Of a stretch of DNA of 41,648 bases, positions 1 through 41,648 are shown piece after piece (within the stretch, counting starts at the first letter, position 1; each line of letters opens with the position of its first letter). The notes under the pieces are model-generated. The model did no database searches. It was not told the origin of the DNA and saw nothing but the letters and a program-made list of their open reading frames with translations. Origin of the DNA: a virus. Lineage: Duplodnaviria > Heunggongvirae > Uroviricota > Caudoviricetes. The translations under genes were made by a program, and so were the position numbers. The stretch lies in IMG/VR virus record IMGVR_UViG_2541047962_000003; one strand, 5' to 3'.

Positions 1-267
1 ATGCGCAGAAAAGAGTCAAACGTTAGCAGTTTGCCGGAACTCACCAATTTTGAGGTAAGCTATTCTCTGGTTACCAATGAAGTTTACTTGTCTGCATCCT
101 TCACTGATAACATGGCCTGTATACCAAACTGGCCCTTACAAGAATTTCCGGATCAACTAATATGTATTTCTCGAGCAAAAGCTGTTGCCCTAATCGAAGA
201 GCTCCAGAAGACCATCGACTATATGGACGCAGGAATCGATCGACAATCAGGTAGCCTGCTCCAGTAG
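1..267 (+). CDS. Hypothetical protein, 3' end only (start may lie upstream of the window)
   Basis: Open frame running from the window edge to a stop at 267. No family recognised. Cannot tell whether it is phage cargo or host. Confidence 0.35.
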   Translation: MRRKESNVSSLPELTNFEVSYSLVTNEVYLSASFTDNMACIPNWPLQEFPDQLICISRAKAVALIEELQKTIDYMDAGIDRQSGSLLQ

Positions 268-399
268 CTGGCGAGTTTTATACTCGTTCCCTGCAACAAT
301 GGCTTTTTGTAATGCACTCACAAATAAGGAATTCGTTAAGGCTTTTGTTCTGGAGACTCTGAAAGATACAAGGAATCAGTTGATGGCTGGTTTGATCAT

Positions 400-440
400 A
401 CTAATTAATATATTGTCAGACTCACAATATATTAATTAGT
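400..440. repeat. Perfect 16-bp inverted repeat with 9-bp spacer (ACTAATTAATATATTG / CAATATATTAATTAGT); candidate operator or recombination site
   Basis: Read directly from the sequence, about 130 bp upstream of the 568 start codon in an AT-rich intergenic region. Confidence 0.6.
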
Positions 441-567
441 GGTAGAACATAAAACCGAGTTCTTGACTTTCAATAGCTATTATATGCGATCAACAACCTT
501 AACCACCTCCTTATATTTTATGAGATACTCAAACAATTTAAATTTATGAGCAAAGGAAAATAATAAA

Positions 568-1413
568 GTGAATAAAAATCCCTGGGATATTCCAGCATGG
601 CACGCTCTGGGCCGAGAAGCATCTTTAGTAACACAGCTCATTGGTTCTGGGGCAACAGCCATAGGTAAAGCCAATTATGCAGACAAAATAGGTGAATATT
701 ACACAGCATTTTTTGGGCTTTCTGTAGGTTTTGAGAGACTTGCTAAACTAATACTTGTTGCACACTATGCCATTGAACACAAAGGAAAAATGCCTGACGA
801 GAATATTGTAAGAAAATTTGGACACAAGCTCATTGAATTAACCAACGAGGTTGATAGTATTTCTAAAAAAATGCAACTATCTCTGAGATATTCACGTCCT
901 ACACATAAAATTACCTACAAAATACTTGAATGTTTAGATTCCTTTGCTGATGCCCGACGGGGACGTTACGCAAATTTCTCCTCATTAAGCAGCCCCAATT
1001 TAACCAATAATGAACCTATTAATAAATGGTGGGGAGAAGTAGCCGAGAGTATCCTTGAAAAACATTATTATTATACAGTTGAACAAAGACGTGTTGAAGA
1101 AAATGCTAGGTTTATCAATGCCACTCTTTCACCGTATACAACGGTCATGTATATGAATGAAAGTACCAACATTATGCAAGACCTTATATCAGCCTCCATC
1201 CGTACTGGACAAAATACCATTGTTCAAAAGTGGGGAAGATTCTATTCTCTTAGCATCGCTCGTTGGCTTGCCACAGTATTAGCAGAACTGTCTGATATAG
1301 CTTCTCATAAATATGGAATAATTAGTTTTTATGGCCTTAGTGAACATTGTTGCAGTTATATAGTTGAAGATAGTTTTTTAAAAAACAGAAAAATATGGCC
1401 ACTTCGCCAATAG
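568..1413 (+). CDS. Hypothetical protein, 281 aa, AT-rich orphan gene; candidate accessory or defence gene
   Basis: Long ORF with GTG start preceded by AAAGGAAAA. Visibly AT-rich compared with flanking phage DNA. No confidently recognised domain. Confidence 0.6.
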   Translation: MNKNPWDIPAWHALGREASLVTQLIGSGATAIGKANYADKIGEYYTAFFGLSVGFERLAKLILVAHYAIEHKGKMPDENIVRKFGHKLIELTNEVDSISKKMQLSLRYSRPTHKITYKILECLDSFADARRGRYANFSSLSSPNLTNNEPINKWWGEVAESILEKHYYYTVEQRRVEENARFINATLSPYTTVMYMNESTNIMQDLISASIRTGQNTIVQKWGRFYSLSIARWLATVLAELSDIASHKYGIISFYGLSEHCCSYIVEDSFLKNRKIWPLRQ

Positions 1414-1732
1414 TTAACGAGAAAATCTGCATAAGGGGGAGAAATCCCCCACCTGTAATAACATAACTACTAAAATTAACACCTTGTTCGCGCAACTCCT
1501 CCACCAGCACGACAAGATGCCGCACACTGCGCCCCAGTCTGTCCAGCTTCCAGACAACCAGCGTATCTCCTTCTGATAGCGTTCTGAGCAGTTTTTTCAA
1601 TCCCGGTCTGGCTGATTTTGTTCCGCTGATTTTATCTTCAAAAATCAGTTCACATCCTGCGCACTCCAGCGCGTTACGCTGCAATTCTGTATTCTGGTCA
1701 TTTGTTGATACGCGGACATAGCCAATAAGCAT
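1337..1732 (-). pseudogene. Gin/Pin/Hin-family serine DNA invertase, truncated; only the N-terminal ~87 residues (about 1472-1732) are invertase-like
   Basis: N-terminus MLIGYVRVSTNDQNT...LVVWKLDRLGRS matches the invertase catalytic domain. After ...REQGVNF the frame continues into unrelated sequence, and the helix-turn-helix C-terminal domain is missing. Confidence 0.8.
1435..1450. terminator. Hairpin GGGGGA-gaaa-TCCCCC, possible bidirectional terminator between the orphan gene and the invertase remnant
   Basis: Perfect 6-bp stem with tetraloop 22 bp after the stop at 1413. No strong T-tract on the + strand, so weak. Confidence 0.3.
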
Positions 1733-1787
1733 GATGGATCCCCTGAATAAAAACCGGGGATGATGCCAGTTAGCCGTAATCTCTGCA

Positions 1788-1814
1788 TTTTCTTAAACGT
1801 TGGTTTGGGAGAAG
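1788..1814. repeat. Invertase crossover site (gix/pix/hix-like), invertase-proximal
   Basis: TTTTCTTAAACGTTGGTTTGGGAGAAG. Its reverse complement shares the 15-mer CTTCTCCCAAACCAA with the site at 3645-3670, in inverted orientation. Resembles the hix/gix AAACC-NN-GGTTT core. Confidence 0.65.
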
Positions 1815-2134
1815 CGGCAAAACGAAATGTGGGAACAGGGGAAAATCAGATACCTGATATGTCATCATATGCATCAGGTTCAGGCTGGCGAAAAATGCCA
1901 GATGGTTCAATTGAACAGTGGGGACGAATTAGTTTTCCTGGTGAACACGGGCCTGTATCCGCCAATGTTTCATTCCCAATTCCATTTACACAGACACCGG
2001 GCATTGTAATTGTGTGCGATGGTGGTTTCGGGGGCGGGAATATGTGGGGGGCGACCAACTGGAGCACTACCGGCTTCATAGCTCACTGCAATTATGGTCT
2101 TGAAGGTGGTGCGTTTTTCGCTAAGGGCTGGTAA
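1800..2134 (+). CDS. Alternative tail-fibre C-terminal (receptor-binding) cassette, promoterless, silent in this orientation
   Basis: The frame encodes ...[10 protein letters not shown]... across the crossover site, paralleling ...ENLGLGEG... in the expressed fibre. Followed directly by a tail-fibre assembly gene. Confidence 0.6.
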
Positions 2135-2577
2135 TGATGAAATATCTGTACGTAAACAACCTGGCATATCCTTACGAACTTCAGTCTCTTTATGTTGAAA
2201 AAGGTGAATGGCCTGAAGAAAAAGGTGTTGATATAGACGAAGTAATTTTCAGGGAATATTTCTATGATACACCACCAGAAGGAAAATACAGATGTGTCGG
2301 AGAGGATGGACTGCCTGCATGGGCAGATATTCCTCCACCAACACGTGAAGAACAAATTGCATCAGCCGAAACTAAAAAGCAGCAATTGATTAACCAGGCC
2401 AACGAATACATCAACAGTAAACAATGGCCAGGTAAAGCATCAATTGGTCGTCTGAAAGGTGAGGAACTGGCGCAATATAATTTGTGGCTGGATTATCTGG
2501 ACGCACTGGAACTGGTCGATACTTCCGGTGCGCCAGATATTGAATGGCCTACGCCTCCGGCAGTTCAGGCCAGATGA
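2134..2577 (+). CDS. Tail-fibre assembly protein (alternative cassette)
   Basis: 147 aa. Position and C-terminal similarity to the 2549-3151 product (both end in ...D-[IV]-[IE]-WP-[TE]-[PL]P...). Tfa-like. Confidence 0.7.
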   Translation: MMKYLYVNNLAYPYELQSLYVEKGEWPEEKGVDIDEVIFREYFYDTPPEGKYRCVGEDGLPAWADIPPPTREEQIASAETKKQQLINQANEYINSKQWPGKASIGRLKGEELAQYNLWLDYLDALELVDTSGAPDIEWPTPPAVQAR

Positions 2578-3151
2578 CGTCCGGCGCTGTGCTGGTATCT
2601 GTTGCCGTCACCGCGTCAATGTAATCCAGCACAGCGTTAAGTCGGGTGTTTTCTGGCTGCGTCAGCTTCCGCCCAGCCTGTAATTTCAGTTGAATCAGAC
2701 TGATGGAAGCCATTGCAGCATCAATCAGCGACTGGCGCTGTGCTTCTGCCGCTTCTACTGCGGCGCTATGCTGTGCCTCGGTATCGGTCACCCATTTCTC
2801 ACCATCCCATTTATCGTATGGCGTTAATGGGGCGATAGTGGTTGTATTTTCGGGGTAATCACCCGGAGTTGTGATTTCTTTGGCGTCTCCCGTTTCGGTG
2901 TTATAGACGATTTCTCCGCGATGGTCTGGCACATATTCCCATGAGTTTAAATCCGCAGAGCGGCAGATGGCATAACCAGCTTTATATGTTCCTGGTGCAT
3001 CTAAACAGGAACATGCCGGAATACCGACACCAACAGCAAGATATTCAGTTGATGTGGAAATATATTCTCGTGTTTCACCATTATAATTATAGACAGTAAT
3101 ATCCCCCGCCTTCGTGGCAATAAACTCGCTATTTAATACGGCATTATCCAT
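2549..3151 (-). CDS. Tail-fibre assembly protein (expressed cassette)
   Basis: 200 aa, immediately downstream of the tail-fibre gene. Tfa-like. Confidence 0.75.
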   Translation of the reverse strand: MDNAVLNSEFIATKAGDITVYNYNGETREYISTSTEYLAVGVGIPACSCLDAPGTYKAGYAICRSADLNSWEYVPDHRGEIVYNTETGDAKEITTPGDYPENTTTIAPLTPYDKWDGEKWVTDTEAQHSAAVEAAEAQRQSLIDAAMASISLIQLKLQAGRKLTQPENTRLNAVLDYIDAVTATDTSTAPDVIWPELPEA

Positions 3152-4014
3152 TATGCAGCCCTCACGATGTAATTAAATGAAAGGTTACGAGGGCGCATTG
3201 ATATCCATGCCCCGGTAAAATTATCCTCCGCTGTCCTTTGAGTACCCGTTATGGAGTTATCTGCTGATGCAGGAACATAATCGCTATTATTTCCTGCTTT
3301 AGGATTAGCTGGGTTTCCAACAGTTATAACAGAATCAGCAGTAGCAAAAGCGATACCTACTTTGACATTAGTATTCAGATCGTAACCGTAATAATCCTGC
3401 AAAGCTGTACGAATAAATGTTGCAGCCTGACCACTTAGCAATGAACGCCCCGTATCAATCCCTCTAGAATCATCCCAGCCACGAATAAACTCACCACGTA
3501 AATCAGGCAATTTATTTGTCGGGTAAGCCTTTGCCAGTTCCGGGTATTCTTCAGCAGAAAAAGCTGCTCCGTTGCATTTCAGCCAGCCTGTTGGAGGTGT
3601 CTCTGAAGGCCACGGAACAGGTGCACCAACAGGTAATGCTGAACCTTCTCCCAAACCAAGGTTTTCGAGAGCCGTTTTCACCGTGCCATCCGATTTGATA
3701 TCACCAAACGGATTCTTGCGGCTCAGGTATTCAACAGCAAACCCCGATCCCAGCAATTCAACAAAACCGGGCAGATCACCATTATCAAGCACATCCCGTT
3801 GCGTTTTATCACTTACAAACTGGGCCAGAGCTGCAGCAATAAAGCTGGCCTGCCGAATAACCTTATTGACTTGCGCACTGGAGGCTTTCCCTGCTGTAAA
3901 TCCAGATAAAAGCGCAGGCAACGCTTCCCATTCCTCCTGCGACATAACATTGGCATTTTTACCCGTTGCGAATGCTTTAAAGTCATTTTTTGCCATCAGA
4001 GTAATACTCCCCAT
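3151..4014 (-). CDS. Tail-fibre protein (constant N-terminal part joined to a variable C-terminal part at the crossover site)
   Basis: 287 aa. The crossover site lies in-frame within ...[11 protein letters not shown].... e14 StfP-like arrangement. Confidence 0.75.
3645..3670. repeat. Invertase crossover site, distal, inside the tail-fibre gene
   Basis: CTTCTCCCAAACCAAGGTTTTCGAGA. Inverted copy of the 1788-1814 site. Confidence 0.65.
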
Positions 4015-4676
4015 GCCCCTAGATCAAAACCACTGATAAATTCGTTATCCATATCAAAACCAAAAAATTTTGAACCTTCCGATGGGGTTTCCACCGAAGG
4101 TGTTTCAATGCCACCCGCCCACACCCCGGCGGCTTTTACTGTGAGATATCCCTGTTTAATTGCAGCAATTAACTCACGCGATACATCTGAAATATCAGTA
4201 TCAGGAAAGACCCAGACCGATATCGTCATGTCCTGGTTATCGACAATCTGCATTCGCAGTCCGGATCCTGCTGTTGCAGCGTCAAGGATTGCCGGAAGCG
4301 AATCATTCCGTCCGTCCCAGTTATTAATCGCAATCTTCGCTTTAAGAATGACACGATAAGTTTCATCGCTGAGATACATGTATCCTGAATCAGGATCATA
4401 TGGCCCCTGCCATACCCCCTGATCATATCCAAGCCCGTCGGTATCCCAGCGGAAATAGACACCTGAGATAGGCTGGCTGACAACACGGCTACGTCCGATC
4501 CACAATCCAAGAATGTCAAGTTGCACACCAACCGCAGAGTCAATATCAAATACAGTAATCAGCCCTCTGGTGGCAGCCGCAACATCAATAAGCGGCCGGG
4601 TCATCAGATCAACATGTGCAAGAAATTTAGGTTTGGTGGCGTGGTAGTTCGTGATTAGTTCGGTGTATTTGCTCAT
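3996..4676 (-). CDS. Tail protein (YmfQ/DUF2612-like)
   Basis: 226 aa, between the baseplate J gene and the tail fibre as in e14 (jayE-ymfQ-stfP). Confidence 0.55.
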
Positions 4677-5872
4677 GACTCCACCGTTATAACGATATTT
4701 TCCGGGGTACAGGACGCAGATTCGTTGTATCTGATATCAATGTTTGATGACGACAAAGCCCCCGGGGATTTCCCAATCGTCAGTTCCTGAATATCGTAAT
4801 AGCGTGCATTCCCGCCACTCACCACGCCAAGATTCGCCGGTGAGTAAATGCGACTCAAAAGGACCGAATCACCAATCGTCAGACTATTGATATAGTCGGA
4901 AATAGCCTGCTGGATCTGCTGTCCTATCTGTGAGGTATAACCCGTAAAAACTTTTAATTTAATCCGGGCATAAACAGGCACATCACTGGAACGCGAGAAT
5001 TTGATTACATGGGGATTGCCGTATTTATCCGGAACCGTAACGGATGTTGTACCGTGAGTGGCTGTCCCCTGGCCTTTATTCCCTCTGATAGCCTGAGCAA
5101 TATCCGTCACATCACCGCCATCCACAATTACAGCAACAGAGTGTGGCGGTAATCCGTTACCGTCCTCCGAACCAGTATCGTTTTCATAGAGTTTGTGGCG
5201 GGTTACACCGATAACATTAGAAACAGCACCATCCAGTGCTTCAAATGGGGTTAATGATGGCAACGCAACACTTTGCGACTGGCGGATACGTAACTCAGCG
5301 TCAGTTTCTGCCGGAGTGCCCACAGTAGCCGCAGCAGGATTAGTTACCGAAACCCAGCCACGGGTTGGCGTATTAATTTCAGTGATAGTTCCAGCCAGCG
5401 CCGCCACTGCACCACTGACGGAACATGTTGCGGTCACCATCACTGTACCATCCACGCCGACCACCACTGAAGCAGGCAAACGCCATATCACATTATTACT
5501 GTCTTTCACGCTGCCATTAATGATGGTTGTTCCGGCAGTTCCTGTAAGAAGCAAATCAACCGTAGAGTTCGTCGCGCCTTTACGTGAAATACCATTTATT
5601 TTCACGTTACTGGTCAGTGCAGCCCCATAGCCGGTTGCCGGTGAAAAACAGTTGTAGACAGTTATCGCCATATTATTGGCATCATGAATCGCCAGCGCCA
5701 TCAGAGCCACCATCTGGCCGTCTTTGCTGTCCGGTTCGAGGTAGGCATCACTGCCATAAATCTGCTGAAAATAGCTAATCAGGGTGCTGAGTATCGTCTG
5801 ATAATCAGGCGCACTGATCCCCTCCGCGGTTACCTTTGCAGATAAACCGAGAGAATCAAGGTTCAGAGCCAT
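4673..5872 (-). CDS. Baseplate J-like protein
   Basis: 399 aa. Size, position and family-level resemblance to baseplate J (gp47/JayE-like). Confidence 0.7.
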   Translation of the reverse strand: MALNLDSLGLSAKVTAEGISAPDYQTILSTLISYFQQIYGSDAYLEPDSKDGQMVALMALAIHDANNMAITVYNCFSPATGYGAALTSNVKINGISRKGATNSTVDLLLTGTAGTTIINGSVKDSNNVIWRLPASVVVGVDGTVMVTATCSVSGAVAALAGTITEINTPTRGWVSVTNPAAATVGTPAETDAELRIRQSQSVALPSLTPFEALDGAVSNVIGVTRHKLYENDTGSEDGNGLPPHSVAVIVDGGDVTDIAQAIRGNKGQGTATHGTTSVTVPDKYGNPHVIKFSRSSDVPVYARIKLKVFTGYTSQIGQQIQQAISDYINSLTIGDSVLLSRIYSPANLGVVSGGNARYYDIQELTIGKSPGALSSSNIDIRYNESASCTPENIVITVES

Positions 5873-6225
5873 TACGCCTCCGATGTAACAGTCGTTATTC
5901 CATAGAGAGTGTCGATTTCAGCGGAAAACATGACACGTCGGGTCGTGGTATCCACCGTCGTATTGAAAGAGAGGATTGATTTAACGCCCTGCGTTTCCAG
6001 AATGCGCTTACGGATCGCCAGGTTGTAGGTTTCCGGCTTCTGCTTACCGAGTACGGACTGGATCCACGGAGTCCCCTCAGTGGTGTCGAGAAACCATTGC
6101 CCATACCACAATTCGAATCGCGTTTTTACCGCCTGCGCCACGGCCTCCGGTGAGTTAATCAGCCAGGTGTCATCACCGCTGCCAAAGGTGTAATCGCCAT
6201 CGGCGTCTTCACGTCTGTATCGCAT
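5872..6225 (-). CDS. Baseplate wedge protein (gp46/W-like)
   Basis: 117 aa, translationally coupled upstream of the baseplate J gene. Confidence 0.5.
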   Translation of the reverse strand: MRYRREDADGDYTFGSGDDTWLINSPEAVAQAVKTRFELWYGQWFLDTTEGTPWIQSVLGKQKPETYNLAIRKRILETQGVKSILSFNTTVDTTTRRVMFSAEIDTLYGITTVTSEA

Positions 6226-6977
6226 CAGTTTACTCCGTCGGTATTGCTTCCACCGCGCTGAACACCACCATGAGTGTGCGTATCATCGATTGGCTTGCCG
6301 TTAGCCTTCACGCTACCCAAAAACTCAACAGCACCAGTGATTTTTGAAGCCACACCAGAAACAACAGACCCCACCATGCCTCCCATCCAGGTTAACAGGC
6401 CATGAATGGTTACTTTCTCAGAAAAATCAGCCAGAGGGGCAACCACATCAAGGCCCCCCGGAGCGACAATTTTAATTTTCCTGGTATCAGGATTAAGCTC
6501 AAAATAGGTGCTGCCGTCATCACTACGCAACTGTGTGGCACTGGTATTAATACCGCTAATCTTCCTTGCCTGCGACTGGGGACCGACAATACAAAACGCA
6601 TCCGATAAATCATGCATTCTGTCATCGACCGGCTCCTGTATCCCGCCACTCTGCCACCAGAAATCAATACAACGATCGGCAAAAATCACCAAACATTCAT
6701 CACCGGCTTTAACTGGAAACGTTAGCGTACAGCCTCCGCCACGCGGGAATACCACTGGCACATCCACCAGCAATGGGTAATTTTTGGTAATGCGGTTGCC
6801 GTCGTTATCAATTTCAACGTAACGGATAGCAGGCTGTACAACCGCCGTCACCGCATCAGGAGCGAATGACTGAATAATGCCAGGCAAGGCGACACGGATC
6901 TGGTTCTTTGTTGTTTCCCGTTCAGATTTGAATGTTTCGGCAAGGTCGCCGCTGCGGGTCTGGTCAGATACGGCCAT
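6225..6977 (-). CDS. Baseplate spike/hub assembly protein (gpV-like)
   Basis: 250 aa, first gene of the baseplate block. Call is based on position. Confidence 0.45.
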   Translation of the reverse strand: MAVSDQTRSGDLAETFKSERETTKNQIRVALPGIIQSFAPDAVTAVVQPAIRYVEIDNDGNRITKNYPLLVDVPVVFPRGGGCTLTFPVKAGDECLVIFADRCIDFWWQSGGIQEPVDDRMHDLSDAFCIVGPQSQARKISGINTSATQLRSDDGSTYFELNPDTRKIKIVAPGGLDVVAPLADFSEKVTIHGLLTWMGGMVGSVVSGVASKITGAVEFLGSVKANGKPIDDTHTHGGVQRGGSNTDGVN

Positions 6978-6997
6978 TTAGTAGGCTCCAGAAAGCA

Positions 6998-7019
6998 AAA
7001 AACCCGCCGAAGCGGGTTT
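6998..7019 (-). terminator. Rho-independent terminator after the inserted cassette
   Basis: Minus strand reads CAAACCCGC-ttcg-GCGGGTTTTTTG: GC-rich stem followed by a U-tract, 16 bp after the stop at 7035. Confidence 0.65.
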
Positions 7020-7034
7020 GAAAGGATGTATGGA

Positions 7035-7607
7035 TTATTTAGGTTTCTTCCTACCATAAACAAACACTGTAGTTAATCCTACGAGATCTAAAGTAGCAAG
7101 AGTACCTGCGAACCAAGTGTTACCGCGATTAGCAAAAAACGCAGCCATTATAAGCACTACCATTGCAATGCAAAATCCCATCCATTGCCCACGTTTGTCG
7201 CGTGAAACCGCACCAAGTAATGCATCACTTTGCGTCTTATGCCTATGCTCTTGCTCTTTTTCGGTTAGCCTGAAAATTCTCTCAGCGCCGCCGGGTAATA
7301 TTTGATTATATTGTAAGAGCATAGCAGGAGGTGGGAGTGGTCCCTGAAAAGACTCCTGCTGAAACATGGCAATAACCTTCGGGTTCTTAGAAACTCTCTC
7401 AAGAAGTTCAGGTGTTAACTTCGATTTTAGCTCAGGATCAAGGTTGGCAACTGCAGACAGCTTTTCCACTACTTCCTGAGACTCATCATATTCCGAGGAA
7501 TCAATATCTTCGTCGATACCATCCGAATCAGGAACGGCTTTTTGCGACGCTTTGTTTTCCTGATGCTTTTTGAGAACGGCCGCCTGCTTGCGGGGTTTTG
7601 AACTCAT
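7035..7607 (-). CDS. Membrane-anchored protein, DUF2335-like (C-terminal transmembrane helices); start codon uncertain
   Basis: 190 aa. Motif ...LPGGAERIFRLTEKEQEHRH... followed by two hydrophobic helices. Overlaps the upstream small ORF by 80 bp; an internal GTG with an AGGAAG site is an alternative start. Confidence 0.55.
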   Translation of the reverse strand: MSSKPRKQAAVLKKHQENKASQKAVPDSDGIDEDIDSSEYDESQEVVEKLSAVANLDPELKSKLTPELLERVSKNPKVIAMFQQESFQGPLPPPAMLLQYNQILPGGAERIFRLTEKEQEHRHKTQSDALLGAVSRDKRGQWMGFCIAMVVLIMAAFFANRGNTWFAGTLATLDLVGLTTVFVYGRKKPK

Positions 7608-7767
7608 ACCTGATAACTCTGTTCATGTCACTTGCAATGACTTTAACATCACTTCTTATTGCCCGACAATCAGATCCAGAAGCAGCATATTGCCAGTAAT
7701 CTGTAGTCGGCATAATGTCCATAACACTACCGGCAGCGGCTAAGTAACGATTAACGATTTTCCTCAT
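7528..7767 (-). CDS. Small hypothetical protein (about 80 aa)
   Basis: ATG at 7767 preceded by a strong GGGAGGGG ribosome-binding site. No recognisable domain. Confidence 0.35.
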   Translation of the reverse strand: MRKIVNRYLAAAGSVMDIMPTTDYWQYAASGSDCRAIRSDVKVIASDMNRVIRYEFKTPQAGGRSQKASGKQSVAKSRS

Positions 7768-7932
7768 ATCCCCTCCCATAGTGAACATCAGTGGAGCGCA
7801 GAGTTTACCTTTAAGGTAAAGTATAGACAACTACTGTGTACAGATGGTTCAAAAAATGCGTTAACCAGTATTATTTTGTTAAATTTAGCGCAATTGGCAA
7901 CAGTTCATCCATAATATTATGGACGTCAAAAA

Positions 7933-8277
7933 TCATCGCCCAGCCACTTTTTTACAAGGGAAAGATCCGATGATTTTCGGCGCATCCATGCTGTTCTGCA
8001 GAAGCTGGACATTCAGGAATCGCGTTTCGGTACCAGGGCGACGAATGTATTCAAAGCCGTAGTTGTTACCGTCTTTGGCAGGCATAAGCCCCATGTCTAC
8101 TTTCAAACCATTGGTACCCAGTTCGGTGATTTTTTGAGAGGTAACTCTTTCACCGTTGATAGTCGATAACTCGCCCTGGTTTGCAACCATAGTGTAGCCA
8201 CCGCATTTAACCGTGAAGCCATCCGCCCACGCGCTGCACGCAGAAAAGGCAGCTAACAGAAAAATAATACCCCTCAT
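7933..8277 (-). CDS. Secreted protein or lipoprotein with N-terminal signal peptide (114 aa)
   Basis: N-terminus MRGIIFLLAAFSACSAWADG has a hydrophobic core with both a possible lipobox Cys and an AxA cleavage motif. Confidence 0.55.
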   Translation of the reverse strand: MRGIIFLLAAFSACSAWADGFTVKCGGYTMVANQGELSTINGERVTSQKITELGTNGLKVDMGLMPAKDGNNYGFEYIRRPGTETRFLNVQLLQNSMDAPKIIGSFPCKKVAGR

Positions 8278-8280
8278 TGC

Positions 8281-9342
8281 TCATCCCCTTTGCAAAGCCG
8301 ATTGCGTATACAGATCCGCCGCGCCACGCGCTTCGCACATCATATCCATGTACCACGCCTGGCCCCTTGTGTCGCCAGTGTACATAATCCCGCGCACAAT
8401 ATAAACGCCATCCGTTGCGATGCTGGCAGGCTGCGATGTGGTGCCGCTGAGCGTGATATTTCCGTCCGTGTTCTGGTCGGTGATCTGACCACCAACCATC
8501 GCAATATCGTTGTTCGACAACGCGGTACGATAGACGGAAGCCTGATCCAGCTGAATGAGCCCGTTAACCCGGATGTTCGGATTAATAAGCGCGCGGACGT
8601 TTACGCCGTTACCGATAGTCTGCTGCGGCATGCCAATAAGCCCGGTAGCGCTGTTGAGCACAATCGCTTCGTGAACATATTCGTTATTCGCCACCATCTG
8701 GCGCTGACCGTCCACGAATTGCCATGTTGCGCCACATTGTCCGGCTACGTTATCCATTAGATGCCGCGTCATGCCAAAGAGTACCCGCCCCCGGGGGAAT
8801 ACAGTAGCAGGCATTTCAGGCGTCAGGCCTTCGGTCGCGCCTTTGGCTTCGAAGTCTTTCATCAGCGCACGGTTCACATCAGCGACCGTGTAACCGGCAG
8901 CCAGCGTCTGTGAGGTTATACTGGTGGCAAAAGCCAGATCAGTATCTGCTGCCTGAATCAGGACGTAGGTATCAACCGGACTGTCTTTTCCTGTGACCGA
9001 GTAGCGAATTTCACCGCTGAAAATCAGTCCGTAGTTGCGGCCATCTCTCTGGCCCACGTCCGCCGCGTCAACTTCCCGCACGGTCCCTACGTCGCTTGCT
9101 GACACCTCCGGCGCGATACCGTCGTAACCCGCAATCAGACGCACTTTCGAAAACTCCTGCCCGGTAATTCGGTTCACAGTATCTGCCGAGAGGTTATAAA
9201 TTTTGATAGTCCCTACCCGGGACGCGCTGCTGATGTTGAACCAGTCGATCGTAAAGGTGACTTTGAAATCACTTAGCTCAATTCCCTGACCGTTCCCGTC
9301 CACAAGCTGCAGCTCGAAATGTCTCATCCAGTTCTGTGACAT
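8281..9342 (-). CDS. Tail/baseplate hub-like protein
   Basis: 353 aa, in the tail block downstream of the tape measure gene. Call is positional. Confidence 0.5.
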   Translation of the reverse strand: MSQNWMRHFELQLVDGNGQGIELSDFKVTFTIDWFNISSASRVGTIKIYNLSADTVNRITGQEFSKVRLIAGYDGIAPEVSASDVGTVREVDAADVGQRDGRNYGLIFSGEIRYSVTGKDSPVDTYVLIQAADTDLAFATSITSQTLAAGYTVADVNRALMKDFEAKGATEGLTPEMPATVFPRGRVLFGMTRHLMDNVAGQCGATWQFVDGQRQMVANNEYVHEAIVLNSATGLIGMPQQTIGNGVNVRALINPNIRVNGLIQLDQASVYRTALSNNDIAMVGGQITDQNTDGNITLSGTTSQPASIATDGVYIVRGIMYTGDTRGQAWYMDMMCEARGAADLYTQSALQRG

Positions 9343-9344
9343 GC

Positions 9345-9647
9345 TTACTCCGTTGATACCAGTAAATGGCTGCGACCGCCCAGGTCAGTTTTTGTGGGGT
9401 AATCCTGTGTGTTGTCATCACAGACCACCACCAGCTTAAAACCAAGCTCCATACAGGCGTACTGCGCCAGCAGGTCAGCACCAGTGACAAGAGGAATACC
9501 GGAGATTACCGGCTCCCCTCTGTCGTTCTGCAGGTCCATAATCCAGTACAGATCGCGCCATATGATGCTAATCCGCCAGGTGACCCCCCCCAGGACGATG
9601 CTGAACTGCTGGTTGTCCGCTGTCAGCGGAATTTCCTGAATTGTCAT
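9345..9647 (-). CDS. Small tail protein
   Basis: 100 aa, translationally coupled within the tail block. Confidence 0.45.
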   Translation of the reverse strand: MTIQEIPLTADNQQFSIVLGGVTWRISIIWRDLYWIMDLQNDRGEPVISGIPLVTGADLLAQYACMELGFKLVVVCDDNTQDYPTKTDLGGRSHLLVSTE

Positions 9648-10234
9648 TAGCCGCCCCCCAGTAATGACGCCACGTTACCCGTGATGCTTTTCAGCAGTGA
9701 AGTATCTGGAGGCTTTGTGGTTTTGTTGCCGCTGTTCTGTACCGCCGACGTGCTGGCCCCTTCCTTCATGTTGGTTTTATCCGCGACGGTAATCTGCTGT
9801 GTCCGGGAGATAATGACCTCCCTCAGGGTGAGGACGGCGGACAGGACGTTTTCGGTTGTCTTGTCCGTCGTCACTTCCAACGCCCGGATCAACATGTTGC
9901 TGTACAGTCGTTTACCGGTTACCACATCGAAGGGGATACGGCTTTCCTGCAGATCCAGTAGCTCCTGATACGTCTGCTGAGGACTCAGGCCGAGCAGGCT
10001 GGTAGCCGTCAGATTACTGGCAAAATCCAGCAATGCGCCGCCACCGGCGAAACCAACCTCCATCACCACTTCTGACGGTTTTTTATAGGCATGATCAGCG
10101 ACAGCGGCCCCAACCTCTACCGGATGCTCTGTTATTTCAAGCATATCTGTATGCTTCTCTGAAATAACAACACTGGGAACAATCATTCCTATTTTTCTGC
10201 TCTGCTGATGAAAAAGTGTAGAGAGAATATCCAC
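9647..10234 (-). CDS. Tail protein (possibly DNA-circulation-like)
   Basis: 195 aa, immediately downstream of the tape measure gene. Confidence 0.45.
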   Translation of the reverse strand: MDILSTLFHQQSRKIGMIVPSVVISEKHTDMLEITEHPVEVGAAVADHAYKKPSEVVMEVGFAGGGALLDFASNLTATSLLGLSPQQTYQELLDLQESRIPFDVVTGKRLYSNMLIRALEVTTDKTTENVLSAVLTLREVIISRTQQITVADKTNMKEGASTSAVQNSGNKTTKPPDTSLLKSITGNVASLLGGG

Positions 10235-12222
10235 TAACCCACCCTCACCTGATTACTTCGCATGACCTGAGCATTTGCAGACTGTTGCCGACGTGCAACC
10301 TCATTACCGACAGCGTGCGGATCTCCGCCACCGTAAATGTGGTAAGTATTTTGCTGGTTAACCTCTGTCATTTTGCCACTAATTCCCGCCACGGCAGCCT
10401 TATTAATCAGCTCTCGAGAATAGATATTTCTTCCATTTTCATGCTGGATAATGCTGCTCATCAATGCTGACATGGTTTGCGGATCGCTCATATTCAGGGC
10501 AGCCCGGGGATCCACTCCCAGTCGTTGCGATACAGCCCTGATATACGCAGTTGTGTTGTTATTATCAGACGCAGGTGCCCAGGTAGAGATAATTTTCTCC
10601 ACACTGTTTATTCCCCGTCCGGCGTACAGCATTAACTGACGAGCAAGAGCCCGTAATCCATCAAAGGCAGTTTCAAATCTGGCAAATCGCCCGCCCGGGC
10701 GTTCAAGAGAAGCCCCTGCCTGACCAGCAAAATTAAGGTTTCCCGGATTGTTATTCCGTTCTCCTCGTTTCGTAGCCTGTGCATGTTGTTCCGGCTCATC
10801 ATCACCAAACCAGCCGCGTACCGTCCGGCCCACGCTGCGGGGATCGAATCCCCAGTGCTCTTTAATCCAGTCGGCAGTACTGTTAGCGCTGTCTGTAACC
10901 ATCGGCATCGCTGACGGATTTTCGCTGCCCTGATTAAGTATCTGTTTGCCGATGCTGACGGCATCAGCCCGGCGTCCATCTTTGATAGCGTTGAGCAGGT
11001 CGGCGATCATGTTCAGCATTTTGCTGAATTCGCCCATCTGGTCGATGAAGTTGCTGAAATCCCACTTCAGGGACCATGATTTGGGGTCAATATTGAGTAG
11101 TTTCGCCAGCGCTTTCGCCAGATCGTTAACGGTCGTTTTAAGGTCACGAACCATCTTCAGCGCGGCATCGACCTCCGGTTTCCACTTGCCCCAGTCAATC
11201 AGGCTGTCGCCGCCTTCCTTCCAGGTCTGATAGTCCTCCCACAGGAGGGCAATCCCCGCCGCCAGCGCGGTAATGAGGCCAACCGGCGACATCCAGAACG
11301 TACTGTTCAGAATGCGCAGCGCAATCGTCAGTGCGCCAAACAGCGAGATCAACTCCCGCGTTTGCTTATCCAGCGATTGCCACCAGGTGATAAGGCCTGA
11401 TGTCCCCTCAATCAGTCTGAAGAACAGCCGCCCGATAATATCCCCGAGCGCCAGAATGCCTTTTATGGCTTTCGTCAGGGTCTGCTCGATACGAGGGAAG
11501 TTGTCCAGGATATGGCGGCGCAGGGTGTCCAGCGAACCCGCAAGTCCACCCGCAAGATTAGAGCCGATTTTGTCACGGGCCATGCCTGCCATCGCGCTAA
11601 ACTCACGCAGGGAGGTCATAAATTTGTTGGAGCTTCTGGCCGCCTCGTCAGCATTGAAGCCGATAGCTTTCGCCATTGCGCTGTACTGCCCGGAGAAACC
11701 ACCCACACCCCGACGCATCGCCATAAGGGTATTTTCGTCAATACCCAGCATCTGCGCATACTGGTTAGCCCGGTAATACGGCATGCTACTGAGTTTCTGT
11801 CCAACGCCCGTAAAGATAGCGGCCATGTCACGCATGTTACCGCTGGCATCACGGGTCTGTACGCCCAGGCGATTCAGAAAGCCTTCTGCACCGGGATTGT
11901 TGCGAATAAACCGGGAGAGGCTTTCCAGAGAAGATCGCGCAGCGTCCACGCTGCCGCCAACCTGCGAAACCGCATAGCCAATAGACTGAATTCCCTGGAC
12001 TGTCGCTCCAGTGCGCTGTGACGCCCAGTAAAGATTATCCAGACCGGAGGCGATCTTAGCCGTGAAGGCCACCACGGACAGCGCGGCTCCTTCAACGGCC
12101 AGCCCCATTTTGATGACATTTGCAGTTGTACCGGCGAGGACAGAACCGAACTTTTTCGCTCCTGCATCATCCACACTGAAGCCAAGCGAGACGAGGAAAT
12201 CTTTAATAGTTTCAGCGTTCAT
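10234..12222 (-). CDS. Tail tape measure protein
   Basis: Long alpha-helical, Ala/Gly-rich protein in the canonical position. ATG at 12222 is preceded by GGAGAGAGG. Confidence 0.85.
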   Translation of the reverse strand: MNAETIKDFLVSLGFSVDDAGAKKFGSVLAGTTANVIKMGLAVEGAALSVVAFTAKIASGLDNLYWASQRTGATVQGIQSIGYAVSQVGGSVDAARSSLESLSRFIRNNPGAEGFLNRLGVQTRDASGNMRDMAAIFTGVGQKLSSMPYYRANQYAQMLGIDENTLMAMRRGVGGFSGQYSAMAKAIGFNADEAARSSNKFMTSLREFSAMAGMARDKIGSNLAGGLAGSLDTLRRHILDNFPRIEQTLTKAIKGILALGDIIGRLFFRLIEGTSGLITWWQSLDKQTRELISLFGALTIALRILNSTFWMSPVGLITALAAGIALLWEDYQTWKEGGDSLIDWGKWKPEVDAALKMVRDLKTTVNDLAKALAKLLNIDPKSWSLKWDFSNFIDQMGEFSKMLNMIADLLNAIKDGRRADAVSIGKQILNQGSENPSAMPMVTDSANSTADWIKEHWGFDPRSVGRTVRGWFGDDEPEQHAQATKRGERNNNPGNLNFAGQAGASLERPGGRFARFETAFDGLRALARQLMLYAGRGINSVEKIISTWAPASDNNNTTAYIRAVSQRLGVDPRAALNMSDPQTMSALMSSIIQHENGRNIYSRELINKAAVAGISGKMTEVNQQNTYHIYGGGDPHAVGNEVARRQQSANAQVMRSNQVRVG

Positions 12223-12399
12223 TATCCTCTCTCCATTTCTCAATGCGCCGCTGGTTATCCGCTTTTACCGCCAGATGGTCATTCAAAAGAGCAATATCGT
12301 ACAAATCGACAGAGCCATCTTTAAGTGCTGTATAAGGAATTAACCCGGCGTCAACCGGATTGAGAAGGTAGGACAGCCCGTCCGGCAGGCTGTTAAACG

Positions 12400-12852
12400 T
12401 CAGCCCTGTTGCAGGCTCTGCGTCGTGCTGGTAAGGGGTGTAGGCAAAAAATTTCCCAGCGAATCGGCGACCACCCGCGCCACCAGCTGCAGCATGACCA
12501 GCAAGTCAATATCATCAAACATCAGTTCGCCCCGGGTAAATACCGGAACCCATCCGTCCATATGACGCCGCGATACCACCGCAAGACAGGGATGAATAAT
12601 CGCATCGGTGTCATCTTCGGTCAGGGAAGACAGTTCCTCAGCGATACGCGGGAGCATGGTTTCAAACACCGGTTTTAACTGCTCGAATTTCACGGTGTCG
12701 ATTTTGCCATCAGCAGGCAAACGGGAGCGAATGCTCCCGAAATCTGACATCATTCCTGCCAGCACCGGCAGAAGTTTGCGGGTCACTTTCAGCTGGTCAA
12801 AAACGCTGAGTTTTGCCACGCGATATTTCACGCCTTTGATTTCGAATTCCAT
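12400..12852 (-). CDS. Tail assembly chaperone
   Basis: 150 aa, between the tube and tape measure genes. A 157-bp gap follows before the tape measure gene, which may encode a frameshift extension. Confidence 0.55.
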   Translation of the reverse strand: MEFEIKGVKYRVAKLSVFDQLKVTRKLLPVLAGMMSDFGSIRSRLPADGKIDTVKFEQLKPVFETMLPRIAEELSSLTEDDTDAIIHPCLAVVSRRHMDGWVPVFTRGELMFDDIDLLVMLQLVARVVADSLGNFLPTPLTSTTQSLQQG

Positions 12853-12855
12853 GTA

Positions 12856-13296
12856 TTAAAACTCCCCGAGAACCTGGTCAATCTTGCCGCAGTCAAACAC
12901 CCACGGCATCGTATTACCGGTTTTAGCGTTGGCGTTATCCGGTTGTTTCTGGAACGCAACACTGCGTGCCGTGATGATGTCGCCGCTGACCTTGTTGCGG
13001 ATCACGATAACGTTATTCCCCCATGTGGCAGAAGACTGGCTCTGTGCGTTATACGCCAGCGACAATTTTTTATTTGTCGGTGATGTCTTCAGAAGGTTAA
13101 CGGTAATCGTCCCGCTTTTATCTGCATGGAGACTGTGCATCACTTCGCCATCAGCACCGATGGTCATGGTGTTTTTAGGACCGCCCATCGCAACCACAAT
13201 CCCCTCTTCAGAACTTGCCGAACCGTACCCGAGGTCAATCGAACCGGTCGGCCCGGTCAGCGTCGCAGTGACATCCATAAAAGAATAGGTAGACAT
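12856..13296 (-). CDS. Tail tube protein
   Basis: 146 aa, directly downstream of the sheath gene. Confidence 0.6.
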   Translation of the reverse strand: MSTYSFMDVTATLTGPTGSIDLGYGSASSEEGIVVAMGGPKNTMTIGADGEVMHSLHADKSGTITVNLLKTSPTNKKLSLAYNAQSQSSATWGNNVIVIRNKVSGDIITARSVAFQKQPDNANAKTGNTMPWVFDCGKIDQVLGEF

Positions 13297-13306
13297 TCAC
13301 TTCCCC

Positions 13307-14452
13307 TTAGCGAACAACGTTAATCTGTACGTCAGCGTAATGAACCGCGCCTGCAAGTTTTATTGCAGCCTGAATCACCGGAGCCTTACGGGCTTCACGT
13401 TCTGATTGTGCCTGTTCATCCAGCGGCTGGGCGTATACGTAATAACCTTTGGGCAGCGTGTCACCTGATGACAACTGGCCAAGGTCGCCCCCGTTCCATA
13501 CGCCCGGAGCAATCAGTCCATTCTGAACGGCCTGATCCAGTGATTTTTCAACACTTGATAACAGTCGGGTAATACCGGCTTCAGTCTGGGGAACTTTCGT
13601 GGTGCTGGTATAAAGCAGGTTATAGAGGTTGGTCTGCACATAATTCTGTAACCAGTCCAGGCCGTGGCGTTCATCAAAGAAATCACCGTTGGTCATCACT
13701 CCCTGCTGGAGGATAGCTGTATCATTCTGGTAGTACACGAATACATTGCAGTTTTTTGCATCAAGTGCCGATGCCTGGCTGACTGTCAGTGTTTCATACC
13801 CGACACCCGGCTCCTGCTTAAACTTGAGCGTAATCGCGGTATTACTGCCATTAAAATTAACCGTGAATGCCCGGCCAAATGCAGATAACGCAGCGTATTT
13901 ATTACCCGATGAATACTGAATAAAACTGCGTGAATATCCGGCGGTTTTCAGTTTTGATGCCAAATCATCGCTGGATGCAGTCTGCAGGCATTTCTCATCG
14001 CTTGTCGTAATCGCCAGAATACGGCTTACAGAAGAGGATTCGATCGCCGCAGCCACTTTCAGCCAGTCTGCATCCGGAATATCTGCATCGTCTGCAATCC
14101 CCAGCCCATACCATGAAGTATAATCAAGCATGGCATTCACAGCCTGCTCCAGCGTCTCAGGCGTGGCCTGTTCGCTGTCTCCCTTCGTTTTCACCCAACG
14201 ACCAACAAAAACCTCCTGAGGCTTCGGTGATTGTGAGAAAAACACCTGCGCAGCCTTATATTCTGGTGATTCCACGCCAAAATCTTTTCCAATATCTTCC
14301 GCGGCAGAATAACGGCGAATGCGCTCACTTACCGGAATGATTGTGGACGGGCCGAGAATGAGTAATGCACCAAAATTTCGCCCTGATGCTGCACGCGGCG
14401 ACATGATCACATCAACATTAACAACGTTTGATACAGGCAAGCCCTGTGCCAT
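13307..14452 (-). CDS. Contractile tail sheath protein
   Basis: 381 aa, upstream of the tube gene. Size and position are typical. Confidence 0.65.
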
Positions 14453-14455
14453 AGC

Positions 14456-15022
14456 TTAATCTCCGAAAAAGATGACTGGTGCTTCCACCAGCGATTTAAT
14501 ACCGTACTCGCGCACAACCTTCCGGCGCAGACGCACCGTCATATCGTAGCGGCGGACCCATTGCTGATTAATAAGTTCAGGGAAGGGAGTCAGACCTGTG
14601 TAATCGCCAAGAGACAGCCCCAGCGCATTCAGTGCTGCGTTGTTCTGCGGTACAGATATACCGTCACGAAACCGGGACGCATACACCATCCCCGCCGGAC
14701 CATAAAACGAAGCCATACACTCAATCGTTTCATGCCGCCAGAGCTGAGAGCCATCATCGGTCTGTCTGGTGAATGCCGGACTGTCATCACCTGACCATCC
14801 GATAACCCCAAACGCACACCAGTTCGTTTCAGCCGGTAGCAGTGGCGGTTGCTCTTTCTGCCAGCGCGGACGAACCATCCCGGCAGACAGACCGGAAACG
14901 TTACGCATCCACTGGCTTAAAAGCCTGTCGAGCGCTTCGTCATAATCCGGATCGCCACTGGTTGGTATTAACCATCCGCGCTCTGTACTGGTGTTATTGC
15001 TCAACCGGAGTTCCCCCATCAA
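14456..15022 (-). CDS. Neck/tail completion protein
   Basis: 188 aa, positional. Confidence 0.45.
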   Translation of the reverse strand: MMGELRLSNNTSTERGWLIPTSGDPDYDEALDRLLSQWMRNVSGLSAGMVRPRWQKEQPPLLPAETNWCAFGVIGWSGDDSPAFTRQTDDGSQLWRHETIECMASFYGPAGMVYASRFRDGISVPQNNAALNALGLSLGDYTGLTPFPELINQQWVRRYDMTVRLRRKVVREYGIKSLVEAPVIFFGD

Positions 15023-15383
15023 ACGGCATCAACTCACAATGCGCCTGAACGAATCCGGCCCCATAAGCTGTATACGGGTCGACGAAGGTCACACGATAAT
15101 CACGGCCCTGATACGTCACGATATCGGCATCACGGCCAGTCTGTCCCTGCGTCAGTCGCTCAGTCGTCACAATCAGAATTGCACCACTGATTACCTGCCC
15201 TGCCTGCATACGGCGGTTTTCCAGAGAGCGATCAACAGTTACGACTCCGGCAAACTGCTTTTCAACTTCACTGTCGCTGCCGATCCCGTCCTCATCCACC
15301 GTTTGCACTCGGCGTGTTACCCACAAATTGAAGTCGCAAAAATCGGGGTCAAAAAGCACATCTGTTACATCAAGAGTCGGCAT
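14994..15383 (-). CDS. Head-tail connector (head closure) protein
   Basis: 129 aa, positional. Confidence 0.45.
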   Translation of the reverse strand: MPTLDVTDVLFDPDFCDFNLWVTRRVQTVDEDGIGSDSEVEKQFAGVVTVDRSLENRRMQAGQVISGAILIVTTERLTQGQTGRDADIVTYQGRDYRVTFVDPYTAYGAGFVQAHCELMPFDGGTPVEQ

Positions 15384-15924
15384 CTTTATCCCTCACTACA
15401 TGGGTAATAGCTCTGCGATATTGCCCGGTGTCAATTAATGGTTTCGCCAGATCGGTTCCGGGAGATTCGCCAGCAACACGCCGGGCAAGTTCCAGTGTTG
15501 CCCCCTTGCGCCCCCGACGAGCCCGGGCTTCAACAGTGCTGTCAGCAAGCGGCGTAAAGCCGGTAATAGTCATGTAACGCCTGACGCCATTAGCGGCCAG
15601 CGTTCCGGCACGGTTGAGTGCGCGTTCTGCTCCCGCAGCATTACCATCAAGAGCAGCCTGCGCCGCGGTTTTGAGCTGCGGCACCGTCTGCTCTTCTGCC
15701 GATTTAACGCCGGGGACCAGATGAGGTCGTGGCGGGATGTTCTGCTCTGGTGAGCCGTATTCGTTGAGGTAACCGATGCCCGCATTACCAAACGGAACAT
15801 CATCCCGCTCGCTGTCTTCCGAAGGGATGCCGACCAGCACATCTTTTTTGGTTAACGACCTGAGCGCATCCAGAATGGCCTTAGCGTTATCCACCCTCGT
15901 TGTTACACCGCTTTTGAAACTCAT
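15370..15924 (-). CDS. Head-tail joining protein
   Basis: 184 aa, positional. Confidence 0.45.
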
Positions 15925-16328
15925 AGCTGGCGACCGCCTGCACCGAACATCGTGATCAACTGATAAAATTCAGCGCCATATCGGGTGTTATTCCAGAAAC
16001 CTGCATCAGGATTCAGCGTCGCGCTGGTGTCATAGCTGACGCTTACCTTGTCAACGGACTTTGAGGACTGAACACCATTGGTTGAACCGCCCGGACCACC
16101 AGCCAGCATCGCTCTGCTGTCTGCCGCCCAGAGCGTCATGTAGTGCGCAACGAACAATCCGGCAAAGTACGGAAACAACTTTTTGCCGGTGACGTTTTCA
16201 CTCAGCAGTTCATCGGCCAGATTCAGACGAAACTGGATTTGCGCTTCGGGATATTTGGCAGGGTCAGCAAACTGCGGGAAGTCGCGGCGAAAATCACTTA
16301 CCGCTGGCAGACTTTGATTCTTTGGCAT
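15921..16328 (-). CDS. Head-tail adaptor (DUF4054-like)
   Basis: 135 aa, downstream of the capsid gene. Confidence 0.45.
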
Positions 16329-16515
16329 TTTTTACCTCGTTACGCGCGTCTGTGGCTTTGCCAACGGATACTTCCGCGTGCGCACGAGTGAACCAGTGCG
16401 TGGCAACGTCTTCCTCCACAGCATGACGGCCTTTAACAAACTCGCGCCGCGAACCGTCGGGAAGCGTGAGCACAAACGGGGTATGTACGTGTATTACTGC
16501 ATTATTTTTTGCCAT
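16294..16515 (-). CDS. Small hypothetical structural-module protein
   Basis: 73 aa, between the capsid and adaptor genes. Confidence 0.4.
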
Positions 16516-16556
16516 CGGGTCATCCTTAATGGCCCCGCCAGGGGGCCATATGGCTG

Positions 16557-17498
16557 TTAAATGCCATCAACGTACGAAAGGGTTTCTTTGTACACTGGCT
16601 CGACTGCACCCAGCTTGCCGTAGTAAGTGACGATCTGATACAGACCGCGATACTGCACCGGCACGCTCTGAAGCGGAACCAGCGGGTAGCGGACGTATTT
16701 TTTATCGTTGGTGTACGCAACCATGCGATCCTTATTCCCCACACCACGGCCTTTCAGCCATTTAACCGCGCGGATATTCAGCGGAACACCGTTCTGGTGA
16801 TAGCTGATGGTGTTGGTCTGAAGGTACGTCAACAGGGACTGGTTACCCGCAGATGAAACGATGATGCTGGACAACAGAGCAAACTGCTCAGGCGGGATCA
16901 GCAAATCACGCGGAACCACAGAGTAACCGGAAGCGGCCCACGCATCAGACAGTACCTGGTTAATGCTCGCGCGGATTTCGTCCGGTGTTGAGGTTGCCCA
17001 CGTTTTGGCAGCGTTGTTGACAGGCACGCCGTCCAGGGTAACAAGGCCTTTCAGGTTTAATGCTGAATCGCCAACATATACCTGTTCATCGTTATCCATC
17101 TGCCATTTCAGTTGCATACCGTCATACTTCTGCGTATCAATCGGGCGGCCGACCTGCTGAGCAGCCTGCAATTCTATGACCGTCCAGCCAAGTTCCATCC
17201 CCCACAGGTTCAGCGGGTTACCGGATTTGCCGATATCCACGTTCACGCCAGCAATAGCGGTTGAGTCTTTGCCTACCCAGTTTTTCCCATTCGGATTTGC
17301 GCCAGTACCCGCAGCGGCGAAGCTGGTATTCGTCCAGCTGGAAATGTCATCTGCGATGGAGACATCTTCACGCAACTGAATATCGCGGGTCCAGGTGTAC
17401 CCCACCAGTGGCAGGTTCAGCGTCTGGTCGAGTCGCTCCAGCTCCCCGATGAGAAAGGCACCAGAGCTGTCAACGGTTGCCTGATCAAAAGTAATCAT
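16557..17498 (-). CDS. Major capsid protein
   Basis: 313 aa, downstream of the scaffold gene. Position and size typical of the DUF2184-type major capsid protein. Confidence 0.7.
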   Translation of the reverse strand: MITFDQATVDSSGAFLIGELERLDQTLNLPLVGYTWTRDIQLREDVSIADDISSWTNTSFAAAGTGANPNGKNWVGKDSTAIAGVNVDIGKSGNPLNLWGMELGWTVIELQAAQQVGRPIDTQKYDGMQLKWQMDNDEQVYVGDSALNLKGLVTLDGVPVNNAAKTWATSTPDEIRASINQVLSDAWAASGYSVVPRDLLIPPEQFALLSSIIVSSAGNQSLLTYLQTNTISYHQNGVPLNIRAVKWLKGRGVGNKDRMVAYTNDKKYVRYPLVPLQSVPVQYRGLYQIVTYYGKLGAVEPVYKETLSYVDGI

Positions 17499-17509
17499 TC
17501 GTCTGTTCC

Positions 17510-18016
17510 TTAAATCTTCCAGGAAATTTCTGCATTGCCGTCAGCATCACCGGCACCTGTGAATTCAGCGTTGGTCAGCACCACATTTTTGCCACTGACT
17601 GACGTGGACATGAATCCACCCAGCGGCACTTTGATGGATTCATCAGTGGAGACGACAACGTATACCGGGTCGCCTTTTTTGATGGTGCTGGCATCAAAAT
17701 CAGAACCGAGATTAACGGTCACGTAGCCACGCTTCATGGCGTCGCCCGGGAAGTTCTTGCCACTCCCCACCTGGCGAACCATGTCCGGCTGCGAAGTGGT
17801 CGGATAAGGGCGCACGTAGATCCCCTTCACCTTGTCTGCGGTATCACCATCTGCCAGCGGTACGAAAAAACCGTCATCATCGTATTTACCAGCCAGCCCA
17901 TAGGCAGCGAAGGCGTTATCGGATTTAAGGACCACCGGTTCGACGGTTAAGTCCTGCGGGCGAGAGACGGCCCCGGCAATGCCAACAGGCATCCGGTACA
18001 GAAATACATTATTCAT
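17510..18016 (-). CDS. Capsid accessory/decoration-like protein
   Basis: 168 aa, between the scaffold and capsid genes. Confidence 0.45.
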   Translation of the reverse strand: MNNVFLYRMPVGIAGAVSRPQDLTVEPVVLKSDNAFAAYGLAGKYDDDGFFVPLADGDTADKVKGIYVRPYPTTSQPDMVRQVGSGKNFPGDAMKRGYVTVNLGSDFDASTIKKGDPVYVVVSTDESIKVPLGGFMSTSVSGKNVVLTNAEFTGAGDADGNAEISWKI

Positions 18017-18019
18017 TTT

Positions 18020-19240
18020 TTACCCTTTACGGTTTGCCCAGAATTCAGCGTTTTGTTTGTTCAGGGAAGCGATACTGGTCATGCCCATGTTTGGGCGCTG
18101 TGCATCGCCGGTGGTGGCGCGGGTGTTTCGCCCTTTGGCAATCTCAGACACGGCATTAAACGCCATGTCGACCGATTGTTTCGGTAATTTGCGGATATCC
18201 GCATCACCGACTATCTGGCGAACCAGCGTTTTGTCAGCAGAAGCCAGAACCTCGCGTTTGAACGCGGTCGGTTTCATCTTACGGCTCAGATCGATACCCG
18301 GAACGATAACTTCGGCACGCCAGGCTGAGTCACCAGTAATCGTGGTTTCCTCTTCATCGTCCTCGCCGTCACCGGTCGGATTATCGTCAGGCTTATTGTC
18401 GTTATCGCCCGTCGCATTTCCTTCCAGCTTAGCCAGCAGGGCTTTCAGTAATGTTTTGAGGTCATCATCACTGTCGCCGGTTGGACCTCCGCCCATCTCT
18501 GGTGCTTTGTCCGGTAGCGGTTGCTGCGGGGACAGGTTGATGTTGAGATTAACGCCCTGCGGCAAATCCCCCTCATCTCCTGTAACCGATGCGGGAGCCG
18601 ACTCCACCAGTTCGTTCATGGTGTCAGCGTCACCCGTTTTGATGGCCGTGCGCATGCGGGTCCACCAGCTTTTCTTTTGATTTGCCATTGTGTCTCTGTC
18701 TCCAATTGCACAACGATTTCCGGCTCTGCCTTTAGAGACAAGAGCCACATGGTTTCCGGTAATATCGACCTGCTGAGCCTTACCCGGCTCAGCCTGTTTA
18801 TATTCCGCGTCATAGCCACACGACACTTCGCGCAGGCCATCTTCGATCAGCTGAATGGCGTTTTCGTCTTTGACGATAAGGTCAGCCAGCATCAAATCAG
18901 ACTGCACACCCGCCCCGCGCCGGACATTCTGAAGATGCCCGACCGCGAGCTCTTTCCAGTTCTCTGGATTCACCAGCCGCACATCCCCGTTTTCATCCTC
19001 GGGATGCAACACCGTGATACTCATTCCTTCGAATGAGGCAAGCGTGGCGGGATGGAATACCTGCTCAGGAGAACGCGTGACGACTATTTCACCGAACTTA
19101 TCGGGTTTCAGTTTTGGCAGGTCATCAGCACCATAGAGCTGCTTACCTGTTCGTCCTATCGGCACGTCTTTGCACAGCAACGAGCCGTCAGCCAGCTGAT
19201 AGCGGGTTTCCCCCAGCCGGGTATTGAAAAAATATTTCAT
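18020..19240 (-). CDS. Scaffolding/prohead protein (DUF2213-like)
   Basis: 406 aa with a highly acidic low-complexity stretch (…GDGEDDEEETT…). Confidence 0.55.
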   Translation of the reverse strand: MKYFFNTRLGETRYQLADGSLLCKDVPIGRTGKQLYGADDLPKLKPDKFGEIVVTRSPEQVFHPATLASFEGMSITVLHPEDENGDVRLVNPENWKELAVGHLQNVRRGAGVQSDLMLADLIVKDENAIQLIEDGLREVSCGYDAEYKQAEPGKAQQVDITGNHVALVSKGRAGNRCAIGDRDTMANQKKSWWTRMRTAIKTGDADTMNELVESAPASVTGDEGDLPQGVNLNINLSPQQPLPDKAPEMGGGPTGDSDDDLKTLLKALLAKLEGNATGDNDNKPDDNPTGDGEDDEEETTITGDSAWRAEVIVPGIDLSRKMKPTAFKREVLASADKTLVRQIVGDADIRKLPKQSVDMAFNAVSEIAKGRNTRATTGDAQRPNMGMTSIASLNKQNAEFWANRKG

Positions 19241-19254
19241 GTGTTACCTGCGAT

Positions 19255-20028
19255 TCAGGCGGGATAAGAATGGGAGGTGGGAAAAACGATTTCTTTATAA
19301 CAGCGACAATTCGGGAGCTCGCCAGCGTGACCGGTCATGCCATCAAGCGTTGGAGGTTTGCCCCATTCGACAAATTTACCTTCCATTTCCCGATGAGAAT
19401 GCCTGACGTCACCATCTTCGGCTGTACGCCAGATATAACCATTCGAACCAATTGACAGCGCACGCGCCTGATCCAGCGCGCCGGTTGCACGTCCAAGTTC
19501 AGTACGGGCAATCAGGTCAGCTCTGGACTTTGCTATATCACCCGATGCGGCTATTTCTTTAGCAAAATGTTCCGCTCTCCCACCGGTCACAACAGCATCA
19601 ATCGCCCGATTCTGGATGTCGTACACCCTGTCAGCCGCCTCGAGGGGTAGCGATTTGATGTACTTAACCTGTTCAGCAACGATGGATTTCATCACCTGCC
19701 CTGGAGGGGCACTGTTTACCAGATTGCGTAGCTCACGGCTGATGGTTTTGCTGTGTTTACGCCACTGCTCATCATTCTTGCGCACAATGTCGGCGGTAAA
19801 GTTTTCCGCGACCTTTGTCGCCCAGGGGGTTATGATTTCACTGTAGCGTTCCAGCGCCTCAATAATTTCCGTGATACTGTCATTTGAACCATCGTAGCGA
19901 CCATTTACGATGTCCCCGACCGCCCGCGCTATCCTGCGTAGGCTGGTTCGATAGCGGATTTCCGCCTGACGGTTCCTGCGGTTCGTCATCAGGTTCGCCG
20001 ATGCCGGGCGGCGCTTCATCTTCGGCAT
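19255..20028 (-). CDS. Head morphogenesis protein (Mu gpF / SPP1 gp7 family)
   Basis: 257 aa. C-terminal ...NCRCY... motif typical of the family. Overlaps the portal gene 3' end by 149 bp in another frame; start uncertain. Confidence 0.7.
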   Translation of the reverse strand: MPKMKRRPASANLMTNRRNRQAEIRYRTSLRRIARAVGDIVNGRYDGSNDSITEIIEALERYSEIITPWATKVAENFTADIVRKNDEQWRKHSKTISRELRNLVNSAPPGQVMKSIVAEQVKYIKSLPLEAADRVYDIQNRAIDAVVTGGRAEHFAKEIAASGDIAKSRADLIARTELGRATGALDQARALSIGSNGYIWRTAEDGDVRHSHREMEGKFVEWGKPPTLDGMTGHAGELPNCRCYKEIVFPTSHSYPA

Positions 20029-21346
20029 TCTCGATGTCCTCGTCGGTAATGGATGCCCCTATGCCGGTTACGTCAGAATTTTCGCGCAAATCAGTCATAG
20101 CAGCTTTCAGTGTCATCAGACCATCACCCAGCGCTGTACTGATTGCGTTGGTGGTATTTAATGCCACCGTTGAACGATCGACATCAGACATTTGCCAGAG
20201 CGGGTTAAACTCAAATGTGAAATCATCCGGGAGCGGCTTGCCAAGTTCCGAACGATGCATGATGTCCAGTATCCGCCGCACCGGAAGACGTAAACGCCTC
20301 TCCTGCAACGAACTTACCCGGTCGTAATAGTTGGCAAGGTCTGCATCGCCAGTAGAAAATCCCTTCGGGGACTGTCCGAACAACCGCACCAGTGGGATAC
20401 CAACAGCGCCACTAATCTGTTCTGCAAACTGTGAAAGGATGTCATCCAGACCACTGAAGCTGTACTGATGGGTTTCAAACTTATCCCGCGAGTCCATGAG
20501 CGTCATACCTTCATTGCTCTGGAACTGTCGAATCAGGTCAATATTCTTCAGCAACGCTTCATACGCAGGACCACCAAGTGCGATAAGCTCGCGTAGCTTC
20601 TCCACGCTGTAGGTACGCAAATGCGCCTTGTAGACCAGCTGCGCCGCACCGACAGTAGCGCTGTCGAACGCGGTAAGACGATCCCAGATACGCTCTACAA
20701 CCGACATTCCCCATTCGTTCTCGGTCATCTTCTGCTGAAATGGCAGCGTGACGCCATCAAAGCGAATCAGGCGACTGTGATGAATGCGCCAGGCAGGAAT
20801 TCCCGTTGCTGTGGTCACCACATCATAAAACTCAGGTTTACCCAGGTCCGGCCCCATATCTTTAATGCGGCGGGTCAGTACCGGGGCAATCATCCAGCGG
20901 TCGAGCGGGAGAATCCCCTTAAACTTGCCCTTACCGATGGTTTCGGGTCGCAGCGGGGTCATTGGTGCCTGTCCCTCAATCATGATGAAACCCACCGCGC
21001 CGCCGTAGAGGCGCGACCATTTCAGCACGTCATTCAGCGCATCCCAGATTTGCAACTCATCCAGTTGTGATTCGAGAATGCCACGATCTTTTGCATCAAT
21101 TTCCGAAGTGATGCGAATGCCTTTGCGGGTCATATCATCCGGGATAGCATCGACTGCTTCGCCGATGATCCAGGATGAACGATAGGACCATTCCACCAGC
21201 ATGCGGTTACGACTGGTGAAATTAGCCCGGTAGGTGGATGCTGAGTGCTGGTTAGGTGTCTGCATCCCTACGCGGGCAATAAAATTCTCATAACCATCAG
21301 CTGTGGCCTGCGCAGTTCGCCGCAGGGCTTGTTTGTTTCGTGCCAT
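19880..21346 (-). CDS. Portal protein
   Basis: 488 aa with acidic C-terminus, directly downstream of the terminase large subunit. Confidence 0.8.
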   Translation of the reverse strand: MARNKQALRRTAQATADGYENFIARVGMQTPNQHSASTYRANFTSRNRMLVEWSYRSSWIIGEAVDAIPDDMTRKGIRITSEIDAKDRGILESQLDELQIWDALNDVLKWSRLYGGAVGFIMIEGQAPMTPLRPETIGKGKFKGILPLDRWMIAPVLTRRIKDMGPDLGKPEFYDVVTTATGIPAWRIHHSRLIRFDGVTLPFQQKMTENEWGMSVVERIWDRLTAFDSATVGAAQLVYKAHLRTYSVEKLRELIALGGPAYEALLKNIDLIRQFQSNEGMTLMDSRDKFETHQYSFSGLDDILSQFAEQISGAVGIPLVRLFGQSPKGFSTGDADLANYYDRVSSLQERRLRLPVRRILDIMHRSELGKPLPDDFTFEFNPLWQMSDVDRSTVALNTTNAISTALGDGLMTLKAAMTDLRENSDVTGIGASITDEDIENAEDEAPPGIGEPDDEPQEPSGGNPLSNQPTQDSAGGRGHRKWSLRWFK

Positions 21347-22968
21347 CAGGCCTGTCTCCCTAGCAGCTCCCAGATGTTCAGGGCTGAATTCATTGGGGCA
21401 TAGTTGATCATCACCGAGTCGGCAAGGTTTGGCGATCGGGTTCCATCAGGCTGTTTATCAATAACGATTTTTCCCACACCATTAATGGAATAGGTCGGCT
21501 GCGAAAGCTCGATGATGAGTTTATCTTTGAGTGCCATGCTACTGCTGATTGAGATGATTTCGTCCGGGTTGTAAGCCATACCTTCAACCACGGCGCGCCA
21601 GGTATTCTGAAAAAGTTTACGTAACCGCCACCAGCTCTGGGCTTTGGCGTTAGCGAAGAAGTCCTTGTTCAGACGTGCGGCTTGCCCGTTGTCCCCGCGA
21701 ACAGCTTCATCATCCGGATCAAATACCGCGCCACTACCTCGAAACGGTGTGGCGAGTATTGACGGTCGACGCACAGCGTTACGCAGTTCGTTGATAGCGC
21801 GTGCATCGCCGCGAACGCCAGCGCCCAGCCCGTCCTCGTCAAAGCGAAACTCTTCGAGGTTATCCTGTTCGCAAAAGCCGAAAACCTTCTCGACGGACTG
21901 ATAAATGTCGCTGCCCACACCGGACCATTCCCGCACATTTTCCAGGAGGAAGCCATGACGGGTGGAAAAGGCATTTTTGTCCCTGCCTTCGTCGGCGACA
22001 TCCATCGCGCCAAGTCGTTTGCCTGTTGGCTGGATACCCAGTTTGATATGCGCATCAACGGCAGCCTGTACCCATTCGGATGGAATCAGGACGCCTTCCG
22101 CTGATGCGCTGTAGTTCAGATCAAGTTCCTGTGCCACCACCACCGGATTATCGATTTTCTCGCATTCCCTGCGATACCACTCTTCATCCTTGCGAGGATC
22201 ATCCCGCCAGTGGAATGTGAATACCGGTATCTTCCCGCCATGACGCTTCTGAGCGAACGGGTTCGCCATGCCGTTAACTGAACTCAGGTCGATACGGCAA
22301 CGCGTCGTTTGTGACAACGCCGCATCAATCAGCAGAGGACGCTGAAGGAATGCAGCCTCATCAACCAGATAAAGCGTGGTACGGTCACCACGACCAATAT
22401 TATCGCCAGCCTCGCCTTTGATAACGGCACCAGTTTCAGGAAACTCAACACGCATATATGGCGCGTGCTTCTTCTCGCTCCACGAACCGCGAAACTCTAC
22501 AGGCAGTGTTTCCACGAACTTGCGCGCCTTCCAGAACAATGCTTTCGGGTCACCGGTGCTGTCGACGTATTCCTCTTTACGGGAGCCGAAACCGATAACC
22601 ATTTCTTTGTTGAAGAGACAAAGCGAACATGCCAGTCCGATCGCGGTCCAACTGAGTCCCATTTCACGGGATTTTTCGGTAATACCATTCTCCCGATTGC
22701 TCCAGCGTTCCATAATCCAGTGGATCCACTCCTCCTGCTTAGGGAAGAGTAAAAACGGAATGGTCACCGGCAGGCCATAATCAATATTACGCGGGTCCGT
22801 TGTCATGCCCCAGTCGATGATGAACTGAGCCGGATTGGTTCGGTAAAACTGTTTTAGTGCAGGCAATATTTCAGGATTCTGGCGAATGCGCTGTAGGCGT
22901 TCCATCCGCCATTCAAAAACCATCTGGTAATCAGGATGTTTAAAATCGAAGGGGAATGGTAACGGCAT
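21346..22968 (-). CDS. Terminase large subunit
   Basis: 540 aa with ATPase and nuclease features (…LYLVDEAAF…), in canonical position. Confidence 0.85.
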
Positions 22969-22970
22969 AC

Positions 22971-23543
22971 TTAGCCCATCATTTTTCTATACGCCTCTGC
23001 AGCCTGCTCCGGCGTTAAGTTGGTAATTTCTGTTCTGACTGGTCCTCCATCAGCGCCAGTCACTTCATTTTTGACGTTGTCTTTAAACGCCTGAACAGAA
23101 ACATGACGCCCAAGCAACTCAAGGTTTTTAACCTTATCAGGCCACTTAATCTTTTTAAGGATCCCGACCATTTCTCTGTCATCTCCTCGCCCCTCAAACA
23201 TTTCAGCGAGGTTAAATCCACTCAGGTACCGACGCCACGATTCCGGCCACGCAGACAGAGGCTTAATACTTAAATCGTCCTCCAGGATGTCAGCCACATC
23301 GAGCCTGTCGATCTCAACCAGTCGCATCAGCACATAATTCGCATCAATGCCCAGTTGATCAATACGCTCCTGCTTTAGCTCGTTGATGCGGGCGCGTATC
23401 TCAGGTTTACCGTATAGTTCAGCCCCCGTAACATGTGCTCGCCTGGAGGCGTAGCCTGCGCGAATAGCTGCTTGTGTAGCATTCAGATCGACAAGAAACT
23501 CGCGACAAAACACCTCGTGTTTTGCTTTCAGCTTCTTAGTCAT
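22971..23543 (-). CDS. Terminase small subunit
   Basis: 190 aa, immediately upstream of the large subunit. N-terminal helix-turn-helix-like region. Confidence 0.7.
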
Positions 23544-23604
23544 TTTATTTTCCAGTTATCAGGTCATTATCGAAGCCCCTCCTGGAAGAGCTTCTGTAAT
23601 GCTA

Positions 23605-24129
23605 TTACCGGGACTGTTCTACTTGTCGGACACCAGCCAACTGGTTATTCGCCTTCTCGATGGCTGCCAACAGTGGGTTAATCCACAGAACAGCCTGGCA
23701 ATATGTCAACGTTCTGGTGGTAGTGGCACGATCACCGGCTGAGTCAATGTCCCCGGAATCGGCGTGCAATGCGCTGGCACGTAAACGGTTCGCGTAGTTG
23801 AGCACCCCGACAGCAATATCAACAGGAACAGGGAAATCACAGTTCTTTTCACGGAGCAGAACCTCACGGTATTTGATGACTGTCTTCTCGTGACCGATGT
23901 CGACCAGAGAATTTAATCGGCTTGCGTTTTCTGCTATCTGGTTAAAGCGATTGAAGTTTAATGCCTGATTAGCTATCACTTTCCCTTGATATTCAGCTTC
24001 ACCTTCCGCTTTATCAGCCCGCAACTTTTCTGCCCGATACTTGCTGTGGTAATGGTTTGCAGACCAGACGAGCGCCCCAAAGGCAGAGAAGAAAAATGCC
24101 GCGATGACAATCTTATAAGTCAGCTTCAT
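23605..24129 (-). CDS. Rz-like i-spanin; an embedded Rz1 o-spanin may be present but was not resolved
   Basis: 174 aa with N-terminal transmembrane helix and coiled-coil-like body, overlapping the endolysin stop. Confidence 0.6.
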   Translation of the reverse strand: MKLTYKIVIAAFFFSAFGALVWSANHYHSKYRAEKLRADKAEGEAEYQGKVIANQALNFNRFNQIAENASRLNSLVDIGHEKTVIKYREVLLREKNCDFPVPVDIAVGVLNYANRLRASALHADSGDIDSAGDRATTTRTLTYCQAVLWINPLLAAIEKANNQLAGVRQVEQSR

Positions 24130-24589
24130 TTACCACCCCACCAGCATCTTTAAACCTGGAAATCAGGTCACCGATTTTATGTTCATACTGACCGTAACCT
24201 GCACCAGGTAACGACGCCCAGATATTGCTGCAACGGTCGATTGCCTGACGAATATCGCCACGGTCAATCATCGGTAAAGCGCCACGCTCTTTAATCTGCT
24301 GCAGCGCCACAGCGTCCTGACTTTCTGGCGAAAAATCTTTCAGGCCAAGCTGCTTGCGGTAGGCATCCCACCAGCGTGAAAGAAGTTGATACCGGCCTGC
24401 AGCTGTTGATTTAAGCTTCGGGTTTAGCGTGACAAGTTTGCGAGGGTGATCGGAGTAATCAGTGAACAACTCACCTCCGACGATAACGTCATAACCGTGA
24501 TTACGTGTCGGTTGTCGCCCGTTATCCGTTCCTTCTGACCATGCCACCATATCCAGGAAAGCTTTACGTTGGGAATTTAGTGTCTGCAT
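24113..24589 (-). CDS. R: Endolysin, phage lambda R-type lytic transglycosylase
   Basis: 158 aa. ...NSQRKAFLDMVAWSEGTDNGRQPTRNHGYDVIVGGELFTDYSDHPRKLV... matches lambda R closely as recalled. Confidence 0.9.
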   Translation of the reverse strand: MQTLNSQRKAFLDMVAWSEGTDNGRQPTRNHGYDVIVGGELFTDYSDHPRKLVTLNPKLKSTAAGRYQLLSRWWDAYRKQLGLKDFSPESQDAVALQQIKERGALPMIDRGDIRQAIDRCSNIWASLPGAGYGQYEHKIGDLISRFKDAGGVVNEADL

Positions 24590-24592
24590 GAA

Positions 24593-24934
24593 TTACTCCT
24601 TAGAGCCACCAAACTTGTTACCGATTACTCGCATTGCAGCCCCACGAATAGCATCGACACCGATCAGCCCAACACCACCACCAATGGCAACAGAAAGAGA
24701 TTTAGGCCATCCAACATACTCAAGAGCGGATGCAAAGGTCAGCGTCAGAGCACCACAGAGCAAAATCTCAAGCGTTTTTCGTTTCCAGCCGCCGCCACCG
24801 CCAAAATAGGCAATGCGCAAGCCAGCCATAACAATTGACATAACCACTGCGCCCAACGGCGTATCTCCACGCCACCAACTTTGTAAGAGTTCCAGTAAGT
24901 CAGGCCAGGAATGAGGAGCATTGTGCATTTTCAT
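24593..24934 (-). CDS. Holin with MKM dual-start motif
   Basis: Hydrophobic helices. ATG-AAA-ATG preceded by GGAGGTG. The ORF could extend to 24952. Confidence 0.6.
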   Translation of the reverse strand: MKMHNAPHSWPDLLELLQSWWRGDTPLGAVVMSIVMAGLRIAYFGGGGGWKRKTLEILLCGALTLTFASALEYVGWPKSLSVAIGGGVGLIGVDAIRGAAMRVIGNKFGGSKE

Positions 24935-25035
24935 ACTTCCCACCTCCGCCATTACGGGGTGTTGTTGAAAGGCGGGCCCTGCGTATACGCCCGTAGGATT
25001 GGGTTATGAGCCGTCCTTCGGTGGGCCCTGAATAC

Positions 25036-25058
25036 AAAAAAAGTTCGCCATAGCGAAC
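25036..25058 (-). terminator. Rho-independent terminator (tR'-like) upstream of the lysis genes
   Basis: Minus strand reads GTTCGC-tatg-GCGAAC followed by seven T; perfect hairpin about 80 nt upstream of the holin start. Confidence 0.7.
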
Positions 25059-25288
25059 CTTGTTAAATTTGTTAAAAAAGGAAGTTATTTAACATAATGT
25101 ACGTTATAGGAACCACACGATCACCGCTCGCAATAGATTTGCGATGAAAGGCCTATTTAATCAACTTAAGTGGTCCAGAATGACGAAATTCGAGTGAATA
25201 AAAGGTGCATAAAAAAGGGCAAAAACTGCATAGCGTTTTTTCGCAGCGAAAGCCCTGTTTTATTAACTTTTCCCCAGAATGGGGCAAT

Positions 25289-25312
25289 AAAAAAGGCCCC
25301 CTTGCGGAAGCC
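25289..25312 (-). terminator. Rho-independent terminator after the post-Q gene
   Basis: Minus strand reads GGCTTCC-gcaa-GGGGGCC followed by TTTTTT (tetraloop, with G-U pairs). Confidence 0.55.
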
Positions 25313-25379
25313 TCTTCGTGATGAACTGTTTTCAACGGATATCAGGCTAATCGGCTTTTTGGAATTCCACAACTATTTT

Positions 25380-25721
25380 TTATCTTACCTTGATGCCTGA
25401 TGCCGTCAGATGTTTACGACAGTCCTGAATACCTTCGTTATAACCCGCATCGTAGAAGCTATCCGGCTTTGCCTTCAGCGCAGGAAGCGTAACGCTGGTA
25501 GCTCTTCGTTCGGCCAGAACACCTGCCTGAAAGAGTGTCCACATCAACTGAACTGCTGAATCACAGTAAGTAACATCTTCACTGTACAATTCTCGTTCAA
25601 TCCTGATGCCAAGTTGAGCCTTCATTGATGCGCTAATATTACCTTTGACCTGCAACGACAGGTCTGGGTACCTCTGTTCCATGAAGCTTTCAAATCTGTT
25701 GCGAACGCTGATCAGAGCCAT
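25380..25721 (-). CDS. Hypothetical protein, 113 aa, encoded between Q and the late regulatory region
   Basis: ATG preceded by AAGGGA, 31 bp after the Q stop. No recognised domain. Confidence 0.55.
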   Translation of the reverse strand: MALISVRNRFESFMEQRYPDLSLQVKGNISASMKAQLGIRIERELYSEDVTYCDSAVQLMWTLFQAGVLAERRATSVTLPALKAKPDSFYDAGYNEGIQDCRKHLTASGIKVR

Positions 25722-25752
25722 CTGGTTCCCTTACGTGATTGATTGCTGGATA

Positions 25753-26175
25753 TTATGCCGCCGAGCAGCTCCTACGCAAAGTCCTGATAGCCTGAGGCTT
25801 TGACTGAACCGACTGATCCATTTCGAGCACCACATCCAGCATGGCTAAGCAACCGTCAATAAATCCCTCTGCCGCCTGAAGCCTCTTCAGAACGTGGGTG
25901 TGAGATACGCCGAGCTTCTCACCCATCGCCCGCACGGGCATGGCCTGGACGTAATGCCACTCAAGGAGCGTGCACAGATACGGATCTTTTTTCTTCAGGC
26001 AGCTCATAGCGGAGTTGATGATAAGACCGTCATTGTCACTGCATTTCAGCCTTCCAGACTGCGTCGCGGGTAGCAGATTCTTAAACCCGGCTGCAACAGG
26101 AGGAAAGTAGACGCTACCACCTTCACTCGCTGCCCAGCCACCCCAGCGCTCTAAAACCTGTTGAATATTACGCAT
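25753..26175 (-). CDS. Q: Late-gene antiterminator Q (phage 82/21 type)
   Basis: 140 aa. N-terminal ...VLERWGGWAA... motif characteristic of this Q family as recalled. Located upstream of the lysis cassette. Confidence 0.75.
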   Translation of the reverse strand: MRNIQQVLERWGGWAASEGGSVYFPPVAAGFKNLLPATQSGRLKCSDNDGLIINSAMSCLKKKDPYLCTLLEWHYVQAMPVRAMGEKLGVSHTHVLKRLQAAEGFIDGCLAMLDVVLEMDQSVQSKPQAIRTLRRSCSAA

Positions 26176-26299
26176 AGCTCTGACCTCTACGTTTTGCTAC
26201 GAAAAAATTTTCTGAGAACCACGTCTGTTTATCCGTGGGTGTGGATAACGCAGTTCCGATTCGCTTATTACACGCTGTTATGTGCAAAAAATTCCTTGT

Positions 26300-26490
26300 T
26301 CGGCCTGTACCAACCTGTACCCACCTGTACCAGCTCTTTTCAAACCTTTTCCCCAAGCGACTTATACATATATATGGGGTTCTTAGTAATTAGGTTGGTA
26401 CAGATGGTACAGTTGGTACTGACCTTTAAATTCAATTAGTTAAAATGTACCAACCTCTATTTTGAGGCTGGTACAGGTTGGGACACCGCC
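26300..26490. repeat. Putative replication origin: cluster of 10-bp iterons (TGTACCAACC / GGTTGGTACA) in both orientations flanking an AT-rich core
   Basis: Direct repeats TGTACCAACC, TGTACCCACC, TGTACCAGCT at 26306-26335. AT-rich stretch 26336-26393. Inverted copies GGTTGGTACA, GATGGTACA, GTTGGTAC at 26394-26419. Further copies at 26446-26455 and 26467-26485. Confidence 0.6.
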
Positions 26491-28649
26491 TCAAAAATTC
26501 GAGTCATTTTCCCCCCAATTCGCCTTTGGGCACGCTTATACCCGCAATTTTGCAAAACATTACTAATTCGCATTTCTTCGCGTTTTCCGATGCGGTCAGG
26601 ATTTAGCCCAATCGCATCACGCAAAACATCACTTGCGCGTAAAAATTCGCAATCTCGCGGAAGTTCATTAGTCATCAGGTCTGGCGTGTCGAGCCATTTC
26701 TCTACCGTTTCAAGCCAAGCATCCTTGATGGTGTACTGTTCATGGACACTCGCTGCCAGTTGTTCAGCCTCACGGAACTGGATACCCCCCAGACGCTGAA
26801 ACACCTCACGAGCCTCAGCCCAAAGTAAAAGGAGATCTCTTTTTATCGCTTTCACGTCGACTTTCGACACTTCCACGGGGAGCCAGCGACGGTTACCAGT
26901 CTTGTCCGCAAGGAATTCGTCCTCATTGGTGGTACCAACGAACACCAGGCGACGAGGAAACTGGGTGGCGAACTCCCGGTATTTCGGGATCCAGTTTTCG
27001 TGAGTACGCGTCACAAACGCTTTGATTGACTCCAGCTCTTTGGTATTAAGTCCGCGCAGTTCACCAATCTCTGCCACCAGCCGACCACGCATTTTTCGAG
27101 CGAGATCATCGTCTTTTTCGGCAAAAGAGATTTCAGTAAAAAACGCAGGATCAGGGCTCAGTGCCTCCACTCCGGAAGACTTACCGCAGCCCTGCGGACC
27201 AACGAGGATCGGCACCATATCCGCTTTGATGCCTGGCTCCAGTACTCGCCCCGCCAACGCGGTCCACATGTACATAGACACCGCACGGGTATAAGGCGTG
27301 TCGGCGGTACCGAAGTGCGTATGGTAGAAACATTCGATGCGCGGCACCCCATCCCACTCCAGTCCGTTCAGCCAGGCGATCGCTGAATCGAATGGTTGTT
27401 CATCGGCTGCAAGTAACACCACATCGCGAATAAGTTCACGGCCAACAGGTTTAAATCCCCGCTTTTCCATCGTGATGCGCAGGCGCGCATAATCCGCATC
27501 GGTGAATGCCCGCCATTGTCCGGATCCTGCCGGGGCAAACATGATTTCGTCGCGGAACAGGTCAAAGCGAATATCGATGTCCACAAAATCAGGGCGTACT
27601 ACTGCTTTGGCTGCGTTGCTGATGGTTGCCTCGATACGCCCCCATTTATCACGCTCGAAAGCAGGCAGCGGTAAAGGTTCCGCCACTTCGGTGCTGGTCA
27701 GATCTTCGAAATCGTCGTTGCGGATCCCGATGGCATTAAGGAAATCTCCGTCATCACGATGCGCACAACTGGCATGCAGGCATTTAAAATGCCCCTGCTC
27801 AAAGCCCGCGGTTCCCGCAGGAAAATAAACTGTGCTTGTTGGATCGCCCCCGCTACTGTGGCCGTCTTCAAACGGACAGCGGATATATCGTTCACCATTT
27901 GCACCATCCAGCAGCGTCCAGCCATTGGCATCAAGATATTCAGCTGTATCATCCGTCGCGCCGGGCGTGAATGCTGATCGGTCGCGCATCTTCGTGTTGC
28001 CCGCTTCGGTGGTTACCGACACAGGGAGTTGTTCAGCCAGGCGCTGCCACAGCGTTTCAAGCTGCTCACCAGTAATAGCCGGAGGTTCATCCGGCAAACC
28101 GCCGTCCCATTCAATACGCGCGCCGCTGCTGTGCGTACCGCAGGCAACGAACTGCTGCCCGTTCGCCAGCAACTCGATAATGCCCATATCCCCCGCCAGG
28201 CGATGGATACGCTTACGGAAATCACCATCAACGGCCAGCAGATACAGACACTTATTACTGTTTGCTCGCCAGCGTCGTGGCGGCAACTCACCCAGAAGTT
28301 GCACAAGCGTTTTACGAATATCTGCCTGAATGTCTTCATCTTCGCTATCACAGTCCAGCGCCAGCCAGCCATGGCCTGTACGCACGCAGATGCCATAATC
28401 CGGTTCATTCGACCAGCGGGCAAAATCATGCTCAGTAACAACATGCCCGGTCCATTGAGCAATACCGGTGACCTGGCGGTCCCGGTTATAGCGACTCGGC
28501 GTCTTACCCAACGCTTTCAGTTTACTATCAGGGGATATGGTCGCACCGGGGTTACATACAACTGGCAGAAGATGATCAGTTCTCCCCAATACCAGGTCGA
28601 AATGAAACCACTCATCAGGCGTAGCTCCCCATGGTTTGCTATCGGACAT
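26457..28649 (-). CDS. DNA primase/helicase (D5/P4-alpha-like, with Walker A motif)
   Basis: 730 aa. ...VGPQGCGKSS... P-loop in the C-terminal half. Translationally coupled to the cro-like gene. Confidence 0.8.
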   Translation of the reverse strand: MSDSKPWGATPDEWFHFDLVLGRTDHLLPVVCNPGATISPDSKLKALGKTPSRYNRDRQVTGIAQWTGHVVTEHDFARWSNEPDYGICVRTGHGWLALDCDSEDEDIQADIRKTLVQLLGELPPRRWRANSNKCLYLLAVDGDFRKRIHRLAGDMGIIELLANGQQFVACGTHSSGARIEWDGGLPDEPPAITGEQLETLWQRLAEQLPVSVTTEAGNTKMRDRSAFTPGATDDTAEYLDANGWTLLDGANGERYIRCPFEDGHSSGGDPTSTVYFPAGTAGFEQGHFKCLHASCAHRDDGDFLNAIGIRNDDFEDLTSTEVAEPLPLPAFERDKWGRIEATISNAAKAVVRPDFVDIDIRFDLFRDEIMFAPAGSGQWRAFTDADYARLRITMEKRGFKPVGRELIRDVVLLAADEQPFDSAIAWLNGLEWDGVPRIECFYHTHFGTADTPYTRAVSMYMWTALAGRVLEPGIKADMVPILVGPQGCGKSSGVEALSPDPAFFTEISFAEKDDDLARKMRGRLVAEIGELRGLNTKELESIKAFVTRTHENWIPKYREFATQFPRRLVFVGTTNEDEFLADKTGNRRWLPVEVSKVDVKAIKRDLLLLWAEAREVFQRLGGIQFREAEQLAASVHEQYTIKDAWLETVEKWLDTPDLMTNELPRDCEFLRASDVLRDAIGLNPDRIGKREEMRISNVLQNCGYKRAQRRIGGKMTRIFEAVSQPVPASK

Positions 28650-28652
28650 GGG

Positions 28653-28865
28653 TTAAGCCTTTTTATCGTTTTGTGAGCCATACAACAGCCAATTAGGGTC
28701 GCAATCCAATGCTATAGACATTTCAAGAAGATAACGTGGCCGAGCAATAACACCACTTTCAATTCTGTTTATTGCCTGCTGGCTCACTCCTGTGAGCTCA
28801 GCCAACGTAACTTGCGTCATTTTGAGTTCTTTACGTCGTTCTTTTACTCGGGTCGCTAAGGTCAT
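28653..28865 (-). CDS. cro: Cro-like helix-turn-helix regulator
   Basis: About 70 aa. ...QVTLAELTGVSQQAINRIE... helix-turn-helix. ATG at 28865 preceded by GAGGTG. Divergent from the CI gene. Confidence 0.7.
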   Translation of the reverse strand: MTLATRVKERRKELKMTQVTLAELTGVSQQAINRIESGVIARPRYLLEMSIALDCDPNWLLYGSQNDKKA

Positions 28866-28883
28866 TGCTTTCACCTCATACAA

Positions 28884-28985
28884 TTTTAGTGGTATTTAGC
28901 AACAACAAACGAGGTTTGTCAAATACAACAAAAATTGTTTTTAATGTGGAGATACACATTAATACAACCCAGAAGGACTAATCCC
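28884..28985. promoter_or_regulatory. Divergent immunity promoter/operator region with three palindromes
   Basis: ACAAAC-gag-GTTTGT (about 28904-28919), AACAA-aaa-TTGTT, and TTAATGTG-gagata-CACATTAA (about 28940-28961), between cro and cI. Confidence 0.55.
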
Positions 28986-29609
28986 ATGTCTCTCGCAGCC
29001 CGTTTTAAAGCACGTCGTTTGGAATTAGGAATGACTCAAGTGGAAGTAGCGAATTCTGCAGGGGTTAGCCAACAATCCATAGAATCCATCGAAAGTGGAC
29101 GAACCAGAAAGCCACGCAATCTTCTGGATCTGGCTAAGGCCTTGAAATGTAGCCCAGACTGGCTACTGAACGGTAAAAATATTATGCCTCTCGCGGAGAT
29201 AAGTACCAGACGCATACCTATATTAAGTTACGTTCAGGCAGGAGAGCTTACAGAAGCAAGAGACATAACAGATCTGACAGGGGAATTTGAATATATTTTG
29301 GCAGACTCTGACATTCCAGAAACATGCTTCGCATTACGTATCGATGGCGACAGCATGCAACCAGAGTTTAAAGAAGGAGACATTGTTATCATCGATCCTG
29401 ATCTATGTCCTGCACCAGGGGAGTTTGTTGTCGCCAAAAACGACGGTCACGAAGCTACATTTAAAAAATACCGTCCATTAGGAATCGGCATCGACGACTT
29501 TGAATTAATCCCCCTAAATCCTGATTACCCTATTTTTCGTAGTGCAGATATGAACTTACAGATCATAGGTGTAATGATCGAACACCGTATTTACCGCCGT
29601 AAACGTTAG
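28986..29609 (+). CDS. cI: CI-type repressor (N-terminal helix-turn-helix plus C-terminal LexA/S24-like autocleavage domain)
   Basis: ...QVEVANSAGVSQQSIESIE... helix-turn-helix and ...GDSMQPEF..GDIVIIDP...KK... in the C-terminal domain. ATG at 28986 preceded by GAAGGA. Confidence 0.85.
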   Translation: MSLAARFKARRLELGMTQVEVANSAGVSQQSIESIESGRTRKPRNLLDLAKALKCSPDWLLNGKNIMPLAEISTRRIPILSYVQAGELTEARDITDLTGEFEYILADSDIPETCFALRIDGDSMQPEFKEGDIVIIDPDLCPAPGEFVVAKNDGHEATFKKYRPLGIGIDDFELIPLNPDYPIFRSADMNLQIIGVMIEHRIYRRKR

Positions 29610-29931
29610 TATTCCCACCGTAAATATCGGGAGGCGTAACAGCCTCCCTTACCCCATTTGTAAAGTCTTACAAATTAAATTCACTTAAATATCAATAAAG
29701 TAGTATTCACACCCCACAAAATACCACATTTGTGGTTTACACAATACAACTCAAATTGTATCTTTAGCCACAAGTCGAACGGCGCGACTCTAAACCATGC
29801 GTCGGGACCGTGGCGGGACAGGATGTCGGCAATACGGGTCAGTAAGTTCCCTTTGGGGTGCGGCGAAGCACTGTCTACTGATACAAGTCGAAGCTGCCGA
29901 ACCACCAAAGTGAACTGAATGAGGAAACGGC

Positions 29932-30126
29932 GTGAAAACGTATAAACCGCTCAAAGGTGAATGCCCTGCTTGCCAAACACAGCTTCAGACACCAAAGCCA
30001 AAACGATACCAAATCAACGAATGTTATGAGCACTGCCCTGGATGTGGTGCTTTCCTGCATACCATTGCAACGCACTGGCGTGTCCGCTTCAACCTTGTGG
30101 TACCACGTACGCACAATACCAACTGA
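29932..30126 (+). CDS. Small zinc-ribbon protein (64 aa, two CxxC pairs)
   Basis: GTG start preceded by GAGGAAA. CPAC...CPGC motifs. Followed by a strong terminator. Confidence 0.45.
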   Translation: MKTYKPLKGECPACQTQLQTPKPKRYQINECYEHCPGCGAFLHTIATHWRVRFNLVVPRTHNTN

Positions 30127-30157
30127 ATCATCCATGTAATTGCTGTGTGTAGTCTTT

Positions 30158-30183
30158 GCCCGCCGCAAGTGACGGGCTTTTTT
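30158..30183 (+). terminator. Rho-independent terminator
   Basis: GCCCG-ccgcaagtga-CGGGC followed by TTTTTT. Confidence 0.65.
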
Positions 30184-30242
30184 ATGTCTGAAAGCGCACT
30201 CGCAACAGCGCGCTCCCCGATATGAAAAAAGGAATACAACCG

Positions 30243-30392
30243 ATGAAACCTGAACACCTCTATCGACTGACGGGGCGCGATGTTCTCCGTTATCGCCGTA
30301 AAAACTTCGATTTGATGACCGGTCTGGCCGTTGCCACTGCGCTCGGTCTGATCATCACTTTCATTCTCCTTGTAGCGAGGACCACAGTATGA
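30243..30392 (+). CDS. Small membrane protein (49 aa, C-terminal transmembrane helix); below the ORF-track size cutoff
   Basis: Hand-translated as [57 protein letters not shown] ribosome-binding site. Stop overlaps the next start. Confidence 0.4.
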   Translation: MKPEHLYRLTGRDVLRYRRKNFDLMTGLAVATALGLIITFILLVARTTV

Positions 30393-31291
30393 GTTTAGAA
30401 ACCAGTCTCGAACTTAATAATCAACTTCTGGCACAACATAATGCGCTGCTTGAACGTCTTATCCGCACAATGGCATCAGGTATTGTTATGCATCCTGACA
30501 CGATTTCACGAGTGCAGGAATGTCGGGATACAGCAACTGAAACTGAAAATATGTCAGCGGCAATGACACTGGATGATCTGGAGTTCAGCGACGTTATCGC
30601 ACTGGCTGGTTTCTACCCGGTAGCCACCCCTATCACAGAAGACATGCTGCAACGTGCTGTTGCCTACCGTGATGCTGAAGGCGATAAACGAGTAGTTCAG
30701 ATTGATGCTCTCGACAGCGCATTGCAGGGCGTCAAACGAGCCAGGGCGCTGCTTAAACCAGCTCTCCTGGACCTGTCCCGTAACATCCTTAAGTTCTGGG
30801 ACGACCTGCCAACCATCGGCGAGCGGCGTGCTTTTGCCGAGCAGCTACTTGATGCACCTGCGGATGGGCGTGATGAAGTTAAGCCGAAAAAGGCCAGTAA
30901 CAAAGATGGAGAACGCACGGGGCCGTTTTACGTCAAAAATGTATCCGGCACAGCAGCCAGTGAACTCCACACCTTACGCAAGTTGAACGAGATGCTGAAA
31001 AAAGGCCATATCGAGATCAACCGTGTTGAGTACCTTCAGCTGCAGGAAGAATTTGCACGCAGAGACGCAGCAAATTCCAGCCAGAATAATGACGCCAAAG
31101 ATGACCATACAATTGATTTCGCGGCACTACGCAAACAAGCTGAAGGGTTGATCCTCCAGTTAGCAAAAGGGGGTTACCGGGCAGAAGCTATTGCAATTCT
31201 GGAAAAACAGGGAGCCAGGAAACTTGGTGAAGTAACGGATGAAAATCTCGCTGAAGTAATCACCCTGGCTGAAAAAGCACTGGAGGGTTAA
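30389..31291 (+). CDS. Hypothetical early protein (300 aa)
   Basis: First large ORF of the + strand early operon. No domain recognised. Confidence 0.55.
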
Positions 31292-31293
31292 TC

Positions 31294-32595
31294 ATGCCAG
31301 ACGTTCATGCACAACTTTCTCCATCATCAGCGCATCGATGGATGCGCTGCCCAGGAAGTCTGGCGCTGGAGGCTACACAACCGGATAAAGAAACAACTTT
31401 TGCAATCGAGGGCACTGCAGCGCACGCGCTTGCTGAAAAAGTTCTACGAAACAGGCAAAGCCATCCGGAACACTACGCCGGATGCAATGTTTCTATGTTT
31501 CTCGGCTCATACCCCCTTCGCGAAAATCCTGATGATACATCTGGCCCACAGGTGGATGATGAAATGGTCGAAGCCGTTGGCCGGTATGTTGATACGGTCT
31601 GGACTCTTGCACAGAATAATGAACTATTGGTTGAACAACGTGTTGATTTCTCACATATAACGGGTGTGGAAGAATCTTTCGGAACTGCCGACGGCATAAT
31701 CATCGCGGGTAACGAATTACAAATCCACGACCTGAAATATGGCAAAGGCGTCCGCATTGATGCAGAACAAAATGAGCAACTACAACTGTATGCTCTGGGT
31801 GCGCTCGAACAATTCAGCATGCTGTATGACTTTGAGACTGTAAGATTATTTATTCACCAGCCAAGGCTCAACCACGTTTCAGAATGGTCGTTAACCGTAC
31901 AGGAACTTCAGTCTTTCGGTGAACGGGCACAGGAGGCCGCAACCAGTGCGATCCTTGTTCTCAATATTGCTGAATGCGAAGGCATTGAGACACTACCGCT
32001 GGAAAACTTCATACCTGGAGAAAAACAGTGCCGCTTCTGTAAAGCAAAAGCTATTTGCACTGCCCAGAAAATGCAGCATTTACAAACAGCGGCCAGCGAT
32101 TTTGAAGATCTGACAAAGCCTGTCAGCGAAATAATCACCAATGCCAGTGCACGTGTACCTCTGTTAACCATTGAGCAGCTTGCGGAGATCTATAGCCAGG
32201 CCGACTTTATTGAATCCTGGCTAAAGGCAGTACGGGACCGGGTTCACAATGAACTCAATGCCGGACATCCGGTACCGGGGTTTAAACTGGTAACAGGAAA
32301 ACAAGGTAACCGGGCCTGGATTGATGAAGAGGCAGCTCGCGCACTTCTGAAGGACCAGTTCAGGTACAAAACTGAAGAAGTATTCGACTTTAAACTTATT
32401 AGTCCCACAAAAGCCGAAAAACTTATCAAAAAGGCCAGTCCGCGCCGTTGGTCAAAAGTCGAGGCACTGATAACACGAGCTGATGGTAAACCCACCGTCG
32501 TTCCCGAGTCAGACCCACGCCCCGCACTCAATATCAACCCTGTAAATGATTTCGACGACGTATCCGACGATACGCTAACCGCAGACCTCATCTGA
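31294..32595 (+). CDS. DUF2800-like PD-(D/E)XK nuclease (Cas4/RecB-like fold)
   Basis: N-terminal ...[15 protein letters not shown]... signature and clustered C-terminal cysteines. Confidence 0.6.
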
Positions 32596-32610
32596 TTTAA
32601 GGAAATACCC

Positions 32611-33159
32611 ATGAAACTGAAGCTGAACAATGTTCGTCTGGCCTTCCCGTCTCTGTTTGAAGCTAAAACAGTAAACGGCGAAGGCGATCCACGTTTCTCC
32701 GCAGTATTTTTAATGTCACCCAAACACCCACAACTGGAAGAAATCCGTAAAGCTATGAAGCAGGTAGCGAAGGAAAAATGGGGGGAGAAGTGGGAGTCCA
32801 TTTATAACCAGCTGGAGAAAAAACTCAATCTGTGCCTGCATGATGGTGATGAAAAAGCAGAGTATGAAGGCTTTCCCGGCAATTTCTTCCTGAACGCTGC
32901 TAACAAAGCGCGCCCAGCTGTTCTTGATCGCGATCGTTCGCCACTAATTCAGGCTGATGGACGTCCCTATGCAGGGTGCTATGTAAACGCCGTTATCGAT
33001 ATCTGGGCACAGGACAATAATTTCGGTAAACGCATTAATGCCTCACTCGGAGGAGTCCAGTTCCTGCGAGACGGCGATGCATTCGCTGGCGGCGGAGTGG
33101 CAAGCGCTGACGATTTCGACGATATCAGCGAAGGTGCTGATGCTGAAGCACTAATTTAA
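32611..33159 (+). CDS. DUF2815-like single-stranded DNA-binding protein
   Basis: 182 aa with acidic C-terminal tail (…DDFDDISEGADAEALI), between the nuclease and polymerase genes. Confidence 0.5.
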   Translation: MKLKLNNVRLAFPSLFEAKTVNGEGDPRFSAVFLMSPKHPQLEEIRKAMKQVAKEKWGEKWESIYNQLEKKLNLCLHDGDEKAEYEGFPGNFFLNAANKARPAVLDRDRSPLIQADGRPYAGCYVNAVIDIWAQDNNFGKRINASLGGVQFLRDGDAFAGGGVASADDFDDISEGADAEALI

Positions 33160-33210
33160 AAATATTCATCCCCCAGCTACGTGCTGGGGTATCTCATGAG
33201 GGAAAGAATA

Positions 33211-33852
33211 ATGTCACAGCCCGTATTAACTAATCACCTTAAAACTCAAATCATCAATAACGCACTTGAGAAAGCGGGTATCCCCAAACGTAAATCAGCA
33301 CTACGAGCTGCTCGTGTTGAATGGGCCGAACGTGTTCGGCTTGCAGCTATCGGGGGCGTAGAGAAAGAAGCTGAAATATTAAAAAATATAAAAAAGATTG
33401 AATCCATGGTAACAAAAATCCCTGATTCATTAAAAACCAATAGTTCTTTAATTCGAAAAGATTGCTGCATATATCTCAATCTGGCTGGAGCCAGAGCAAA
33501 CATTTATTTCAATGGCAACTACAGAGGTTATGAATCAGGAGCCCCCGAGCATATTAATAAAATAGCACCTGCAGAATTTACTCTACTTGGCGAAGATCCT
33601 CTGGTAACGGAGTTTTATAGCTTTGATGCTCTCTACACACAAATTAAAAGTGATGAAACCGAAATCATACAGAACGTCAGCGCGGCTCTAAATAAAGTTC
33701 GGACAGTAAAACGATTACTGGATGTATGGCCCGAAGCTAAAGAACTGCTTCCAACAGACGCACCGCCAGTCCCTTTAGCACCAGCAGTACATCGAGAGAC
33801 ATTAAATGAAATGATAGGCCTTCCTACCAATACAGTGTCTGATACTCAATAA
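33211..33852 (+). CDS. Hypothetical protein, AT-rich
   Basis: ATG at 33211 preceded by GAGGGAAAG. No domain recognised. Confidence 0.5.
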   Translation: MSQPVLTNHLKTQIINNALEKAGIPKRKSALRAARVEWAERVRLAAIGGVEKEAEILKNIKKIESMVTKIPDSLKTNSSLIRKDCCIYLNLAGARANIYFNGNYRGYESGAPEHINKIAPAEFTLLGEDPLVTEFYSFDALYTQIKSDETEIIQNVSAALNKVRTVKRLLDVWPEAKELLPTDAPPVPLAPAVHRETLNEMIGLPTNTVSDTQ

Positions 33853-34535
33853 CAAGGGGGATGCTTATTATATGATTTTGAACGTTTTACAATCTCGTTA
33901 AGAGGCGTGAAATCAAAATCTCTGAATAACACATCAGGATACTTCGCTCTTGCTTTATCCAGCAAACCAGTTAAAGTATTTTTTGTGTTACCCAACATTG
34001 TATTAACCGCCACTACATGTCTAATTTCTGGAGGTTTATCTATACCACCAGAAATTGCTTCATTAAGAACCGACGCCAGTGGGGTTTGTCCCTTACTTGT
34101 TGAATCCCACAGCGTCATTAACAGACGAGCTGCGTCTATAAATAGCTTTTTGTCAGCATTTGGCTTGACAGTAATACCAGAACTACCTGAGCCAGAACCG
34201 GAACGTTCTATTGCTGCACTGGTATCCGATTTCATAGGATTAAATAACGGCAGCTCTGTACAACCGATACGCCGAATGAAATCCTTTGCAACATCTCTAC
34301 CACAGAAAAAAGCCCCTGTACAATTTTCATCAGAGCGTTTTTTAAATGAAAAACAATAGTACTGATCGGTTAACGGATAACCGGAATAACTGGTTTTAGT
34401 TTGTCCAGTAATAAGTTTCAGGTGTGCAACAGGCTGAATAATAAAATCCCGAACTATCGCATCTTTTATGTCGTTACCACGGTGACAATAATATTCAGGT
34501 AATCCATTAGGCTGTCTCTTATTACCCACAGTCAT
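33846..34535 (-). CDS. Hypothetical protein (229 aa) with Cys/His-rich N-terminal region and Ser/Gly linker; antisense to the early operon
   Basis: AT-rich. Convergent with the preceding gene (7-bp overlap). Divergent AT-rich promoter region shared with the polymerase gene. Confidence 0.5.
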   Translation of the reverse strand: MTVGNKRQPNGLPEYYCHRGNDIKDAIVRDFIIQPVAHLKLITGQTKTSYSGYPLTDQYYCFSFKKRSDENCTGAFFCGRDVAKDFIRRIGCTELPLFNPMKSDTSAAIERSGSGSGSSGITVKPNADKKLFIDAARLLMTLWDSTSKGQTPLASVLNEAISGGIDKPPEIRHVVAVNTMLGNTKNTLTGLLDKARAKYPDVLFRDFDFTPLNEIVKRSKSYNKHPPCY

Positions 34536-34596
34536 TAGTTGTCTCCTTTAATTCATGATATCTAGCATTTAACCATATACCATATGAGGATATTTT

Positions 34597-36660
34597 ATGT
34601 CCAATATACTATGGGGCGACCTGGAAACCTATTGTGACATTCCGATCAACAACGGTACCCATGCGTATGCCGAAGGCGTTGAAGTGATGCTTTTCGCATG
34701 GGCTATCAACGACGGGCCAGTAAACGTGTGGGATATCACTGCCGGTGGTGGTATTCCACACGGCTTATACGAAGCAATCGCAGACCCTGAAACCCTGCTT
34801 TATTTCCATAACTCTCACTTCGACCGCACCGTTCTGCGTTATGCAATGCCGCGACTGGCACCGCCAGTCGAACGTTGGCGCGACACGATGGTGCAGGCGC
34901 TGGCGCACGGTCTCCCGGGGTCTCTGGGGGAACTCTGCGAAGTACTAGGCGTCCCGCAAGACAAAGCGAAGGACAAAGAAGGTAAAGCGCTGATCCAGCT
35001 GTTCTGTAAGCCACGCCCGAAAAACAGCAAACTGCGTCGGGCCACCAGTAAAACCCACCCGGAAGAATGGCGGCGCTTTGTTGCTTACGCCGGACTGGAT
35101 ATCGAGGCAATGCGCGAAGTCTATAAACGTCTGCCGAAGTGGAATTATCAGGGGACAGAACTGGCGCTCTGGCATCGTGATCAGCAGATCAATGACCGGG
35201 GCGTCTGCATGGACATGCAACTCGCACGCGCTGCGATCGAAGCGGTAGACCAGGAACAAAAGCGCCTAGCAAAGCGTACACAGGAAATGACTGATGGCGA
35301 AGTGCAGGCAGCCACACAACGAGACGCGTTGATTAAGCACATTGTTGAATCCTACGGTGTGGAGCTACCAGACATGCAACGCAGTACTCTGGAACGTCGT
35401 ATTGCCGACCCCGATTTACCATCTGCCGTGAAAGAACTGCTGGCTATCCGCCTGCAGGCCAGTACTACCAGCACCAGTAAATACAAGGCACTGATGAAAG
35501 GCGTAAGCCACGACGGGCGCTTACGCGGTACGCTACAGTTCTGCGGGGCGTCACGTACCGGTCGTTGGGCCGGACGGCTATTCCAGCCCCAGAACCTTCC
35601 CCGCCCTTCACTAAAACAGGAACAAATAGACGAAGGCATCGAAGCACTGAAAGCCGGATGTGCAGACCTGCTGTTTGACAATATCATGGAACTAACCAGT
35701 TCAGCGTTACGTGGCTGCATTATCGCGCCAACAGGCAAAAAGCTGGTGGTAAGTGACTTGTCGAACATTGAAGGCCGTATGCTGGCATGGCTGGCGGGAG
35801 AAGAATGGAAACTGAATGCATTCAGAGAGTACGACGCCGGAACGGGTCCGGACTTATATAAACTGGCGTATGCAAAAGCTTTCGATATTGCACCAGATGA
35901 TGTTGATAAACACATGCGTCAGATCGGTAAAGTCATGGAACTCGGTCTGGGTTATGGTGGTGGTGTGTCGGCCTTCATCACTTTTGCACTGGTTTACGGT
36001 CTCGATCTCGACGAGCTGGCGAACGCCGCACTACCAAACATTCCCCGCGATGTTATCCGCGAGGCGAAAAGCTGGTACGACGAATCGGTTAAACGCAAGT
36101 CAACCTACGGGCTTTCTGAACGGGTATTTATCGCCTGCGACTCACTTAAACGTCTCTGGCGCAGGGCGCACCCGGCGACCTGCGATTTCTGGTACGAACT
36201 GGAGCGCACCGTCCGCACAGCAATCGCCACACCGCAAAAAACATTGTATTGCGGCTATCTTAAAATCCGACGTGATGGCGCGTGGCTGCGCATACAGCTA
36301 CCATCCGGACGCGCTGTATGCTACCCGTCTCCGGTTATCGAAAAAGGGAATATCACCTACATGGGTGTTAACTCTTATTCGCGTAAATGGCAACGACTCA
36401 AAACCTACGGCGGAAAGCTGGTGGAGAACGTCACCCAGGCAGCCGCCCGCGACGTTCTGGCCGGAAACATGCCGCTTATCGAAGATGCCGGTTACAGCAT
36501 TGTGTTGACGGTACACGACGAGGTGATCACCGAAGCACCTGACACAGAAGATTTCAACGATAAAGCGCTTTCCGCGCTTCTCTCCACTAACCCCGAATGG
36601 GCACCCGATATCCCACTGAACGCTGGCGGTTTTGAGGCGTACCACTACCGTAAGGATTAA
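34597..36660 (+). CDS. Family A DNA polymerase with 3'-5' exonuclease domain
   Basis: ...GDLETYCD... exonuclease motif, ...[16 protein letters not shown]... motif B-like, ...VHDEV... motif C. Confidence 0.85.
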
Positions 36661-36665
36661 CTCCT

Positions 36666-36881
36666 ATGTCATTTAAATACCGGGACAATCCACTTTATTA
36701 CAGGGCCGCAAGGGAGGCTTTGCGACTTGAACAATCCGGCGAATATGACCGGGCAGCGAAGGTCTGGGCAAAAGCCAACCGCGAATCACATCACGAATTG
36801 AATCAGGAATGGAGTGAACGCAGATCTGATTTTTGCCTGATGCAGAATATGCGTGAAAAGCGTAAGGTGGTCGAAGAATGA
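36666..36881 (+). CDS. Small hypothetical protein (71 aa)
   Basis: ORF translationally coupled to the downstream gene. Confidence 0.4.
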   Translation: MSFKYRDNPLYYRAAREALRLEQSGEYDRAAKVWAKANRESHHELNQEWSERRSDFCLMQNMREKRKVVEE

Positions 36882-37177
36882 TCGTTTACGTTGCCGGGCC
36901 GATGAGCGGTTACGAGCAATTTAACCGCCCGGCTTTTCATTCCGCAGCAAAGAGGCTAACGGACAAGGGATATGTTGTGCTTAACCCCGCAACTTTACCC
37001 GATGGTTTGACACAGGCTCAGTACATGGACATCTGCCTCGCCATGCTTCGCTGTGCCGATACGATTTATATGCTCAAAGAGTGGGAGTACTCTGCCGGCG
37101 CACGTGCAGAAAACGCGTTGGCAGAGAAACTGGAATTGAATGTGCTTTTTGAAGAGTGGGATTCAGATGGCCTATGA
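36878..37177 (+). CDS. DUF4406-like (nucleoside 2-deoxyribosyltransferase-like) protein
   Basis: ...VYVAGPMSGYEQFNRPAFHSAAKRL...VLNPA... matches the family signature as recalled. Confidence 0.55.
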   Translation: MIVYVAGPMSGYEQFNRPAFHSAAKRLTDKGYVVLNPATLPDGLTQAQYMDICLAMLRCADTIYMLKEWEYSAGARAENALAEKLELNVLFEEWDSDGL

Positions 37178-37436
37178 ACGTGAAAGCCTTATCGAAAAGC
37201 ACCTCGTCGCTGAAGTGAAAAAAGCTGGCGGAGTGGCCTTTAAGTTTGTATCTCCCGGTCACCGCTCGGTACCGGATCGCATTGTCCTGCTACCCGGTGG
37301 TCGTATCGTTTTCGTTGAATGTAAATCCCCCGGCAAACCACCACGGCCTGACCAGTTGCGCGAGCATGAACGTCTGCGAAAGCTGGGCTTTACCGTGGTA
37401 GTACTGGATAGCAAAAATTTAGAGGGGATATTGTGA
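37167..37436 (+). CDS. VRR-NUC domain nuclease
   Basis: ...GRIVFVECKSPGKPPRPDQ... motif. ATG overlaps the upstream stop. Confidence 0.65.
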   Translation: MAYERESLIEKHLVAEVKKAGGVAFKFVSPGHRSVPDRIVLLPGGRIVFVECKSPGKPPRPDQLREHERLRKLGFTVVVLDSKNLEGIL

Positions 37437-37441
37437 GACAA

Positions 37442-38167
37442 TCATTCTGAGCGATTTTTCTTGAGCTTAGAAGCTTTTAAAAAACATACTTTTAGTTGTT
37501 GTGTTTCTTTTATGCTTACAGGAATTAATTTCCCCTCAATTCCTTCGACACTCATAAATTCAGAGCTATTTTTTTTACAGTTCCCCAAGACAAATTTTCC
37601 GTTATAGCTTTCGATAATATAAGCATCATATTTTTTAGAATAAAAAAGAGGCTCATCTGATAAGTATGCCCATGCCCACCCAAGGACTGAAGGAAGCATT
37701 GCTATGGATATAAAAAACATAACCCCATGAGTTTTGTTTTTTATTCTAAATTCATTCCTAATAAAAACAGATACTGCCCTGACACTGATAGGGCTAATAA
37801 ATCCCAATAGTATTGCTTGGGTAGCCACATCCCTTATGGATTTTTCATAAAGGTATGAGCTACCGCCATATAAATACATTGTCCAGTATGAAAGCAAAGA
37901 GGCCAAAATGAAGAAAAATAAATACACCCCCCATGGAATATTCTTCTCTTCAGTATCAATATGCAGCAAAGCGACTAAGGTGCACAAAAGTCCTAATGCA
38001 ATAACAGAAAACTTAACTATTTCCTCAATCCCAATAGAAATAAAACTTACAGGGAATCCATAAAATGAGCTGTATCCTTTGTAAAAAGAAAAAGCCATAA
38101 AATAAAGGGCGGCCAAGAGAACCGTTGTAATTGATAAATCTTTTACATTCATGATGTTCAAGAGCAC
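37442..38167 (-). CDS. Polytopic membrane protein (241 aa), very AT-rich, antisense to the early operon
   Basis: Four to six hydrophobic helices. Inserted between the VRR-NUC and SNF2 genes on the opposite strand. Confidence 0.55.
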   Translation of the reverse strand: MLLNIMNVKDLSITTVLLAALYFMAFSFYKGYSSFYGFPVSFISIGIEEIVKFSVIALGLLCTLVALLHIDTEEKNIPWGVYLFFFILASLLSYWTMYLYGGSSYLYEKSIRDVATQAILLGFISPISVRAVSVFIRNEFRIKNKTHGVMFFISIAMLPSVLGWAWAYLSDEPLFYSKKYDAYIIESYNGKFVLGNCKKNSSEFMSVEGIEGKLIPVSIKETQQLKVCFLKASKLKKNRSE

Positions 38168-38190
38168 CTTTCTAATCAGGGATTTTCTTC

Positions 38191-39582
38191 ATGATAACTT
38201 TTAAACCACGTCCCTACCAAGATCTCATCATCAATCATCAAATCGAGACCCTGCGCGGCAACATCTGGGCAGGGATGGGGATGGGTAAAACCGTGGCAAC
38301 GCTCACTACGCTGGAAGATCTCTTTATGGCAGGGGCAGAAACACGCCCCGCACTGGTCCTCGCGCCGCTACGCGTTGCAGCAAGCACATGGCCGGATGAA
38401 GCGCTGAAATGGAAGCATCTGCGCAATATCGAGGTACAGCCGATTGTTGGTAATGTCAAAGCGCGCTCTACGGCGCTGGCGAACAGCAACGCAAGCGTGT
38501 TCACCATCAACTACGATAACCTTGTCTGGCTGGTTGAAGAATTGGGAGAACGATGGCCGTTCGGTACTGTCATTCCGGATGAAAGCACCCGGCTAAAATC
38601 CTTCCGGCTGCGAGGTGGTGGTAAGCGCGCGGCGGCGCTGGGCAAAGTGGCGCACAAGTATGTCCGGCGCTGGATAAATCTCACCGGTACGCCAGCACCG
38701 AACGGCCTGGTAGATTTGTGGGGACAATCGTGGTTTGTGGACCTGGGGCAACGTCTCGGGCGCACTTACGGCGCGTTTACCTCACGCTGGTTCAAATCGA
38801 TACAGTTTCCGGGGCAGAGCTGGACCAAACTGGAGCCTTTTGCTCACTCACAGGGTGAAATACAGCGAGCGTTAGCCGATGTGACCCTCTCGCTGGATGC
38901 GACCGACTGGTTCGATATCAAAGACCCCATCCATAACGTAATCCGCGTGGATATGCCGCCGAAGGCCCGTCAGCAGTATCGTGAAATGGAAAAGGAAATG
39001 TTCCTCGAGCTGAATGGCGAAGGCATAGAAGCACCGAACGCCGCGGCAAAGACACTGAAGTGTCTGCAAATCGCCAGCGGCGCAGTATACACAGATGACA
39101 CCGGAAGTTGGTCAGAACTGCATGACACCAAACTACAGGCGCTGGACAGCATACTGACCGAAGCAGCTGGCGCACCTGTGCTGGTTGCTTATCACTGGAA
39201 ACACGATCTTGAACGCTTGCTTAAAGCATTTCCTCGCGGTCGTCACCTCGACCAGGATCCACAGACACTACGTGACTGGAATTCCGGAAAGATTCCTGTT
39301 CTCTTTGCACACCCAGCCAGCGCGGGCCACGGTCTGAACATGCAGGACGGCGGAAACATACTGGTATTTTTCTCACATTGGTGGGACCTGGAGCAGTATC
39401 AGCAAATTATTGAACGTATCGGCCCAACCAGACAGATACAGGCCGGACACAATCGTCCGGTATTTATTCACCACATTATTGCTGCCGACACTATGGACGA
39501 AATGGTGATGGAGCGGCGCAACTCAAAACGAACAGTGCAGGACATCCTGCTCGATGCCATGAAAAAGAGAGGTATAGCATGA
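38191..39582 (+). CDS. SNF2-family helicase/ATPase
   Basis: ...GMGMGKT... Walker A and ...DESTRLK... motif II. Confidence 0.8.
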   Translation: MITFKPRPYQDLIINHQIETLRGNIWAGMGMGKTVATLTTLEDLFMAGAETRPALVLAPLRVAASTWPDEALKWKHLRNIEVQPIVGNVKARSTALANSNASVFTINYDNLVWLVEELGERWPFGTVIPDESTRLKSFRLRGGGKRAAALGKVAHKYVRRWINLTGTPAPNGLVDLWGQSWFVDLGQRLGRTYGAFTSRWFKSIQFPGQSWTKLEPFAHSQGEIQRALADVTLSLDATDWFDIKDPIHNVIRVDMPPKARQQYREMEKEMFLELNGEGIEAPNAAAKTLKCLQIASGAVYTDDTGSWSELHDTKLQALDSILTEAAGAPVLVAYHWKHDLERLLKAFPRGRHLDQDPQTLRDWNSGKIPVLFAHPASAGHGLNMQDGGNILVFFSHWWDLEQYQQIIERIGPTRQIQAGHNRPVFIHHIIAADTMDEMVMERRNSKRTVQDILLDAMKKRGIA

Positions 39583-39779
39583 GCGAGAAACCCGACGATT
39601 TACTCACCCCGGATGAAGTATGCCAAAAGTTAGGTATTACACAGAAAACGCTATGTGAGTGGAATATTAAGCATCGTCATCGGGCTATCCTGGCACCAAT
39701 TCGTTTCAGTGCAAAAGTAGTTCGTTATGAGCGCCGAAATGTCGACGCTTTTATTCAAAAATGTCGCAGCCAGTATTAA
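39579..39779 (+). CDS. Excisionase / AlpA-like helix-turn-helix protein
   Basis: 66 aa. ...LLTPDEVCQKLGITQKTLCEW... Converges on the integrase gene. Confidence 0.55.
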   Translation: MSEKPDDLLTPDEVCQKLGITQKTLCEWNIKHRHRAILAPIRFSAKVVRYERRNVDAFIQKCRSQY

Positions 39780-41173
39780 CCTCGCCGCCGTAGCAATGCC
39801 ACCTGCGCAAGTATGCTCCGCTCGTGAGCCTCGAAAGCTTCGCGCTTCAACGCAATCTCTTCCTGTAAAATCTCATCAGAAAAGTCGTAATGTTCTGCCA
39901 TCGGGTCATCTGACTTGCTGGAGTGGTGAAGGCAAAGGAGGCTGATTTCCCTTCGGTCTGAGCGGGAATAGCCTCTTTCCTTCATCAAGGCAATAACATT
40001 GCTCTTAAGGAATTTACGGCACATCGTATTAAATGCACCGTCTTTCCCTTTAACAGTCCCATCATGTTTTATTCCTTTTACAGCCCCGTCCGGGCTGTAT
40101 GTTTTCACCAGCTTATCCAGTGATCGTTTTGAAAATGGCTGCATTGGATCACGTGGCTGCAAAAATACATAATCCCTGTTGCACTCAGGAACTGAATCAC
40201 GCCAGGCTTTCTGCTCGTCGATAATCCGCCGGATCTCAGGCGTTATCGGCAGGCGGAAAGCCTTTTGTGTTTTCATAGCCCCTCGCATGCCGATAACCCC
40301 TTCCGGATAAACAATTTCACCAGCCTCCTCGTGAACGTAATCCCAGCGCAGGTTATGGACATTAATCGGACGAACACCAGTGATGATCATGAAGCGAACA
40401 GCATTCTTCTGGTGTACAGAGGTGCAGGCAGCAACATTGAGCCAGAGTCGGGCGATTGATTCAATATCGGTAAAAAGCCGTGTGGGGGTGGGTTTCTGTA
40501 CGCGGGAGGAAACATAATCATCTGGCAGACTGGCGGCAACATTGCGGCCATTGCAAAGAGTAGGTGCGCAGAACTTCCAGAACCGACGGAGCTCGGCAAA
40601 CAACTCCAGGGCGTTATTGTTCGAGCGAGTGGCGATCCACTCGTCCAGCACTTCCACCAGCCGATTGTATGTTACGTCGCTGAACACCTCGCGCTCGCCG
40701 AACGTGGCTTTAATCCGGTCGATACGCACCCCGTAGGTTGTGAAACTGTCCGGGCTCAGCTTCTGCCGGGCGACTTTGGCTTTGAGGTCATCCCGGTACA
40801 TTTCCAGCGCTGCATGTACGGACTCTGCCCGCAGGCCACCGTCAGCCATACCTAGCGCTTTTTCGCGCGCCAGCTGGATAGCGAGCTCCGGCCACTCGCC
40901 GAGCTTTTTACCCTTGAGGCCCATCTTTTTTGGAAACTCGGCGTAAAATGTAACCTTACCGGCTTTGCTGAAATCGATACGGAGATAGTTCTCTTTTTCG
41001 TATTTGGAACGGCGAGCCACGCCGGAAGCAGCGAGGATGATTTTGGCGGCAGCAACACAGATTTTCATGTGTGCGCTGGTATAGGGGGGTTTACAGGCGT
41101 CCCATTTTTCAGATGCGGCTAAAACATCGTCATTATTGGGGCTATCCGGATTATGTGTTACAGTGCGCGGCAT
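39776..41173 (-). CDS. Tyrosine site-specific integrase
   Basis: ...ITGVRPINVHNLRWDYV... box I and C-terminal ...LHHSS...EHY. ATG at 41173 preceded by AAGGA. Confidence 0.8.
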   Translation of the reverse strand: MPRTVTHNPDSPNNDDVLAASEKWDACKPPYTSAHMKICVAAAKIILAASGVARRSKYEKENYLRIDFSKAGKVTFYAEFPKKMGLKGKKLGEWPELAIQLAREKALGMADGGLRAESVHAALEMYRDDLKAKVARQKLSPDSFTTYGVRIDRIKATFGEREVFSDVTYNRLVEVLDEWIATRSNNNALELFAELRRFWKFCAPTLCNGRNVAASLPDDYVSSRVQKPTPTRLFTDIESIARLWLNVAACTSVHQKNAVRFMIITGVRPINVHNLRWDYVHEEAGEIVYPEGVIGMRGAMKTQKAFRLPITPEIRRIIDEQKAWRDSVPECNRDYVFLQPRDPMQPFSKRSLDKLVKTYSPDGAVKGIKHDGTVKGKDGAFNTMCRKFLKSNVIALMKERGYSRSDRREISLLCLHHSSKSDDPMAEHYDFSDEILQEEIALKREAFEAHERSILAQVALLRRRG

Positions 41174-41179
41174 TCTCAA

Positions 41180-41648
<469 letters not shown>

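Follow-up and report, generated by a model that had tools for sequence, protein, structure and literature searches.

What is the AT-rich gene that occupies one end of an Escherichia coli prophage, at the position where the 3' half of a tail-fiber invertase is expected, and does it have a role in defense against phages? The window (the whole stretch of DNA analyzed herein, 41,648 nucleotides; IMG/VR record IMGVR_UViG_2541047962_000003) had received a preliminary description based on its letters alone, in which this gene was regarded as an orphan and a candidate for a single-gene anti-phage or abortive-infection function.

The prophage and its cargo slot

The window matched a stretch of the E. 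coli MS20658 chromosome with 100% identity. It contained a complete prophage of the myovirus type (~41 kb) at a site between yfhH and yfhL. The integrase is encoded at 39776–41173 (−), and the AT-rich cargo gene is located at the opposite end of the prophage, beside the yfhH-side junction.

A truncated Pin/Gin-type serine invertase was found at 1465–1732 (−). Its frame reads as far as ...REQGVNF and then continues into unrelated sequence. The preliminary description had placed the end of the match at this point, and three sources agreed with it: the Pfam Resolvase match was restricted to residues 3–89, PGAP annotated 1465–1732 (−) as a pseudogene without a C-terminus, and sister prophages, including O55:H7 CB9615 with its intact 183-aa pinE, gave the same result. 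The truncated invertase retains residues 1–87 only and has lost both the remainder of its catalytic domain and the DNA-binding domain at its C-terminus. The substituted segment (283–1470) was delimited by its GC profile and by a comparison with two sister prophages (L078 of O55:H7 CB9615, and L079), the homology of which to the window stopped at 282 and resumed at 1466–1472, inside the invertase. This comparison placed the left junction at 282/283 and the right junction at about 1466–1472. The GC content was 36.2% for 283–1472 versus 49.6% for the whole window, in agreement with the AT-richness noted earlier.

On its left, the cargo slot has a conserved border, an 88-aa phage ORF (1–267, +; phrog_17793) beside the yfhH-side prophage end. 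Positions 1–282 of the window were common to 125 E. coli genomes, approximately 80 of which diverged exactly at 282. The ORF was a fixed border in all 125 and was left unannotated by PGAP in many of them. Among 5,426 complete E. coli genomes, 44 carried the 281-aa gene, each as one chromosomal copy with at least 98.6% identity. At the same yfhH site, O55:H7 CB9615 and BH100 carried the 88-aa ORF, then a different gene of 215 aa, and then an intact 183-aa pinE. This alternative cargo (WP_001288816.1; L078 5326–5973, also present in L079) had a GC content of 33.5% and no Pfam match; the N-terminal helix of its product is hydrophobic, and the rest is coiled-coil-like. It represents another uncharacterized candidate for exclusion or defense.

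Since the homology of the sister prophages resumed inside the invertase, we concluded that one AT-rich cargo gene was swapped for another and that the 3' half of the invertase was removed in the process. The insertion of the 281-aa gene destroyed the prophage's own invertase. The local meaning of this cargo swap is that it killed the enzyme with which the prophage switched its host range. The earlier view of this position as a recognized cargo slot was borne out by the sister prophages at yfhH–yfhL: the content of the slot varied, and the sisters with an intact invertase carried the different, AT-rich 215-aa gene. The analogy drawn with e14 also held, with the order there being pinE, mcrA, and the prophage end.

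Two 20-nt crossover-like repeats in inverted orientation, at 1795–1814 (left) and 3645–3664 (right), bound the invertible tail-fiber segment. In strain FDAARGOS_144, an identity of 99.9–100% was observed for the flanks, which include the same truncated invertase, and the internal segment was inverted and diverged (88–94%). Because the segment of FDAARGOS_144 was inverted and diverged, inversion or cassette exchange still occurred despite the dead invertase of the prophage itself. In this lineage, inversion was presumably mediated by a Pin-family invertase supplied in trans. Other features of the window were also recorded. A DUF2335 gene at 7035–7607 (−), followed by a gap of ~320 bp, breaks the otherwise tightly packed baseplate/tail operon and may be a second moron. 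The replication module (33211–34535 and 37442–38152) includes two hypothetical genes on the opposite strand (33846–34535 and 37442–38152) and a nucleotide-modification gene of the Nmad5 family, and these three genes may be further accessory or anti-restriction cargo.

Flanking signals and mobility of the 281-aa gene

The gene at 568–1413 (+) encodes WP_001039127.1, a "hypothetical protein" in PGAP. The GTG start codon at 568 is the point at which the alignments of homologues begin. A Shine–Dalgarno-like AAGGA is located at 553–557 (+), 10 nt before the GTG and within the stretch shared with homologues elsewhere, which starts at 531–552. The ORF call and this motif corroborated the earlier statement that the 281-aa gene has its own ribosome-binding site.

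The upstream palindrome required correction. A repeat was present, but it was not a perfect 16-bp palindrome; it was an inverted repeat at ~399–441 with a perfect 18-bp stem and a 7-nt loop, capable of forming a hairpin (−17 kcal/mol, z = −6.3). It overlaps a promoter-like site and is a possible operator. The repeat was confined to this prophage context, being absent from the flanks of homologues and from the sister prophages. The downstream hairpin was real: a GC hairpin (GGGGG/CCCCC) at 1435–1450 (+), 22 nt past the stop codon, folded with −14.6 kcal/mol (z = −3.1). The terminator scan did not call it, and since it is not followed by a T-run, it is not a canonical intrinsic terminator.

The DNA common to the window and to homologues in other contexts comprised only ~531–1412, namely, the ribosome-binding site and the ORF. 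The family thus moves between genomes as a bare ORF, and the palindrome and the hairpin were rejected as parts of the mobile unit. In V. cholerae, the gene fills one integron cassette of ~1 kb bounded by VCR-type attC repeats. [quoted passage not shown] We therefore excluded a conserved partner or antitoxin on three grounds: no recurrent neighbor, no shared flanking DNA, and a single-ORF integron cassette. The GC content of the gene was lower than that of the surrounding DNA in 40 of 54 loci (mean difference, 0.08). The 281-aa gene is best explained as prophage cargo acquired by horizontal transfer.

Family size and conservation

The term orphan used in the preliminary description was wrong. 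A word-indexed search identified at least 486 homologues of the 281-aa protein in Gamma- and Alphaproteobacteria, with identities of 56–74% across these classes. The best 120 of these were 279–294 aa in length and shared 56–99% identity, and their hosts included Enterobacter, Citrobacter, Serratia, Klebsiella, Pectobacterium, Morganella, Vibrio, Marinobacter, and Methylocella; all 120 were annotated as hypothetical and were without a Pfam domain. An exhaustive HMMER search yielded 788 clusters at 50% identity, 467 of them at E ≤ 1e-10, and nearly all were ~270–285 aa.

Full-length homology was found for a second subfamily of 273 aa (hhalign probability 100%, E 5e-57, 22% identity), which was present on enterobacterial islands and on approximately 130 conjugative plasmids of the IncX type. 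On one IncX1/X3 plasmid (L069), the 273-aa homologue at 3603–4424 had DinQ-like type I toxins, hns, hha, and topB as neighbors, with a SMEK-domain gene nearby. As a whole, the family is carried by prophages, by these plasmids, and by one ICE-like element.

An alignment of 42 sequences contained 63 invariant columns. Across 93 distant members, with identities down to ~27%, six residues were invariant: E17 (codon at 616–618, +), E56 and R57 (733–738), K60 (745–747), H86 (823–825), and W154 (1027–1029). R133 and Y134 (964–969), N136 (973–975), R232 (1261–1263), and D268 were present in at least 90% of these members. The same set of residues was invariant in the 273-aa plasmid subfamily, although this is only 22% identical.

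Scans of the 281-aa protein against Pfam, NCBIfam, PADLOC, and PHROGs gave no match; with PADLOC-DB v2.0.0 (5027 models), there were 0 matches at E ≤ 1. Searches of PDB sequences with the protein and with the 93-sequence profile were similarly negative, and a literature search by the accession WP_001039127 returned no paper. The earlier designation as undescribed is provisional only: the family falls outside Pfam, NCBIfam, PADLOC (2023), and PHROGs.

Genomic contexts

The family repeatedly lands in recognized defense locations. In the Vibrio integron, its cassette adjoins SieB and RES-Xre, and toxin-antitoxin (TA) cassettes are also found around it. In a P2-like prophage of Serratia, the gene is located between gpA and the portal gene Q, beside a PvuII R-M system; the gpA–Q site is the tin/old hotspot of P2. 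In a P2-like prophage of Morganella, it is situated between the tail-fiber assembly gene G and the sheath gene FI, which is the tail-gene slot of P2. These hotspots have been documented (PMC9122126, PMC13586616). The Pectobacterium gene is directly downstream of a Gabija-like pair (an OLD-TOPRIM ATPase and a UvrD helicase), and that of Paraburkholderia follows a 1,857-aa helicase resembling DruE of Druantia. In Enterobacter, hsdR precedes the gene by 86 bp, and the integrase island to which both belong also carries Vsr, HNH, and DUF4917 genes. The Klebsiella and Citrobacter genes are at the edges of prophages or islands. Many loci, e.g., that of Methylocella, have ordinary metabolic neighbors.

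A single Type I R-M lineage adjoined the gene in 9 of 52 species-level loci and in one metagenome (L016). The complete order hsdM-hsdS-X-hsdR, with X as the family gene, was found in 8 of these 9 loci and in L016; the remaining contig (L028) ends after X. The HsdR proteins of this lineage were 70–91% identical to one another and 25% identical to the Enterobacter HsdR. In the Acidocella locus, an ORF for a CAP12/Pycsar-type TIR effector (L040 5291–6025; PF10137, E 5e-34) is located between hsdS and the family gene. The presence of this TIR effector suggests that the hsdS–hsdR gap of this Type I lineage is a site where effector genes accumulate. In two Type I operons of Erythrobacteraceae (L054 and L067, 9368–9979), a 204-aa ORF without a Pfam match separates hsdS from the family gene. 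The 281-aa gene of the present window is not embedded in an hsd operon.

The anti-phage or abortive-infection role suggested for the gene was well supported by these contexts (the integron, the P2 hotspots, Gabija, Druantia, the TIR effector, and Type I R-M).

Predicted fold and candidate active site

An AlphaFold model of the 281-aa protein (model 1; pLDDT 84, pTM 0.85) was all-helical with one β-hairpin. A model of the 273-aa plasmid subfamily, obtained from an independent alignment (model 2; pLDDT 93, pTM 0.90), had the same order of helices. Its structural matches were again 4nqf (7.7), YutE (7.3), both HEPN toxins, TT1696, AF0298, sacsin, Csm6, AbiA, Swt1, MtlR, and the integron HEPN protein 3jrt. 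Foldseek found no match against PDB at E ≤ 0.001. The two models support a predicted HEPN-like fold.

The preliminary description had called a possible R-x5-H motif, RYSRPTH (residues 107–113), only weakly HEPN-like. The two models upheld the HEPN-type fold, but not this motif: P111 was its only conserved residue, and we rejected RYSRPTH as a HEPN motif. A canonical Rx4-6H motif was not conserved in any of four family alignments, and no His follows R133. We also rejected [R/K]82-x3-H86 as a near-canonical motif, since its basic residue is not conserved across the family. Pfam gave 0 HEPN matches for the 281-aa protein, and 2 of the 93 distant members matched HEPN_AbiV weakly (E 0.002). HEPN scans of the 93 members with NCBIfam, of three family consensus sequences, and of half-length fragments, as well as with the PDB profile, showed no HEPN link.

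The first ~190 residues would form the four-helix core of a HEPN domain, with helix 1 at 14–34, helix 2 at 41–70, a helical insert, helix 3 at 114–127, and a kinked helix 4 at 150–187. E56 lies within the helix at 41–70, H86 in the insert that follows, and R133 at the end of the helix at 114–127, where the chain enters a loop. A putative active site of the AbiV/AF0298 type would accordingly combine the acidic E56 of helix 2, H86 as an alternative His from the insert between helices 2 and 3, and R133 as the motif Arg at the end of helix 3. Mapped by the order of the predicted helices, the placement of E56, H86, and R133 appears to fit the published description of the AbiV/AF0298 type. The stretch R133–N136 lies in the least confident part of model 1.

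Proposed function and alternative explanations

We favor a self-contained, single-protein anti-phage defense of the abortive-infection type, most plausibly a self-restrained HEPN-like RNase, and give this reading an even chance of being correct. A defense role of the 281-aa family as such is fairly probable, and the prospects of an RNase mechanism fall slightly short of even. The protein would be inactive until it receives a phage cue, and the C-terminal β-hairpin and 43-residue helix may serve in oligomerization or in sensing of the trigger. After the cue, it would cleave RNA (tRNA or rRNA), and the infected cell would be arrested. The copies located between hsdS and hsdR may provide a second line of defense behind Type I restriction, like PrrC. 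We tentatively extend this to a more specific proposal, which is the less probable for its detail: an undescribed family of solo HEPN-fold effectors that lacks Rx4-6H, uses a Glu/His/Arg site, combines the sensing of infection and the action against it in one polypeptide of ~280 aa, spreads as a minimal cassette (in integrons, both P2 hotspots, prophage ends, plasmids, and Type I R-M operons), and in these operons acts as a PrrC-like backup without an NTPase regulator.

The Type I linkage may also be read in another manner. The protein may be an accessory or guard subunit of Type I R-M that only works with an Hsd complex, which would be supplied in trans in E. coli; like PrrC, it could, for instance, detect anti-restriction proteins. 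The association with one Type I lineage in 9 of 52 loci and L016, the location between hsdS and hsdR wherever the contig reaches (8 of 9 and L016) with start codons abutting hsdS, the occurrence 86 bp after the hsdR of an unrelated Type I lineage in Enterobacter, and the fact that the hsdS–hsdR gap is the position of prrC are consistent with such a subunit. However, in approximately 40 of the 52 loci, hsd genes were not detectable within 10 kb, the gene is also a lone integron cassette and is found in P2 slots and at prophage ends, and the ABC-ATPase domain of PrrC is absent. We regard this explanation as quite unlikely. A toxin or addiction module that stabilizes mobile elements and integron arrays without a direct anti-phage role is similarly improbable. 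HEPN proteins are common as the toxins of TA systems, and the gene is found among TA cassettes in the Vibrio integron and among DinQ-like type I toxins on IncX plasmids; however, a conserved adjacent antitoxin gene was not observed, the cassette has a single ORF, no flanking DNA is shared that could hold an RNA antitoxin, and a lone toxin would not be tolerated.

Carriage on prophages, on the ~130 conjugative plasmids of the IncX type, and on an ICE-like element is also what would be expected of a phage- or plasmid-borne gene that overcomes host systems, that is, an anti-defense (counter-immunity) gene or another type of fitness gene. Its embedding in chromosomal R-M operons and its proximity to Gabija, Druantia, and TIR genes argue against this. 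Furthermore, anti-defense genes are rare in P2 elements (28 of 1511), and the HEPN-like fold with an invariant acid, His, and Arg suggests an effector enzyme. We consider a counter-immunity function to be very improbable. The fold itself may be read differently: the protein may be a non-catalytic helical regulator or nucleic-acid binder, the resemblance of which to HEPN reflects the generic similarity of four-helix bundles. This is unlikely, and a defense protein with an RNase-type active site remains our preferred reading.

If confirmed, the self-restrained HEPN-like defense protein would reveal a widespread single-gene defense family, with its 788 clusters at 50% identity, that current annotation and defense-finding libraries have missed. 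It would also offer a compact model for how enzymes with a HEPN fold function in the absence of the canonical Rx4-6H motif and how a solo effector remains silent without an antitoxin. Moreover, the copies embedded between hsdS and hsdR would be a natural test of layered restriction and abortive-infection immunity without the ATPase of PrrC.

Comparison with known systems

Solo HEPN defense proteins on mobile elements are a known kind, whereas the present family is in none of the libraries searched. The AbiV and AF0298-like families retain the Arg and lack the motif His, and have an alternative conserved His from the insert between helices 2 and 3. These HEPN-T variants (Pfam PF18728; PDB 9bj5 and 2hsb) showed no significant sequence or profile similarity to the 281-aa family, which is longer by ~80–130 residues and has a C-terminal extension. 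Furthermore, lactococcal AbiV needs the RNA antitoxin abiV2, whereas the 281-aa family travels as a bare ORF.

The family resembles PrrC and RloC in its hsdS–hsdR position in one Type I lineage and in its HEPN-type effector fold. However, PrrC and RloC have a canonical HEPN motif and, at the N-terminus, a regulatory domain of the ABC-ATPase type, and the 281-aa family has neither; for the 281-aa protein, Pfam and model 1 showed no ATPase domain. Unlike PrrC and RloC, most copies of the family are not linked to hsd genes. Regarding its location in the prophage, the gene can be compared with mcrA of e14, a defense cargo gene flanked by the tail-fiber invertase gene pinE on one side and by the prophage end on the other. 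McrA belongs to the HNH Type IV restriction enzymes, and pinE of e14 is intact, whereas the invertase of the window has lost its 3' half.

DARNA/PD-T7-3 was excluded as an identity of the family: it has 456 aa and a canonical motif, and PADLOC, which covers the PD systems of 2022, gave no match. Esos (bioRxiv 10.1101/2024.07.02.601686), an integron cassette of V. cholerae N16961 described as having "only a HEPN-like domain", has been shown experimentally to be anti-phage. Compared by description only, it shares with the present family the single-gene cassette in a V. cholerae integron and the HEPN-like fold. Among the close homologues, V. cholerae was represented by a single cluster, with three member sequences on three contigs. 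Since this is too rare for a gene of a pandemic strain, a close identity with Esos is unlikely.

HepS (PMC13043305) is a solo HEPN anticodon nuclease of the Gifsy-1 prophage. It has fewer than 250 aa and a canonical R100-x4-H105 motif, and these defining features exclude it as an identity of the 281-aa family, to which it has no sequence relationship. By analogy, we favor for the 281-aa family an abortive-infection mode such as that of HepS.

Follow-up and report, generated by a model that had tools for sequence, protein, structure and literature searches.

Does an invertible tail-fibre segment still turn when the invertase gene beside it is broken? The question is raised by a SEN34-like myovirus prophage of ~41 kb, which is inserted at yfhL in Escherichia coli MS20658 and has the switch region at its end. 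An original prediction for this locus described inverted crossover sites bounding two opposed tail-fibre cassettes and a truncated invertase, and held that the segment should be fixed unless another invertase acts in trans. We examined the locus within the window, i.e. the whole stretch of 41,648 nucleotides (41.6 kb) that was analyzed, and compared it with complete E. coli genomes.

A repeat search revealed 20-nt inverted-repeat arms at 1795–1814 and 3645–3664 with 95% complementarity. With at most one mismatch allowed, the 41.6-kb window contains two copies of the 19-mer TTCTCCCAAACCAAGGTTT, against 0 in 100 shuffles; the palindromic core AAACSWWSGTTT is confined, within the window, to the two crossover sites. 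The left site (26 bp, pixL-like, 1788–1813) reads TTTTCTTAAACG TT GGTTTGGGAGAA, with its central dinucleotide at 1800–1801, and the right site (26 bp, pixR-like, 3646–3671) reads TTCTCCCAAACC AA GGTTTTCGAGAG, with its central dinucleotide at 3658–3659. Like other Din-family sites, the two are inverted, imperfect dyads with an identical 2-bp core (TT/AA). They match the left and right sites of the K-12 element e14 at 25 of 26 and 26 of 26 bases, respectively. The left site is kept in all 12 related loci examined, and the right site falls at codons ...LGLGE within the fibre gene. Between the central dinucleotides, the invertible segment measures 1860 bp (1800–3659). A multi-segment shufflon was ruled out, given just two crossover sites in 41.6 kb.

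The segment holds two opposed sets, each made of a fibre C-terminus and a chaperone. On the minus strand, the tail-fibre gene in the expressed position (3151–3996, 281 aa, RefSeq WP_021580412.1) matches Pfam Collar and PHROG tail-fibre families; its constant N-terminal 117 aa (3646–3996) lie outside the segment and its variable Collar-domain C-terminus (3151–3645) lies inside. Its cognate chaperone is TfaE (2549–3151, minus strand, 200 aa; Caudo_TAP, 5e-32; phrog_105; RefSeq tfaE). On the plus strand, a silent, gp53-like alternative C-terminus (1802–2134, 110 aa from GLGE; Pfam PF21882 and PHROG tail-fibre families) adjoins the invertase remnant in the present orientation. It belongs to an open reading frame that starts at ATG 1760 (1760–2134, plus strand), the 5' part of which is a lead-in outside the segment, and it is followed by its own 147-aa assembly chaperone (2134–2577, plus strand; Caudo_TAP, 4e-33; phrog_188). 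Both fusions to the constant N-terminus are in frame: the first 117 residues, ending ...ENLGLGE, are common to the two fibres, and the alternative fusion is annotated as a 223-aa protein, WP_046960514.1, in strains M-17 and A4. Both cassettes are intact open reading frames in all 11 truncated loci examined, which carry at least 5 cassette combinations.

The adjacent Pin/Din-family serine invertase remnant (1466–1732, minus strand) comprises codons 1–89. Pfam Resolvase matches residues 3–89 only, spanning profile positions 2–98 of 145. The catalytic serine (in VRVSTNDQ) and the DRLGRS motif are retained, whereas neither helix E nor the helix-turn-helix DNA-binding domain is left, so that of the parts of a complete serine invertase (catalytic domain, helix E, helix-turn-helix) codons 1–89 alone remain. 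The remnant shares 81 of 89 residues with K-12 PinE and is the same as an intact 199-aa invertase (a protein of this length is encoded in strain 300709) up to F87, diverging thereafter. Similarity to intact invertases ends at 1466, after codon 87–89 of 184–199, which is also where DNA homology to other pin genes begins. Beyond the homology, the frame continues to 1337, giving a 131-aa open reading frame of 89 invertase residues and a 42-residue unrelated tail; RefSeq annotates the remnant as a pseudogene with its C-terminus missing. In place of the 3' half of the gene lies other DNA (568–1465, plus strand) with a 281-aa open reading frame of an uncharacterised family (568–1413) and a GC hairpin (1435–1450), the truncation junction being near 1465.

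The architecture originally predicted is thus borne out. The repeat search and shuffles agree that inverted sites bound the segment, and the alignment to the pix-type sites of e14 places them in the predicted hix/gix class; Pfam and PHROG matches support opposed cassettes, each with its own assembly gene. The in-frame crossover is substantiated by the 117 common residues and the real fusion protein of M-17. The lack of the C-terminal DNA-binding domain is confirmed by Pfam and by alignment, and the loss extends to helix E.

A query across the junction was covered end to end in 43 of 5,426 complete E. coli genomes, and the 281-aa open reading frame at 568–1413 is 98.6–100% identical across 44 genomes. 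All loci agree almost perfectly at the junction and over the first ~70 nt of the remnant, which rules out independent truncations; the remainder is mosaic, and the neighbouring remnant has diverged by 10–16% among loci with the common junction. The remnant open reading frame is unbroken in all loci examined. Because the same junction recurs in 43 genomes, the truncation must be old and of one origin: these alignments show a single origin for the junction and indicate that it is older than the 10–16% divergence of the neighbouring remnant. The prophage lost its own invertase in a single, ancient event, in which foreign DNA with the 281-aa gene took the place of everything past codon 89.

Both orientations of the segment are found behind this inactivated gene. 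Since each assembly gives one orientation per genome, the comparison is between genomes and not within cultures. The prophages of MS20658 and M-17 are 99.98% identical over 38 kb (8 substitutions); the flanks of the switch show 0 differences, and the 1860-bp segment of one is the exact reverse complement of that of the other, so that reverse-complementing 1800–3659 in silico gives the M-17 sequence exactly over 5 kb. A4 has the same side as M-17. Two further pairs, C10 with C11 (segment of 1604 bp) and 8D with 97-3250 (1613 bp), also carry exact reverse complements between flanks that are otherwise alike. Across the three inverted pairs, each flank shows 0–1 differences per 1.5 kb, and the breakpoints fall within the 15-bp identical core that holds the central dinucleotide. 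Three independent pairs are therefore related by exact reverse complementation between the cores, as expected of inversion by core exchange. The presence of both orientations behind a common junction implies that the segment flipped repeatedly after the truncation; the aligned pairs show at least three exact inversions since then. The prediction that the segment is fixed consequently fails for the element as a whole and holds at most for MS20658, where no second invertase was found.

In order to identify an enzyme that could act in trans, we searched for further invertases. Within the 41.6-kb window, there is no other serine recombinase, tblastn with two intact invertases matching the remnant alone. 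By blastn, sensitive down to ~65–70% identity, no second Din-family invertase was detected in the MS20658 chromosome, and a protein-level search and the annotation gave none on its only plasmid. Tblastn and annotation accordingly rule out a further invertase gene within the window and on the plasmid, and the search of the genome for Gin/Pin/Hin homologues that the original prediction had called for detected none on the MS20658 chromosome at the DNA level or on the plasmid at the protein level. Elsewhere, as counted by a DNA search of chromosomes with a chimeric query (the plasmid search covering MS20658 alone), the C-terminal half of an invertase is matched at one or more further places in 16 of the 44 junction-bearing chromosomes and at none in the other 28. 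There are three such matches in M-17, one each in C10 and C11, and two in 97-3250, and hence at least one member of each inverted pair has a further C-terminal half. No second invertase was detected by blastn in the A4 and 8D chromosomes, which suggests that their orientation was inherited or was set in a previous host. Likewise, with no detectable enzyme in MS20658, the segment is probably static there and the Collar-domain fibre probably the one expressed. The inversions were most likely catalyzed by trans-acting Din-family invertases. The proviso of the original prediction, that an invertase might act in trans, is in this way favoured by the data, and it has precedents in EC958 Phi4 (PMC4134206) and PinQ (PMC12529663).

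In Din-family systems the enhancer lies in the 5' part of the invertase gene. The cis-acting parts are all still intact here: the two sites, the two cassettes, and 267 bp from the 5' end of the invertase gene. The Hin enhancer is located ~100 bp from hixL (PMC3798978), a distance that maps to ~1700 in our locus, inside the remnant. The region 1535–1814 is 100% identical to the matching part of an intact invertase locus. In a stretch of 325 bp where eleven 15-mers reach the threshold, it was possible to place a weak Fis-like pair, its two motifs 48 bp apart and centred 97.5 and 145.5 bp away from the centre of the site. These observations are consistent with an enhancer that may be retained and functional. 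A promoter and terminator scan of 1–4200 gave nothing above shuffled expectation. The lineage has long been without its own invertase, yet it keeps its sites, a putatively enhancer-bearing 5' stub, and two intact, often renewed cassettes.

Taken together, the locus is likely a host-range switch of the e14 P-segment type (Din family: Gin/Cin/Pin/Hin) that has become an orphan substrate, flipped by Din invertases supplied in trans. The late operon would read through the constant part of the fibre (117 N-terminal residues) into the C-terminal receptor-binding cassette and chaperone that happen to face it, at present probably the Collar-domain cassette with TfaE. If the 26-bp sites recombined at their central dinucleotides, the gp53-like cassette and its own chaperone would be brought into that position. 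Such a segment would flip when another prophage in the same cell, a P1-like plasmid, or a superinfecting phage provides a compatible Din invertase, and would otherwise stay static.

Could the switch instead be truly locked, with no inversion since the truncation and with orientations that predate it or came by recombination? The prophage's own invertase is dead, the 28 chromosomes without a further C-terminal half fit this view, and both remnant and cassettes have been overwritten by recombination, so whole-module replacement happens in this lineage. However, the three pairs combine 0–1 flank differences per 1.5 kb with exact reverse complements between the site centres, and the junction common to them predates the 10–16% divergence of the neighbouring remnant. 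Moreover, an imported inverted copy would require a donor that matches every base and that must itself have inverted. We consider a locked switch very unlikely. RecA-dependent homologous recombination acting on the short inverted repeats, with no site-specific invertase involved, also seems to us a very unlikely source of the inversions. In its favour, the repeats are identical over 15 bases (19 of 20 overall), the comparative data place the exchange at some point within the core, and no second invertase was detected on the chromosomes of A4 and 8D. Nevertheless, lengths of 15–20 bp are below those required for efficient RecA recombination, and three events among about a dozen loci, with little other change (the 8 substitutions per 38 kb of MS20658 and M-17), are difficult to reconcile with such a process. 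The repeats are also bona fide Din crossover sites, as in e14, where flipping by an invertase in trans is documented (PMC12529663).

The 131-aa remnant protein might itself contribute to inversion, e.g. in mixed complexes with another protein, as its unbroken frame in all loci examined and its retained catalytic serine and DRLGRS motif could suggest. We regard such a contribution as extremely improbable, given the absence of helix E and of the entire DNA-binding domain. Helix E forms the dimer and tetramer interface of serine recombinases and, to our knowledge, these enzymes cannot bind their sites or undergo synapsis without helix E and the DNA-binding domain. The frame can stay intact without selection on the protein because the remnant is mosaic through recombination with intact genes.

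An orphan segment flipped in trans has consequences for how such loci are read. A truncated invertase beside an invertible tail-fibre segment should not be annotated as a dead switch. At least three flips of the segment have followed the truncation, and a single assembly is therefore not enough to establish orientation or fibre type. Din switches can live on as orphans by relying on the invertases of other mobile elements, linking the host-range plasticity of a phage to the other residents of the same cell. A more tentative, and on balance doubtful, extension is that selection maintains a free-riding switch: host range would be varied through polylysogeny, with prophages or P1-like plasmids sharing their enzyme, and the truncation would be tolerated since it spared the enhancer. 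Systems of this kind and the principle of activation in trans are already published, and the advance here is modest.

Among known systems, the G segment of Mu with Gin and the C segment of P1 with Cin work by the same type of mechanism: a serine invertase recombines 26-bp sites and swaps fibre C-termini along with their chaperones, under an enhancer within the 5' end of the invertase gene. Unlike the present element, Mu and P1 encode a working invertase, and their site sequences and fibre families are different. Din-family invertases reportedly cross-complement (Sandmeier 1994, as cited in PMC4134206). The closest match in layout is the e14 P segment with PinE, which has the same order (invertase, silent fibre C-terminus, tfaE, tfa, fibre, baseplate genes), a similar size, and a crossover in the GLGE motif of the fibre. 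In e14, a complete 184-aa PinE is followed by mcrA, whereas here the gene ends after codon 89 and the 281-aa gene occupies the place of the 3' half of the invertase and of mcrA. Furthermore, e14 is a defective element at icd, and the prophage studied here, at yfhL, is a complete SEN34-like myovirus.

Action across elements has been described for PinQ of Qin, which inverts the e14 segment (PMC12529663), and, as Kutsukake 2006 is cited in PMC4272514, for Fin of Fels-2, which acts on the Salmonella H segment. In these cases, as we propose here, the invertase of one prophage flips the segment of another element in the same cell; those targets keep their own invertase too, whereas the present one would be wholly reliant on outside enzymes. 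In EC958, Phi4 has a truncated invertase without the helix-turn-helix and both segment orientations in PacBio reads (Forde et al. 2014, PMC4134206), and its authors proposed that the invertase of another prophage inverts the segment in trans (PMC4134206). It resembles our locus in its invertible tail-fibre segment, in the adjacent invertase without helix-turn-helix, and in the occurrence of both orientations. Phi4 is nevertheless a different prophage, with sites of the TTATCGAATACC TC GGTTTACAGGAA type and a segment of 3.1 kb, and, unlike EC958, the source strain MS20658 has no candidate trans invertase detected. The evidence in EC958 is read heterogeneity in one culture, whereas ours is a between-genome comparison; with 44 genomes, several cassette sets, and one junction, the present locus adds a population-scale example to that single-strain case.

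The invertible tail-fibre arrangement proposed in the original prediction was borne out. We found an inverted repeat with 20-nt arms (1795-1814 and 3645-3664), complementary at 19 of 20 positions; a 19-mer search gave two matches in 41.6 kb and none in 100 shuffles, and the palindromic core has no copy in the 41.6-kb window beyond the two sites. The left 26-bp site (1788-1813; TTTTCTTAAACG TT GGTTTGGGAGAA) and the right one (3646-3671; TTCTCCCAAACC AA GGTTTTCGAGAG) equal the sites of the K-12 prophage e14, whose region we retrieved, at 25/26 and 26/26 bases, respectively. Between them, in opposite orientations, lie two cassettes: one pairs a gp53-like fibre C-terminus (1802-2134, plus strand) with a 147-aa Caudo_TAP chaperone (2134-2577, plus), the other a Collar-domain fibre C-terminus (3151-3645, minus) with the 200-aa TfaE chaperone (2549-3151, minus). 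The constant fibre N-terminus (3646-3996) stays outside the segment, and either cassette continues in frame from its 117 shared residues, which end in ENLGLGE.

The adjacent invertase gene was said to lack its C-terminal DNA-binding domain, which we confirm, and helix E is absent too. Of the ORF at 1337-1732, only residues 3-89 match the Resolvase catalytic domain; an alignment with the intact 199-aa invertase that a P2-like prophage carries in strain 300709 shows identity as far as F87 and no relationship beyond it. DNA homology with all other pin genes starts at 1466, and RefSeq annotates the invertase as a pseudogene without a C-terminus. Because the stub (1466-1732, minus) has neither helix E nor the helix-turn-helix domain, it is predicted to be incapable of site binding or synapsis.

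To the left of the stub lies a 281-aa gene (568-1413), and between the two, directly left of the truncation junction, a GC hairpin (1435-1450; GGGGGAGAAATCCCCC) may be a terminator that arrived with the inserted DNA. The gene has 486 homologues across distant Proteobacteria, each of about 280 aa and 56-74% identical, which together form a widespread family without a name. The protein has no match in Pfam, PHROGs, PADLOC or NCBIfam, and Foldseek found nothing with its AlphaFold model (pLDDT 83). Within the family H86 never varies and R82 hardly does, an R-x3-H spacing one residue under the canonical Rx4-6H, and the Enterobacter homologue has a type I restriction system on one side and an integrase on the other. 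On this thin evidence, the gene is a candidate for single-gene defence carried by a prophage. A near-perfect palindrome at 400-440 (20-nt arms, 95% complementary, 1-nt gap; ACTAATTAATATATTGTCAG / CTCACAATATATTAATTAGT), located between an 88-aa ORF and the 281-aa gene, shares bases with promoter-like hexamers on both strands and may be an operator. The 88-aa ORF (1-267, plus), at the prophage end, matches phrog_17793 of unknown function (E 1e-45), and its counterparts in related prophages are annotated as hypothetical proteins.

The window is 100% identical to Escherichia coli MS20658 (NZ_CP082075.1) and holds nearly the whole of a prophage lying between yfhH and yfhL. The integrase (39776-41179) is followed by replication, lysis, head and contractile-tail modules; the opposite end carries baseplate genes, one tail-fibre gene and the invertible feature. 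An 18-bp direct repeat, AATTGTGATATGTGTGAA, occurs at both prophage ends, at 41418-41435 inside yfhL and 226 bp before the window (2775-2792 of L001, a locus compared); it is likely the attachment-site core, and its position shows that the window starts about 210 bp within the prophage. The nearest classified phage is Salmonella phage SEN34, and a relative of the prophage group has been reported to be a temperate myovirus from urinary E. coli (PMC12945033). The early region (30389-39582) encodes a DUF2800, DUF2815, DNA polymerase, VRR-NUC and SNF2 replication set, includes a putative Nmad5-family nucleotide-modification gene (33211-33852), and is mosaic in strain A4.

Comparison with other genomes indicated that the truncated element has inverted. 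Strain M-17 has this prophage inserted at the same site in the chromosome (99.98% identity over 38 kb), with no differences from the window in 1-1799 and 3660-8000, and its segment is the exact reverse complement of 1800-3659; an in silico inversion of the window between the central dinucleotides gives the M-17 sequence at every base. A4 has the M-17 orientation. Between C10 and C11, a 1604-bp segment is inverted with no differences in 1.5 kb of each flank, and between 8D and 97-3250, a 1613-bp segment is inverted with 0 and 1 flank differences. The exchange point falls within the 15-bp identical core that holds the central dinucleotide, as expected for Din-type recombination. These are independent events, since the three cassette sets are unlike one another. 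Between MS20658 and M-17 there are 8 substitutions over the 38-kb prophage versus 9 differences in 3 kb of adjacent chromosomal genes (L001 and L002 flanks); because the prophage is far more alike than its neighbours, the comparison suggests recent horizontal spread rather than vertical inheritance.

All three inversions are later than the common truncation. Of 5,426 complete E. coli genomes, 43 cover a junction query (1250-1790) over its full length, and the 281-aa gene is present in 44 genomes (98.6-100% identity). The truncation arose once: every truncated locus in the alignment across the junction has near-identical sequence there and over the remnant's first ~70 nt. From about 1487 or 1540 on, the remnant, the left-site flank and the cassettes form divergent mosaic blocks that switch between alleles (seen across 1466-1814 and related loci L003, L004 and L013-L018). 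Since some blocks match intact invertase loci of other, P2-like prophages at every base, recombination with live pin loci has rewritten the stub and cassettes repeatedly after truncation. At least five cassette combinations stand behind the one junction, and both cassettes are intact ORFs in all 11 truncated loci examined; both crossover sites are kept in all loci compared. In C10 and C11, the baseplate module past the fibre is also of another type (YmfQ/e14-like).

The original prediction that the switch is locked thus fails for the element, being contradicted by three exact post-truncation inversions, but probably holds for MS20658. On that chromosome, searched at the DNA level, an N-terminal invertase query matched only the remnant and a C-terminal query had no match; neither the annotation nor tblastn shows an invertase on the sole plasmid (72.9 kb, IncF), and tblastn found no second one in the window. 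Because no other invertase was found in these searches, the segment is probably static in this strain, with the Collar-domain fibre expressed. RecA-mediated exchange between the 15-20-bp repeats could also invert a segment, but is unlikely given three events with hardly any other change at bona fide e14-type sites. Residual activity of the 131-aa remnant, whose frame is intact, is implausible: helix E and the DNA-binding domain are both absent, and recombination with live genes accounts for the frame.

Din invertases (the Gin/Cin/Pin/Hin family) cross-complement one another, and we infer that they flip the segment in trans. Using a chimeric query (the 281-aa gene joined to the C-terminal half that the stub lacks, taken from an intact invertase), we found at least one further match to that half in 16 of 44 chromosomes (three in M-17, one each in C10 and C11, two in 97-3250), and such a match occurs in one or both members of each inverted pair. 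The cis requirements also appear to be in place: 1535-1814 is identical to an intact invertase locus, and a weak scan placed two Fis-like motifs with their centres 97.5 and 145.5 bp away from that of the site, a spacing of 48 bp. The Hin enhancer region lies ~100 bp from its site (PMC3798978), a distance that corresponds to ~1700 in the window, within the retained stub.

The kind of system is already known, and the advance is modest. In how it works and, its dead invertase aside, in its make-up, the feature is a Din switch of the e14 P-segment type; the gene order is shared, whereas in e14 the place of the 281-aa gene and the GC hairpin is taken by mcrA and the remainder of pinE. The e14 segment is itself inverted by PinQ of prophage Qin (PMC12529663). 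In EC958, the invertase of prophage Phi4 lacks the helix-turn-helix domain, yet both orientations occur in PacBio reads, which the authors ascribed to the invertase of another prophage (PMC4134206). Our element parallels Phi4 in being an orphan switch that would be flipped in trans, and adds population-scale evidence (one junction, 44 genomes, at least three post-truncation inversions), cassettes still being renewed behind a single junction, and a strain, MS20658, without a detectable helper enzyme.

Follow-up and report, generated by a model that had tools for sequence, protein, structure and literature searches.

A cargo slot between the baseplate hub and spike genes of a SEN34/Brunovirus-type Escherichia coli prophage carries a DUF2335 membrane protein and a small partner protein, a candidate phage-exclusion system

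Introduction

The window analysed here, that is, the whole stretch of 41,648 nt deposited as IMG/VR record IMGVR_UViG_2541047962_000003, belongs to a SEN34/Brunovirus-type prophage of Escherichia coli, with a Q-family antiterminator and with all late genes on a single strand. Between its baseplate hub and baseplate spike genes there are three ORFs, coding for an exported protein (ORF1), a small soluble protein (ORF2) and a membrane protein (ORF3), and they are followed by an intrinsic terminator. The locus raises the question of whether these three genes constitute a single unit inserted in the tail operon, and of what such proteins do among the tail genes. The initial annotation considered them as one inserted cassette with its own terminator, compared it with the receptor-blocking proteins Cor and Llp, and cautioned that joint action of the three genes was not certain. 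This caution was justified: the hub-to-spike interval is an accessory region of two parts, in which a position for an exported protein is followed by a cargo slot.

Organization of the hub-to-spike interval

All annotated elements of the interval are encoded on the minus strand (Table 1). ORF1, ORF2 and ORF3 are genuine genes and not chance ORFs, since a conserved family exists for each of them. Each of the elements noted initially (ORFs, AT-rich gap and terminator) is real and located where the initial annotation had placed it, although the gap is longer than the approximately 100 bp first estimated. The strong ribosome-binding site attributed to ORF2 was also recovered (GGAGGGG, 5 nt upstream of the ATG).

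Table 1. Features of the hub-to-spike interval and of its flanking genes. Positions are those of the window.
Feature	Position	Strand	Characteristics
Baseplate hub gene	8281-9342	-	phrog_196 'baseplate hub' (4.6e-89); PF22759 E217_GP41 (3.4e-5); left conserved flank
ORF1	7933-8277	-	114 aa; exported (predicted), backbone-associated, allelically variable
ORF1 signal peptide	8224-8277	-	MRGIIFLLAAFSACSAWA/DG; read from sequence and family alignment
Variable cargo segment (regulatory gap, ORF2 and ORF3)	7023-7935	-	Delimited by homology breakpoints, composition and rarity
AT-rich regulatory gap	7768-7932	-	165 bp; GC 0.36
ORF2	7528-7767	-	79 aa; soluble, basic; phrog_26284 (3.7e-12)
ORF3	7035-7607	-	190 aa; DUF2335 inner-membrane protein (predicted); PF10097 (1.8e-18), phrog_3996 (1.2e-46)
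Intrinsic terminator (stem 7019-7000 and T-run)	6990-7019	-	Directly 5' of the spike ribosome-binding site
Baseplate spike gene	6225-6977	-	Phage N-terminal-domain family (2.7e-43) and GpV Apex motif; right conserved flank

The exported protein encoded after the hub

ORF1 starts only 3 nt after the hub stop codon, so there is no room for a promoter, and it appears to be translationally coupled to the hub gene. Its family comprises 395 clusters at 90% identity, and it is present at the same post-hub position in SEN34, 689R2, YP3, Mulock and metagenomic relatives, the genera represented being Escherichia, Salmonella, Yersinia and Klebsiella relatives. In the comparison of synteny ORF1 is therefore a conserved gene of the backbone, against its inclusion in an inserted cassette; this applies to ORF1 only, since ORF2 and ORF3 are accessory and absent from close relatives.

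The signal peptide covers residues 1-18 and ends in an AxA site, whose positions -3 and -1 are occupied in the family by a nearly invariant A16 and an invariant A18. A Cys within the signal peptide is absent from most of the 21 family representatives; the copy studied here has one at position 14, which fits a loose lipobox (FSAC). The family thus appears to possess a conserved SPase I site and not a conserved lipobox, and of the signal peptide or lipobox proposed initially only the former was retained. The mature protein is predicted to be an 8-stranded β-barrel with two invariant Cys residues, and a disulfide C25-C108 is probable.

ORF1 matched no Pfam family at E ≤ 0.1 and no NCBIfam model, and its PHROG is of unknown function. 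Fold searches against BFVD yielded generic matches with TM ≤ 0.55, none of them annotated as Cor or Llp. An identity as periplasmic lysozyme inhibitor of the MliC/PliC/PhiA type was considered and set aside, as avidins, Cap15 barrels and designed barrels scored equal or better. The Pfam MliC domain was not matched, and the MliC signature motifs are not visible in ORF1; this assignment is a lead and not a finding.

ORF1 alleles are 62-99% identical, versus 96-98% for the hub among E. coli relatives. Moreover, the gene can be replaced: locus L015 carries in its place an unrelated lipoprotein (LTSC) beside a 97% identical hub, and in loci L028 and L031-L035 an unrelated secreted protein of 154 aa is found, also beside 97% identical hubs. 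The post-hub position always encodes an exported protein, and three unrelated proteins fill it. Because unrelated exported proteins substitute for it next to hubs of 97% identity, ORF1 appears to be dispensable for the tail; as a predicted exported protein, it cannot therefore be part of the virion.

ORF1 is probably not expressed in the lysogen because it is without a promoter of its own, which weakens a classical superinfection-exclusion role for this protein. It resembles Cor (phi80/N15), Llp (T5) and T4 Spackle in being small, exported and encoded in or beside the tail genes, and its alleles are variable, as is the case for arms-race proteins. Unlike Cor and Llp, it is not a conserved lipoprotein and has no sequence or fold match to them, so that no test spoke in favour of this analogy; unlike all three, it appears to be expressed with the late genes. 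T4 Spackle, a periplasmic inhibitor of the tail lysozyme, is helical, whereas ORF1 is a predicted β-barrel. Most likely, although with low confidence, ORF1 is an envelope factor that is expressed late and serves exclusion or the protection of progeny; the location of a position for exported proteins directly 3' of the hub suggests an envelope-directed function tied to the tail tip.

The cargo slot

The tail region was found in 353 of 5,426 complete E. coli genomes. DUF2335 cargo is present in 16 of these 353, and other cargo takes the place of positions 7023-7935 in 337 of them and in the phages 689R2, YP3 and SEN34. The E. coli strains FDAARGOS_144, M-17 and BEN2908 have the DUF2335 cargo. 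When relatives with other cargo are aligned, homology ends at 7007-7022 and restarts at 7936-7955. The cargo segment has a GC content of 0.43, versus 0.55 for the hub gene, and a GC3 of 0.36-0.39, versus 0.62 for the hub and 0.48 for the spike gene. The end of ORF1 forms the left boundary of the slot and the conserved terminator before the spike gene its right boundary, and the cargo between them appears to be exchanged by recombination. The alternative cargo at the same site includes DUF4282 proteins, a YafO toxin pair, T5orf172/MUG113 proteins, weak HEPN-like and PycTM-like proteins, and unknowns. No discussion of the slot was found in the SEN34 description paper or in a Salmonella prophage-cargo paper.

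The inserted element of the initial annotation is thus reduced to the foreign, low-GC ORF2-ORF3 segment, which would be the actual moron. In line with the Hendrix/Juhala definition of a moron (PMC3594210), it is extra DNA that close relatives lack at this position, and its base composition is deviant; it is preceded by the regulatory gap, and a canonical terminator is present at 7019-7000, though as a backbone element.

This terminator consists of an 8-bp G+C-rich stem, a UUCG loop and U6 (ΔG -12.8 kcal/mol, z = -2.7). Its strength and its distance from the last gene, with the stem starting 16 nt past the ORF3 stop codon, agree with the initial annotation, and it ranks best on the sense strand across 20 kb of the late operon. 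It is kept in loci L001, L003, L013-L015 and L017-L019, including Klebsiella phage Mulock, and the stem and loop variants among relatives preserve pairing; among the relatives compared at the slot, it is absent in YP3. Being common to differing cargo variants, the terminator is a backbone scaffold of the slot that closes it whatever the cargo, and not, as first thought, the cassette's own. ORF2-DUF2335 pairs at other loci likewise end in terminators.

At the other end of the cargo, the gap upstream of ORF2 contains a sigma-70-like match (7900-7873), which is weak (9/12) and falls in a part that is not conserved in the L020 variant. The gap also has two palindromes, a perfect one of 16 bp (7908-7923) and one of 17 bp (7804-7820). 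The latter is included in the 100-nt stretch that precedes ORF2 and that is ~95% conserved in L020, a variant with an ORF3 of only 81% identity. Neither palindrome is repeated in other parts of the prophage, such as the immunity region, and no link between them and the phage repressor was found.

The DUF2335 protein and its small partner

The description of ORF3 as a DUF2335-like membrane protein was confirmed. It matches PF10097 with 66.6 bits (cut-off 25) over the whole 50-position profile, and the domain occupies a juxtamembrane position, residues 92-141 (nt 7185-7334). The family comprises 45 clusters in addition to phrog_3996. Both hydropathy and the AF2 model place two hydrophobic TM helices at the C-terminus, as a hairpin of residues about 142-187 (nt 7047-7184). 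In the model, with pLDDT 84-93 for residues 91-180, a long helix (107-160) continues into TM1, and TM2 covers residues 164-187; the N-terminus is basic and then acidic, and is modelled with low confidence. Both ends of the hairpin are predicted to be in the cytoplasm. In this topology the periplasmic loop has only about 3-4 residues and the conserved sequence is all cytoplasmic. With almost no periplasmic exposure ORF3 cannot mask an outer-membrane receptor.

Fold searches with ORF3 were uninformative, and literature and accession searches for DUF2335/PF10097 retrieved no characterisation of the domain. A phospholipase or Tle1-like nature, found in two T6SS effector papers and in a Pseudomonas genomic-island paper, was judged to be a confusion with DUF2235. 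A second candidate, a PanT membrane toxin, was prompted by a SocA/Panacea antitoxin-domain gene located 10 nt 3' of DUF2335 in locus L024, and was also rejected. That Panacea gene and the gene after it overlap by 1 nt and form a pair of their own, the DUF2335 gene of L024 still has an ORF2-like gene before it, and DUF2335 is not listed in the supplements of the Panacea/NetFlax papers.

ORF2 is characterised by the motif RYLxAAGSVMDIMPxTDY...SDxxAIRSDxxxIxxDM. Its family consists of 11 clusters at 50% identity, with proteins of 64-76 aa, in addition to phrog_26284. None of the 14 members scanned matched any Pfam family, and PGAP left ORF2 unannotated in the one genome checked (FDAARGOS_144). 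No matches to any of the three proteins were obtained in PADLOC-DB v2 defence families (E ≤ 1) or in NCBIfam, nor to any of the three families in sequence searches of the PDB.

ORF2 and ORF3 overlap by 80 nt. An ORF2-family gene is located directly upstream of DUF2335, or fused to it, in 56 of 61 loci, and no match was found elsewhere within these 61 DUF2335 loci. The fusions, in Xenorhabdus, join the ORF2 family N-terminally to DUF2335. In the four contexts that were read base by base or from gene calls, the starts and stops of the two genes are coupled or overlap, and one contig carries two ORF2-DUF2335 pairs in tandem. ORF2 therefore seems to be an obligate partner of DUF2335 proteins, and the pair travels as a unit among unrelated temperate phages. 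An overlapping two-gene operon with upstream palindromes is just as characteristic of toxin-antitoxin or addiction modules without any role against phages.

With respect to its genomic contexts, the pair lies directly 3' of cI-type repressors, in the same orientation as cI, in Proteus and in loci L036 and L049, and the Xenorhabdus fusion is located after a divergent cI/cro pair. In Citrobacter it is placed between gtrABC and the att end, where it must have its own promoter because the neighbouring upstream gene is divergent. In siphoviruses it lies between the tail chaperone and tape-measure genes. These positions are classic prophage-expressed sites, and they indirectly suggest expression of the pair in lysogens.

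Comparison with known systems

The locus belongs to the known type of tail-operon morons and hotspots; as both are already established, the architecture itself is not surprising. Like the HK97 gp15 moron (Juhala et al. 2000; Cumby et al. 2012; reviewed in PMC3594210), the ORF2-ORF3 segment is an extra unit within a tail operon, in a temperate phage that uses Q-type antitermination for its late genes, has a deviant GC content and a terminal terminator, and encodes a small (predicted) inner-membrane protein; the siphovirus ORF2-DUF2335 pairs even occupy the same chaperone-to-tape-measure position. On the other hand, gp15 is a YebO-family protein with one TM helix and no sequence relationship to ORF2 or ORF3, the unit described here has two genes, with an apparently obligate soluble partner, and its terminator belongs to the phage backbone and not to the insert. 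Any function of the pair is putative.

The P2 Z/fun site and other phage hypervariability hotspots (Rousset et al. 2022; iLund4u preprint 10.1101/2024.10.15.618418) are also similar, in that unrelated cargo, much of it defence-like, is swapped by recombination in conserved flanks at a fixed site of a temperate myovirus that has conserved tail or baseplate genes on both sides. The slot studied here differs in its SEN34/Brunovirus-type lineage, in its flanks (hub/ORF1 and spike), in its closure by a conserved terminator and in that most of its cargo is without recognisable defence annotation.

RexA/RexB of lambda and gp30/gp31 of mycobacteriophage Sbash are pairs of a soluble and a small inner-membrane protein expressed by the prophage. 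The pairs located 3' of cI in Proteus, L036 and L049 are in the rexAB position. However, RexB has 4 TM helices and RexA 279 aa, as opposed to 2 TM helices for ORF3 and 64-79 aa for ORF2, and no homology to RexA or RexB was detected in any search (Pfam, PHROG, PADLOC); the resemblance is one of logic only.

Possible function of the pair

ORF2-ORF3 is a good candidate for a phage-exclusion system. Our overall explanation, which is tentative and somewhat short of an even chance, is that it constitutes a lysogen-expressed inner-membrane phage-exclusion module housed in a swappable slot. The larger share of this confidence goes to a sensor or regulator plus membrane effector with RexA/RexB-like logic, a version that taken by itself is rather doubtful, and the rest to a block of DNA entry at the inner membrane. 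A regulatory region of its own would drive transcription of the module in the lysogen, and the conserved terminator would keep its transcript out of the spike gene, while in lytic growth Q-antiterminated late transcription would pass through the terminator. ORF3 would be an inner-membrane helical hairpin with the DUF2335 domain facing the cytoplasm, ORF2 would be a cytoplasmic partner binding or regulating it, and jointly they would protect the lysogen against other phages.

Considered as a separate explanation, in which ORF2-ORF3 blocks the entry of superinfecting genomes at the inner membrane like HK97 gp15 or P22 SieA, with ORF3 disturbing a DNA-translocation channel or a host factor and ORF2 as assembly or stability partner, the entry block is unlikely. 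It is suggested by the presence of the pair in tail-operon moron positions of two unrelated phage lineages, including the gp15-equivalent site, by the predicted inner-membrane location of ORF3 and by the fact that HK97 gp15, a small inner-membrane moron protein, stops injection (PMC3594210). The minimal periplasmic loop of ORF3 (about 3-4 residues), its entirely cytoplasmic conserved sequence and the nearly universal soluble cytoplasmic partner are at variance with it. To our knowledge, the entry blockers gp15, SieA, Imm and Ltp are all single proteins. Improbable too is a role other than anti-phage, either as a toxin-antitoxin-like addiction or stabilisation module or in another lysogenic conversion (membrane physiology, stress tolerance). 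Natural ORF2-ORF3 fusions would be unusual for a system with a labile antitoxin, neither protein matches a toxin or antitoxin family (Pfam, NCBIfam, PADLOC), and the sole adjacency to a Panacea domain (L024) corresponds to a separate downstream pair, even though the small, co-directional, overlapping coupled genes, the small basic first gene and the upstream palindromes are as in type II toxin-antitoxin systems, the module is horizontally mobile and in other prophages the slot is filled by a YafO toxin pair.

There is little to expect from a single autonomous cassette of three genes in which a signal-peptide lipoprotein masks the receptor like Cor or Llp, a very improbable reading. The signal peptide of ORF1 with Cys14 in a loose lipobox (FSAC), the constant use of the post-hub position for exported proteins, including a true lipoprotein in L015 (LTSC), and the far greater divergence of ORF1 alleles (62-99%) than of hubs (96-98%) would be in line with it; but recombination boundaries separate ORF1 from ORF2-ORF3, ORF1 is conserved across genera and coupled to the hub without promoter space, its family shows conservation of an AxA SPase I site but of no lipobox, and neither its sequence nor its fold matched Cor or Llp. 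We give hardly any credence to the three being ordinary tail genes with a structural or assembly role in the baseplate. They are located within the tail operon and ORF1 is syntenic in nearly all relatives; nevertheless, a cleavable export signal in ORF1 and membrane integration of ORF3 would be incompatible with tail assembly in the cytoplasm, and near-identical tail modules exist without ORF2-ORF3 (337 of 353 genomes) and without ORF1 (L015, L028, L031-L035).

Conclusions

The slot is a precisely bounded site in a common enterobacterial prophage family and, since its flanks and terminator are conserved, it lends itself to mining for accessory or defence genes, most of its present cargo being unannotated. 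New here are this slot, the post-hub position for exported proteins and the ORF2-type small partner, undescribed in Pfam and mobile together with DUF2335 in unrelated phages. With an apparently obligate partner assigned to it, DUF2335 changes from a domain of unknown function to a candidate exclusion system open to testing. It is possible, although we regard it as unlikely, that the pair constitutes an unrecognised, widespread two-component prophage immunity system, with a cytoplasmic sensor or regulator and an inner-membrane effector of two TM helices, located in hotspots of many lineages. If this were true, the Brunovirus-type hub-to-spike interval would be a terminator-insulated defence slot preceded by a slot for exported envelope factors, and the ORF1 β-barrel could act periplasmically on incoming tails, for example by inhibiting the lytic transglycosylase of the tape-measure protein.

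Gene order and context of the prophage

The window is a complete E. coli prophage, integrated between yfhH and yfhL and of the type of Salmonella phage SEN34 (Brunovirus). All late genes are held in one long minus-strand operon, downstream of a Q-family antiterminator. The three ORFs, the gap and the terminator previously described between the baseplate hub and spike genes were all present, and their sizes needed minor corrections only.

Features of the late operon around the slot, with window coordinates
Feature	Position	Strand	Characteristics
Tape measure	12243-10234	-	First in local order, then Dit-like protein and Pam3-gp18-type plug
Hub	9342-8281	-	After plug, before ORF1
ORF1	8277-7933	-	114 aa
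Gap	7932-7768	-	165 bp, 36% GC
ORF2	7767-7528	-	79 aa; GGAGGGG 5 nt upstream
ORF3	7607-7035	-	190 aa; DUF2335 at 66.6 bits
Terminator	7019-7000	-	8-bp stem, UUCG loop, U6; -12.8 kcal/mol
Spike	6977-6225	-	After terminator; then sheath-initiator-like protein and baseplate J

The prophage of E. coli strain FDAARGOS_144 is the same, save for an inverted segment carrying the tail-fibre C-terminus and tail-fibre-assembly gene (1815-3645, and 1465-1732; 89-94% identity), the remainder being 99.9-100% identical. This segment adjoins a truncated recombinase pseudogene and resembles an invertible host-range segment of the Gin/Cin type with a decayed invertase. A 281-aa hypothetical gene (568-1413 (+)) is likely another cargo gene; it lies outside the tail genes, towards yfhH at the prophage end, where GC is 36-40%. 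Two hypothetical genes in low-GC pockets, at about 37442-38152 (-) and 33846-34535 (-) (0.36 and 0.40 GC), run opposite to the enclosing plus-strand replication module (DUF2800, DUF2815, Nmad5, DNA polymerase, VRR-NUC, SNF2) and look like further inserted accessory genes.

Boundaries and cargo of the slot

Homology to relatives with other cargo stops at 7007-7022 and restarts at 7936-7955; the true insert, as judged from these comparisons, is about 7023-7935, excluding both ORF1 and the terminator. GC3 was 0.36 in ORF2 and 0.39 in ORF3, versus 0.62 in the hub, 0.52 in ORF1 and 0.48 in the spike gene, and the ORF2-ORF3 cargo was present in 16 of the 353 complete E. coli genomes having this hub-spike region. 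The proposal that the three genes and the terminator form one inserted cassette is therefore upheld in part: boundaries, GC3 and occurrence support ORF2-ORF3 as a moron (extra genes of deviant composition), but this does not extend to ORF1 and the terminator.

Nine loci, each with a different cargo and Klebsiella phage Mulock among them, share the hairpin, T-run and spike ribosome-binding site, with stem and loop variants that preserve pairing; among the compared loci the terminator is missing only in YP3. It thus does not belong to the cassette. Since it is kept whatever the cargo, the slot is a fixed scaffold, from the end of ORF1 to the terminator. No other sense-strand intergenic hairpin of equal quality with a canonical U-tract was found in 20 kb of the late operon. 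The terminator would keep transcription of inserted cargo out of the spike gene, and Q-modified late transcription is expected, by extension from lambda-type biology, to pass through it.

In other genomes the slot is filled by a DUF4282 membrane protein, a pair with a YafO toxin, proteins of the T5orf172/MUG113 type, proteins with a weak resemblance to HEPN or PycTM, or unknowns. The weak HEPN signs are an Rx4H motif (RNNLFH) in the 170-aa cargo protein of phage 689R2 (L001:2339-2851 (-)) and a marginal PADLOC HEPN_IX match (E = 0.009) of the 142-aa one of strain DEC5E (L013:943-1371 (-)). In its architecture the region belongs with tail-operon morons and with phage hotspots of the P2 Z/fun sort, a kind already known.

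The exported-protein position

The ATG of ORF1 lies 3 nt past the hub stop, with its Shine-Dalgarno sequence overlapping the hub gene's end, which leaves no room for a promoter. Homologues occupy the identical position in phages 689R2, YP3, SEN34 and Mulock, in 9 of 10 compared loci and in three more metagenomic or genomic contexts. The family comprises 395 clusters at 90% identity, all of 103-115 aa, from Escherichia, Salmonella, Klebsiella, Raoultella and Kluyvera. Across 21 representatives, A16 of the AxA motif is nearly invariant, A18, C25 and C108 are invariant, and the signal-peptide Cys of the ORF1 studied here is not conserved. For these reasons ORF1 is predicted to be a periplasmic protein exported by Sec and SPase I, with a probable disulfide, and not a conserved lipoprotein of the Cor/Llp kind that had been suggested; being exported, it would not be a virion component.

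Allele identity was 62-99% for ORF1 versus 96-98% for the adjoining hubs, and some otherwise near-identical tail modules carry an unrelated exported protein instead, which argues that ORF1 is dispensable for the tail. One substitute is a 241-aa lipoprotein with lipobox LTSC (L015:944-1669 (-)); another, in L028 and L031-L035, is a 154-aa signal-peptide protein (L033:5151-5615 (+)), whose coupling to the hub stop matches that of ORF1 and beside which 57 nt of the ORF1 3' end persist. Neither had a match in Pfam. The site that follows the hub gene is thus best seen as an exported-protein slot: it always encodes one such protein, though not always ORF1.

ORF2 and ORF3 as one module

ORF2 is unannotated by PGAP and a Pfam search gave no family. 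Its relatives are proteins of 64-79 aa with the motif RRYLxAAGSVMDIMPSTDY...SDxxxIRxDxxxIxxDM. Several phage contigs, as well as Citrobacter koseri, Proteus mirabilis and Pluralibacter, encode such a protein directly before a DUF2335 gene or overlapping it, and the DUF2335 protein of Xenorhabdus carries the motif as an N-terminal fusion. By iterated HMM search of 61 DUF2335-bearing loci (49 from IMG/VR), a partner was adjacent or fused to DUF2335 in 56, with no matches elsewhere in these loci; a related motif was seen by eye in at least two of the five missed. These patterns argue that ORF2 and ORF3 form a single module. ORF2 extends 80 nt into ORF3 in a different frame (7528-7607); a comparable basic extension at the C-terminus is seen in its closest relative, P0166 (57% identity), whereas most family members end at the DUF2335 start or slightly within it. 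One viral contig carries two ORF2-like/DUF2335 pairs in tandem (L063:5109-6339 (+)), and behind them comes a small unit of two genes resembling a toxin-antitoxin system.

The first 57 residues of ORF3 change from basic to acidic and have low model confidence. The DUF2335 domain (92-141) is modelled as a short helix and one long helix (107-160) continuing into TM1. Beyond the domain come a 3-residue turn, a returning TM2 (164-187) and a basic tail. Both ends and every conserved residue are thereby predicted on the cytoplasmic side, so that ORF3 would be unable to mask an outer-membrane receptor.

The 100 nt before ORF2, with a 17-bp palindrome at 7804-7820, are about 95% identical in locus L020 despite an ORF3 protein identity of only 81%, which suggests that this 5' region is functional. 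The gap has a single, weak sigma-70-like match (TTGCCA-16-CAAAAT, 7900-7873). A perfect 16-bp palindrome at 7908-7923 forms a hairpin without a U-tract and was ruled out as a terminator. The strongest sigma-70-like match in 20 kb of the late operon (TTTGCA-16-TATAAT, 10/12; 7174-7147 (-)) falls where ORF3 encodes its TM helices, some 130 nt ahead of the terminator, and is probably an artefact of AT-rich foreign DNA.

Distribution and possible function of the pair

The pair occupies the Brunovirus slot in the window, L020 and L025-L035. In siphoviruses (L023, L039-L048, L050-L055) it lies between the tail chaperone and tape-measure genes, the position of the original moron, HK97 gp15 (PMC3594210), often beside a lipoprotein gene. 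Examples are at L039:6868-7449, L050:7100-7498 and L055:7746-8132 (+), where one of the lipoprotein genes has a BamE domain (1.6e-6); as in the window, an exported protein and a DUF2335 pair are neighbours there. The pair directly follows a cI-type repressor in Proteus (L008-L010), L036 and L049, the Xenorhabdus fusion follows a divergent cI/cro pair, and in Citrobacter the pair lies between gtrABC and the att end. In both Citrobacter and Proteus it closes in its own terminator. In one of them the gene before it points the opposite way and in the other that gene ends in a terminator, so the pair must, on this arrangement, have its own promoter there. These positions are classic places for prophage-expressed genes.

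Pfam, NCBIfam, PADLOC, PDB and the searchable literature gave no functional assignment. Comparative sequence data indicate a mobile, composition-deviant two-gene unit in a terminator-insulated slot, recurring in hotspots typical of lysogen-expressed genes and predicted to encode a soluble partner and an inner-membrane hairpin protein. We infer that it is expressed from the prophage and acts at the inner membrane to exclude other phages. A RexAB-like logic, in which ORF2 would be the regulator or sensor and ORF3 the membrane effector, is favoured over an entry block alone, as with gp15 or SieA, although computation cannot separate the two. The preference rests on the cytoplasmic location and near-universal presence of the partner, and on the conserved sequence of ORF3, all of which is on the cytoplasmic side. 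A toxin-antitoxin or addiction role, or another role in lysogenic conversion, is a serious alternative to exclusion. The ORF2-DUF2335 pair is uncharacterised and a reasonable candidate for experimental testing.

Follow-up and report, generated by a model that had tools for sequence, protein, structure and literature searches.

A PHROG 343 gene between the antiterminator gene Q and the putative late promoter of an enterobacterial prophage

The Q-ORF113 locus and its regulatory signals

The window, which is the whole stretch of 41,648 nucleotides analysed here (IMG/VR record IMGVR_UViG_2541047962_000003, Caudoviricetes), contains a prophage right arm that lies on the minus strand, except for the gene of the CI-like repressor (28935-29609), which is on the plus strand. 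Along the minus strand, a Cro-like gene (28653-28883) and a gene for a primase/helicase with a VapE domain (26457-28649) are followed by the gene of a 140-aa Q antiterminator of the Q21/Q933W type (25753-26175; Pfam PF06530, E 5e-42; PHROG 79). This Q is 42-46% identical to the Q proteins of Stx-converting phages and matches the solved Q21 structure (6p18/6jnx) weakly, at E 0.13. The next gene is ORF113 (25380-25721), which encodes 113 amino acids. A minus-strand leader of 427 nt separates its stop codon from the first lysis gene, that of the holin (24593-24952; PF05106, E 1e-27), and the endolysin (24113-24589) and Rz (23605-24129) genes follow on the same strand. The three lysis proteins fall into PHROGs 126, 90 and 214. 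TerS and TerL are found downstream of Rz.

ORF113 is 342 nt long and starts with an ATG at 25721-25719, 31 nt after the TAA of Q (25755-25753). The first-pass annotation had reported this spacing and a good ribosome-binding site; its coordinates are exact, and the gene is on the minus strand. The spacer (25722-25752) carries the Shine-Dalgarno sequence AAGGGA (25732-25727), 5 nt upstream of the start codon, and neither a terminator nor a minus-strand promoter-like site was detected in it at the scan threshold. Across loci with the same gene order (type I, described below), the corresponding gap is 15-31 nt and likewise free of a terminator, with a stop/start overlap TAATG in one lineage (L003). 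A promoter of ORF113's own, TTGCGT-16 nt-CATAAT across the Q stop codon, was considered and dropped: the CATAA belongs to the Ala-stop end of Q, which is conserved, and gaps of 15-19 nt at sister loci would leave a leader no room.

Judged from comparative sequence evidence, ORF113 is a genuine gene under strong purifying selection. Against homologs that are 81-85% identical (loci L017 and L019), its dN/dS is 0.06-0.07 at dS 1.3-1.6, in the same range as that of Q in the same pairs (0.04-0.11). Both of these diverged loci keep the Shine-Dalgarno sequence, the start codon and the 31-nt spacing. The same CDS is annotated in RefSeq as WP_001174015.1. The GC content of ORF113 (0.471; GC3 0.482) is close to that of the whole window (0.496) and lies within the range of the neighbouring genes (0.43-0.54). 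The first-pass annotation had allowed that the ORF might not be translated; the low dN/dS and the conserved start signals argue for a real gene. We consider it very improbable that ORF113 is a decaying or untranslated reading frame that now does nothing in this phage. E. coli prophages often carry frameshifted or deleted versions, and an IS1 element adjoins the gene in one genome. However, selection is strong at dS above 1, the Shine-Dalgarno sequence and start codon are conserved, about 60 genomes carry an intact frame with an identity of at least 99%, and full-length homologs exist in at least five genera.

The region immediately downstream of ORF113 is unusually well conserved. When the leader is aligned with those of L017, L019 and L001, the 60 nt directly after the ORF stop are 93-100% identical, whereas the flanking coding and non-coding sequences are 60-80% identical. 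The conserved element consists of an A-tract, TTGTGGAATTCCAAA, and TAnnCT placed 17 nt after TTGTGG, and phages that are more distant (L002, L003, L005 and L007) have it directly behind their ORF homologs as well. In this phage the promoter motif begins 7 nt past the ORF113 stop, and the A-tract, a -35 hexamer TTGTGG (25372-25367), a 17-nt spacer and a -10 hexamer TAGCCT (25349-25344) occupy 25344-25380 on the minus strand. Elsewhere the -10 hexamer reads TAATCT or TATTCT, and in two loci TAATGT. In most lineages, a hairpin with a T-run is located about 55-75 nt after the motif. The TTGTGGAATTCCAAA motif occurs only once in the window. We infer that TTGTGG-17 nt-TAGCCT is the late promoter pR', and that the first terminator behind it (T1) is tR', although this pR' falls below the 9-of-12 threshold of a simple promoter scan. 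A palindrome within the region, GGAATTCC (25368-25361, minus strand), is a candidate Q-binding element, though not one assigned with confidence, and the window yielded no assignable sigma-dependent pause element.

Three hairpins on the minus strand precede the holin gene, in agreement with the terminator after the ORF and the terminator-rich leader that the first-pass annotation had described. T1, the putative tR' (25284-25317; -17.1 kcal/mol, z -3.05), has a 12-bp stem (25317-25290), a GCAA loop and a U-tract. It is located 62 nt past the ORF113 stop and about 50 nt downstream of the predicted pR' start site near 25337, and its stem shows compensatory changes between this phage, L017 and L019. 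T2 (25210-25262; -16.7 kcal/mol), a hairpin with a U-tract, is inside a conserved leader block (25283-25224) that is 83-93% identical to L017 and L019 and is also found in a prophage allele with a different Q module (L180). T3 (25035-25061; hairpin 25061-25040) is an intrinsic terminator in the late leader, obtained from the terminator scan (-10.4 kcal/mol, z -4.4), with a compensatory change in L019. An Rfam search of 24800-26600 gave nothing above noise; the best hit, the terminator hairpin matched as ctRNA_p42d, scored 26 bits, below the gathering score of 50.

The Q/pR' cassette, a regulatory module of the textbooks, governs the release of Shiga toxin in related phages. In its canonical form, as described by Yin, Kaelber and Ebright, the Q gene precedes pR', which is followed by a sigma-dependent pause element and then a terminator; the same authors assign Q21 and Q933W to PF06530 (bioRxiv 10.1101/651190). 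The present locus resembles the textbook cassette of phage 21 and 933W-type phages in its PF06530 Q, in the coupling of the promoter to the Q module, and in a short leader that ends in an intrinsic terminator with the lysis genes beyond it. In contrast to that cassette, a coding gene of 342 nt is located between Q and the putative pR'. The -35/-10 spacing of this phage recurs in the post-Q region of Stx2 phage II, the Q proteins of the two phages being 42% identical. The box TAAGAGTGGTTAC of that region is shared with the sister lineages, and a box ATAAGAGTGGTTAC...GCCACG plus a terminator after Q is likewise common to Stx2 phage II and these lineages.

Viral contigs were scanned for the 15-mer TTGTGGAATTCCAAA. 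The scan returned 120 loci, mostly chance occurrences, of which 25 have an adjoining PF06530-like Q. At 13 of these 25 loci ORF113 is absent and the motif begins anywhere from 26 nt upstream to 18 nt downstream of the Q stop; as in the canonical cassette, pR' there would start no more than about 20 nt from the Q stop or overlap it. At the other 12, an ORF113 homolog intervenes and the motif starts 2-7 nt past the stop of the ORF.

Family membership and predicted fold

The first-pass annotation had not recognised the protein and had recommended homology and structure searches. These now identify its family, PHROG 343 and, by way of homologs, PF26207, but no homolog of known function and no similar solved fold was found. 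The PHROG 343 profile matches residues 5-112 of ORF113 (E 2.8e-18) and 55 of the 56 aligned relatives. Precomputed assignments to PF26207.1 (Phage_phiTE_015) exist for two homologs that are 98% identical (P0001 and P0002), and some identical copies of ORF113 are named 'phiTE_015 family protein' in RefSeq. The protein that gave PF26207 its name, phiTE_015, is a hypothetical protein of the virulent Pectobacterium phage phiTE, and a GenBank note describes it as similar to Orf41 of Pseudomonas phage D3.

Comparison by hhalign of the subfamily alignment (A2) with phiTE_015 (L016:9363-9647) gave a probability of 86% and E 5.2e-6 over 81 aligned columns, with the same motif order. Support for homology of the ORF113 subfamily to phiTE_015 is thus moderate, not overwhelming. 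The two proteins are of the same size class, and their shared motif order is an N-terminal helix with F-E, then Y...W, a (V/I)xLP strand, Y/F-N-E-x-I-x-D-C, and a C-terminal G-(I/V)-K-V. Unlike phiTE_015, the enterobacterial subfamily of ORF113 carries an insert at residues 29-46 that is longer, variable and disordered, and the subfamily is fixed beside Q. The distant PF26207 members (L008, L009, L011 and phiTE), in contrast, are encoded downstream of primase genes, in neighbourhoods of small early genes where no Q was detected.

Full-length relatives at 45-49% identity were found in Rahnella, Yersinia and enterobacterial contigs, and relatives at 33-40% identity in Providencia, Proteus, Xenorhabdus and a phage deposited as Vibrio phage vB_PvuS_Pm34. 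The family is small: an exhaustive HMMER search of 1.84 billion representatives returned only 16 proteins at E up to 1e-3. Two of these 16 (P0024 and P0027) are repetitive junk. A profile scan of genome contigs with alignment A1 confirmed no relatives. The local copy of Pfam-A, which has no PF26207 entry, gave no match for ORF113 or for any of the 56 relatives, and neither NCBIfam nor PADLOC matched ORF113. The best result of a PDB sequence search with the family profile was a chance match (E 0.17). No match in sequence or fold to a characterised anti-defence family was obtained in the Pfam, NCBIfam, PADLOC, PDB and BFVD searches. In the literature, we found no paper that mentions phiTE_015 or PF26207, and phrog_343 was found solely in one phage genome listing; the paper on the phiTE genome has no discussion of gene 015.

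Across the 56 sequences, F10 and P80 are invariant and E11, Y52, W61 and L79 nearly so, and the alignment contains no His/Asp/Ser/Cys pattern of the catalytic type. Indels are restricted to one loop, and the motif pattern is conserved. An AF2 model built from this alignment (pLDDT 78, pTM 0.63) has three long helices and short strands, with residues 29-46 as a disordered variable insert. The product of ORF113 is predicted to be a small soluble alpha/beta protein. No signal peptide is evident on reading the sequence by eye. A Foldseek search of the PDB with the better ORF113 model gave a best E of 0.47, with no solved structure alike, and a fold search of BFVD returned only uncharacterised phage proteins. 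One BFVD hit was a weak resemblance of the model to a protein annotated as Ead/Ea22-like, from Klebsiella phage IME346 (Foldseek E 0.13, TM about 0.3). Ead/Ea22-like proteins are, as ORF113, small, non-essential phage proteins of early regions. Membership in this group was not accepted, as the E value is not significant and there is no match at the sequence level.

A different label comes from PHROG 15831, according to which ORF113 would be a virion 'head closure' or connector protein. The profile matches ORF113 at E 1.7e-19, and 20 of the 56 family members also match it. We find this reading scarcely credible, because the match merely pairs residues 60-112 with positions 9-60 of a profile 112 positions long, and the full-length family is PHROG 343, of unknown function. 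Moreover, all contexts examined place the gene in a regulatory or early region and none in the structural module, and the fold searches gave nothing resembling a connector protein. Most likely, the label is an artefact of annotation. ORF113 is thus recognisable at the family level, and every member of PF26207 / PHROG 343 is functionally uncharacterised. Since no member has a known function, PF26207 membership tells nothing about the mechanism.

Operon position, linkage to Q and loss

The order in this phage is Q, ORF113, pR', tR', as opposed to the textbook order of Q, pR', terminator and late genes. ORF113 is upstream of the putative pR' and should therefore be part of the delayed-early transcription unit of Q; its assignment as the last cistron of this operon is well supported by the arrangement of the predicted signals. 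ORF113 and Q would share one transcript that starts at the early promoter, and ORF113 would be translated from a Shine-Dalgarno sequence of its own. The early transcript would also end at tR', which Q-modified RNA polymerase would read through.

The first-pass annotation had assigned ORF113 to the classic cargo slot between Q and S. Shiga toxin genes are located downstream of pR'/tR'. The cargo of the relatives is likewise found after tR': a lipase-like hydrolase, DUF6037 and DUF1883 in a Yersinia ruckeri prophage (L005), and methyltransferases in Rahnella, Xenorhabdus and Escherichia sp. E1130 (L002, L012 and L017). Therefore, the classical cargo slot would start downstream of ORF113 and pR'/tR'. 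The assignment to the slot is thus not supported, and the interval should be re-read: the true cargo slot begins after tR' and not at the stop codon of Q. ORF113 resembles lambdoid cargo, such as stx, in being located between Q and the holin gene and in its patchy presence among similar phages. It differs from such cargo in that the putative pR' begins after it, in that it has no flanking promoter and terminator of its own (the only downstream terminator, tR', is shared with pR', and no promoter was detected at the scan threshold), in its ordinary base composition, and in its co-inheritance with Q.

These differences bear on the possibility that ORF113 is a classical moron, that is, recently acquired lysogenic-conversion cargo expressed from the prophage to the benefit of the host. 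The patchy distribution among otherwise near-identical prophages would fit such a gene. So would the Providencia-type homolog, which is bracketed by terminators in a moron-like layout and has a good upstream promoter-like site, TTGATT-17-TATTAT. However, ORF113 itself is in a repressor-controlled early operon, its GC is ordinary (0.47 against 0.50 for the window), and true cargo in the relatives is downstream of tR'. It has also diverged in step with Q, pointing to an old residence, and its patchiness is at least partly due to loss, because a deletion scar and frameshifts are found (see below). We regard the moron reading as quite improbable.

Adjacency to Q is nearly constant in the enterobacterial subfamily. 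In 36 of 37 viral contigs with a relative, the Q gene is directly upstream, and Q adjoins the relative in all nine independently fetched contexts. The neighbouring Q proteins of the 36 contigs fall into three groups: 26 are PF06530-like, 3 are lambda-type (PF03589) and 7 are DUF1133-type. Two layouts are observed. Type I, as in this phage, has the order Q, ORF, pR', tR'. Type II occurs with the lambda-type and DUF1133-type Q and with one 933W-like PF06530 Q. Here a gap of 94-195 nt with a promoter-like site follows Q, then come the ORF and a second terminator, and a hairpin with a T-run is found near the ORF start in five of the six such loci examined. The type II gene is thus the first gene behind the predicted tR'. 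The gene occupies the Q-pR' interval in one layout and the interval between tR' and the second terminator in the other, on either side of pR'/tR' yet always within about 200 nt of Q.

Within type I, the divergences of Q and of the ORF across Escherichia-, Rahnella- and Yersinia-type phages correlate at r = 0.97, a value driven by two clusters. This tight correlation points to a long co-inheritance of Q and ORF113. Together with the ordinary GC and the position directly after Q in 36 of 37 relatives, it speaks against a recent add-on.

The gene can be lost. In vB_EcoM-611R5 and its relatives, four sequenced E. coli phages whose flanks are 99% and 88% identical to those of this phage, positions 25437-25717 (281 bp) are missing. 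The scar retains the Shine-Dalgarno sequence, the ATG and the last 57 nt of ORF113. We considered an insertion in this phage instead of a deletion in vB_EcoM-611R5 and rejected it, because the scar keeps both ends of a gene of which other genera have the full length. Of the 5426 complete E. coli genomes compared, 144 match the prophage region and 62 carry ORF113 at a coverage of at least 80%, nearly all with at least 99% identity. The carriers include E. coli FDAARGOS_144, O103:H2 12009 and O55:H7 CB9615, which are 99-100% identical in the region compared. Frameshifted forms of 57-58 aa, which differ by 1 nt, are present on about 90 contigs, and L161, L162 and L170 have a 1-nt deletion. Other E. 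coli genomes show the scar, an internal deletion or, in the one genome mentioned above, the adjacent IS1 element.

Module exchange is illustrated by allele L180 of the same prophage. It has a different Q and promoter module without the ORF and rejoins the leader of this phage just after T1. Therefore, Q, the ORF where present, pR' and T1 are swapped as one module. A rough NJ tree of the Q proteins suggests more than one loss or gain of ORF113. The 281-bp scar, allele L180 and the 13 same-motif Q loci without the gene strongly indicate that ORF113 is dispensable for basic phage viability, and to that extent the earlier description as a candidate accessory factor stands.

Possible roles of ORF113

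ORF113 is very probably made together with Q in the lytic cycle. We propose that it acts by binding another protein in the lytic cycle, around the time at which the late genes are switched on. The target would more likely be a host component than Q, because distant family members, including that of phiTE, have no detectable Q nearby and close relatives of this phage lack the gene. The timing argument is only approximate, since the type II gene would be Q-dependent and not co-expressed with Q. The combined reading, in which ORF113 is a dispensable PF26207 / PHROG 343 gene, the last cistron of the Q operon and a binding protein likely with a host target, has in our judgement an even chance of being right. 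A host-directed role as such, either counter-defence or host takeover, fits the optional presence of the gene, the occurrence of the family in early regions of both virulent and temperate phages that have no Q nearby, and the three groups of Q neighbours; tentatively, we prefer it to a role at the late switch. The tight and repeated linkage to Q (36 of 37) would favour a function tied to the late switch over a generic host-directed one.

Such a function, the chief alternative, would be that of an accessory regulator of the early-to-late switch, which binds Q, RNA polymerase/sigma or NusA and tunes the loading of Q at pR' or the timing of late expression. This would explain the persistence of ORF113 at the Q/pR' node in either layout, no more than about 200 nt from Q and on whichever side of pR'/tR', and its position directly after Q in nearly all viral-contig relatives. 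The co-inheritance of Q and the ORF and the overlap in L003, which is of the translational-coupling type, point in the same direction. A database protein (P0019) joins a C-terminal segment of Q to an ORF113-like sequence; however, it looks like a decayed gene call and not a true fusion. One difficulty is that the gene adjoins Q proteins of three groups that Pfam separates. Sequence similarity is absent among the Q-lambda, Q21 and Q82 families (Yin et al., bioRxiv 10.1101/651190), and a single partner is therefore unlikely to fit all of them. Further, roughly one in two of the phages that share this Q type and pR' motif do not have the gene, isolated phages carry the deletion, and the distant family members come from phages in which no Q was detected nearby. 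We therefore consider a switch regulator unlikely. The first-pass annotation had also raised the possibility of a conserved partner of Q. The near-constant adjacency agrees with this suggestion, but the gene occurs with more than one Q family and is optional beside a given one (absent from 13 of the 25 same-motif loci), so that no obligate partnership is shown.

A further reading concerns the whole subfamily. The PF26207 subfamily could be an unrecognised accessory component of the late switch, which acts on the target that all Q proteins share (the paused RNA polymerase/sigma70/NusA complex) or shields the burst of late expression from host defences that sense late proteins. We consider this proposal distinctly unlikely.

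The family has been catalogued already and is uncharacterised; what departs from the textbook cassette is its placement inside the Q/pR' module, and in the literature we found no paper describing such a gene there. A conserved coding gene is thus present inside this module in a sizeable group of enterobacterial phages, and ORF113 may add a further layer to the early-to-late switch or be a counter-defence factor that is made at the right time. If it is merely another dispensable early gene of unknown role, the finding is an ordinary one. Natural knock-outs exist in the phages with the 281-bp deletion, and identical copies of the gene are present in sequenced E. coli strains.

Late leader downstream of tR'

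Downstream of the late terminator tR', a leader block on the minus strand (25194-25283) is 80–93% conserved relative to the corresponding regions of the related loci L017 and L019. This block is also common to the prophage allele L180, whose Q module differs. It contains a small hairpin, CCCCATTCTGGGG, together with the T2 hairpin, and may serve as a second terminator or fold into a structured RNA; an Rfam search returned no match for the block.

Further into the late leader, a promoter-like site (TTGTTA-18 nt-CATAAT) is located on the plus strand at 25069-25098, antisense to the leader and directed toward ORF113 and Q. Neither hexamer varies across L017, L019, and L001. By analogy with paQ of lambda, the site might drive an antisense RNA. 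Alternatively, the conservation of the hexamers may serve the minus strand instead.

Cargo genes and alternative layouts in relatives

True cargo is found between pR'/tR' and the holin gene in four relatives. In Yersinia ruckeri (L005 5673-7954), the interval carries DUF6037 and DUF1883 alongside a gene of the alpha/beta-hydrolase or lipase-like type. In Rahnella (L002 7343-8398) and Xenorhabdus (L012 4746-5795) it is occupied by N6/N4 methyltransferases. In Escherichia sp. E1130 (L017 3669-5675), an MptE-like gene accompanies a methyltransferase. A 90-aa gene lying 3' of the lysis cassette in the related contig L003 (7666-7938) gives a weak Pfam match to Acb2/Tad1-hairpin (anti-CBASS/anti-Thoeris); this gene and ORF113 are unrelated.

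In phages with a lambda-type or DUF1133-type Q, two intrinsic terminators bracket the PF26207 gene (L013 3470-3588 and 3916-3960; L173 2874-3000). The same gene resides there in a regulatory layout unlike that of the window. In Providencia, a strong promoter-like site, TTGATT-17-TATTAT, is situated upstream of the PF26207 gene. In one E. coli O121 genome, an IS1A element is inserted inside the Q/ORF113 region (NZ_CP119441.1 3589965-3591841, hit H16), which is a further route of module disruption in prophages.

Iteron array and lysis genes

At least nine iteron copies with the approximate unit GGTTGGTACAG, spaced by 9–10 bp, are present at 26302-26486. They fall into three clusters (26302-26335, 26392-26424, and 26446-26486), with copies in both orientations. 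An AT-rich stretch (26336-26391), located between the primase/helicase gene and Q, has these copies on both sides. The iteron region is probably the phage replication origin. Two of the copies together form a terminator-like hairpin on the minus strand (26475-26446).

The holin reading frame (24593-24952, minus strand) begins with MAEVGSMKMHNAP, and the RefSeq start corresponds to the internal MKM, giving 113 aa. Such an arrangement would constitute a dual-start (antiholin/holin) motif resembling that of lambda S. Within Rz (23605-24129), a 53-aa ORF is embedded in the +1 frame (23706-23867, minus strand); it carries a lipoprotein-type signal, LLSGC, and is expected to be the Rz1 o-spanin.

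Follow-up and report, generated by a model that had tools for sequence, protein, structure and literature searches.

We analyzed a window of 41,648 nucleotides, the whole stretch of viral DNA available to us, and found it to be an Escherichia coli prophage that is 100% identical to the sequence of strain FDAARGOS_144, adjoins yfhL, and is present in 141 of 5,426 complete E. coli genomes. The prophage is a SEN34-like temperate myovirus: the window contains terminase, portal, capsid, sheath, tube, baseplate, and lysis genes, amounting to a full prophage, and its virion genes share 97.7% identity with the corresponding genes of vB_EcoM-611R5, an induced phage. An operon consisting of a cro-like gene, a primase-helicase gene, and the antiterminator gene Q occupies one strand, with a cI/LexA-like repressor gene divergent from it on the plus strand, and no O or P homologue was found in the window. 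The primase-helicase gene is separated from Q by a gap of 281 bp, and it is around this gap that a cluster of short repeats is located. The preliminary description had placed the cluster downstream of the primase-helicase gene and upstream of Q, and this is its position in the direction of transcription. A leftward operon at about 29600–39700 (plus strand; L001 24094–33630) encodes a family-A DNA polymerase, DUF2800 and DUF2815 proteins, Nmad5, VRR-NUC, and an SNF2-related protein; as these form a self-contained replication and recombination set, the phage is probably independent of the host replisome.

Using a motif scan that allowed up to two mismatches, we found nine matches to TGTACCAACC at 26306–26485, in both orientations, which bears out the earlier count of at least eight copies of a 10-bp motif. 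The copies had been called single-base variants; this is true of the three exact copies and the three with one mismatch, but another three carry two mismatches. The Poisson probability of nine copies within 190 bp is about 4e-16, and the maximum seen in a comparable span among 200 second-order Markov simulations was four copies. Elsewhere the motif behaved as expected by chance: at the same threshold the remaining 41.4 kb contained 18 matches, giving 27 observed for the whole window against 30.6 expected, and there was no second, crr-like cluster in the 41.6-kb window.

The repeats, here called iterons, extend from 29 bp before the stop codon of the primase-helicase gene to 151 bp after it and are arranged in three groups (Table 1). 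The copies of the distal array have their ACC ends pointing toward the core, and the proximal array on the other side of the core is inverted relative to the distal one. The core had been described as AT-rich and roughly 60 bp long; the length is close to that, while the AT-richness is only moderate, the window as a whole having a GC content of 49.6%. The core nevertheless holds a 16-nucleotide stretch, CTTATACATATATATG (26361–26376), with 19% GC, and in the orientation of the primase gene it reads TACTAAGAACCCCATATATAT..TAAGTCG.TTGGGGAAAAGGTT. The third group forms an inverted repeat around the TAG stop codon of the primase-helicase gene (26457–26459). As noted earlier, the cluster overlaps the 3′ end of the gene: its last nine codons share two iteron copies, the minus-strand copies of the gene-end group, which encode the disordered protein tail SQPVPASK.

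Table 1. Features of the repeat region and adjacent genes (coordinates are positions in the window)
Feature	Position	Strand	Description
Q antiterminator gene	25753–26175	-	PF06530, E 5e-42
Conserved TGCAAAAAATT	26283–26293		AATTTTTTGCA in primase orientation; 12–25 bp beyond the last iteron
Distal iteron array	26306–26335	+	Three tandem copies, period 10, starting at 26306, 26316, and 26326: TGTACCAACC, TGTACCCACC, TGTACCAGCT
Core between inverted arrays	26336–26392		57 bp, 33% GC
Proximal iteron array	26393–26420	-	Three tandem copies, period 9, starting at 26393, 26402, and 26411: GGTTGGTACA, GATGGTACA, GTTGGTAC
Second A/T-rich spacer	26421–26445		20% GC
Gene-end iteron group	26446–26485		One plus-strand copy (26446–26455); two minus-strand copies (26466–26485), period 10, starting at 26466 and 26476
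Primase-helicase gene	26457–28649	-	730 aa; VapE PF05272, E 2e-60; Prim-Pol PF09250, E 2e-10
Predicted beta-hairpin wing	26487–26540	-	Codons 704–721; beta2 YKRAQRRI, GG turn, beta3 KMTRIFEA
Predicted C-terminal winged helix	26487–26729	-	Residues 641–721; proposed iteron-binding domain
cro-like HTH gene	28653–28883	-	Precedes the primase-helicase gene in the operon

The primase-helicase consists of a Prim-Pol domain (residues 53–188), a Cys/His-rich segment, a VapE/SF3-type helicase domain (427–639), and a predicted winged helix. The only solved relative recognizable by sequence was 7PDS, the SaPI1 Rep1-DNA complex, with an E-value of 9e-34 over residues 393–656. An AlphaFold2 model of residues 591–730 gave pLDDT values of 82–89 for residues 641–721 and showed winged-helix topology, with helix 3 at 689–701, beta2 at 704–711, the GG turn, beta3 at 714–721, and then the disordered tail encoded by the two gene-overlapping iterons. 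Considered alongside proteins P0097, P0103, and P0109, the primase-helicase (26457–28649) has a mosaic make-up: the N-terminal Prim-Pol half differs in some relatives and the helicase half in one, and P3 of phage APSE matches residues 312–726 only.

Several additional signals are located near the iterons. Read as minus-strand RNA, the inverted iteron pair at the gene end (26446–26475) folds into a 12-bp hairpin of −23.5 kcal/mol (z = −4.7), and the U-run UUUUAACUAAUU directly after it gives the whole the appearance of a terminator separating the early operon from Q; in several relatives the hairpin is likewise followed by a T-run. Apart from this hairpin, promoter and terminator scans stayed at chance level, and the one match to Rfam was far below its gathering score. 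On the outer side, the conserved element AATTTTTTGCA is possibly the edge of the origin or a promoter element, and AWTTWTTGCR was present at its position in 52 of 93 distinct relatives, representing most iteron types and including one Burkholderiales locus. The only two matches to the DnaA-box consensus TTWTNCACA in the whole window were found beside the iterons, at 26240–26248, where the box is perfect (TTATCCACA), and at 26281–26289. We considered DnaA boxes as a defining part of an origin and rejected them: of the 93 distinct relatives, just 26 had a consensus-matching box, and most of these were E. coli loci of types A and B (defined below), so it is not a constant component, and the boxes accompany the E. 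coli segment upstream of Q. Cumulative GC skew was likewise rejected as an origin signal, since it follows gene orientation and turns near 29–30 kb, at the divergence of cI and cro.

The iteron region also folds strongly as single-stranded DNA (z = −5.4), and a stem-loop origin has been proposed for plasmid pRN1 and phage BIP-1, 3′ of a similar gene (PMC4234260). Both observations could be taken to mean that the element is only a cruciform or stem-loop, or else a pac or partition site, and that the repeats are incidental. We regard this as extremely improbable. The fold follows trivially from the inversion of the arrays and is a by-product of it, and the terminase genes lie at a distance of over 2.5 kb. 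When BIP-1 was considered as a relative through the nearly identical BPP-1, the latter was found to lack iterons and to share 27% identity confined to the Prim-Pol domain; BPP-1 is for these reasons a different family and only distantly related.

To place the repeats in an evolutionary context, we drew relatives from three sources: a set with one genome per species (25 loci, 42–89% identity), IMG/VR (80 loci), and phage records. The resulting set of 106 loci comprised E. coli prophage variants, 17 species genomes (Enterobacterales, Orbaceae/Gilliamella, and Burkholderiales), 80 IMG/VR contigs, and the phages APSE-1, YeP4, Caulobacter Jess A, and Acidovorax ACF1. A common layout 3′ of the primase-helicase stop codon was shared by all loci in which the gene was complete at its 3′ end. 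In primase orientation, two copies at the stop codon are followed by one inverted copy about 20 bp further on, an A/T-rich spacer, two to four tandem copies, the core, which contains both a TATATA stretch and an element resembling GGAAAGG, and finally two to three inverted copies; the gene-end arrangement of two copies plus one inverted copy was found in all relatives.

While the layout was constant, the iteron motif was not, and about 14 types could be distinguished, among them TGTACCAACC, TGGAACCACC, TGTTACCACC, CTAGACCACC, and AGACAACCT. Within a locus all copies were of one type, the homologous distal arrays of the relatives, for example, being made of their own lineage's motif, and the switch between lineages was thus concerted. 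In E. coli we found type A, TGTACCAACC, in this window and in L007; type B, TGGAACCACC, in L002, L003, and L004; and type C, TGTTACCACC, in L005 and L006. The E. coli versions of the 500-bp region were 76–82% identical, and their alignment showed nearly constant flanks and core with every repeat copy swapped in concert; among enterobacterial relatives generally, the core sequence was conserved regardless of iteron type.

The number of copies varied as well. In L003 (E. coli OkiPb01688; 3001–3639), a 139-bp tandem duplication within the origin includes the core and iteron arrays, and L007 (E. coli O8:H8, type A) has one extra 9-bp iteron, a fourth copy in the proximal array; both are consistent with the copy-number variation expected of iteron arrays. 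The sister phage vB_EcoM-611R5 (L119, 3091–3400) has its own iteron set, with about 10 copies of AGGTGACG between the replication gene and Q, together with a different helicase and C terminus despite its closely similar virion genes, and whole rep-ori modules are exchanged within the SEN34-like phage group. In the Xenorhabdus yunnanensis genome, two related primase-helicase loci (L018 and L021) have different iteron types (TGTAACAACC and TGTAACCACC) and different wings, a pair consistent with distinct replication specificities in co-resident elements. In APSE-1 (L113, 2861–3082), the annotated open reading frame "P4" falls, downstream of P3, within the stretch made up of the iterons and the AT-rich core, and is for that reason probably not a real gene; no origin is marked in the APSE phage records that we retrieved.

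We compared the iteron types with the ends of the proteins. The six E. coli primase-helicases were 93–99% identical and diverged essentially only from about residue 707, ending in ...GGKMTRIFEAVSQPVPASK in type A, ...GGKKCKVWEPLEPRGTT in type B, and ...EGKLMKVWRRA in type C. As the last nine codons overlap two iterons, a protein difference there is forced by the DNA. The residues that covary with the iterons, 715–719 (MTRIF in this prophage), are outside that overlap, and the AlphaFold2 model places them on beta3, the second strand of the wing; helix 3 was invariant among the enterobacterial proteins. Defining the wing 5-mer as the five residues that follow the conserved G-K, we found 28 different 5-mers among the 106 loci, none of them paired with more than one iteron type. 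After removal of near duplicates, the mutual information between wing and type was 3.34 bits, equal to the full entropy of the types and reached in 0 of 5,000 shuffles. The remainder of the helicase was not informative in this way: in 699 pairs of loci the helicase domains were at least 97% identical (some 100%) and the iterons differed, and identity between helicase domains could be as low as 49% within one iteron type. We also rejected a simple code pairing Trp at wing position 5 with CCACC and Phe or Tyr with CAACC: it fits most types but is broken by APSE-1 (GKVCRVWE with GTAACAACC).

The same comparisons bear on a possible role in regulation. The cluster separates Q from the last gene of the early set, both genes being on one strand, and its gene-end pair forms a terminator-like hairpin and U-run. 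On this view, the repeats might be operators of a regulator that gates read-through of the early operon into Q, and so part of the late-gene switch instead of an origin. This prophage (type A) and H10407 (type B), however, encode one and the same Q protein, WP_001244506, and L002 and L004 are both of type B yet differ in their cro and cI genes; the repeats therefore track the end of the primase-helicase and not the neighboring regulators. Furthermore, the gene after the cluster differs among relatives (Q, a small HTH protein, and others), the primase gene keeps the cluster even in phages that have another gene in the place of Q, and the layout fits SaPI and PICI origins. We give the regulatory explanation a very small probability, although binding of the initiator at the gene-end hairpin might affect read-through into Q and a secondary regulatory effect of this kind is compatible with the data. 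Within the sequences compared, the repeat type is fully predicted by the five wing residues and not by Q, cro/cI, or the rest of the helicase.

The wing codons are adjacent to the iterons, within about 60 bp, and some of the covariation could thus represent joint inheritance of one recombination cassette. Taken further, the whole association could be hitchhiking in a short cassette, with another phage or host protein binding the repeats; besides the primase-helicase, the proteins compared across variants were Q, Cro, and cI. Plain replacement of a block, however, does not resemble what we observed, namely 8–11 dispersed copies changing in concert around a constant enterobacterial core, and, with about 14 types and several bacterial orders represented, none of the 28 wing variants showed a mismatch. 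The concerted change and the lack of mismatched pairs argue for selection on the matched pair, and the homologous domain of SaPI Rep is a known iteron binder. Hitchhiking as the full explanation appears highly unlikely.

Taken with the conserved layout, these patterns support the earlier proposal of an iteron-type origin recognized by the adjacent primase-helicase: the region at about 26283–26485 is, on the sequence evidence, very probably the vegetative replication origin of this SEN34-like E. coli prophage, with its iterons read by the C-terminal end of the protein whose gene they adjoin. The preliminary description had offered the P4 alpha protein with ori and crr as the analogue. P4 alpha does resemble the present system in that a single polypeptide unites primase, SF3 helicase, and, at its C terminus, a winged-helix domain that binds the origin by recognizing short repeats in both orientations (PMC4234260). 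The P4 primase is, however, of Toprim type whereas the one here is an AEP Prim-Pol, the helicase here is VapE-like, and P4 needs a second cis site, crr, of which the window has no counterpart. Given the AEP-type primase and the absence of a crr-like second site, SaPI1 Rep is the better analogue, and the P4 comparison gives way to the Pri-Rep-ori arrangement of SaPIs and PICIs.

As described in PMC9371898, SaPI Reps are initiators and at the same time helicases that load themselves, and they recognize iterons through a C-terminal winged helix; these iterons directly follow the rep gene and form two sets of opposite orientation with an AT-rich region between them. Neither binding nor melting requires ATP in that system, and one hexamer is probably loaded on each side. 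PICIs of E. coli have a SaPI-like layout, and a pri-rep-ori plasmid replicates (PMC6092414). The prophage shares with these systems an origin region immediately 3′ of the initiator-helicase gene, at least two opposed iterons on each side of the core (three plus-strand and three minus-strand copies here), an SF3/VapE-type initiator homologous to SaPI Reps, and a predicted C-terminal winged helix that would give iteron specificity; the fusion of primase to helicase is as in PriRep5 of SaPI5. It differs from the SaPIs in having iterons of 9–10 bp instead of 5–6 bp, a third iteron group that straddles the stop codon, and a specificity that maps to the second wing strand. It also differs from satellite islands such as EcCICFT073 in that the host of the origin is a complete temperate myovirus with its own DNA polymerase; being a complete phage with virion genes, the element is not a PICI.

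Other replicons show more partial likeness. ORF904 of the Sulfolobus plasmid pRN1 has Prim-Pol, SF3 helicase, and winged helix in the same order, its origin lies no more than about 170 bp beyond the 3′ end of the gene, and its stop codon is beside a small hairpin (PMC4234260), but that origin consists of a stem-loop, has no iterons, and showed no detectable specific binding. As here, the iterons of related lambdoid phages covary with the specificity of the initiator, the two are swapped together as a module, and the origin is a transcribed part of the early rightward operon; the lambda iterons are, in contrast, about 19 bp long and lie within the gene for O, which reads them with its N-terminal domain and recruits the host DnaB via P. 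Iteron plasmids (RepA, pi, and TrfA) have direct repeats of 17–22 bp, a nonhelicase Rep, and DnaA boxes, whereas the repeats here are short and in both orientations and the initiator is a helicase.

As the element fits each sequence-level feature of the SaPI and PICI origins and is accompanied by a homologous helicase, we infer a SaPI-like series of events. The 730-aa primase-helicase would be expressed from the early rightward operon, immediately after cro, and its C-terminal winged helix would bind the 9–10-bp iterons as double-stranded DNA. Judging from which parts vary, the invariant recognition helix, helix 3, may read the invariant ends of the repeats (TG...ACC) and beta3 residues 715–719 the variable middle. 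The oppositely oriented arrays would set helicase assemblies head to head across the 57-bp core, which would melt at the TATACATATATAT stretch and serve as the site of DNA unwinding and helicase loading. The SF3-type helicase would load itself without a separate loader, the N-terminal AEP primase would make primers, and these would probably be extended by the phage's own family-A DNA polymerase from the leftward operon.

The principle of an initiator-helicase with cognate iterons 3′ of its own gene is already established. Our search of the literature, the coverage of which was incomplete, found no description of such an origin in SEN34-like, APSE, or YeP4 phages, and the present analysis locates the putative origin for a common group of E. 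coli prophages and for the ecologically important APSE phages, giving evidence that the "PICI-type" origin layout occurs in true phages too and touching on the question of where satellite replicons come from. We lean, with some caution, toward a broader reading, in which the SaPI/PICI origin design is not exclusive to satellites and is native to a widespread family of true temperate phages, including the SEN34-like E. coli prophages, APSE of aphid symbionts, Yersinia YeP4, and Caulobacter and Acidovorax phages, with specificity set in five residues of one wing beta-strand and at least about 14 wing–iteron classes shuffled among otherwise identical helicases. If this is true, a likely driver would be selection against cross-initiation between co-resident prophages, satellite hijacking, or origin-decoy interference, and the 28 natural wing–iteron pairs would constitute a recognition table for retargeting the initiator. 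The matched wing and iteron variants on near-identical helicases make a swap of specificity, for example from MTRIF to KCKVW, directly testable, and the wing–iteron pairs may be a basis of replication-compatibility groups among prophages.

Follow-up and report, generated by a model that had tools for sequence, protein, structure and literature searches.

An early-operon leader with a put-type antiterminator RNA and an RprA-like terminator downstream of cI in an Escherichia coli prophage

Introduction

The rexAB genes of bacteriophage lambda stand between cI and pL and share a transcript with cI. In HK022 the early leader carries a put RNA, which acts in cis on RNA polymerase, through the beta-prime zinc-binding domain, and suppresses terminators without the help of phage proteins. 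The polymerase-utilisation sites of HK022, putL and putR, are reportedly known from the work of King, Banik-Maiti and Weisberg.

Phage RNAs that mimic mRNA targets and thereby sponge host sRNAs are also known. Among the host sRNAs, RprA has a processed form whose targets are said to have been defined by Papenfort et al. 2015 (PNAS). This form comprises the 3'-terminal 47 nt of the sRNA, acts on its own, and elicits a response from a narP(+1+50)-lacZ fusion (PMC9262595); the cut that releases it is made by RNase E (PMC6202311). The prophage anti-sRNAs AgvB and AsxR interfere with core-genome sRNA networks and are abundant on Hfq (Tree et al. 2014, PMC4104026).

Here we describe positions 29610-30392 of a 41,648-nucleotide phage sequence (IMG/VR record IMGVR_UViG_2541047962_000003; the whole stretch is referred to as the window). 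We conclude that these positions are probably explained jointly by a repressed pL, read-through conferred by put, and an RprA-like terminator that yields a putative processed RNA. The evidence for this account consists of sequence homologies, covariation, shared positions and conservation.

Results

The prophage matches E. coli FDAARGOS_144 at 100%, with its integration site beside yfhL. Pfam assignments among its genes include cro, cI, a VapE primase, a DUF2800 nuclease, an SSB, PolA and an integrase. Positions 29610-30392 are the control region and leader of an early operon pointing outward from cI, equivalent to the lambda pL operon (Table 1). An earlier note, made from the letters of the sequence, had listed here a hairpin at the cI stop, three palindromes, about 300 bp without a convincing ORF, a 64-aa zinc-ribbon protein, a terminator, and a 49-aa membrane peptide coupled to the first early gene. 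Every item of that list is present in the sequence, and no convincing ORF was found between 29650 and 29931. Two small candidates in this stretch were rejected: a 38-aa ORF with an ATG start (29797-29913), which begins inside put and whose C-terminal half changes frame in relatives, and a 62-aa ORF, which overlaps put and whose frame is not kept in relatives.

Table 1. Positions of the features in and around the early leader (window coordinates)
Feature	Position	Strand	Basis or remark
OR operators, two ATACAA-N6-TTGTAT copies	28878-28895 and 28923-28940		cro-cI intergenic, outside 29610-30392
cI, LexA-like repressor	28986-29609		stop codon 29607-29609
Hairpin at cI transcript end, GGGAGGC-gtaaca-GCCTCCC	29629-29648	+	sequence, fold
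Palindrome ATTTGTAAagtcTTACAAAT	29656-29675		sequence
OL operators	29689-29761		pattern search and repeat
Weaker OL candidates	29721-29738 and 29689-29706		putative; 3 mismatches each
Palindrome CCACAAA...TTTGTGG	29714-29735		sequence
Early promoter (pL equivalent), TTTACA, 17-nt spacer, TATCTT	29736-29764	+	sigma-70 promoter scan
OL1, perfect ATACAACTCAAATTGTAT (palindrome ATACAA...TTGTAT)	29744-29761		spans promoter spacer and -10
put-type antiterminator RNA, HK022 putL homolog	29780-29840	+	homology, covariation
64-aa zinc-ribbon ORF, GTG start, GAGGA ribosome-binding site	29932-30126	+	ORF list
Intrinsic terminator, RprA-like, AATTGCTGTGTGTAGTCTTTGCCC	30138-30183	+	hairpin 30158-30177, T6 30178-30183
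Small leader hairpin AGCGC...GCGCT	30193-30214	+	fold; between terminator and ribosome-binding site of the 49-aa ORF
49-aa single-helix membrane peptide, ATG start	30243-30392	+	ORF list, called by PGAP
Integrase	39776-41179		10 kb from terminator module

The cI-end hairpin starts 20 nt past the cI stop codon and is not followed by a U-tract. Its fold (-16.1 kcal/mol, z = -4.3) was equalled by none of 200 shuffled sequences. A hairpin of different sequence is kept after cI in a related locus of Enterobacter bugandensis (L226, hereafter the Enterobacter relative). Farther downstream, the pattern ATACAA-N6-TTGTAT with at most one mismatch occurs at three sites in the 41.6 kb (28878, 28923 and 29744), two in the cro-cI intergenic region and one in the stretch after cI. 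Since these sites are confined to two regulatory regions, their distribution is beyond chance. A 37-nt direct repeat (family D1) also connects the OR region with the OL region, and the Enterobacter relative, whose repressor is of the same type, has an almost identical OL region. The -35 of the promoter aligns column for column with the annotated pL -35 of HK022/O276, TTTACA, and transcription is predicted to start near 29770-29772. As in a repressor-controlled OL/pL, the operator shared with the cro-cI region overlaps the promoter spacer and the -10. The non-coding stretch is made up of this OL/pL and, at once after it, an HK022-type put antiterminator RNA. The earlier note had left three options for the stretch; the early promoter with its operators and the cis-acting antitermination RNA are both borne out, and the sRNA is not. 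The real sRNA lead, which the note had missed, sits at the terminator, in its resemblance to RprA, rather than in the 300-bp stretch.

The put region shares 79% identity with the annotated putL of HK022, HK75 and O276 (BLAST), and the motifs GTCGGG, GGCG, AGGATG and CAAT are invariant in a three-way alignment with putL and putR. The element sits in the transcript just 3' of the pL-aligned promoter, and put begins 16 nt past the -10 both here and in HK022. We examined covariation among 14 put variants, with slid partners and shuffles as controls. In the put stems, 96% of cells are paired, as compared with 24-43% when the partners are slid, and 21 cells carry double changes, as compared with 7.6 in shuffles; the covariation score was reached by none of 500 shuffles. 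Two stem-loops are recovered, four pairs of stem II being altered on both sides, whereas stem I is mostly invariant and is therefore uninformative for covariation. Stem II of the window is a distinct variant, GGGACCGT / ACGGGTC. There are 51 distinct put variants in viral contigs, and compensatory stem changes are present among them. The comparison across relatives that the earlier note had proposed for this region supports the two-stem fold of put through compensatory changes. Folding put as a single sequence did not improve on shuffled controls (z = 0.17), and the evidence for the predicted structure is entirely comparative.

The Enterobacter relative has diverged on either side of put, while its put sequence agrees at 100% with that of the window. 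No second put that could correspond to putR was found in the 41.6-kb window, and no N homolog is present among the annotated early genes. Scanning genome contigs for put returned mostly chance matches outside Enterobacterales. The put variant of the window usually precedes an RprA-like terminator at a distance of 253 to 895 nt, and here the terminator lies 318 nt 3' of put.

Between put and the terminator, the zinc-ribbon ORF has two CxxC motifs. Three clusters of homologs were found, the most distant at 76% identity, and all of them retain the four cysteines of these motifs without change. Its matches to Pfam zinc ribbons are weak and below threshold, and it was not called by PGAP. The same slot in relatives holds nothing, a 69-aa ORF, or an ORF of 170-175 aa, and one relative is frameshifted. 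This slot corresponds to the position of lambda N or HK022 nun, and the zinc-ribbon ORF is a cargo gene for which relatives have several alternatives. On the other side of the terminator, the small leader hairpin is retained with changes in the Enterobacter relative, and the leader flank CTGAAAGCGCA is common to 48 viral contigs. The 49-aa peptide that follows belongs to phrog_11981 (E = 9e-37) and is conserved in vB_EcoM-606R2 and the Enterobacter relative; its stop codon shares the ATGA at 30389-30392 with the start codon of the first early gene (300 aa), in agreement with the coupling described before. A 56-aa form of the peptide was rejected because a 2-nt deletion places its upstream ATG (30222) out of frame in the Enterobacter relative, and this indel pattern therefore fixes the start at 30243.

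The earlier note had assigned this region to a rexAB-equivalent slot expressed from the lysogen, an assignment that the order of the elements does not support. The operators and the promoter (29689-29764) precede both mini-ORFs (29932 and 30243), and therefore there is no rexAB-like slot between cI and pL; genes lying between cI and OL/pL and co-transcribed with cI were not found. Both mini-ORFs are 3' of the early promoter and put, and this N/nun position is repressed in the lysogen unless an unseen internal promoter exists; a promoter scan detected none for them. If the region were nevertheless an accessory slot of the rexAB or nun kind, in which the zinc-ribbon protein and/or the 49-aa peptide exclude other phages, one would expect cargo that differs among relatives as in moron slots, and this is what the stretch between put and the terminator shows. 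HK022 nun occupies the same position with its own promoter, and some read-through from cI is conceivable at a hairpin that has no U-tract. Such read-through, however, would also transcribe put, and the resulting activation of early genes would harm the lysogen. Translational coupling ties the 49-aa ORF to the early operon, with which it is conserved whatever immunity region lies 5' of it; the zinc-ribbon ORF, for its part, has a frameshift in one relative and is missing from others. We therefore regard a lysogen-expressed accessory function as improbable.

The terminator is a near-copy of the last ~47 nt of the host sRNA RprA, that is, of its RNase E-processed form. The two share 24 of 24 identical bases, AAUUGCUGUGUGUAGUCUUUGCCC, followed by a hairpin and a U-tract, and the match begins 1-2 nt or less from the RprA processing site. 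A permissive search with the Rfam RprA model (RF00034) gave 48.2 bits (E = 1e-4; gathering score 70), with high posterior probability confined to the 3' ~50 nt of the alignment; at gathering thresholds, neither the window nor any of eight related loci gave an Rfam match. It is the 3' domain of RprA (the last ~47 nt) that is found here, and not the full three-hairpin architecture at the gathering score. A 46-nt match to annotated rprA is present in 5,421 E. coli genomes. The rpoS-pairing region of RprA, AUCCCCUGAGUGAAACAACGAAUU, is not kept; the window has CCAACUGAAUCAUCCAUGUAAUU, in which only CUGA and AAUU remain. Nor does the element stand as a gene of its own between ydiK and ydiL under an RcsB-dependent promoter: it lies at the 3' end of an ORF in the prophage, the chromosomal rprA is a separate locus, and the promoter scan found no promoter-like site directly 5' of it. 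The window holds no second RprA-like copy in its 41.6 kb. An origin of the likeness by integration at rprA (attP) was rejected, as the integrase is 10 kb off, the prophage sits at yfhL and not at rprA, and the element is present in a lytic phage as well. The terminator itself is real, but it had been called strong, which is overstated because its stem carries a C-A mismatch; a simple terminator scanner did not flag 30158-30183.

The 21-mer of this module is found in at least 120 viral contigs with varying hairpin stems. In 133 of 134 module copies it is followed by a hairpin of at least 5 bp and then T4 or more, with about 40 different hairpin sequences, and it is also kept when loci are picked by their downstream flank. 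The flank is almost invariant over about 30 upstream contexts while the stems vary freely, and in chromosomal RprA, too, it is this part that is conserved best, standing in upper case in the consensus of the Rfam alignment. Some phage copies retain AUCCCCUGAGU or CAACGAA from farther 5' in RprA. In the largest phage group, CACAACA, the GcvB target consensus, stands just 5' of the conserved module. An AgvB/AsxR identity of this group was rejected (AgvB scored 14 bits, with a gathering score of 56), and the Rfam models RF02702 and RF02703 gave no match with E up to 10 in 29400-30500. In every temperate phage whose surroundings were examined, the module separates the repressor gene from the early operon. 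LLS, phiES15 and about ten other contexts have it after an HTH or S24 repressor gene and ahead of the early genes. The copy in a lytic N4-like Erwinia phage, which has no immunity module, comes after thymidylate synthase. The module is widespread and appears to be under selection. No description of an RprA-like phage element was found in the searchable literature.

The resemblance to RprA could also come without any role in trans. The module would then be the first terminator of the early operon, the equivalent of tL1, making early expression dependent on put; the conserved flank would aid termination efficiency or transcript stability, and the identity to RprA would reflect shared descent of a cassette spread by phages. 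A hairpin and U-tract in all copies but one would be expected of a plain terminator, as would a location that is in all cases on the strand being transcribed, past the promoter but ahead of the early genes, and 3' of put. It also fits this reading that no target complementary to the 21-mer was found within the phage beyond its own antisense strand. On the other hand, a terminator does not need a fixed single-stranded flank of 21 nt, yet the flank is near-invariant while some 40 stems vary. That the same flank is the most conserved portion of chromosomal RprA, and that the match starts within 1-2 nt of the processing site, further argue against it. We consider a plain terminator rather unlikely as the whole explanation.

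The module stands between about 30 upstream and 18 downstream sequence clusters, in many combinations. At such a mosaic junction, part of the conservation may be owed to recombination and not to a function of the RNA. In its strict form, this possibility makes the 21-mer and the terminator a linker for swapping immunity regions and early operons, not a functional RNA. The many combinations around the module speak for such a linker, and so does the alignment of the window with vB_EcoM-606R2, which goes from unrelated to 98.6-98.9% identical just 5' of the module. However, about 45 nt with a variable central hairpin is short for homologous exchange, and a linker would leave unexplained both the identity to a chromosomal sRNA and the copy in the lytic Erwinia phage. 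It is very improbable that the module is only a recombination junction.

Discussion

The layout of the region suggests how it may work. In the lysogen, the LexA-like cI would bind ATACAA-N6-TTGTAT over the promoter and keep it off, and the cI transcript would end at, or be stabilised by, the hairpin past its stop codon. When repression is lifted, RNA polymerase would start near 29771 and make the put RNA, which, by its homology to HK022 putL, is expected to form two stem-loops, bind the transcribing polymerase and confer terminator resistance with no phage protein needed. Polymerase modified by put would pass the terminator and reach the genes for the 49-aa peptide, replication and recombination. 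Unmodified polymerase would halt there, giving an RNA of ~410 nt that encodes the 64-aa zinc-ribbon protein and whose 3' end would resemble processed RprA, with the 24/24-nt flank and a hairpin and U-tract of like design. We infer that RNase E may cut this RNA at the conserved A/UUGCUG junction, as in RprA, to give an Hfq-binding RNA of ~46 nt, which, at an early stage of lytic growth, might target the partners of processed RprA or compete with it for them. The transcription start, the antitermination activity, the processing, Hfq binding and any host effect are predicted from the sequence comparisons. If put is efficient, few transcripts would end at the RprA-like terminator, and this would limit the output of the putative sRNA.

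From these data we propose, tentatively and with less than even confidence, that functional versions of processed RprA occur in many Enterobacterales phages, both temperate and, in at least one case, lytic, and that this RNA loads onto Hfq and activates the processed-RprA regulon or displaces the host RNA. The RNA would be freed by termination and RNase E as lytic transcription begins, and the variable 5' sequence, such as the CACAACA of the largest group, could add targets to an RprA-type scaffold.

Compared with HK022, the put element here has the same position, 16 nt past the -10 of a promoter beside the repressor gene, about 79% identity to putL, and the same two-stem layout with compensatory changes in lower stem II; a terminator likewise follows downstream and there is no evident N-like protein. 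The phage itself, however, is not an HK022-like lambdoid phage: it has a VapE primase, a family A DNA polymerase, a DUF2800 nuclease, an Enc34-type SSB and myovirus-type tail genes. Moreover, one put copy was found here, with no putR equivalent, and its activity is predicted. In the broader plan, the region resembles lambda OL/pL-N-tL1 and HK022 pL-putL-nun, each having a repressor gene, operators over an outward promoter and an antitermination signal in the leader, then a small gene, a terminator, and early recombination and replication genes. It differs from lambda in having put instead of nut/N, an unrelated zinc-ribbon ORF, and no rexAB-like genes between cI and the promoter.

The terminator module shares with RprA a small predicted hairpin plus terminator, but the phage element is without the first stem-loop, an intact rpoS-pairing stretch or a detected promoter of its own, and it is the 3' end of an early mRNA or leader rather than a gene between ydiK and ydiL. 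Like AgvB and AsxR (RF02702 and RF02703), it is phage-borne and joins a conserved 3' terminator module to a variable 5' part. Unlike these anti-sRNAs, which lie 3' of pR' in the late moron site, it sits in the early leader, and it copies a host sRNA, not the target site of a host mRNA.

Antitermination by put, which has been studied in HK022, here sits in a phage with quite different replication and tail genes, and the dozens of put variants in viral contigs provide natural covariation data for a structure that has been solved once, by cryo-EM of HK022 put (PMC9378689). The terminator that put must overcome is a near-copy of the processed, active end of a core host sRNA. If our proposal is true, a phage copy of a host sRNA itself, made at the onset of lytic growth, would be a different route of post-transcriptional takeover, by which the phage would seize a host circuit that controls envelope stress, biofilm formation and conjugation. 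The phage copies of RprA could also help explain the role of processed RprA, for example on narP (PMC9262595).

The predicted early promoter, its operators and a put-type RNA

The window is an E. coli prophage adjoining yfhL, and the region downstream of cI is 100% identical in strain FDAARGOS_144; of the 5,426 complete E. coli genomes, 153 carry it. The closest sequenced phages, vB_EcoM-606R2 and its relatives, have an early operon of 98.9% identity and a different immunity region. All the features listed there in the earlier note are present. The hairpin 3′ of the cI stop is stable, folding at -16.1 kcal/mol (z = -4.3), and the Enterobacter bugandensis relative has a hairpin of different sequence at the same place. 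The palindrome ATACAACTCAAATTGTAT overlies the spacer and -10 of the early promoter. When one mismatch is allowed, the pattern ATACAA-N6-TTGTAT is found at only three sites in 41.6 kb, one at 29744 and two between cro and cI (28878 and 28923), where a 37-nt stretch is 70% identical to 29723-29759. The confinement of the pattern to these two regions and the repeat between them identify the sites as the predicted operators of the cI repressor. The CCACAAA...TTTGTGG palindrome overlaps a weaker candidate operator (29721-29738) beside the -35.

A promoter scan, independent of any alignment, found TTTACA, a 17-nt spacer and TATCTT, and this TTTACA (29736-29741) coincides with the annotated -35 of HK022 when the two are aligned. 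In a BLAST search of phage records, 29760-29844 matches the pL-putL region of HK022, HK75 and O276 (79% identity, transcribed strand). In the O276 record, this stretch carries the annotated -10 of pL and the antiterminator RNA putL. In both the window phage and HK022, put (polymerase utilisation) begins 16 nt after the -10, and the motifs common to putL and putR (GTCGGG, GGCG, AGGATG and CAAT) are all retained. The shared-motif pattern was matched by 113 viral contigs, with 51 distinct variants. Covariation, proposed in the earlier note as a check on RNA structure, is evident for put: paired substitutions mark the lower part of stem II in 14 representative variants (GGGAGCGC/GCTGCTC, GGGACCGT/ACGGGTC, GGGTGCCC/GGTGCAC, GGGCACCA/TGGATGC and GGGTGCTT/AAGACAC), 96% of stem cells are paired versus 24-43% with the partners slid, and 21 double-change cells were observed versus 7.6 in shuffles. 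The Enterobacter relative is 100% identical over 29768-29850, beyond which the sequence diverges, with an indel.

With high confidence, we assign 29780-29840 to the put-type antiterminator RNAs, a known kind to which it adds a new member; the phage background is unusual, and the window has this single copy. Among the options raised earlier for this non-coding stretch (promoter and operators, an sRNA, or an antitermination RNA), the alignment and the operator pattern thus favor the first and the last, OL/pL and put. Judging from homology and position, the control logic is likely as follows: cI bound to the operators would control pL, polymerase leaving pL would be modified by put, and the modified polymerase would read through the first terminator into the early genes. 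The stretch indeed lacks a convincing ORF, since a 38-aa ORF starts inside put, overlapping the conserved RNA element, and its tail shifts frame in relatives.

Features of the prophage and of the region downstream of cI (window positions)
Feature	Position	Strand
Q-like late antiterminator	25753-26175	
VapE-type primase	26457-28649	minus
Cro-like HTH protein	28653-28883	minus
LexA-like cI repressor (HTH and peptidase S24 domains)	28986-29609	plus
Hairpin 3′ of the cI stop	29629-29648	
Palindrome	29656-29675	
Palindrome	29714-29735	
Palindrome ATACAACTCAAATTGTAT	29744-29761	
Early promoter, -35 to -10	29736-29764	
Put-to-terminator slot	29841-30137	
Zinc-ribbon ORF (64 aa)	29932-30126	plus
RprA-like module	30138-30183	
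Membrane peptide (49 aa)	30243-30392	plus
Early operon, in order: 300-aa protein, DUF2800 nuclease, Enc34-type SSB, Nmad5, family A DNA polymerase, VRR-NUC, SNF2 helicase		plus
ORF of 229 aa	33846-34535	minus
ORF of 241 aa	37442-38167	minus
Integrase	39776-41179	minus

A terminator resembling the 3′ end of RprA

A permissive Rfam search gave one notable match, to the host sRNA RprA (48.2 bits, E = 1e-4), which is below the gathering score of 70 and aligns well only over the 3′ ~50 nt. By BLAST, the annotated rprA was matched over 46 nt in 5,421 of the 5,426 E. coli genomes. When aligned with rprA, AATTGCTGTGTGTAGTCTTTGCCC agrees at 24 of 24 bases, and after it come a hairpin whose sequence differs and then a U-tract. 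The element is predicted to fold like the Rfam consensus, into one small hairpin and the terminator. The phage copy retains A-U-U at the junction, in agreement with the preference of RNase E. The phage match starts no more than 1-2 bases from the 5′ end of processed RprA. RNase E cuts RprA to a shorter form (PMC6202311), the last 47 nt, which is found alongside the full-length RNA and is sufficient alone for narP repression (PMC9262595).

A 96-nt query against the E. coli genomes gave 29 matches on plasmids besides the chromosomal ones, and about 175 E. coli records have a copy of at least 90% identity, of the phage type, in addition to chromosomal rprA. The module is not an attachment site, because the integrase is 10 kb distant and the prophage lies at yfhL; AgvB and AsxR were ruled out by the Rfam search.

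The 21-mer TTGCTGTGTGTAGTCTTTGCC, the conserved 5′ flank of the module, was found in at least 120 viral contigs. Among the viral-contig matches listed, none has the chromosomal rprA flank, and clustering of their flanks gives about 30 groups upstream and 18 downstream. A hairpin of at least 5 bp and then a T-run follow 133 of the 134 copies listed, with about 40 different hairpin sequences, so that the stem covaries and the flank is constant. In a second sampling, loci were picked by their downstream flank, which avoids bias toward the 21-mer. The exact 21-mer was present in 38 of 50 and 43 of 46 such loci, and the others differ by a single base, except one with a 2-nt deletion. In some copies the likeness to RprA extends further 5′, with AUCCCCUGAGU or CAACGAA kept as well.

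Stems and flanks vary freely, but the single-stranded 21-mer is nearly invariant, which points to selection acting on the RNA sequence as such. So does the fact that the 21-mer matches the part of RprA that is best conserved and active by itself. The simplest reading is that early transcripts would yield an Hfq-binding RNA mimicking or competing with processed RprA. However, efficient put action would cut termination at the module, no promoter of its own was detected, and a target search for the 21-mer within the phage gave none. A plain terminator is a somewhat less likely alternative, and a mosaic junction an unlikely one.

In the largest phage group (L160, 7380-7450, and about 45 similar viral contigs; phage LLS, L225, 4283-4350), CCGCCACAACAAAATCA lies immediately 5′ of the 21-mer. 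The R1 seed of GcvB has CACAACA as its consensus target, a motif employed by the anti-sRNA AgvB (PMC4104026). The largest-group RNA scores only 14 bits as AgvB in Rfam, which rejects that identity; it could use an RprA-type scaffold to sponge GcvB.

Position of the module in other phages

All the temperate contexts examined have the module on the strand that is transcribed, ahead of the early genes and 240-1,100 nt past a gene for an HTH or HTH-S24 repressor. In LLS it is preceded by a promoter with operator-like repeats on its flanks, in Cronobacter phiES15 it lies immediately ahead of kil, and about 10 further contig groups are similarly arranged. The window's put variant usually has the module downstream, at 253, 327, 339 or ~893 nt. 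LLS has no N homolog, and its authors guess at RNA-mediated antitermination (PMC12315714). Put is absent from both LLS and vB_EcoM-606R2. These two share a leader element, ACCACC(G/T)CGCCTGATGTGGTTAAAAGCAGGC, just past the predicted early promoter in LLS (L225, 3988-4020) and directly 5′ of the module in vB_EcoM-606R2 (L002, 3086-3118), which may belong to a different RNA signal for antitermination. A further terminator-like hairpin, the second in LLS, lies at ~4042-4090.

In the replaced immunity region of vB_EcoM-606R2 (L002, 2128-3015) and of the other closest sequenced phages, reverse-strand genes of 189 and 47 aa lie between the repressor gene and the module. Two copies of the repeat CTGTAGGGGT(G/A) at L002 ~3035-3080 may be operators of its other repressor.

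The module also lies directly after the thymidylate synthase gene in the lytic N4-like Erwinia phage Ea9-2. In this phage (L263, 601-647) and in Tellus, Frozen, Rexella and Gutmeister, all strictly lytic, AAATTGCTGTGTGTAGTCTTTGCCC, a hairpin and T6 come right after the stop codon of that gene, and the module partly overlaps an annotated 56-aa hypothetical ORF.

Small ORFs and cargo

The region had been likened to the lambda rexAB slot. Both small ORFs lie downstream of the early promoter and put, a position matching lambda N and HK022 nun and not rexAB, so the analogy is wrong as to position. The 64-aa zinc-ribbon ORF, missing from the PGAP annotation, has a GTG start and a GAGGA ribosome-binding site. 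Only three homolog clusters (98, 89 and 76% identity) were found in 5.8 billion proteins, and without exception these keep all four cysteines of its two CxxC motifs. It is frameshifted in one relative. Among relatives with the same put variant (L007, L088, L032, L069, L076, L019, L024, L030 and L117), the put-to-terminator slot stands empty or is occupied by the zinc-ribbon ORF, a 69-aa ORF or a 170-175-aa ORF; the zinc-ribbon ORF thus behaves as an exchangeable cargo gene. The 69-aa ORF begins MRNHKMPKYKL..., and the 170-175-aa ORF has PHROG matches to RusA-like and processivity-factor families.

The membrane peptide matches phrog_11981, overlaps the next start codon with its stop (ATGA, 30389-30392), and accompanies the early operon irrespective of the upstream immunity region. 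Its 49-aa form holds, as a 2-nt deletion in the Enterobacter relative shifts the upstream ATG out of frame and keeps the 49 codons.

Within the plus-strand early operon, the two reverse-strand ORFs of 229 and 241 aa had no Pfam or PHROG matches, and their placement resembles that of morons or defence cargo. The operon also unites Nmad5 (a putative nucleotide-modification domain), family A DNA polymerase, DUF4406 and VRR-NUC (33181-33852, 34597-36660 and 36878-37436), which suggests that the phage may modify its own DNA.

The finding is real, and is mostly accounted for by known biology, OL/pL and put. In the literature checked, with subscription journals partly covered and an earlier description possible, neither the sequence in a phage context nor the phrase 'RprA-like' was found. 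As far as checked, then, this family of RprA-like terminators is undescribed, and follow-up is best directed there.

Follow-up and report, generated by a model that had tools for sequence, protein, structure and literature searches.

A replaceable slot in the replication module of an Escherichia coli prophage holds an Nmad5 gene and an antisense candidate defence or exclusion gene

The DNA analysed here (the window, 41,648 nucleotides) is an Escherichia coli prophage with a 100% match to the chromosome of E. coli FDAARGOS_144, and the segment between its DUF2815 and PolA genes is exchanged among sister prophages with the flanking genes left in place. The segment contains two genes that are members of families already named, Nmad5 (PF18757) on the forward strand and PF27729/UCP028583 on the opposite strand. 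Taken as a whole, the locus is explained best, and with modest confidence, as a replaceable cassette that carries Nmad5 together with an independent candidate defence or exclusion gene. The element belongs to a myovirus-like prophage family with a DUF2800/DUF2815/PolA/VRR-NUC/SNF2 replication module; its right end carries an integrase and yfhL, and integration has occurred beside yfhL. The features of the locus are as follows.

32611-33159, + strand: gene for a DUF2815 (Enc34-type) ssDNA-binding protein, conserved left flank (PF10991, E=2.4e-44)
33160-34596, no strand: variable cargo cassette, 1437 bp, from blastn breakpoints against sister prophages
33171-33189, no strand: GC-rich hairpin CCCCAGC-TACGT-GCTGGGG, directly past the DUF2815 stop
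33211-33852, + strand: Nmad5-family gene, 213 aa (PF18757, phrog_1965; WP_001520089.1)
33846-33852, no strand: 7 bp shared by the two convergent genes at their stop codons, read from the sequence
33846-34535, - strand: antisense gene, 229 aa, PF27729 'UCP028583' (WP_000215799.1), candidate defence/exclusion gene
34536-34596, no strand: divergent AT-rich spacer of 61 bp between the antisense gene and PolA, with the AGGAG of the antisense gene and the PolA ribosome-binding region
34597-36660, + strand: gene for a family A DNA polymerase (PolA), conserved right flank (PF00476, E=5.3e-14)

The segment between the DUF2815 and PolA genes

Sister prophages, which are 97-99% identical to this one in the flanks, were compared with it using blastn. 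Homology stopped at 33157-33160 and restarted at the PolA ATG (34597); the breakpoint fell at the DUF2815 stop in eight of the nine sister loci compared, and the same loci broke at the PolA start with the exception of L012. Since homology is lost at the DUF2815 stop (33159) and regained at the PolA start (34597), the segment 33160-34596 is, almost certainly, a replaceable cargo cassette in a recombination hotspot bounded by these two points. In one sister locus, L007, the Nmad5 part is homologous but at lower identity, and only the antisense module has been replaced, its left breakpoint lying at 33825/33826; the segment 34570-34596 is common to its cassette and ours. A transposon or insertion-sequence origin was considered and rejected, as neither direct or inverted repeats flanking 33160-34596 nor a transposase domain within it could be found.

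At least seven distinct cargo sets were seen in the slot, and the alternative cassettes span 537-2310 bp with a GC content of 0.29-0.46. Four of the other occupants are unrelated small proteins (89, 166, 199 and 209 aa) with membrane-spanning-like hydrophobic segments, all encoded antisense by genes with a GC of 0.29-0.40, and none of them had a match in domain or PADLOC searches. Further occupants are AntA or BRO-N proteins and a SIR2 protein matching PDC-S25 of PADLOC (E=4e-157), while the next slot past PolA in relatives holds a TIR protein matching PDC-S35; both PDC-S25 and PDC-S35 are candidate systems that have not been validated. The synteny check across relatives that an earlier note on this DNA had proposed was run, and the isolated phages vB_EcoM-606R2, -689R2 and -611R5 were found to carry a 209-aa antisense gene in place of both cargo genes. 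The 209-aa protein of phage 606R2 was evaluated as a relative of our 229-aa antisense protein and rejected as unrelated. The PolA region is present in 159 of 5426 complete E. coli genomes.

Base composition sets the two genes apart from their surroundings. GC and GC at third codon positions (GC3) are 0.408 and 0.294 in the Nmad5 gene and 0.393 and 0.283 in the antisense gene, against 0.488 and 0.459 in the DUF2815 gene and 0.540 and 0.565 in PolA; overall GC of the window is 0.496, and only 3.5-5.4% of its 690-bp sections have a GC below that of the cargo genes. The earlier note had described two AT-rich genes whose 3' ends overlap by 7 bp, placed between an ssDNA-binding-like gene and a polymerase, and had regarded both as compositionally foreign. 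Gene lengths, overlap, composition and the identity of both flanking genes agreed with that description, and the swapping of the segment between otherwise near-identical flanks indicates that the two genes are cargo and no fixed part of the replication module. The forward reading frame is open from a GTG (33181-33852); the ATG at 33211 yields the 213-aa protein, in agreement with the RefSeq call WP_001520089.1.

The 51-nt spacer containing the hairpin at 33171-33189 folds at -16.4 kcal/mol, and the L010 and L012 cassettes have a non-homologous hairpin in the equivalent position. The hairpin may act as a terminator or as a transcript end for antisense transcription. No RNA family was detected by Rfam anywhere in the window.

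At the other end of the cassette, the spacer 34536-34596 has a GC of about 0.28 (counted by hand), and a strong Shine-Dalgarno sequence, AGGAG at 34543-34547 on the minus strand, lies 7 nt ahead of the ATG of the antisense gene. The gene had been credited with its own divergent AT-rich promoter region. The AT-rich spacer is indeed there, but a consensus scan of the minus strand over 34536-34900 revealed no sigma-70-like site. Manual inspection gave two weak promoter candidates: one is TATCAT (34560-34555), whose -35 is poor, and the other, TATATT (34608-34603), falls within the opening codons of PolA. Neither is claimed here.

Our best reading of expression is that Nmad5 would be produced in lytic growth and that the second, independent gene, a candidate for defence or exclusion, would be expressed in the lysogen. 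Nmad5 is co-directional with the replication genes, and so would be made when the early and replication genes are transcribed. In the lysogen the antisense gene would have a transcript of its own, and early transcription of the prophage, running antisense through the UCP028583 gene, would damp its expression.

The antisense protein, its relatives and its possible role

Assignment of the 229-aa protein to PF27729 was taken as precomputed for the identical protein and for all 17 homologues. A profile search with the protein returned 421 clusters at 50% identity (E<=1e-3), most of them 200-230 aa long and aligned end to end, and the family extends over Proteobacteria and Firmicutes, its range reaching from Enterobacterales as far as Bacillus. 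The copy in our prophage is a full-length member with all family motifs, and falls in a small subgroup from Enterobacterales, with proteins of 229-230 aa whose identity to most of the family is about 25-35%. No significant match was obtained in local Pfam (a copy from which the PF27729 model is absent), PHROGs or NCBIfam, and nothing significant in PADLOC-DB v2.0.0, where the sole hit was IetA (E=0.032, 12 bits). UCP028583, PF27729 and the two RefSeq accessions had no mention in the literature searched.

An AF2 model of the protein (pLDDT 82, pTM 0.80) predicts two domains joined by a linker.

34224-34508, - strand: N-terminal alpha/beta domain, aa 10-104 (DSSP helices 21-30 and 80-90; strands 31-40, 58-66 and 73-79)
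34173-34223, - strand: disordered Ser/Gly-rich linker, aa 105-121 (pLDDT below 50; a variable low-complexity part of the family alignments)
33849-34172, - strand: C-terminal five-helix domain, aa 122-229 (helices 127-142, 150-162, 171-183, 188-198 and 210-218)

Family alignments place the motifs CxRG, AHxKL, GQxKxS, DxYYxF, FxCG and LPLFNP in the N-terminal domain; the C-terminal domain has an invariant N178, with A135 and F209 kept in >90% of the family. The Ser/Gly linker noticed earlier from the translation corresponds to SGSGSGSSG at about aa 114-122, in the segment of low pLDDT. The Cys/His-rich N-terminus described along with it is real as a matter of composition (5 Cys and 2 His in the first 100 aa), but not as a zinc site: the four-ligand pattern is absent from the family alignments, and with only C17 and C78 among the Cys kept in most of the family (H38 is present in 76%), we rejected the zinc-finger reading. 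Structure prediction and remote homology had been suggested in the same note for both proteins. The profile search placed the forward protein in PF18757 (Nmad5); for the antisense protein, comparison with solved structures and with a set of viral structures returned no fold match.

The genomic contexts of UCP028583 homologues were sampled at about 13 loci, some 11 of them outside prophages, with no formal background model or statistic; the locus search with close alignment comprised four genome loci. One homologue lies between NERD plus UvrD and DndF/DndG/DUF87 genes, in a DndFGH context (L030), and another directly behind a CBASS cyclase-TGT-QueC-SLATT operon (L028). In a type I restriction-modification locus the homologue follows HigB and an HTH_3 gene (L005/L006); in an island with an integrase it adjoins a deaminase gene and a DUF1848 gene of the DRT type (L020); and at L003 its neighbour is a SIR2 protein of 1056 aa. 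Adjacency to recognised defence genes thus recurs in five contexts (L030, L028, L020, L005 and L003) among about 11 loci. Two homologues (L004 and L022) have ordinary chromosomal surroundings, and neither has a defence gene as its immediate neighbour. Three are in conjugative-element or plasmid-like cargo: one with genes for a DUF4942 methyltransferase, Prok-JAB, UDG, ROS/MucR, HU, a ParE-like protein, a RecD2-like helicase and SLT (L031), one with DUF4942 and RecD2-like helicase genes (L029), and one with a D12 methyltransferase and an SLT protein (L018). The UCP028583 family is associated with defence islands and mobile elements. Anti-defence and establishment genes also live in the cargo regions of conjugative elements, an observation that speaks against a defence reading of such contexts.

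Occurrence of the homologues among defence genes, along with the nature of the other slot occupants, gives indirect support to the idea of defence or exclusion. We therefore put forward, tentatively and as a possibility falling just short of probable, that UCP028583 is an anti-phage defence or superinfection-exclusion gene, whose soluble two-domain product would act as a single-gene factor of either kind. Defence or exclusion cargo had been suggested for the gene pair as a whole; the suggestion survives for the antisense gene, through its neighbours elsewhere and the other occupants of the slot, but not for Nmad5, a member of a known family that is oriented with the lytic operons in the phages inspected and is not obviously lysogen-expressed cargo.

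The antisense protein could instead serve the lysogen in another manner, as a prophage regulator (of PolA or of induction) or as a factor in host physiology or lysogenic conversion. In a second prophage lineage (L016 and L024) the gene is again directly divergent from PolA, with DUF2303 and not Nmad5 on its opposite side, and the UCP028583 proteins of the two lineages are 57-58% identical. No known effector domain was found, and the conserved residues R19, H38, K40, Q45, S49, D57, Y59/Y60, C78 and N178 could build a ligand- or nucleic-acid-binding site. However, sister prophages with a 97-99% identical PolA have unrelated membrane proteins or SIR2 in place of the antisense protein, which means that no specific partner is required for PolA. 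Most homologues, moreover, are far from any polymerase, and domain searches detected no helix-turn-helix or other DNA-binding family in the protein. We consider such a role unlikely.

A counter-defence or establishment function, in which the protein would inhibit host defence or protect incoming DNA of mobile elements, could be argued from the distant homologues in conjugative-element and plasmid-like cargo and from the character of the protein, which is small, soluble and devoid of a match to known effector domains. Phage anti-defence genes are, however, normally early and co-directional, whereas this gene is antisense to the early lytic genes, and tblastn with the antisense protein gave no match in 50,697 deposited phage genomes. 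Several homologues are within chromosomal Dnd, CBASS and type I restriction-modification loci, and the alternative cargo of the slot is similar in kind to exclusion or defence genes. This function is accordingly judged quite improbable, and defence or exclusion remains the reading that we prefer for the antisense gene.

The Nmad5 gene and its relation to the antisense gene

The 213-aa protein is a full-length member of PF18757, whose name Nmad5 stands for 'nucleotide modification associated domain 5' (E=1.5e-54, 185.7 bits against a cutoff of 27), with residues 6-205 aligned to positions 3-206 of the 206-position HMM; it also matched phrog_1965 (E=2e-57), and WP_001520089.1 is named 'Nmad5 family putative nucleotide modification protein' in RefSeq. 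The conserved C-terminal signature TVKRLLxxWPEAKELLP ... LNxMIGLP is present, and K167, W173, P174, E175, E178, L179, L180, P181, L198, N199, G203, L204 and P205 are invariant in an alignment of 30 sequences. The predicted structure (AF2, pLDDT 85) is a helical bundle plus a small sheet. Structure comparison found no similarity of this predicted fold to any enzyme, and nothing in the present data therefore supports the label 'DNA modification enzyme'. No match to the protein was found in PADLOC-DB v2.0.0.

Nmad5 was found in 154 phage records, always oriented along lytic operons in the phages inspected, and in 59 of the 5426 complete E. coli genomes: 27 with the present allele (26 complete and one truncated) and 32 with an allele 79% identical to it. 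In a Dhillonvirus phage, nmad5 is a non-core accessory gene whose deletion is tolerated, a single Lys-to-Glu change in Nmad5 leads to escape from the Tmn defence system, and the gene could not be cloned, apparently through toxicity (PMC11846954). The present gene is likewise a non-core accessory gene; it is located in a replication-module slot of a prophage, whereas the Dhillonvirus gene is near capsid genes. Nmad5 is an accessory protein that occurs widely in phages and that they can do without; its predicted shape is that of a helical bundle. The missing structural support for the enzyme label bears on how Nmad5-dependent escape from Tmn is to be read.

The antisense gene is present in 27 of the 5426 complete E. 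coli genomes, always at >=99.3% identity and in single copy. As judged from these distributions, Nmad5 and UCP028583 are very probably functionally independent passengers. A functional link between the two, be it a toxin-antitoxin-like pair or a defence system of two genes, in which the antisense protein neutralises Nmad5 or cooperates with it, would be in keeping with the convergent arrangement and 7-bp overlap, the AT-rich composition common to both genes, the presence of this Nmad5 allele next to UCP028583 in 27 of 27 E. coli genomes, and the failure to clone Dhillonvirus Nmad5 (PMC11846954). Yet none of the 154 phage records with Nmad5 has UCP028583, the 32 E. coli genomes with the second Nmad5 allele are without it, and its homologues in about 13 other loci never adjoin Nmad5. 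In the one locus inspected with the 79%-identical allele (L007), where the antisense module alone was swapped, the neighbour is a different antisense gene encoding an 89-aa membrane protein, and strain EH2252 retains an intact UCP028583 with only 35% of Nmad5 left. Each gene is widely found without the other, and they therefore do not form a functional pair; we regard a pair as highly improbable. The caution in the earlier note that the two might be unlinked was well placed. Its mention of toxin-antitoxin cargo finds no support, for the genes converge, an orientation that rules out an operon, and neither the conserved adjacency nor the co-transcription of type II toxin-antitoxin systems was found.

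That this phage type conserves both genes as accessory factors of replication, as their position between an ssDNA-binding-like gene and a polymerase and the first naming of Nmad5 for its association with DNA-metabolism genes could suggest, is extremely unlikely and already contradicted by the comparative data: about 100 of the 159 related E. coli prophages and the three isolated, viable phages are without both genes, base composition is clearly non-uniform, Nmad5 occupies unrelated positions in SPN3UB (nin region), mEp235 (between N/Nun and cIII) and ZRG1 (between terminase and portal), and the nmad5 deletion is viable in the Dhillonvirus phage (PMC11846954).

Known systems and the meaning of the slot

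Variable content with sharp borders, as in hotspots of the P2/P4 type, was seen in most of the nine relatives compared. Prophages are known to carry single-gene defence or exclusion functions that are expressed in the lysogen, such as rexAB and sieB of lambda and sieA and sieB of P22, and Sie-type proteins are small membrane proteins, as is alternative cargo of the present slot.

Hotspots of anti-phage genes in P2-like prophages and P4-like satellites have been described (Rousset et al., 2022, PMC9122126). In such hotspots, conserved core genes likewise flank mutually exclusive AT-rich cargo, some of it recognisable as defence. In the present prophage family the slot runs from the DUF2815 stop to the PolA start, SIR2/PDC-S25 is among its occupants, and TIR/PDC-S35 occupies a neighbouring slot. 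The present case differs from the P2/P4 hotspots in belonging to another phage family, in lying inside a replication block, and in having mostly antisense cargo. BstA (Owen et al., 2021, PMC8585504) is likewise a small prophage gene outside the lytic programme with a proposed role in protecting the lysogen against other phages, whereas UCP028583 is soluble, lacks a KilA-N domain, and showed no sequence or fold similarity to BstA in domain, PADLOC and structure searches.

A bolder proposal, which we advance as somewhat less likely than not, is that UCP028583 represents a new family of anti-phage defence in which a single protein suffices and whose fold is unmatched in the structure sets searched, and that the DUF2815-PolA slot and two neighbouring slots form an unexploited hotspot system. 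If that were true, the slots could be mined for defence or exclusion genes, including those for the four unrelated antisense membrane proteins. Should the antisense gene have no phage phenotype, the locus would be an ordinary case of phage mosaicism. If, on the other hand, it protects lysogens, it would represent a defence family with an unrecognised fold, comprising 421 clusters, and the prophage family, carried by some 3% of complete E. coli genomes, would have three or more slots for cargo in its replication module, a compact search ground for exclusion and defence genes, as the P2/P4 hotspots were.

The cargo slot between the DUF2815 and PolA genes

The annotated record describes a prophage with myovirus-type tail and head genes and a LexA/S24-type repressor. 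Its integrase adjoins yfhL. The region matches the chromosome of E. coli FDAARGOS_144 and those of several further strains at 100% identity, and three phages of the family have been isolated (vB_EcoM-606R2, -689R2 and -611R5). The rightward block reads, in order, DUF2800 nuclease, DUF2815, Nmad5, an antisense gene, PolA, ANR, DUF4406, VRR-NUC, a second antisense gene and SNF2 helicase. GC is also low at 29071-29781, a stretch that takes in the 3' portion of the S24/LexA-type repressor gene (28935-29609) and the region ahead of the early rightward genes. In the left-hand part of the window (1-2600), which is AT-rich at 1-1801, a resolvase/invertase-type gene (131 aa, 1337-1732, -) adjoins tail-fibre C-terminal and tail-fibre assembly genes, which suggests an invertible tail-fibre segment; a 281-aa ORF (568-1413) had no family match.

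The earlier note described an AT-rich gene pair between an ssDNA-binding-like gene and a polymerase gene. Both ORFs were recovered, and the flanks are indeed an Enc34-type ssDNA-binding protein gene (DUF2815) and a family A DNA polymerase gene (PolA).

33171-33189: GC-rich hairpin directly 3' of the DUF2815 stop codon
33211-33852, +: Nmad5, 213 aa, ATG at 33211, same as the RefSeq gene call; GC 0.408, GC3 0.294
33846-34535, -: antisense gene (UCP028583), 229 aa; GC 0.393, GC3 0.283

The stop codons of the two genes overlap, giving the 7-bp overlap at their 3' ends. Values of GC and GC3 are 0.488 and 0.459 for DUF2815 and 0.540 and 0.565 for PolA, the window mean GC is 0.496, and just 3.5-5.4% of equal-length stretches of the window have a lower GC than the two genes. 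The divergent AT-rich promoter proposed for the antisense gene held only as regards composition: the 61-bp spacer facing PolA is AT-rich and carries a strong Shine-Dalgarno sequence, and a consensus scan of the minus strand across the spacer and the first 300 bp of PolA found no sigma-70-like site.

Nine related loci were compared across this region. In most of them, homology of 97-99% stops at 33157-33160 and restarts at 34597 (34605 in one locus), which puts the borders of the slot at the stop codon of DUF2815 and the start codon of PolA. The SIR2 variant also diverges over the first ~270 bp of PolA.

Cargo of the slot in the window and related loci (L-numbers are handles for compared loci)
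Window: Nmad5 (+); UCP028583 (-)
L007: second Nmad5 allele (+), 79% nucleotide identity, frameshifted here; 89-aa two-TM protein (-)
L008: 166-aa protein with N-terminal TM (-)
L009: 199-aa TM protein (-)
L011, L014: AntA or BRO-N gene (+); same 199-aa TM protein as L009 (-)
L010 and phage 606R2: 209-aa TM protein (-)
L012: 493-aa SIR2 protein (+), PADLOC candidate PDC-S25

The PolA region was found in 159 of 5426 complete E. coli genomes, chromosomal in every case, and roughly 100 of these lack both genes. UCP028583 is present in 27 complete genomes (identity >=99.3%) and Nmad5 in 59, as the window allele in 27 (26 complete, 1 truncated) and as the 79% allele in 32. Only the antisense module is exchanged in L007 (breakpoints 33825/33826 and 34569/34570), with Nmad5 kept in place. 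No repeats flank the cassettes, which suggests exchange between phages by ordinary recombination at gene boundaries and not transposition. The slot is almost certainly a hotspot of optional cargo. In strain ECZP248 (NZ_CP034784.1), the slot region contains an IS1 insertion.

Nmad5 and UCP028583 as independent genes

The 213-aa protein is a full-length member of Nmad5 (PF18757, E=1.5e-54; also phrog_1965). Matches were detected by tblastn in 154 phage records at widely different genomic positions. Salmonella phage SPN3UB (63.5% identity) has the gene in its nin region, lambdoid phage mEp235 between N/Nun and cIII, and Pseudomonas phage ZRG1 between the terminase and portal genes; in these three it always runs in the direction of the surrounding lytic genes. 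A Dhillonvirus phage tolerates deletion of nmad5, and one Lys-to-Glu change in the gene leads to escape from the Tmn defence system; cloning of the gene failed, apparently through toxicity (PMC11846954). We found no further experimental work on Nmad5 in the literature. Its structure is predicted to be a helical bundle, and no enzyme-like match was obtained; an enzyme label has no support here, nor does the name 'nucleotide modification' have structural support. The best-conserved part, the C-terminal tail WPEAKELLP...LNxMIGLP, resembles a docking motif, and Nmad5 may be an adaptor or a binding protein.

The caveat that the two genes may not be linked was borne out, as each occurs without the other. 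UCP028583 is absent from all 154 phage records with Nmad5, and 32 E. coli prophages have Nmad5 without it; in L007 the antisense neighbour is the different 89-aa gene. Conversely, Nmad5 lies beside UCP028583 homologues in none of about 13 other loci. Strain EH2252 (NZ_AP027176.1) retains an intact UCP028583 (100% identity) and only the last 35% of Nmad5. A homologue with 57-58% identity, present in Pantoea stewartii and in a single metagenomic contig, is again divergent from a PolA gene, and its other neighbour is DUF2303, not Nmad5. The two are very probably independent genes and not a functional pair.

The UCP028583 family and its genomic contexts

The 229-aa protein had no match in local Pfam, PHROGs, NCBIfam and PADLOC libraries; a newer Pfam assigns the identical protein and all homologues to PF27729 (UCP028583), a family without assigned function. 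No literature mentioning UCP028583 or either of the two proteins was found. Close relatives, at 57-73% identity, are scarce and come from Enterobacterales. A profile search of 1.84 billion representatives gave 421 clusters at E<=1e-3. Almost all of these are of 200-230 aa with end-to-end alignment, and the family extends to Bacillus and Lysinibacillus. The AlphaFold model is confident (pLDDT 82, pTM 0.80) and places an N-terminal alpha/beta domain (aa 10-104) before the Ser/Gly linker seen earlier, which is predicted to be disordered (aa 105-121), and a C-terminal domain of five helices. Residues conserved across the family are the Cys and Arg of CxRG (C17 and R19 in the window), H38, K40, Q45, S49, D57, Y59, Y60, F62, C78, G79, F98, N99, P100, A135, W143, N178 and F209, N178 in the second domain being invariant. 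The conserved polar residues, including N178, suggest a pocket at the domain interface. The protein is soluble, with no recognisable effector domain.

Contexts of UCP028583 homologues in other loci
L030, 4437-15087: between a NERD+UvrD helicase gene and DndF, DndG and a 1753-aa DUF87 protein; all genes on one strand, gaps short downstream of UCP028583
L028 (Bacillus safensis): directly 3' of a SLATT-QueC-TGT-cyclase (CBASS-type) operon; transposases close by
L005, 3660-5741, and L006, 742-2823: within a type I restriction-modification locus, after HigB-like toxin and HTH_3 (372 aa) genes; homologue 33% identical
L020, L021: integrase-bearing island with DRT-type DUF1848 gene, deaminase and WYL regulator
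L003 (Dickeya): adjoins a 1056-aa SIR2 protein
L023: adjoins an integrase fragment and an HNH gene
L018, L029, L031: conjugative-element-like cargo regions
L004, L022: amid ordinary chromosomal genes; L022 with Lamassu-like genes 5 kb off

Recognised defence genes are directly adjacent in at least 5 of 11 non-prophage loci, as a raw count. In L005 and L006 spacing is short (gaps of 5 and 7 bp, UCP028583 8 bp after the HigB/HTH_3 pair), and in this subfamily the three genes may form an operon. The family is associated with mobile elements and defence islands, and these contexts make it a mobile solo gene.

Neighbouring slots, transcription and a proposed role

Two further positions in the module vary.

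37442-38167, -: second antisense ORF, 241 aa, GC 0.34, between the VRR-NUC and SNF2 helicase genes
36666-37177 (L001 9417-10178; L011 5499-5932; L012 4859-5320): variable position after PolA

The 241-aa ORF, described as a membrane protein, has several visible hydrophobic stretches and no family match. In phage 606R2 a pair of co-directional genes takes its place, so the position looks like a second cargo slot. The post-PolA position, which would be a third slot of the same module, holds ANR and DUF4406 in the window and a TIR-domain protein (PADLOC candidate PDC-S35, E=1e-108) in some relatives.

Unrelated hairpins lie at the post-DUF2815 spot in cassettes with different cargo (L010 and L012, about 1075-1095), and may be transcript-end elements brought by each cassette; the hairpin at 33171-33189 could terminate the antisense transcript. 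A strong bidirectional terminator (AAAAAGCCGCC...GGCGGCTTTTT) lies at 2654-2729 of L012, between SIR2 and PolA. Simple read-through may therefore not be what transcription of PolA relies on; given the divergent PolA start in L012, antitermination or a promoter of its own may be used.

We propose that Nmad5 would be made when the early/replication genes are transcribed, and that the antisense gene would be transcribed separately while the repressor silences the rightward genes, its product guarding the lysogen against other phages. If early transcription does enter the slot from the genes upstream and continue toward PolA, it would cross the antisense gene the wrong way and lower its expression in the prophage's own lytic growth. 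The proposal is of the same kind as BstA, a single-gene prophage defence (PMC8585504), with no homology to it; the slot likewise resembles in kind the defence hotspots of P2-like prophages and P4-like satellites (PMC9122126), again with no homology.

That UCP028583 is instead a prophage regulator or serves another conversion function is rather unlikely, since nearly identical PolA genes work with unrelated slot cargo. Somewhat less likely still is a counter-defence or establishment factor. Such a role agrees with the conjugative-element contexts; the antisense orientation, the lack of the gene in phage genomes and its presence in chromosomal defence loci are hard to square with it. A toxin-antitoxin or other two-gene system and a core replication role for both genes, the latter being the case that the earlier note named as refuting its reading, are each contradicted by the distribution data and highly improbable.

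Defence or exclusion, at a little under even odds, is our preferred role for the antisense gene. Both genes belong to families already catalogued, Nmad5 and UCP028583, and so are not new in themselves. Two points may be new: the recognition of the replication module of this prophage family as a set of cargo slots, and the nomination of UCP028583 and the four antisense membrane proteins as defence or exclusion candidates.
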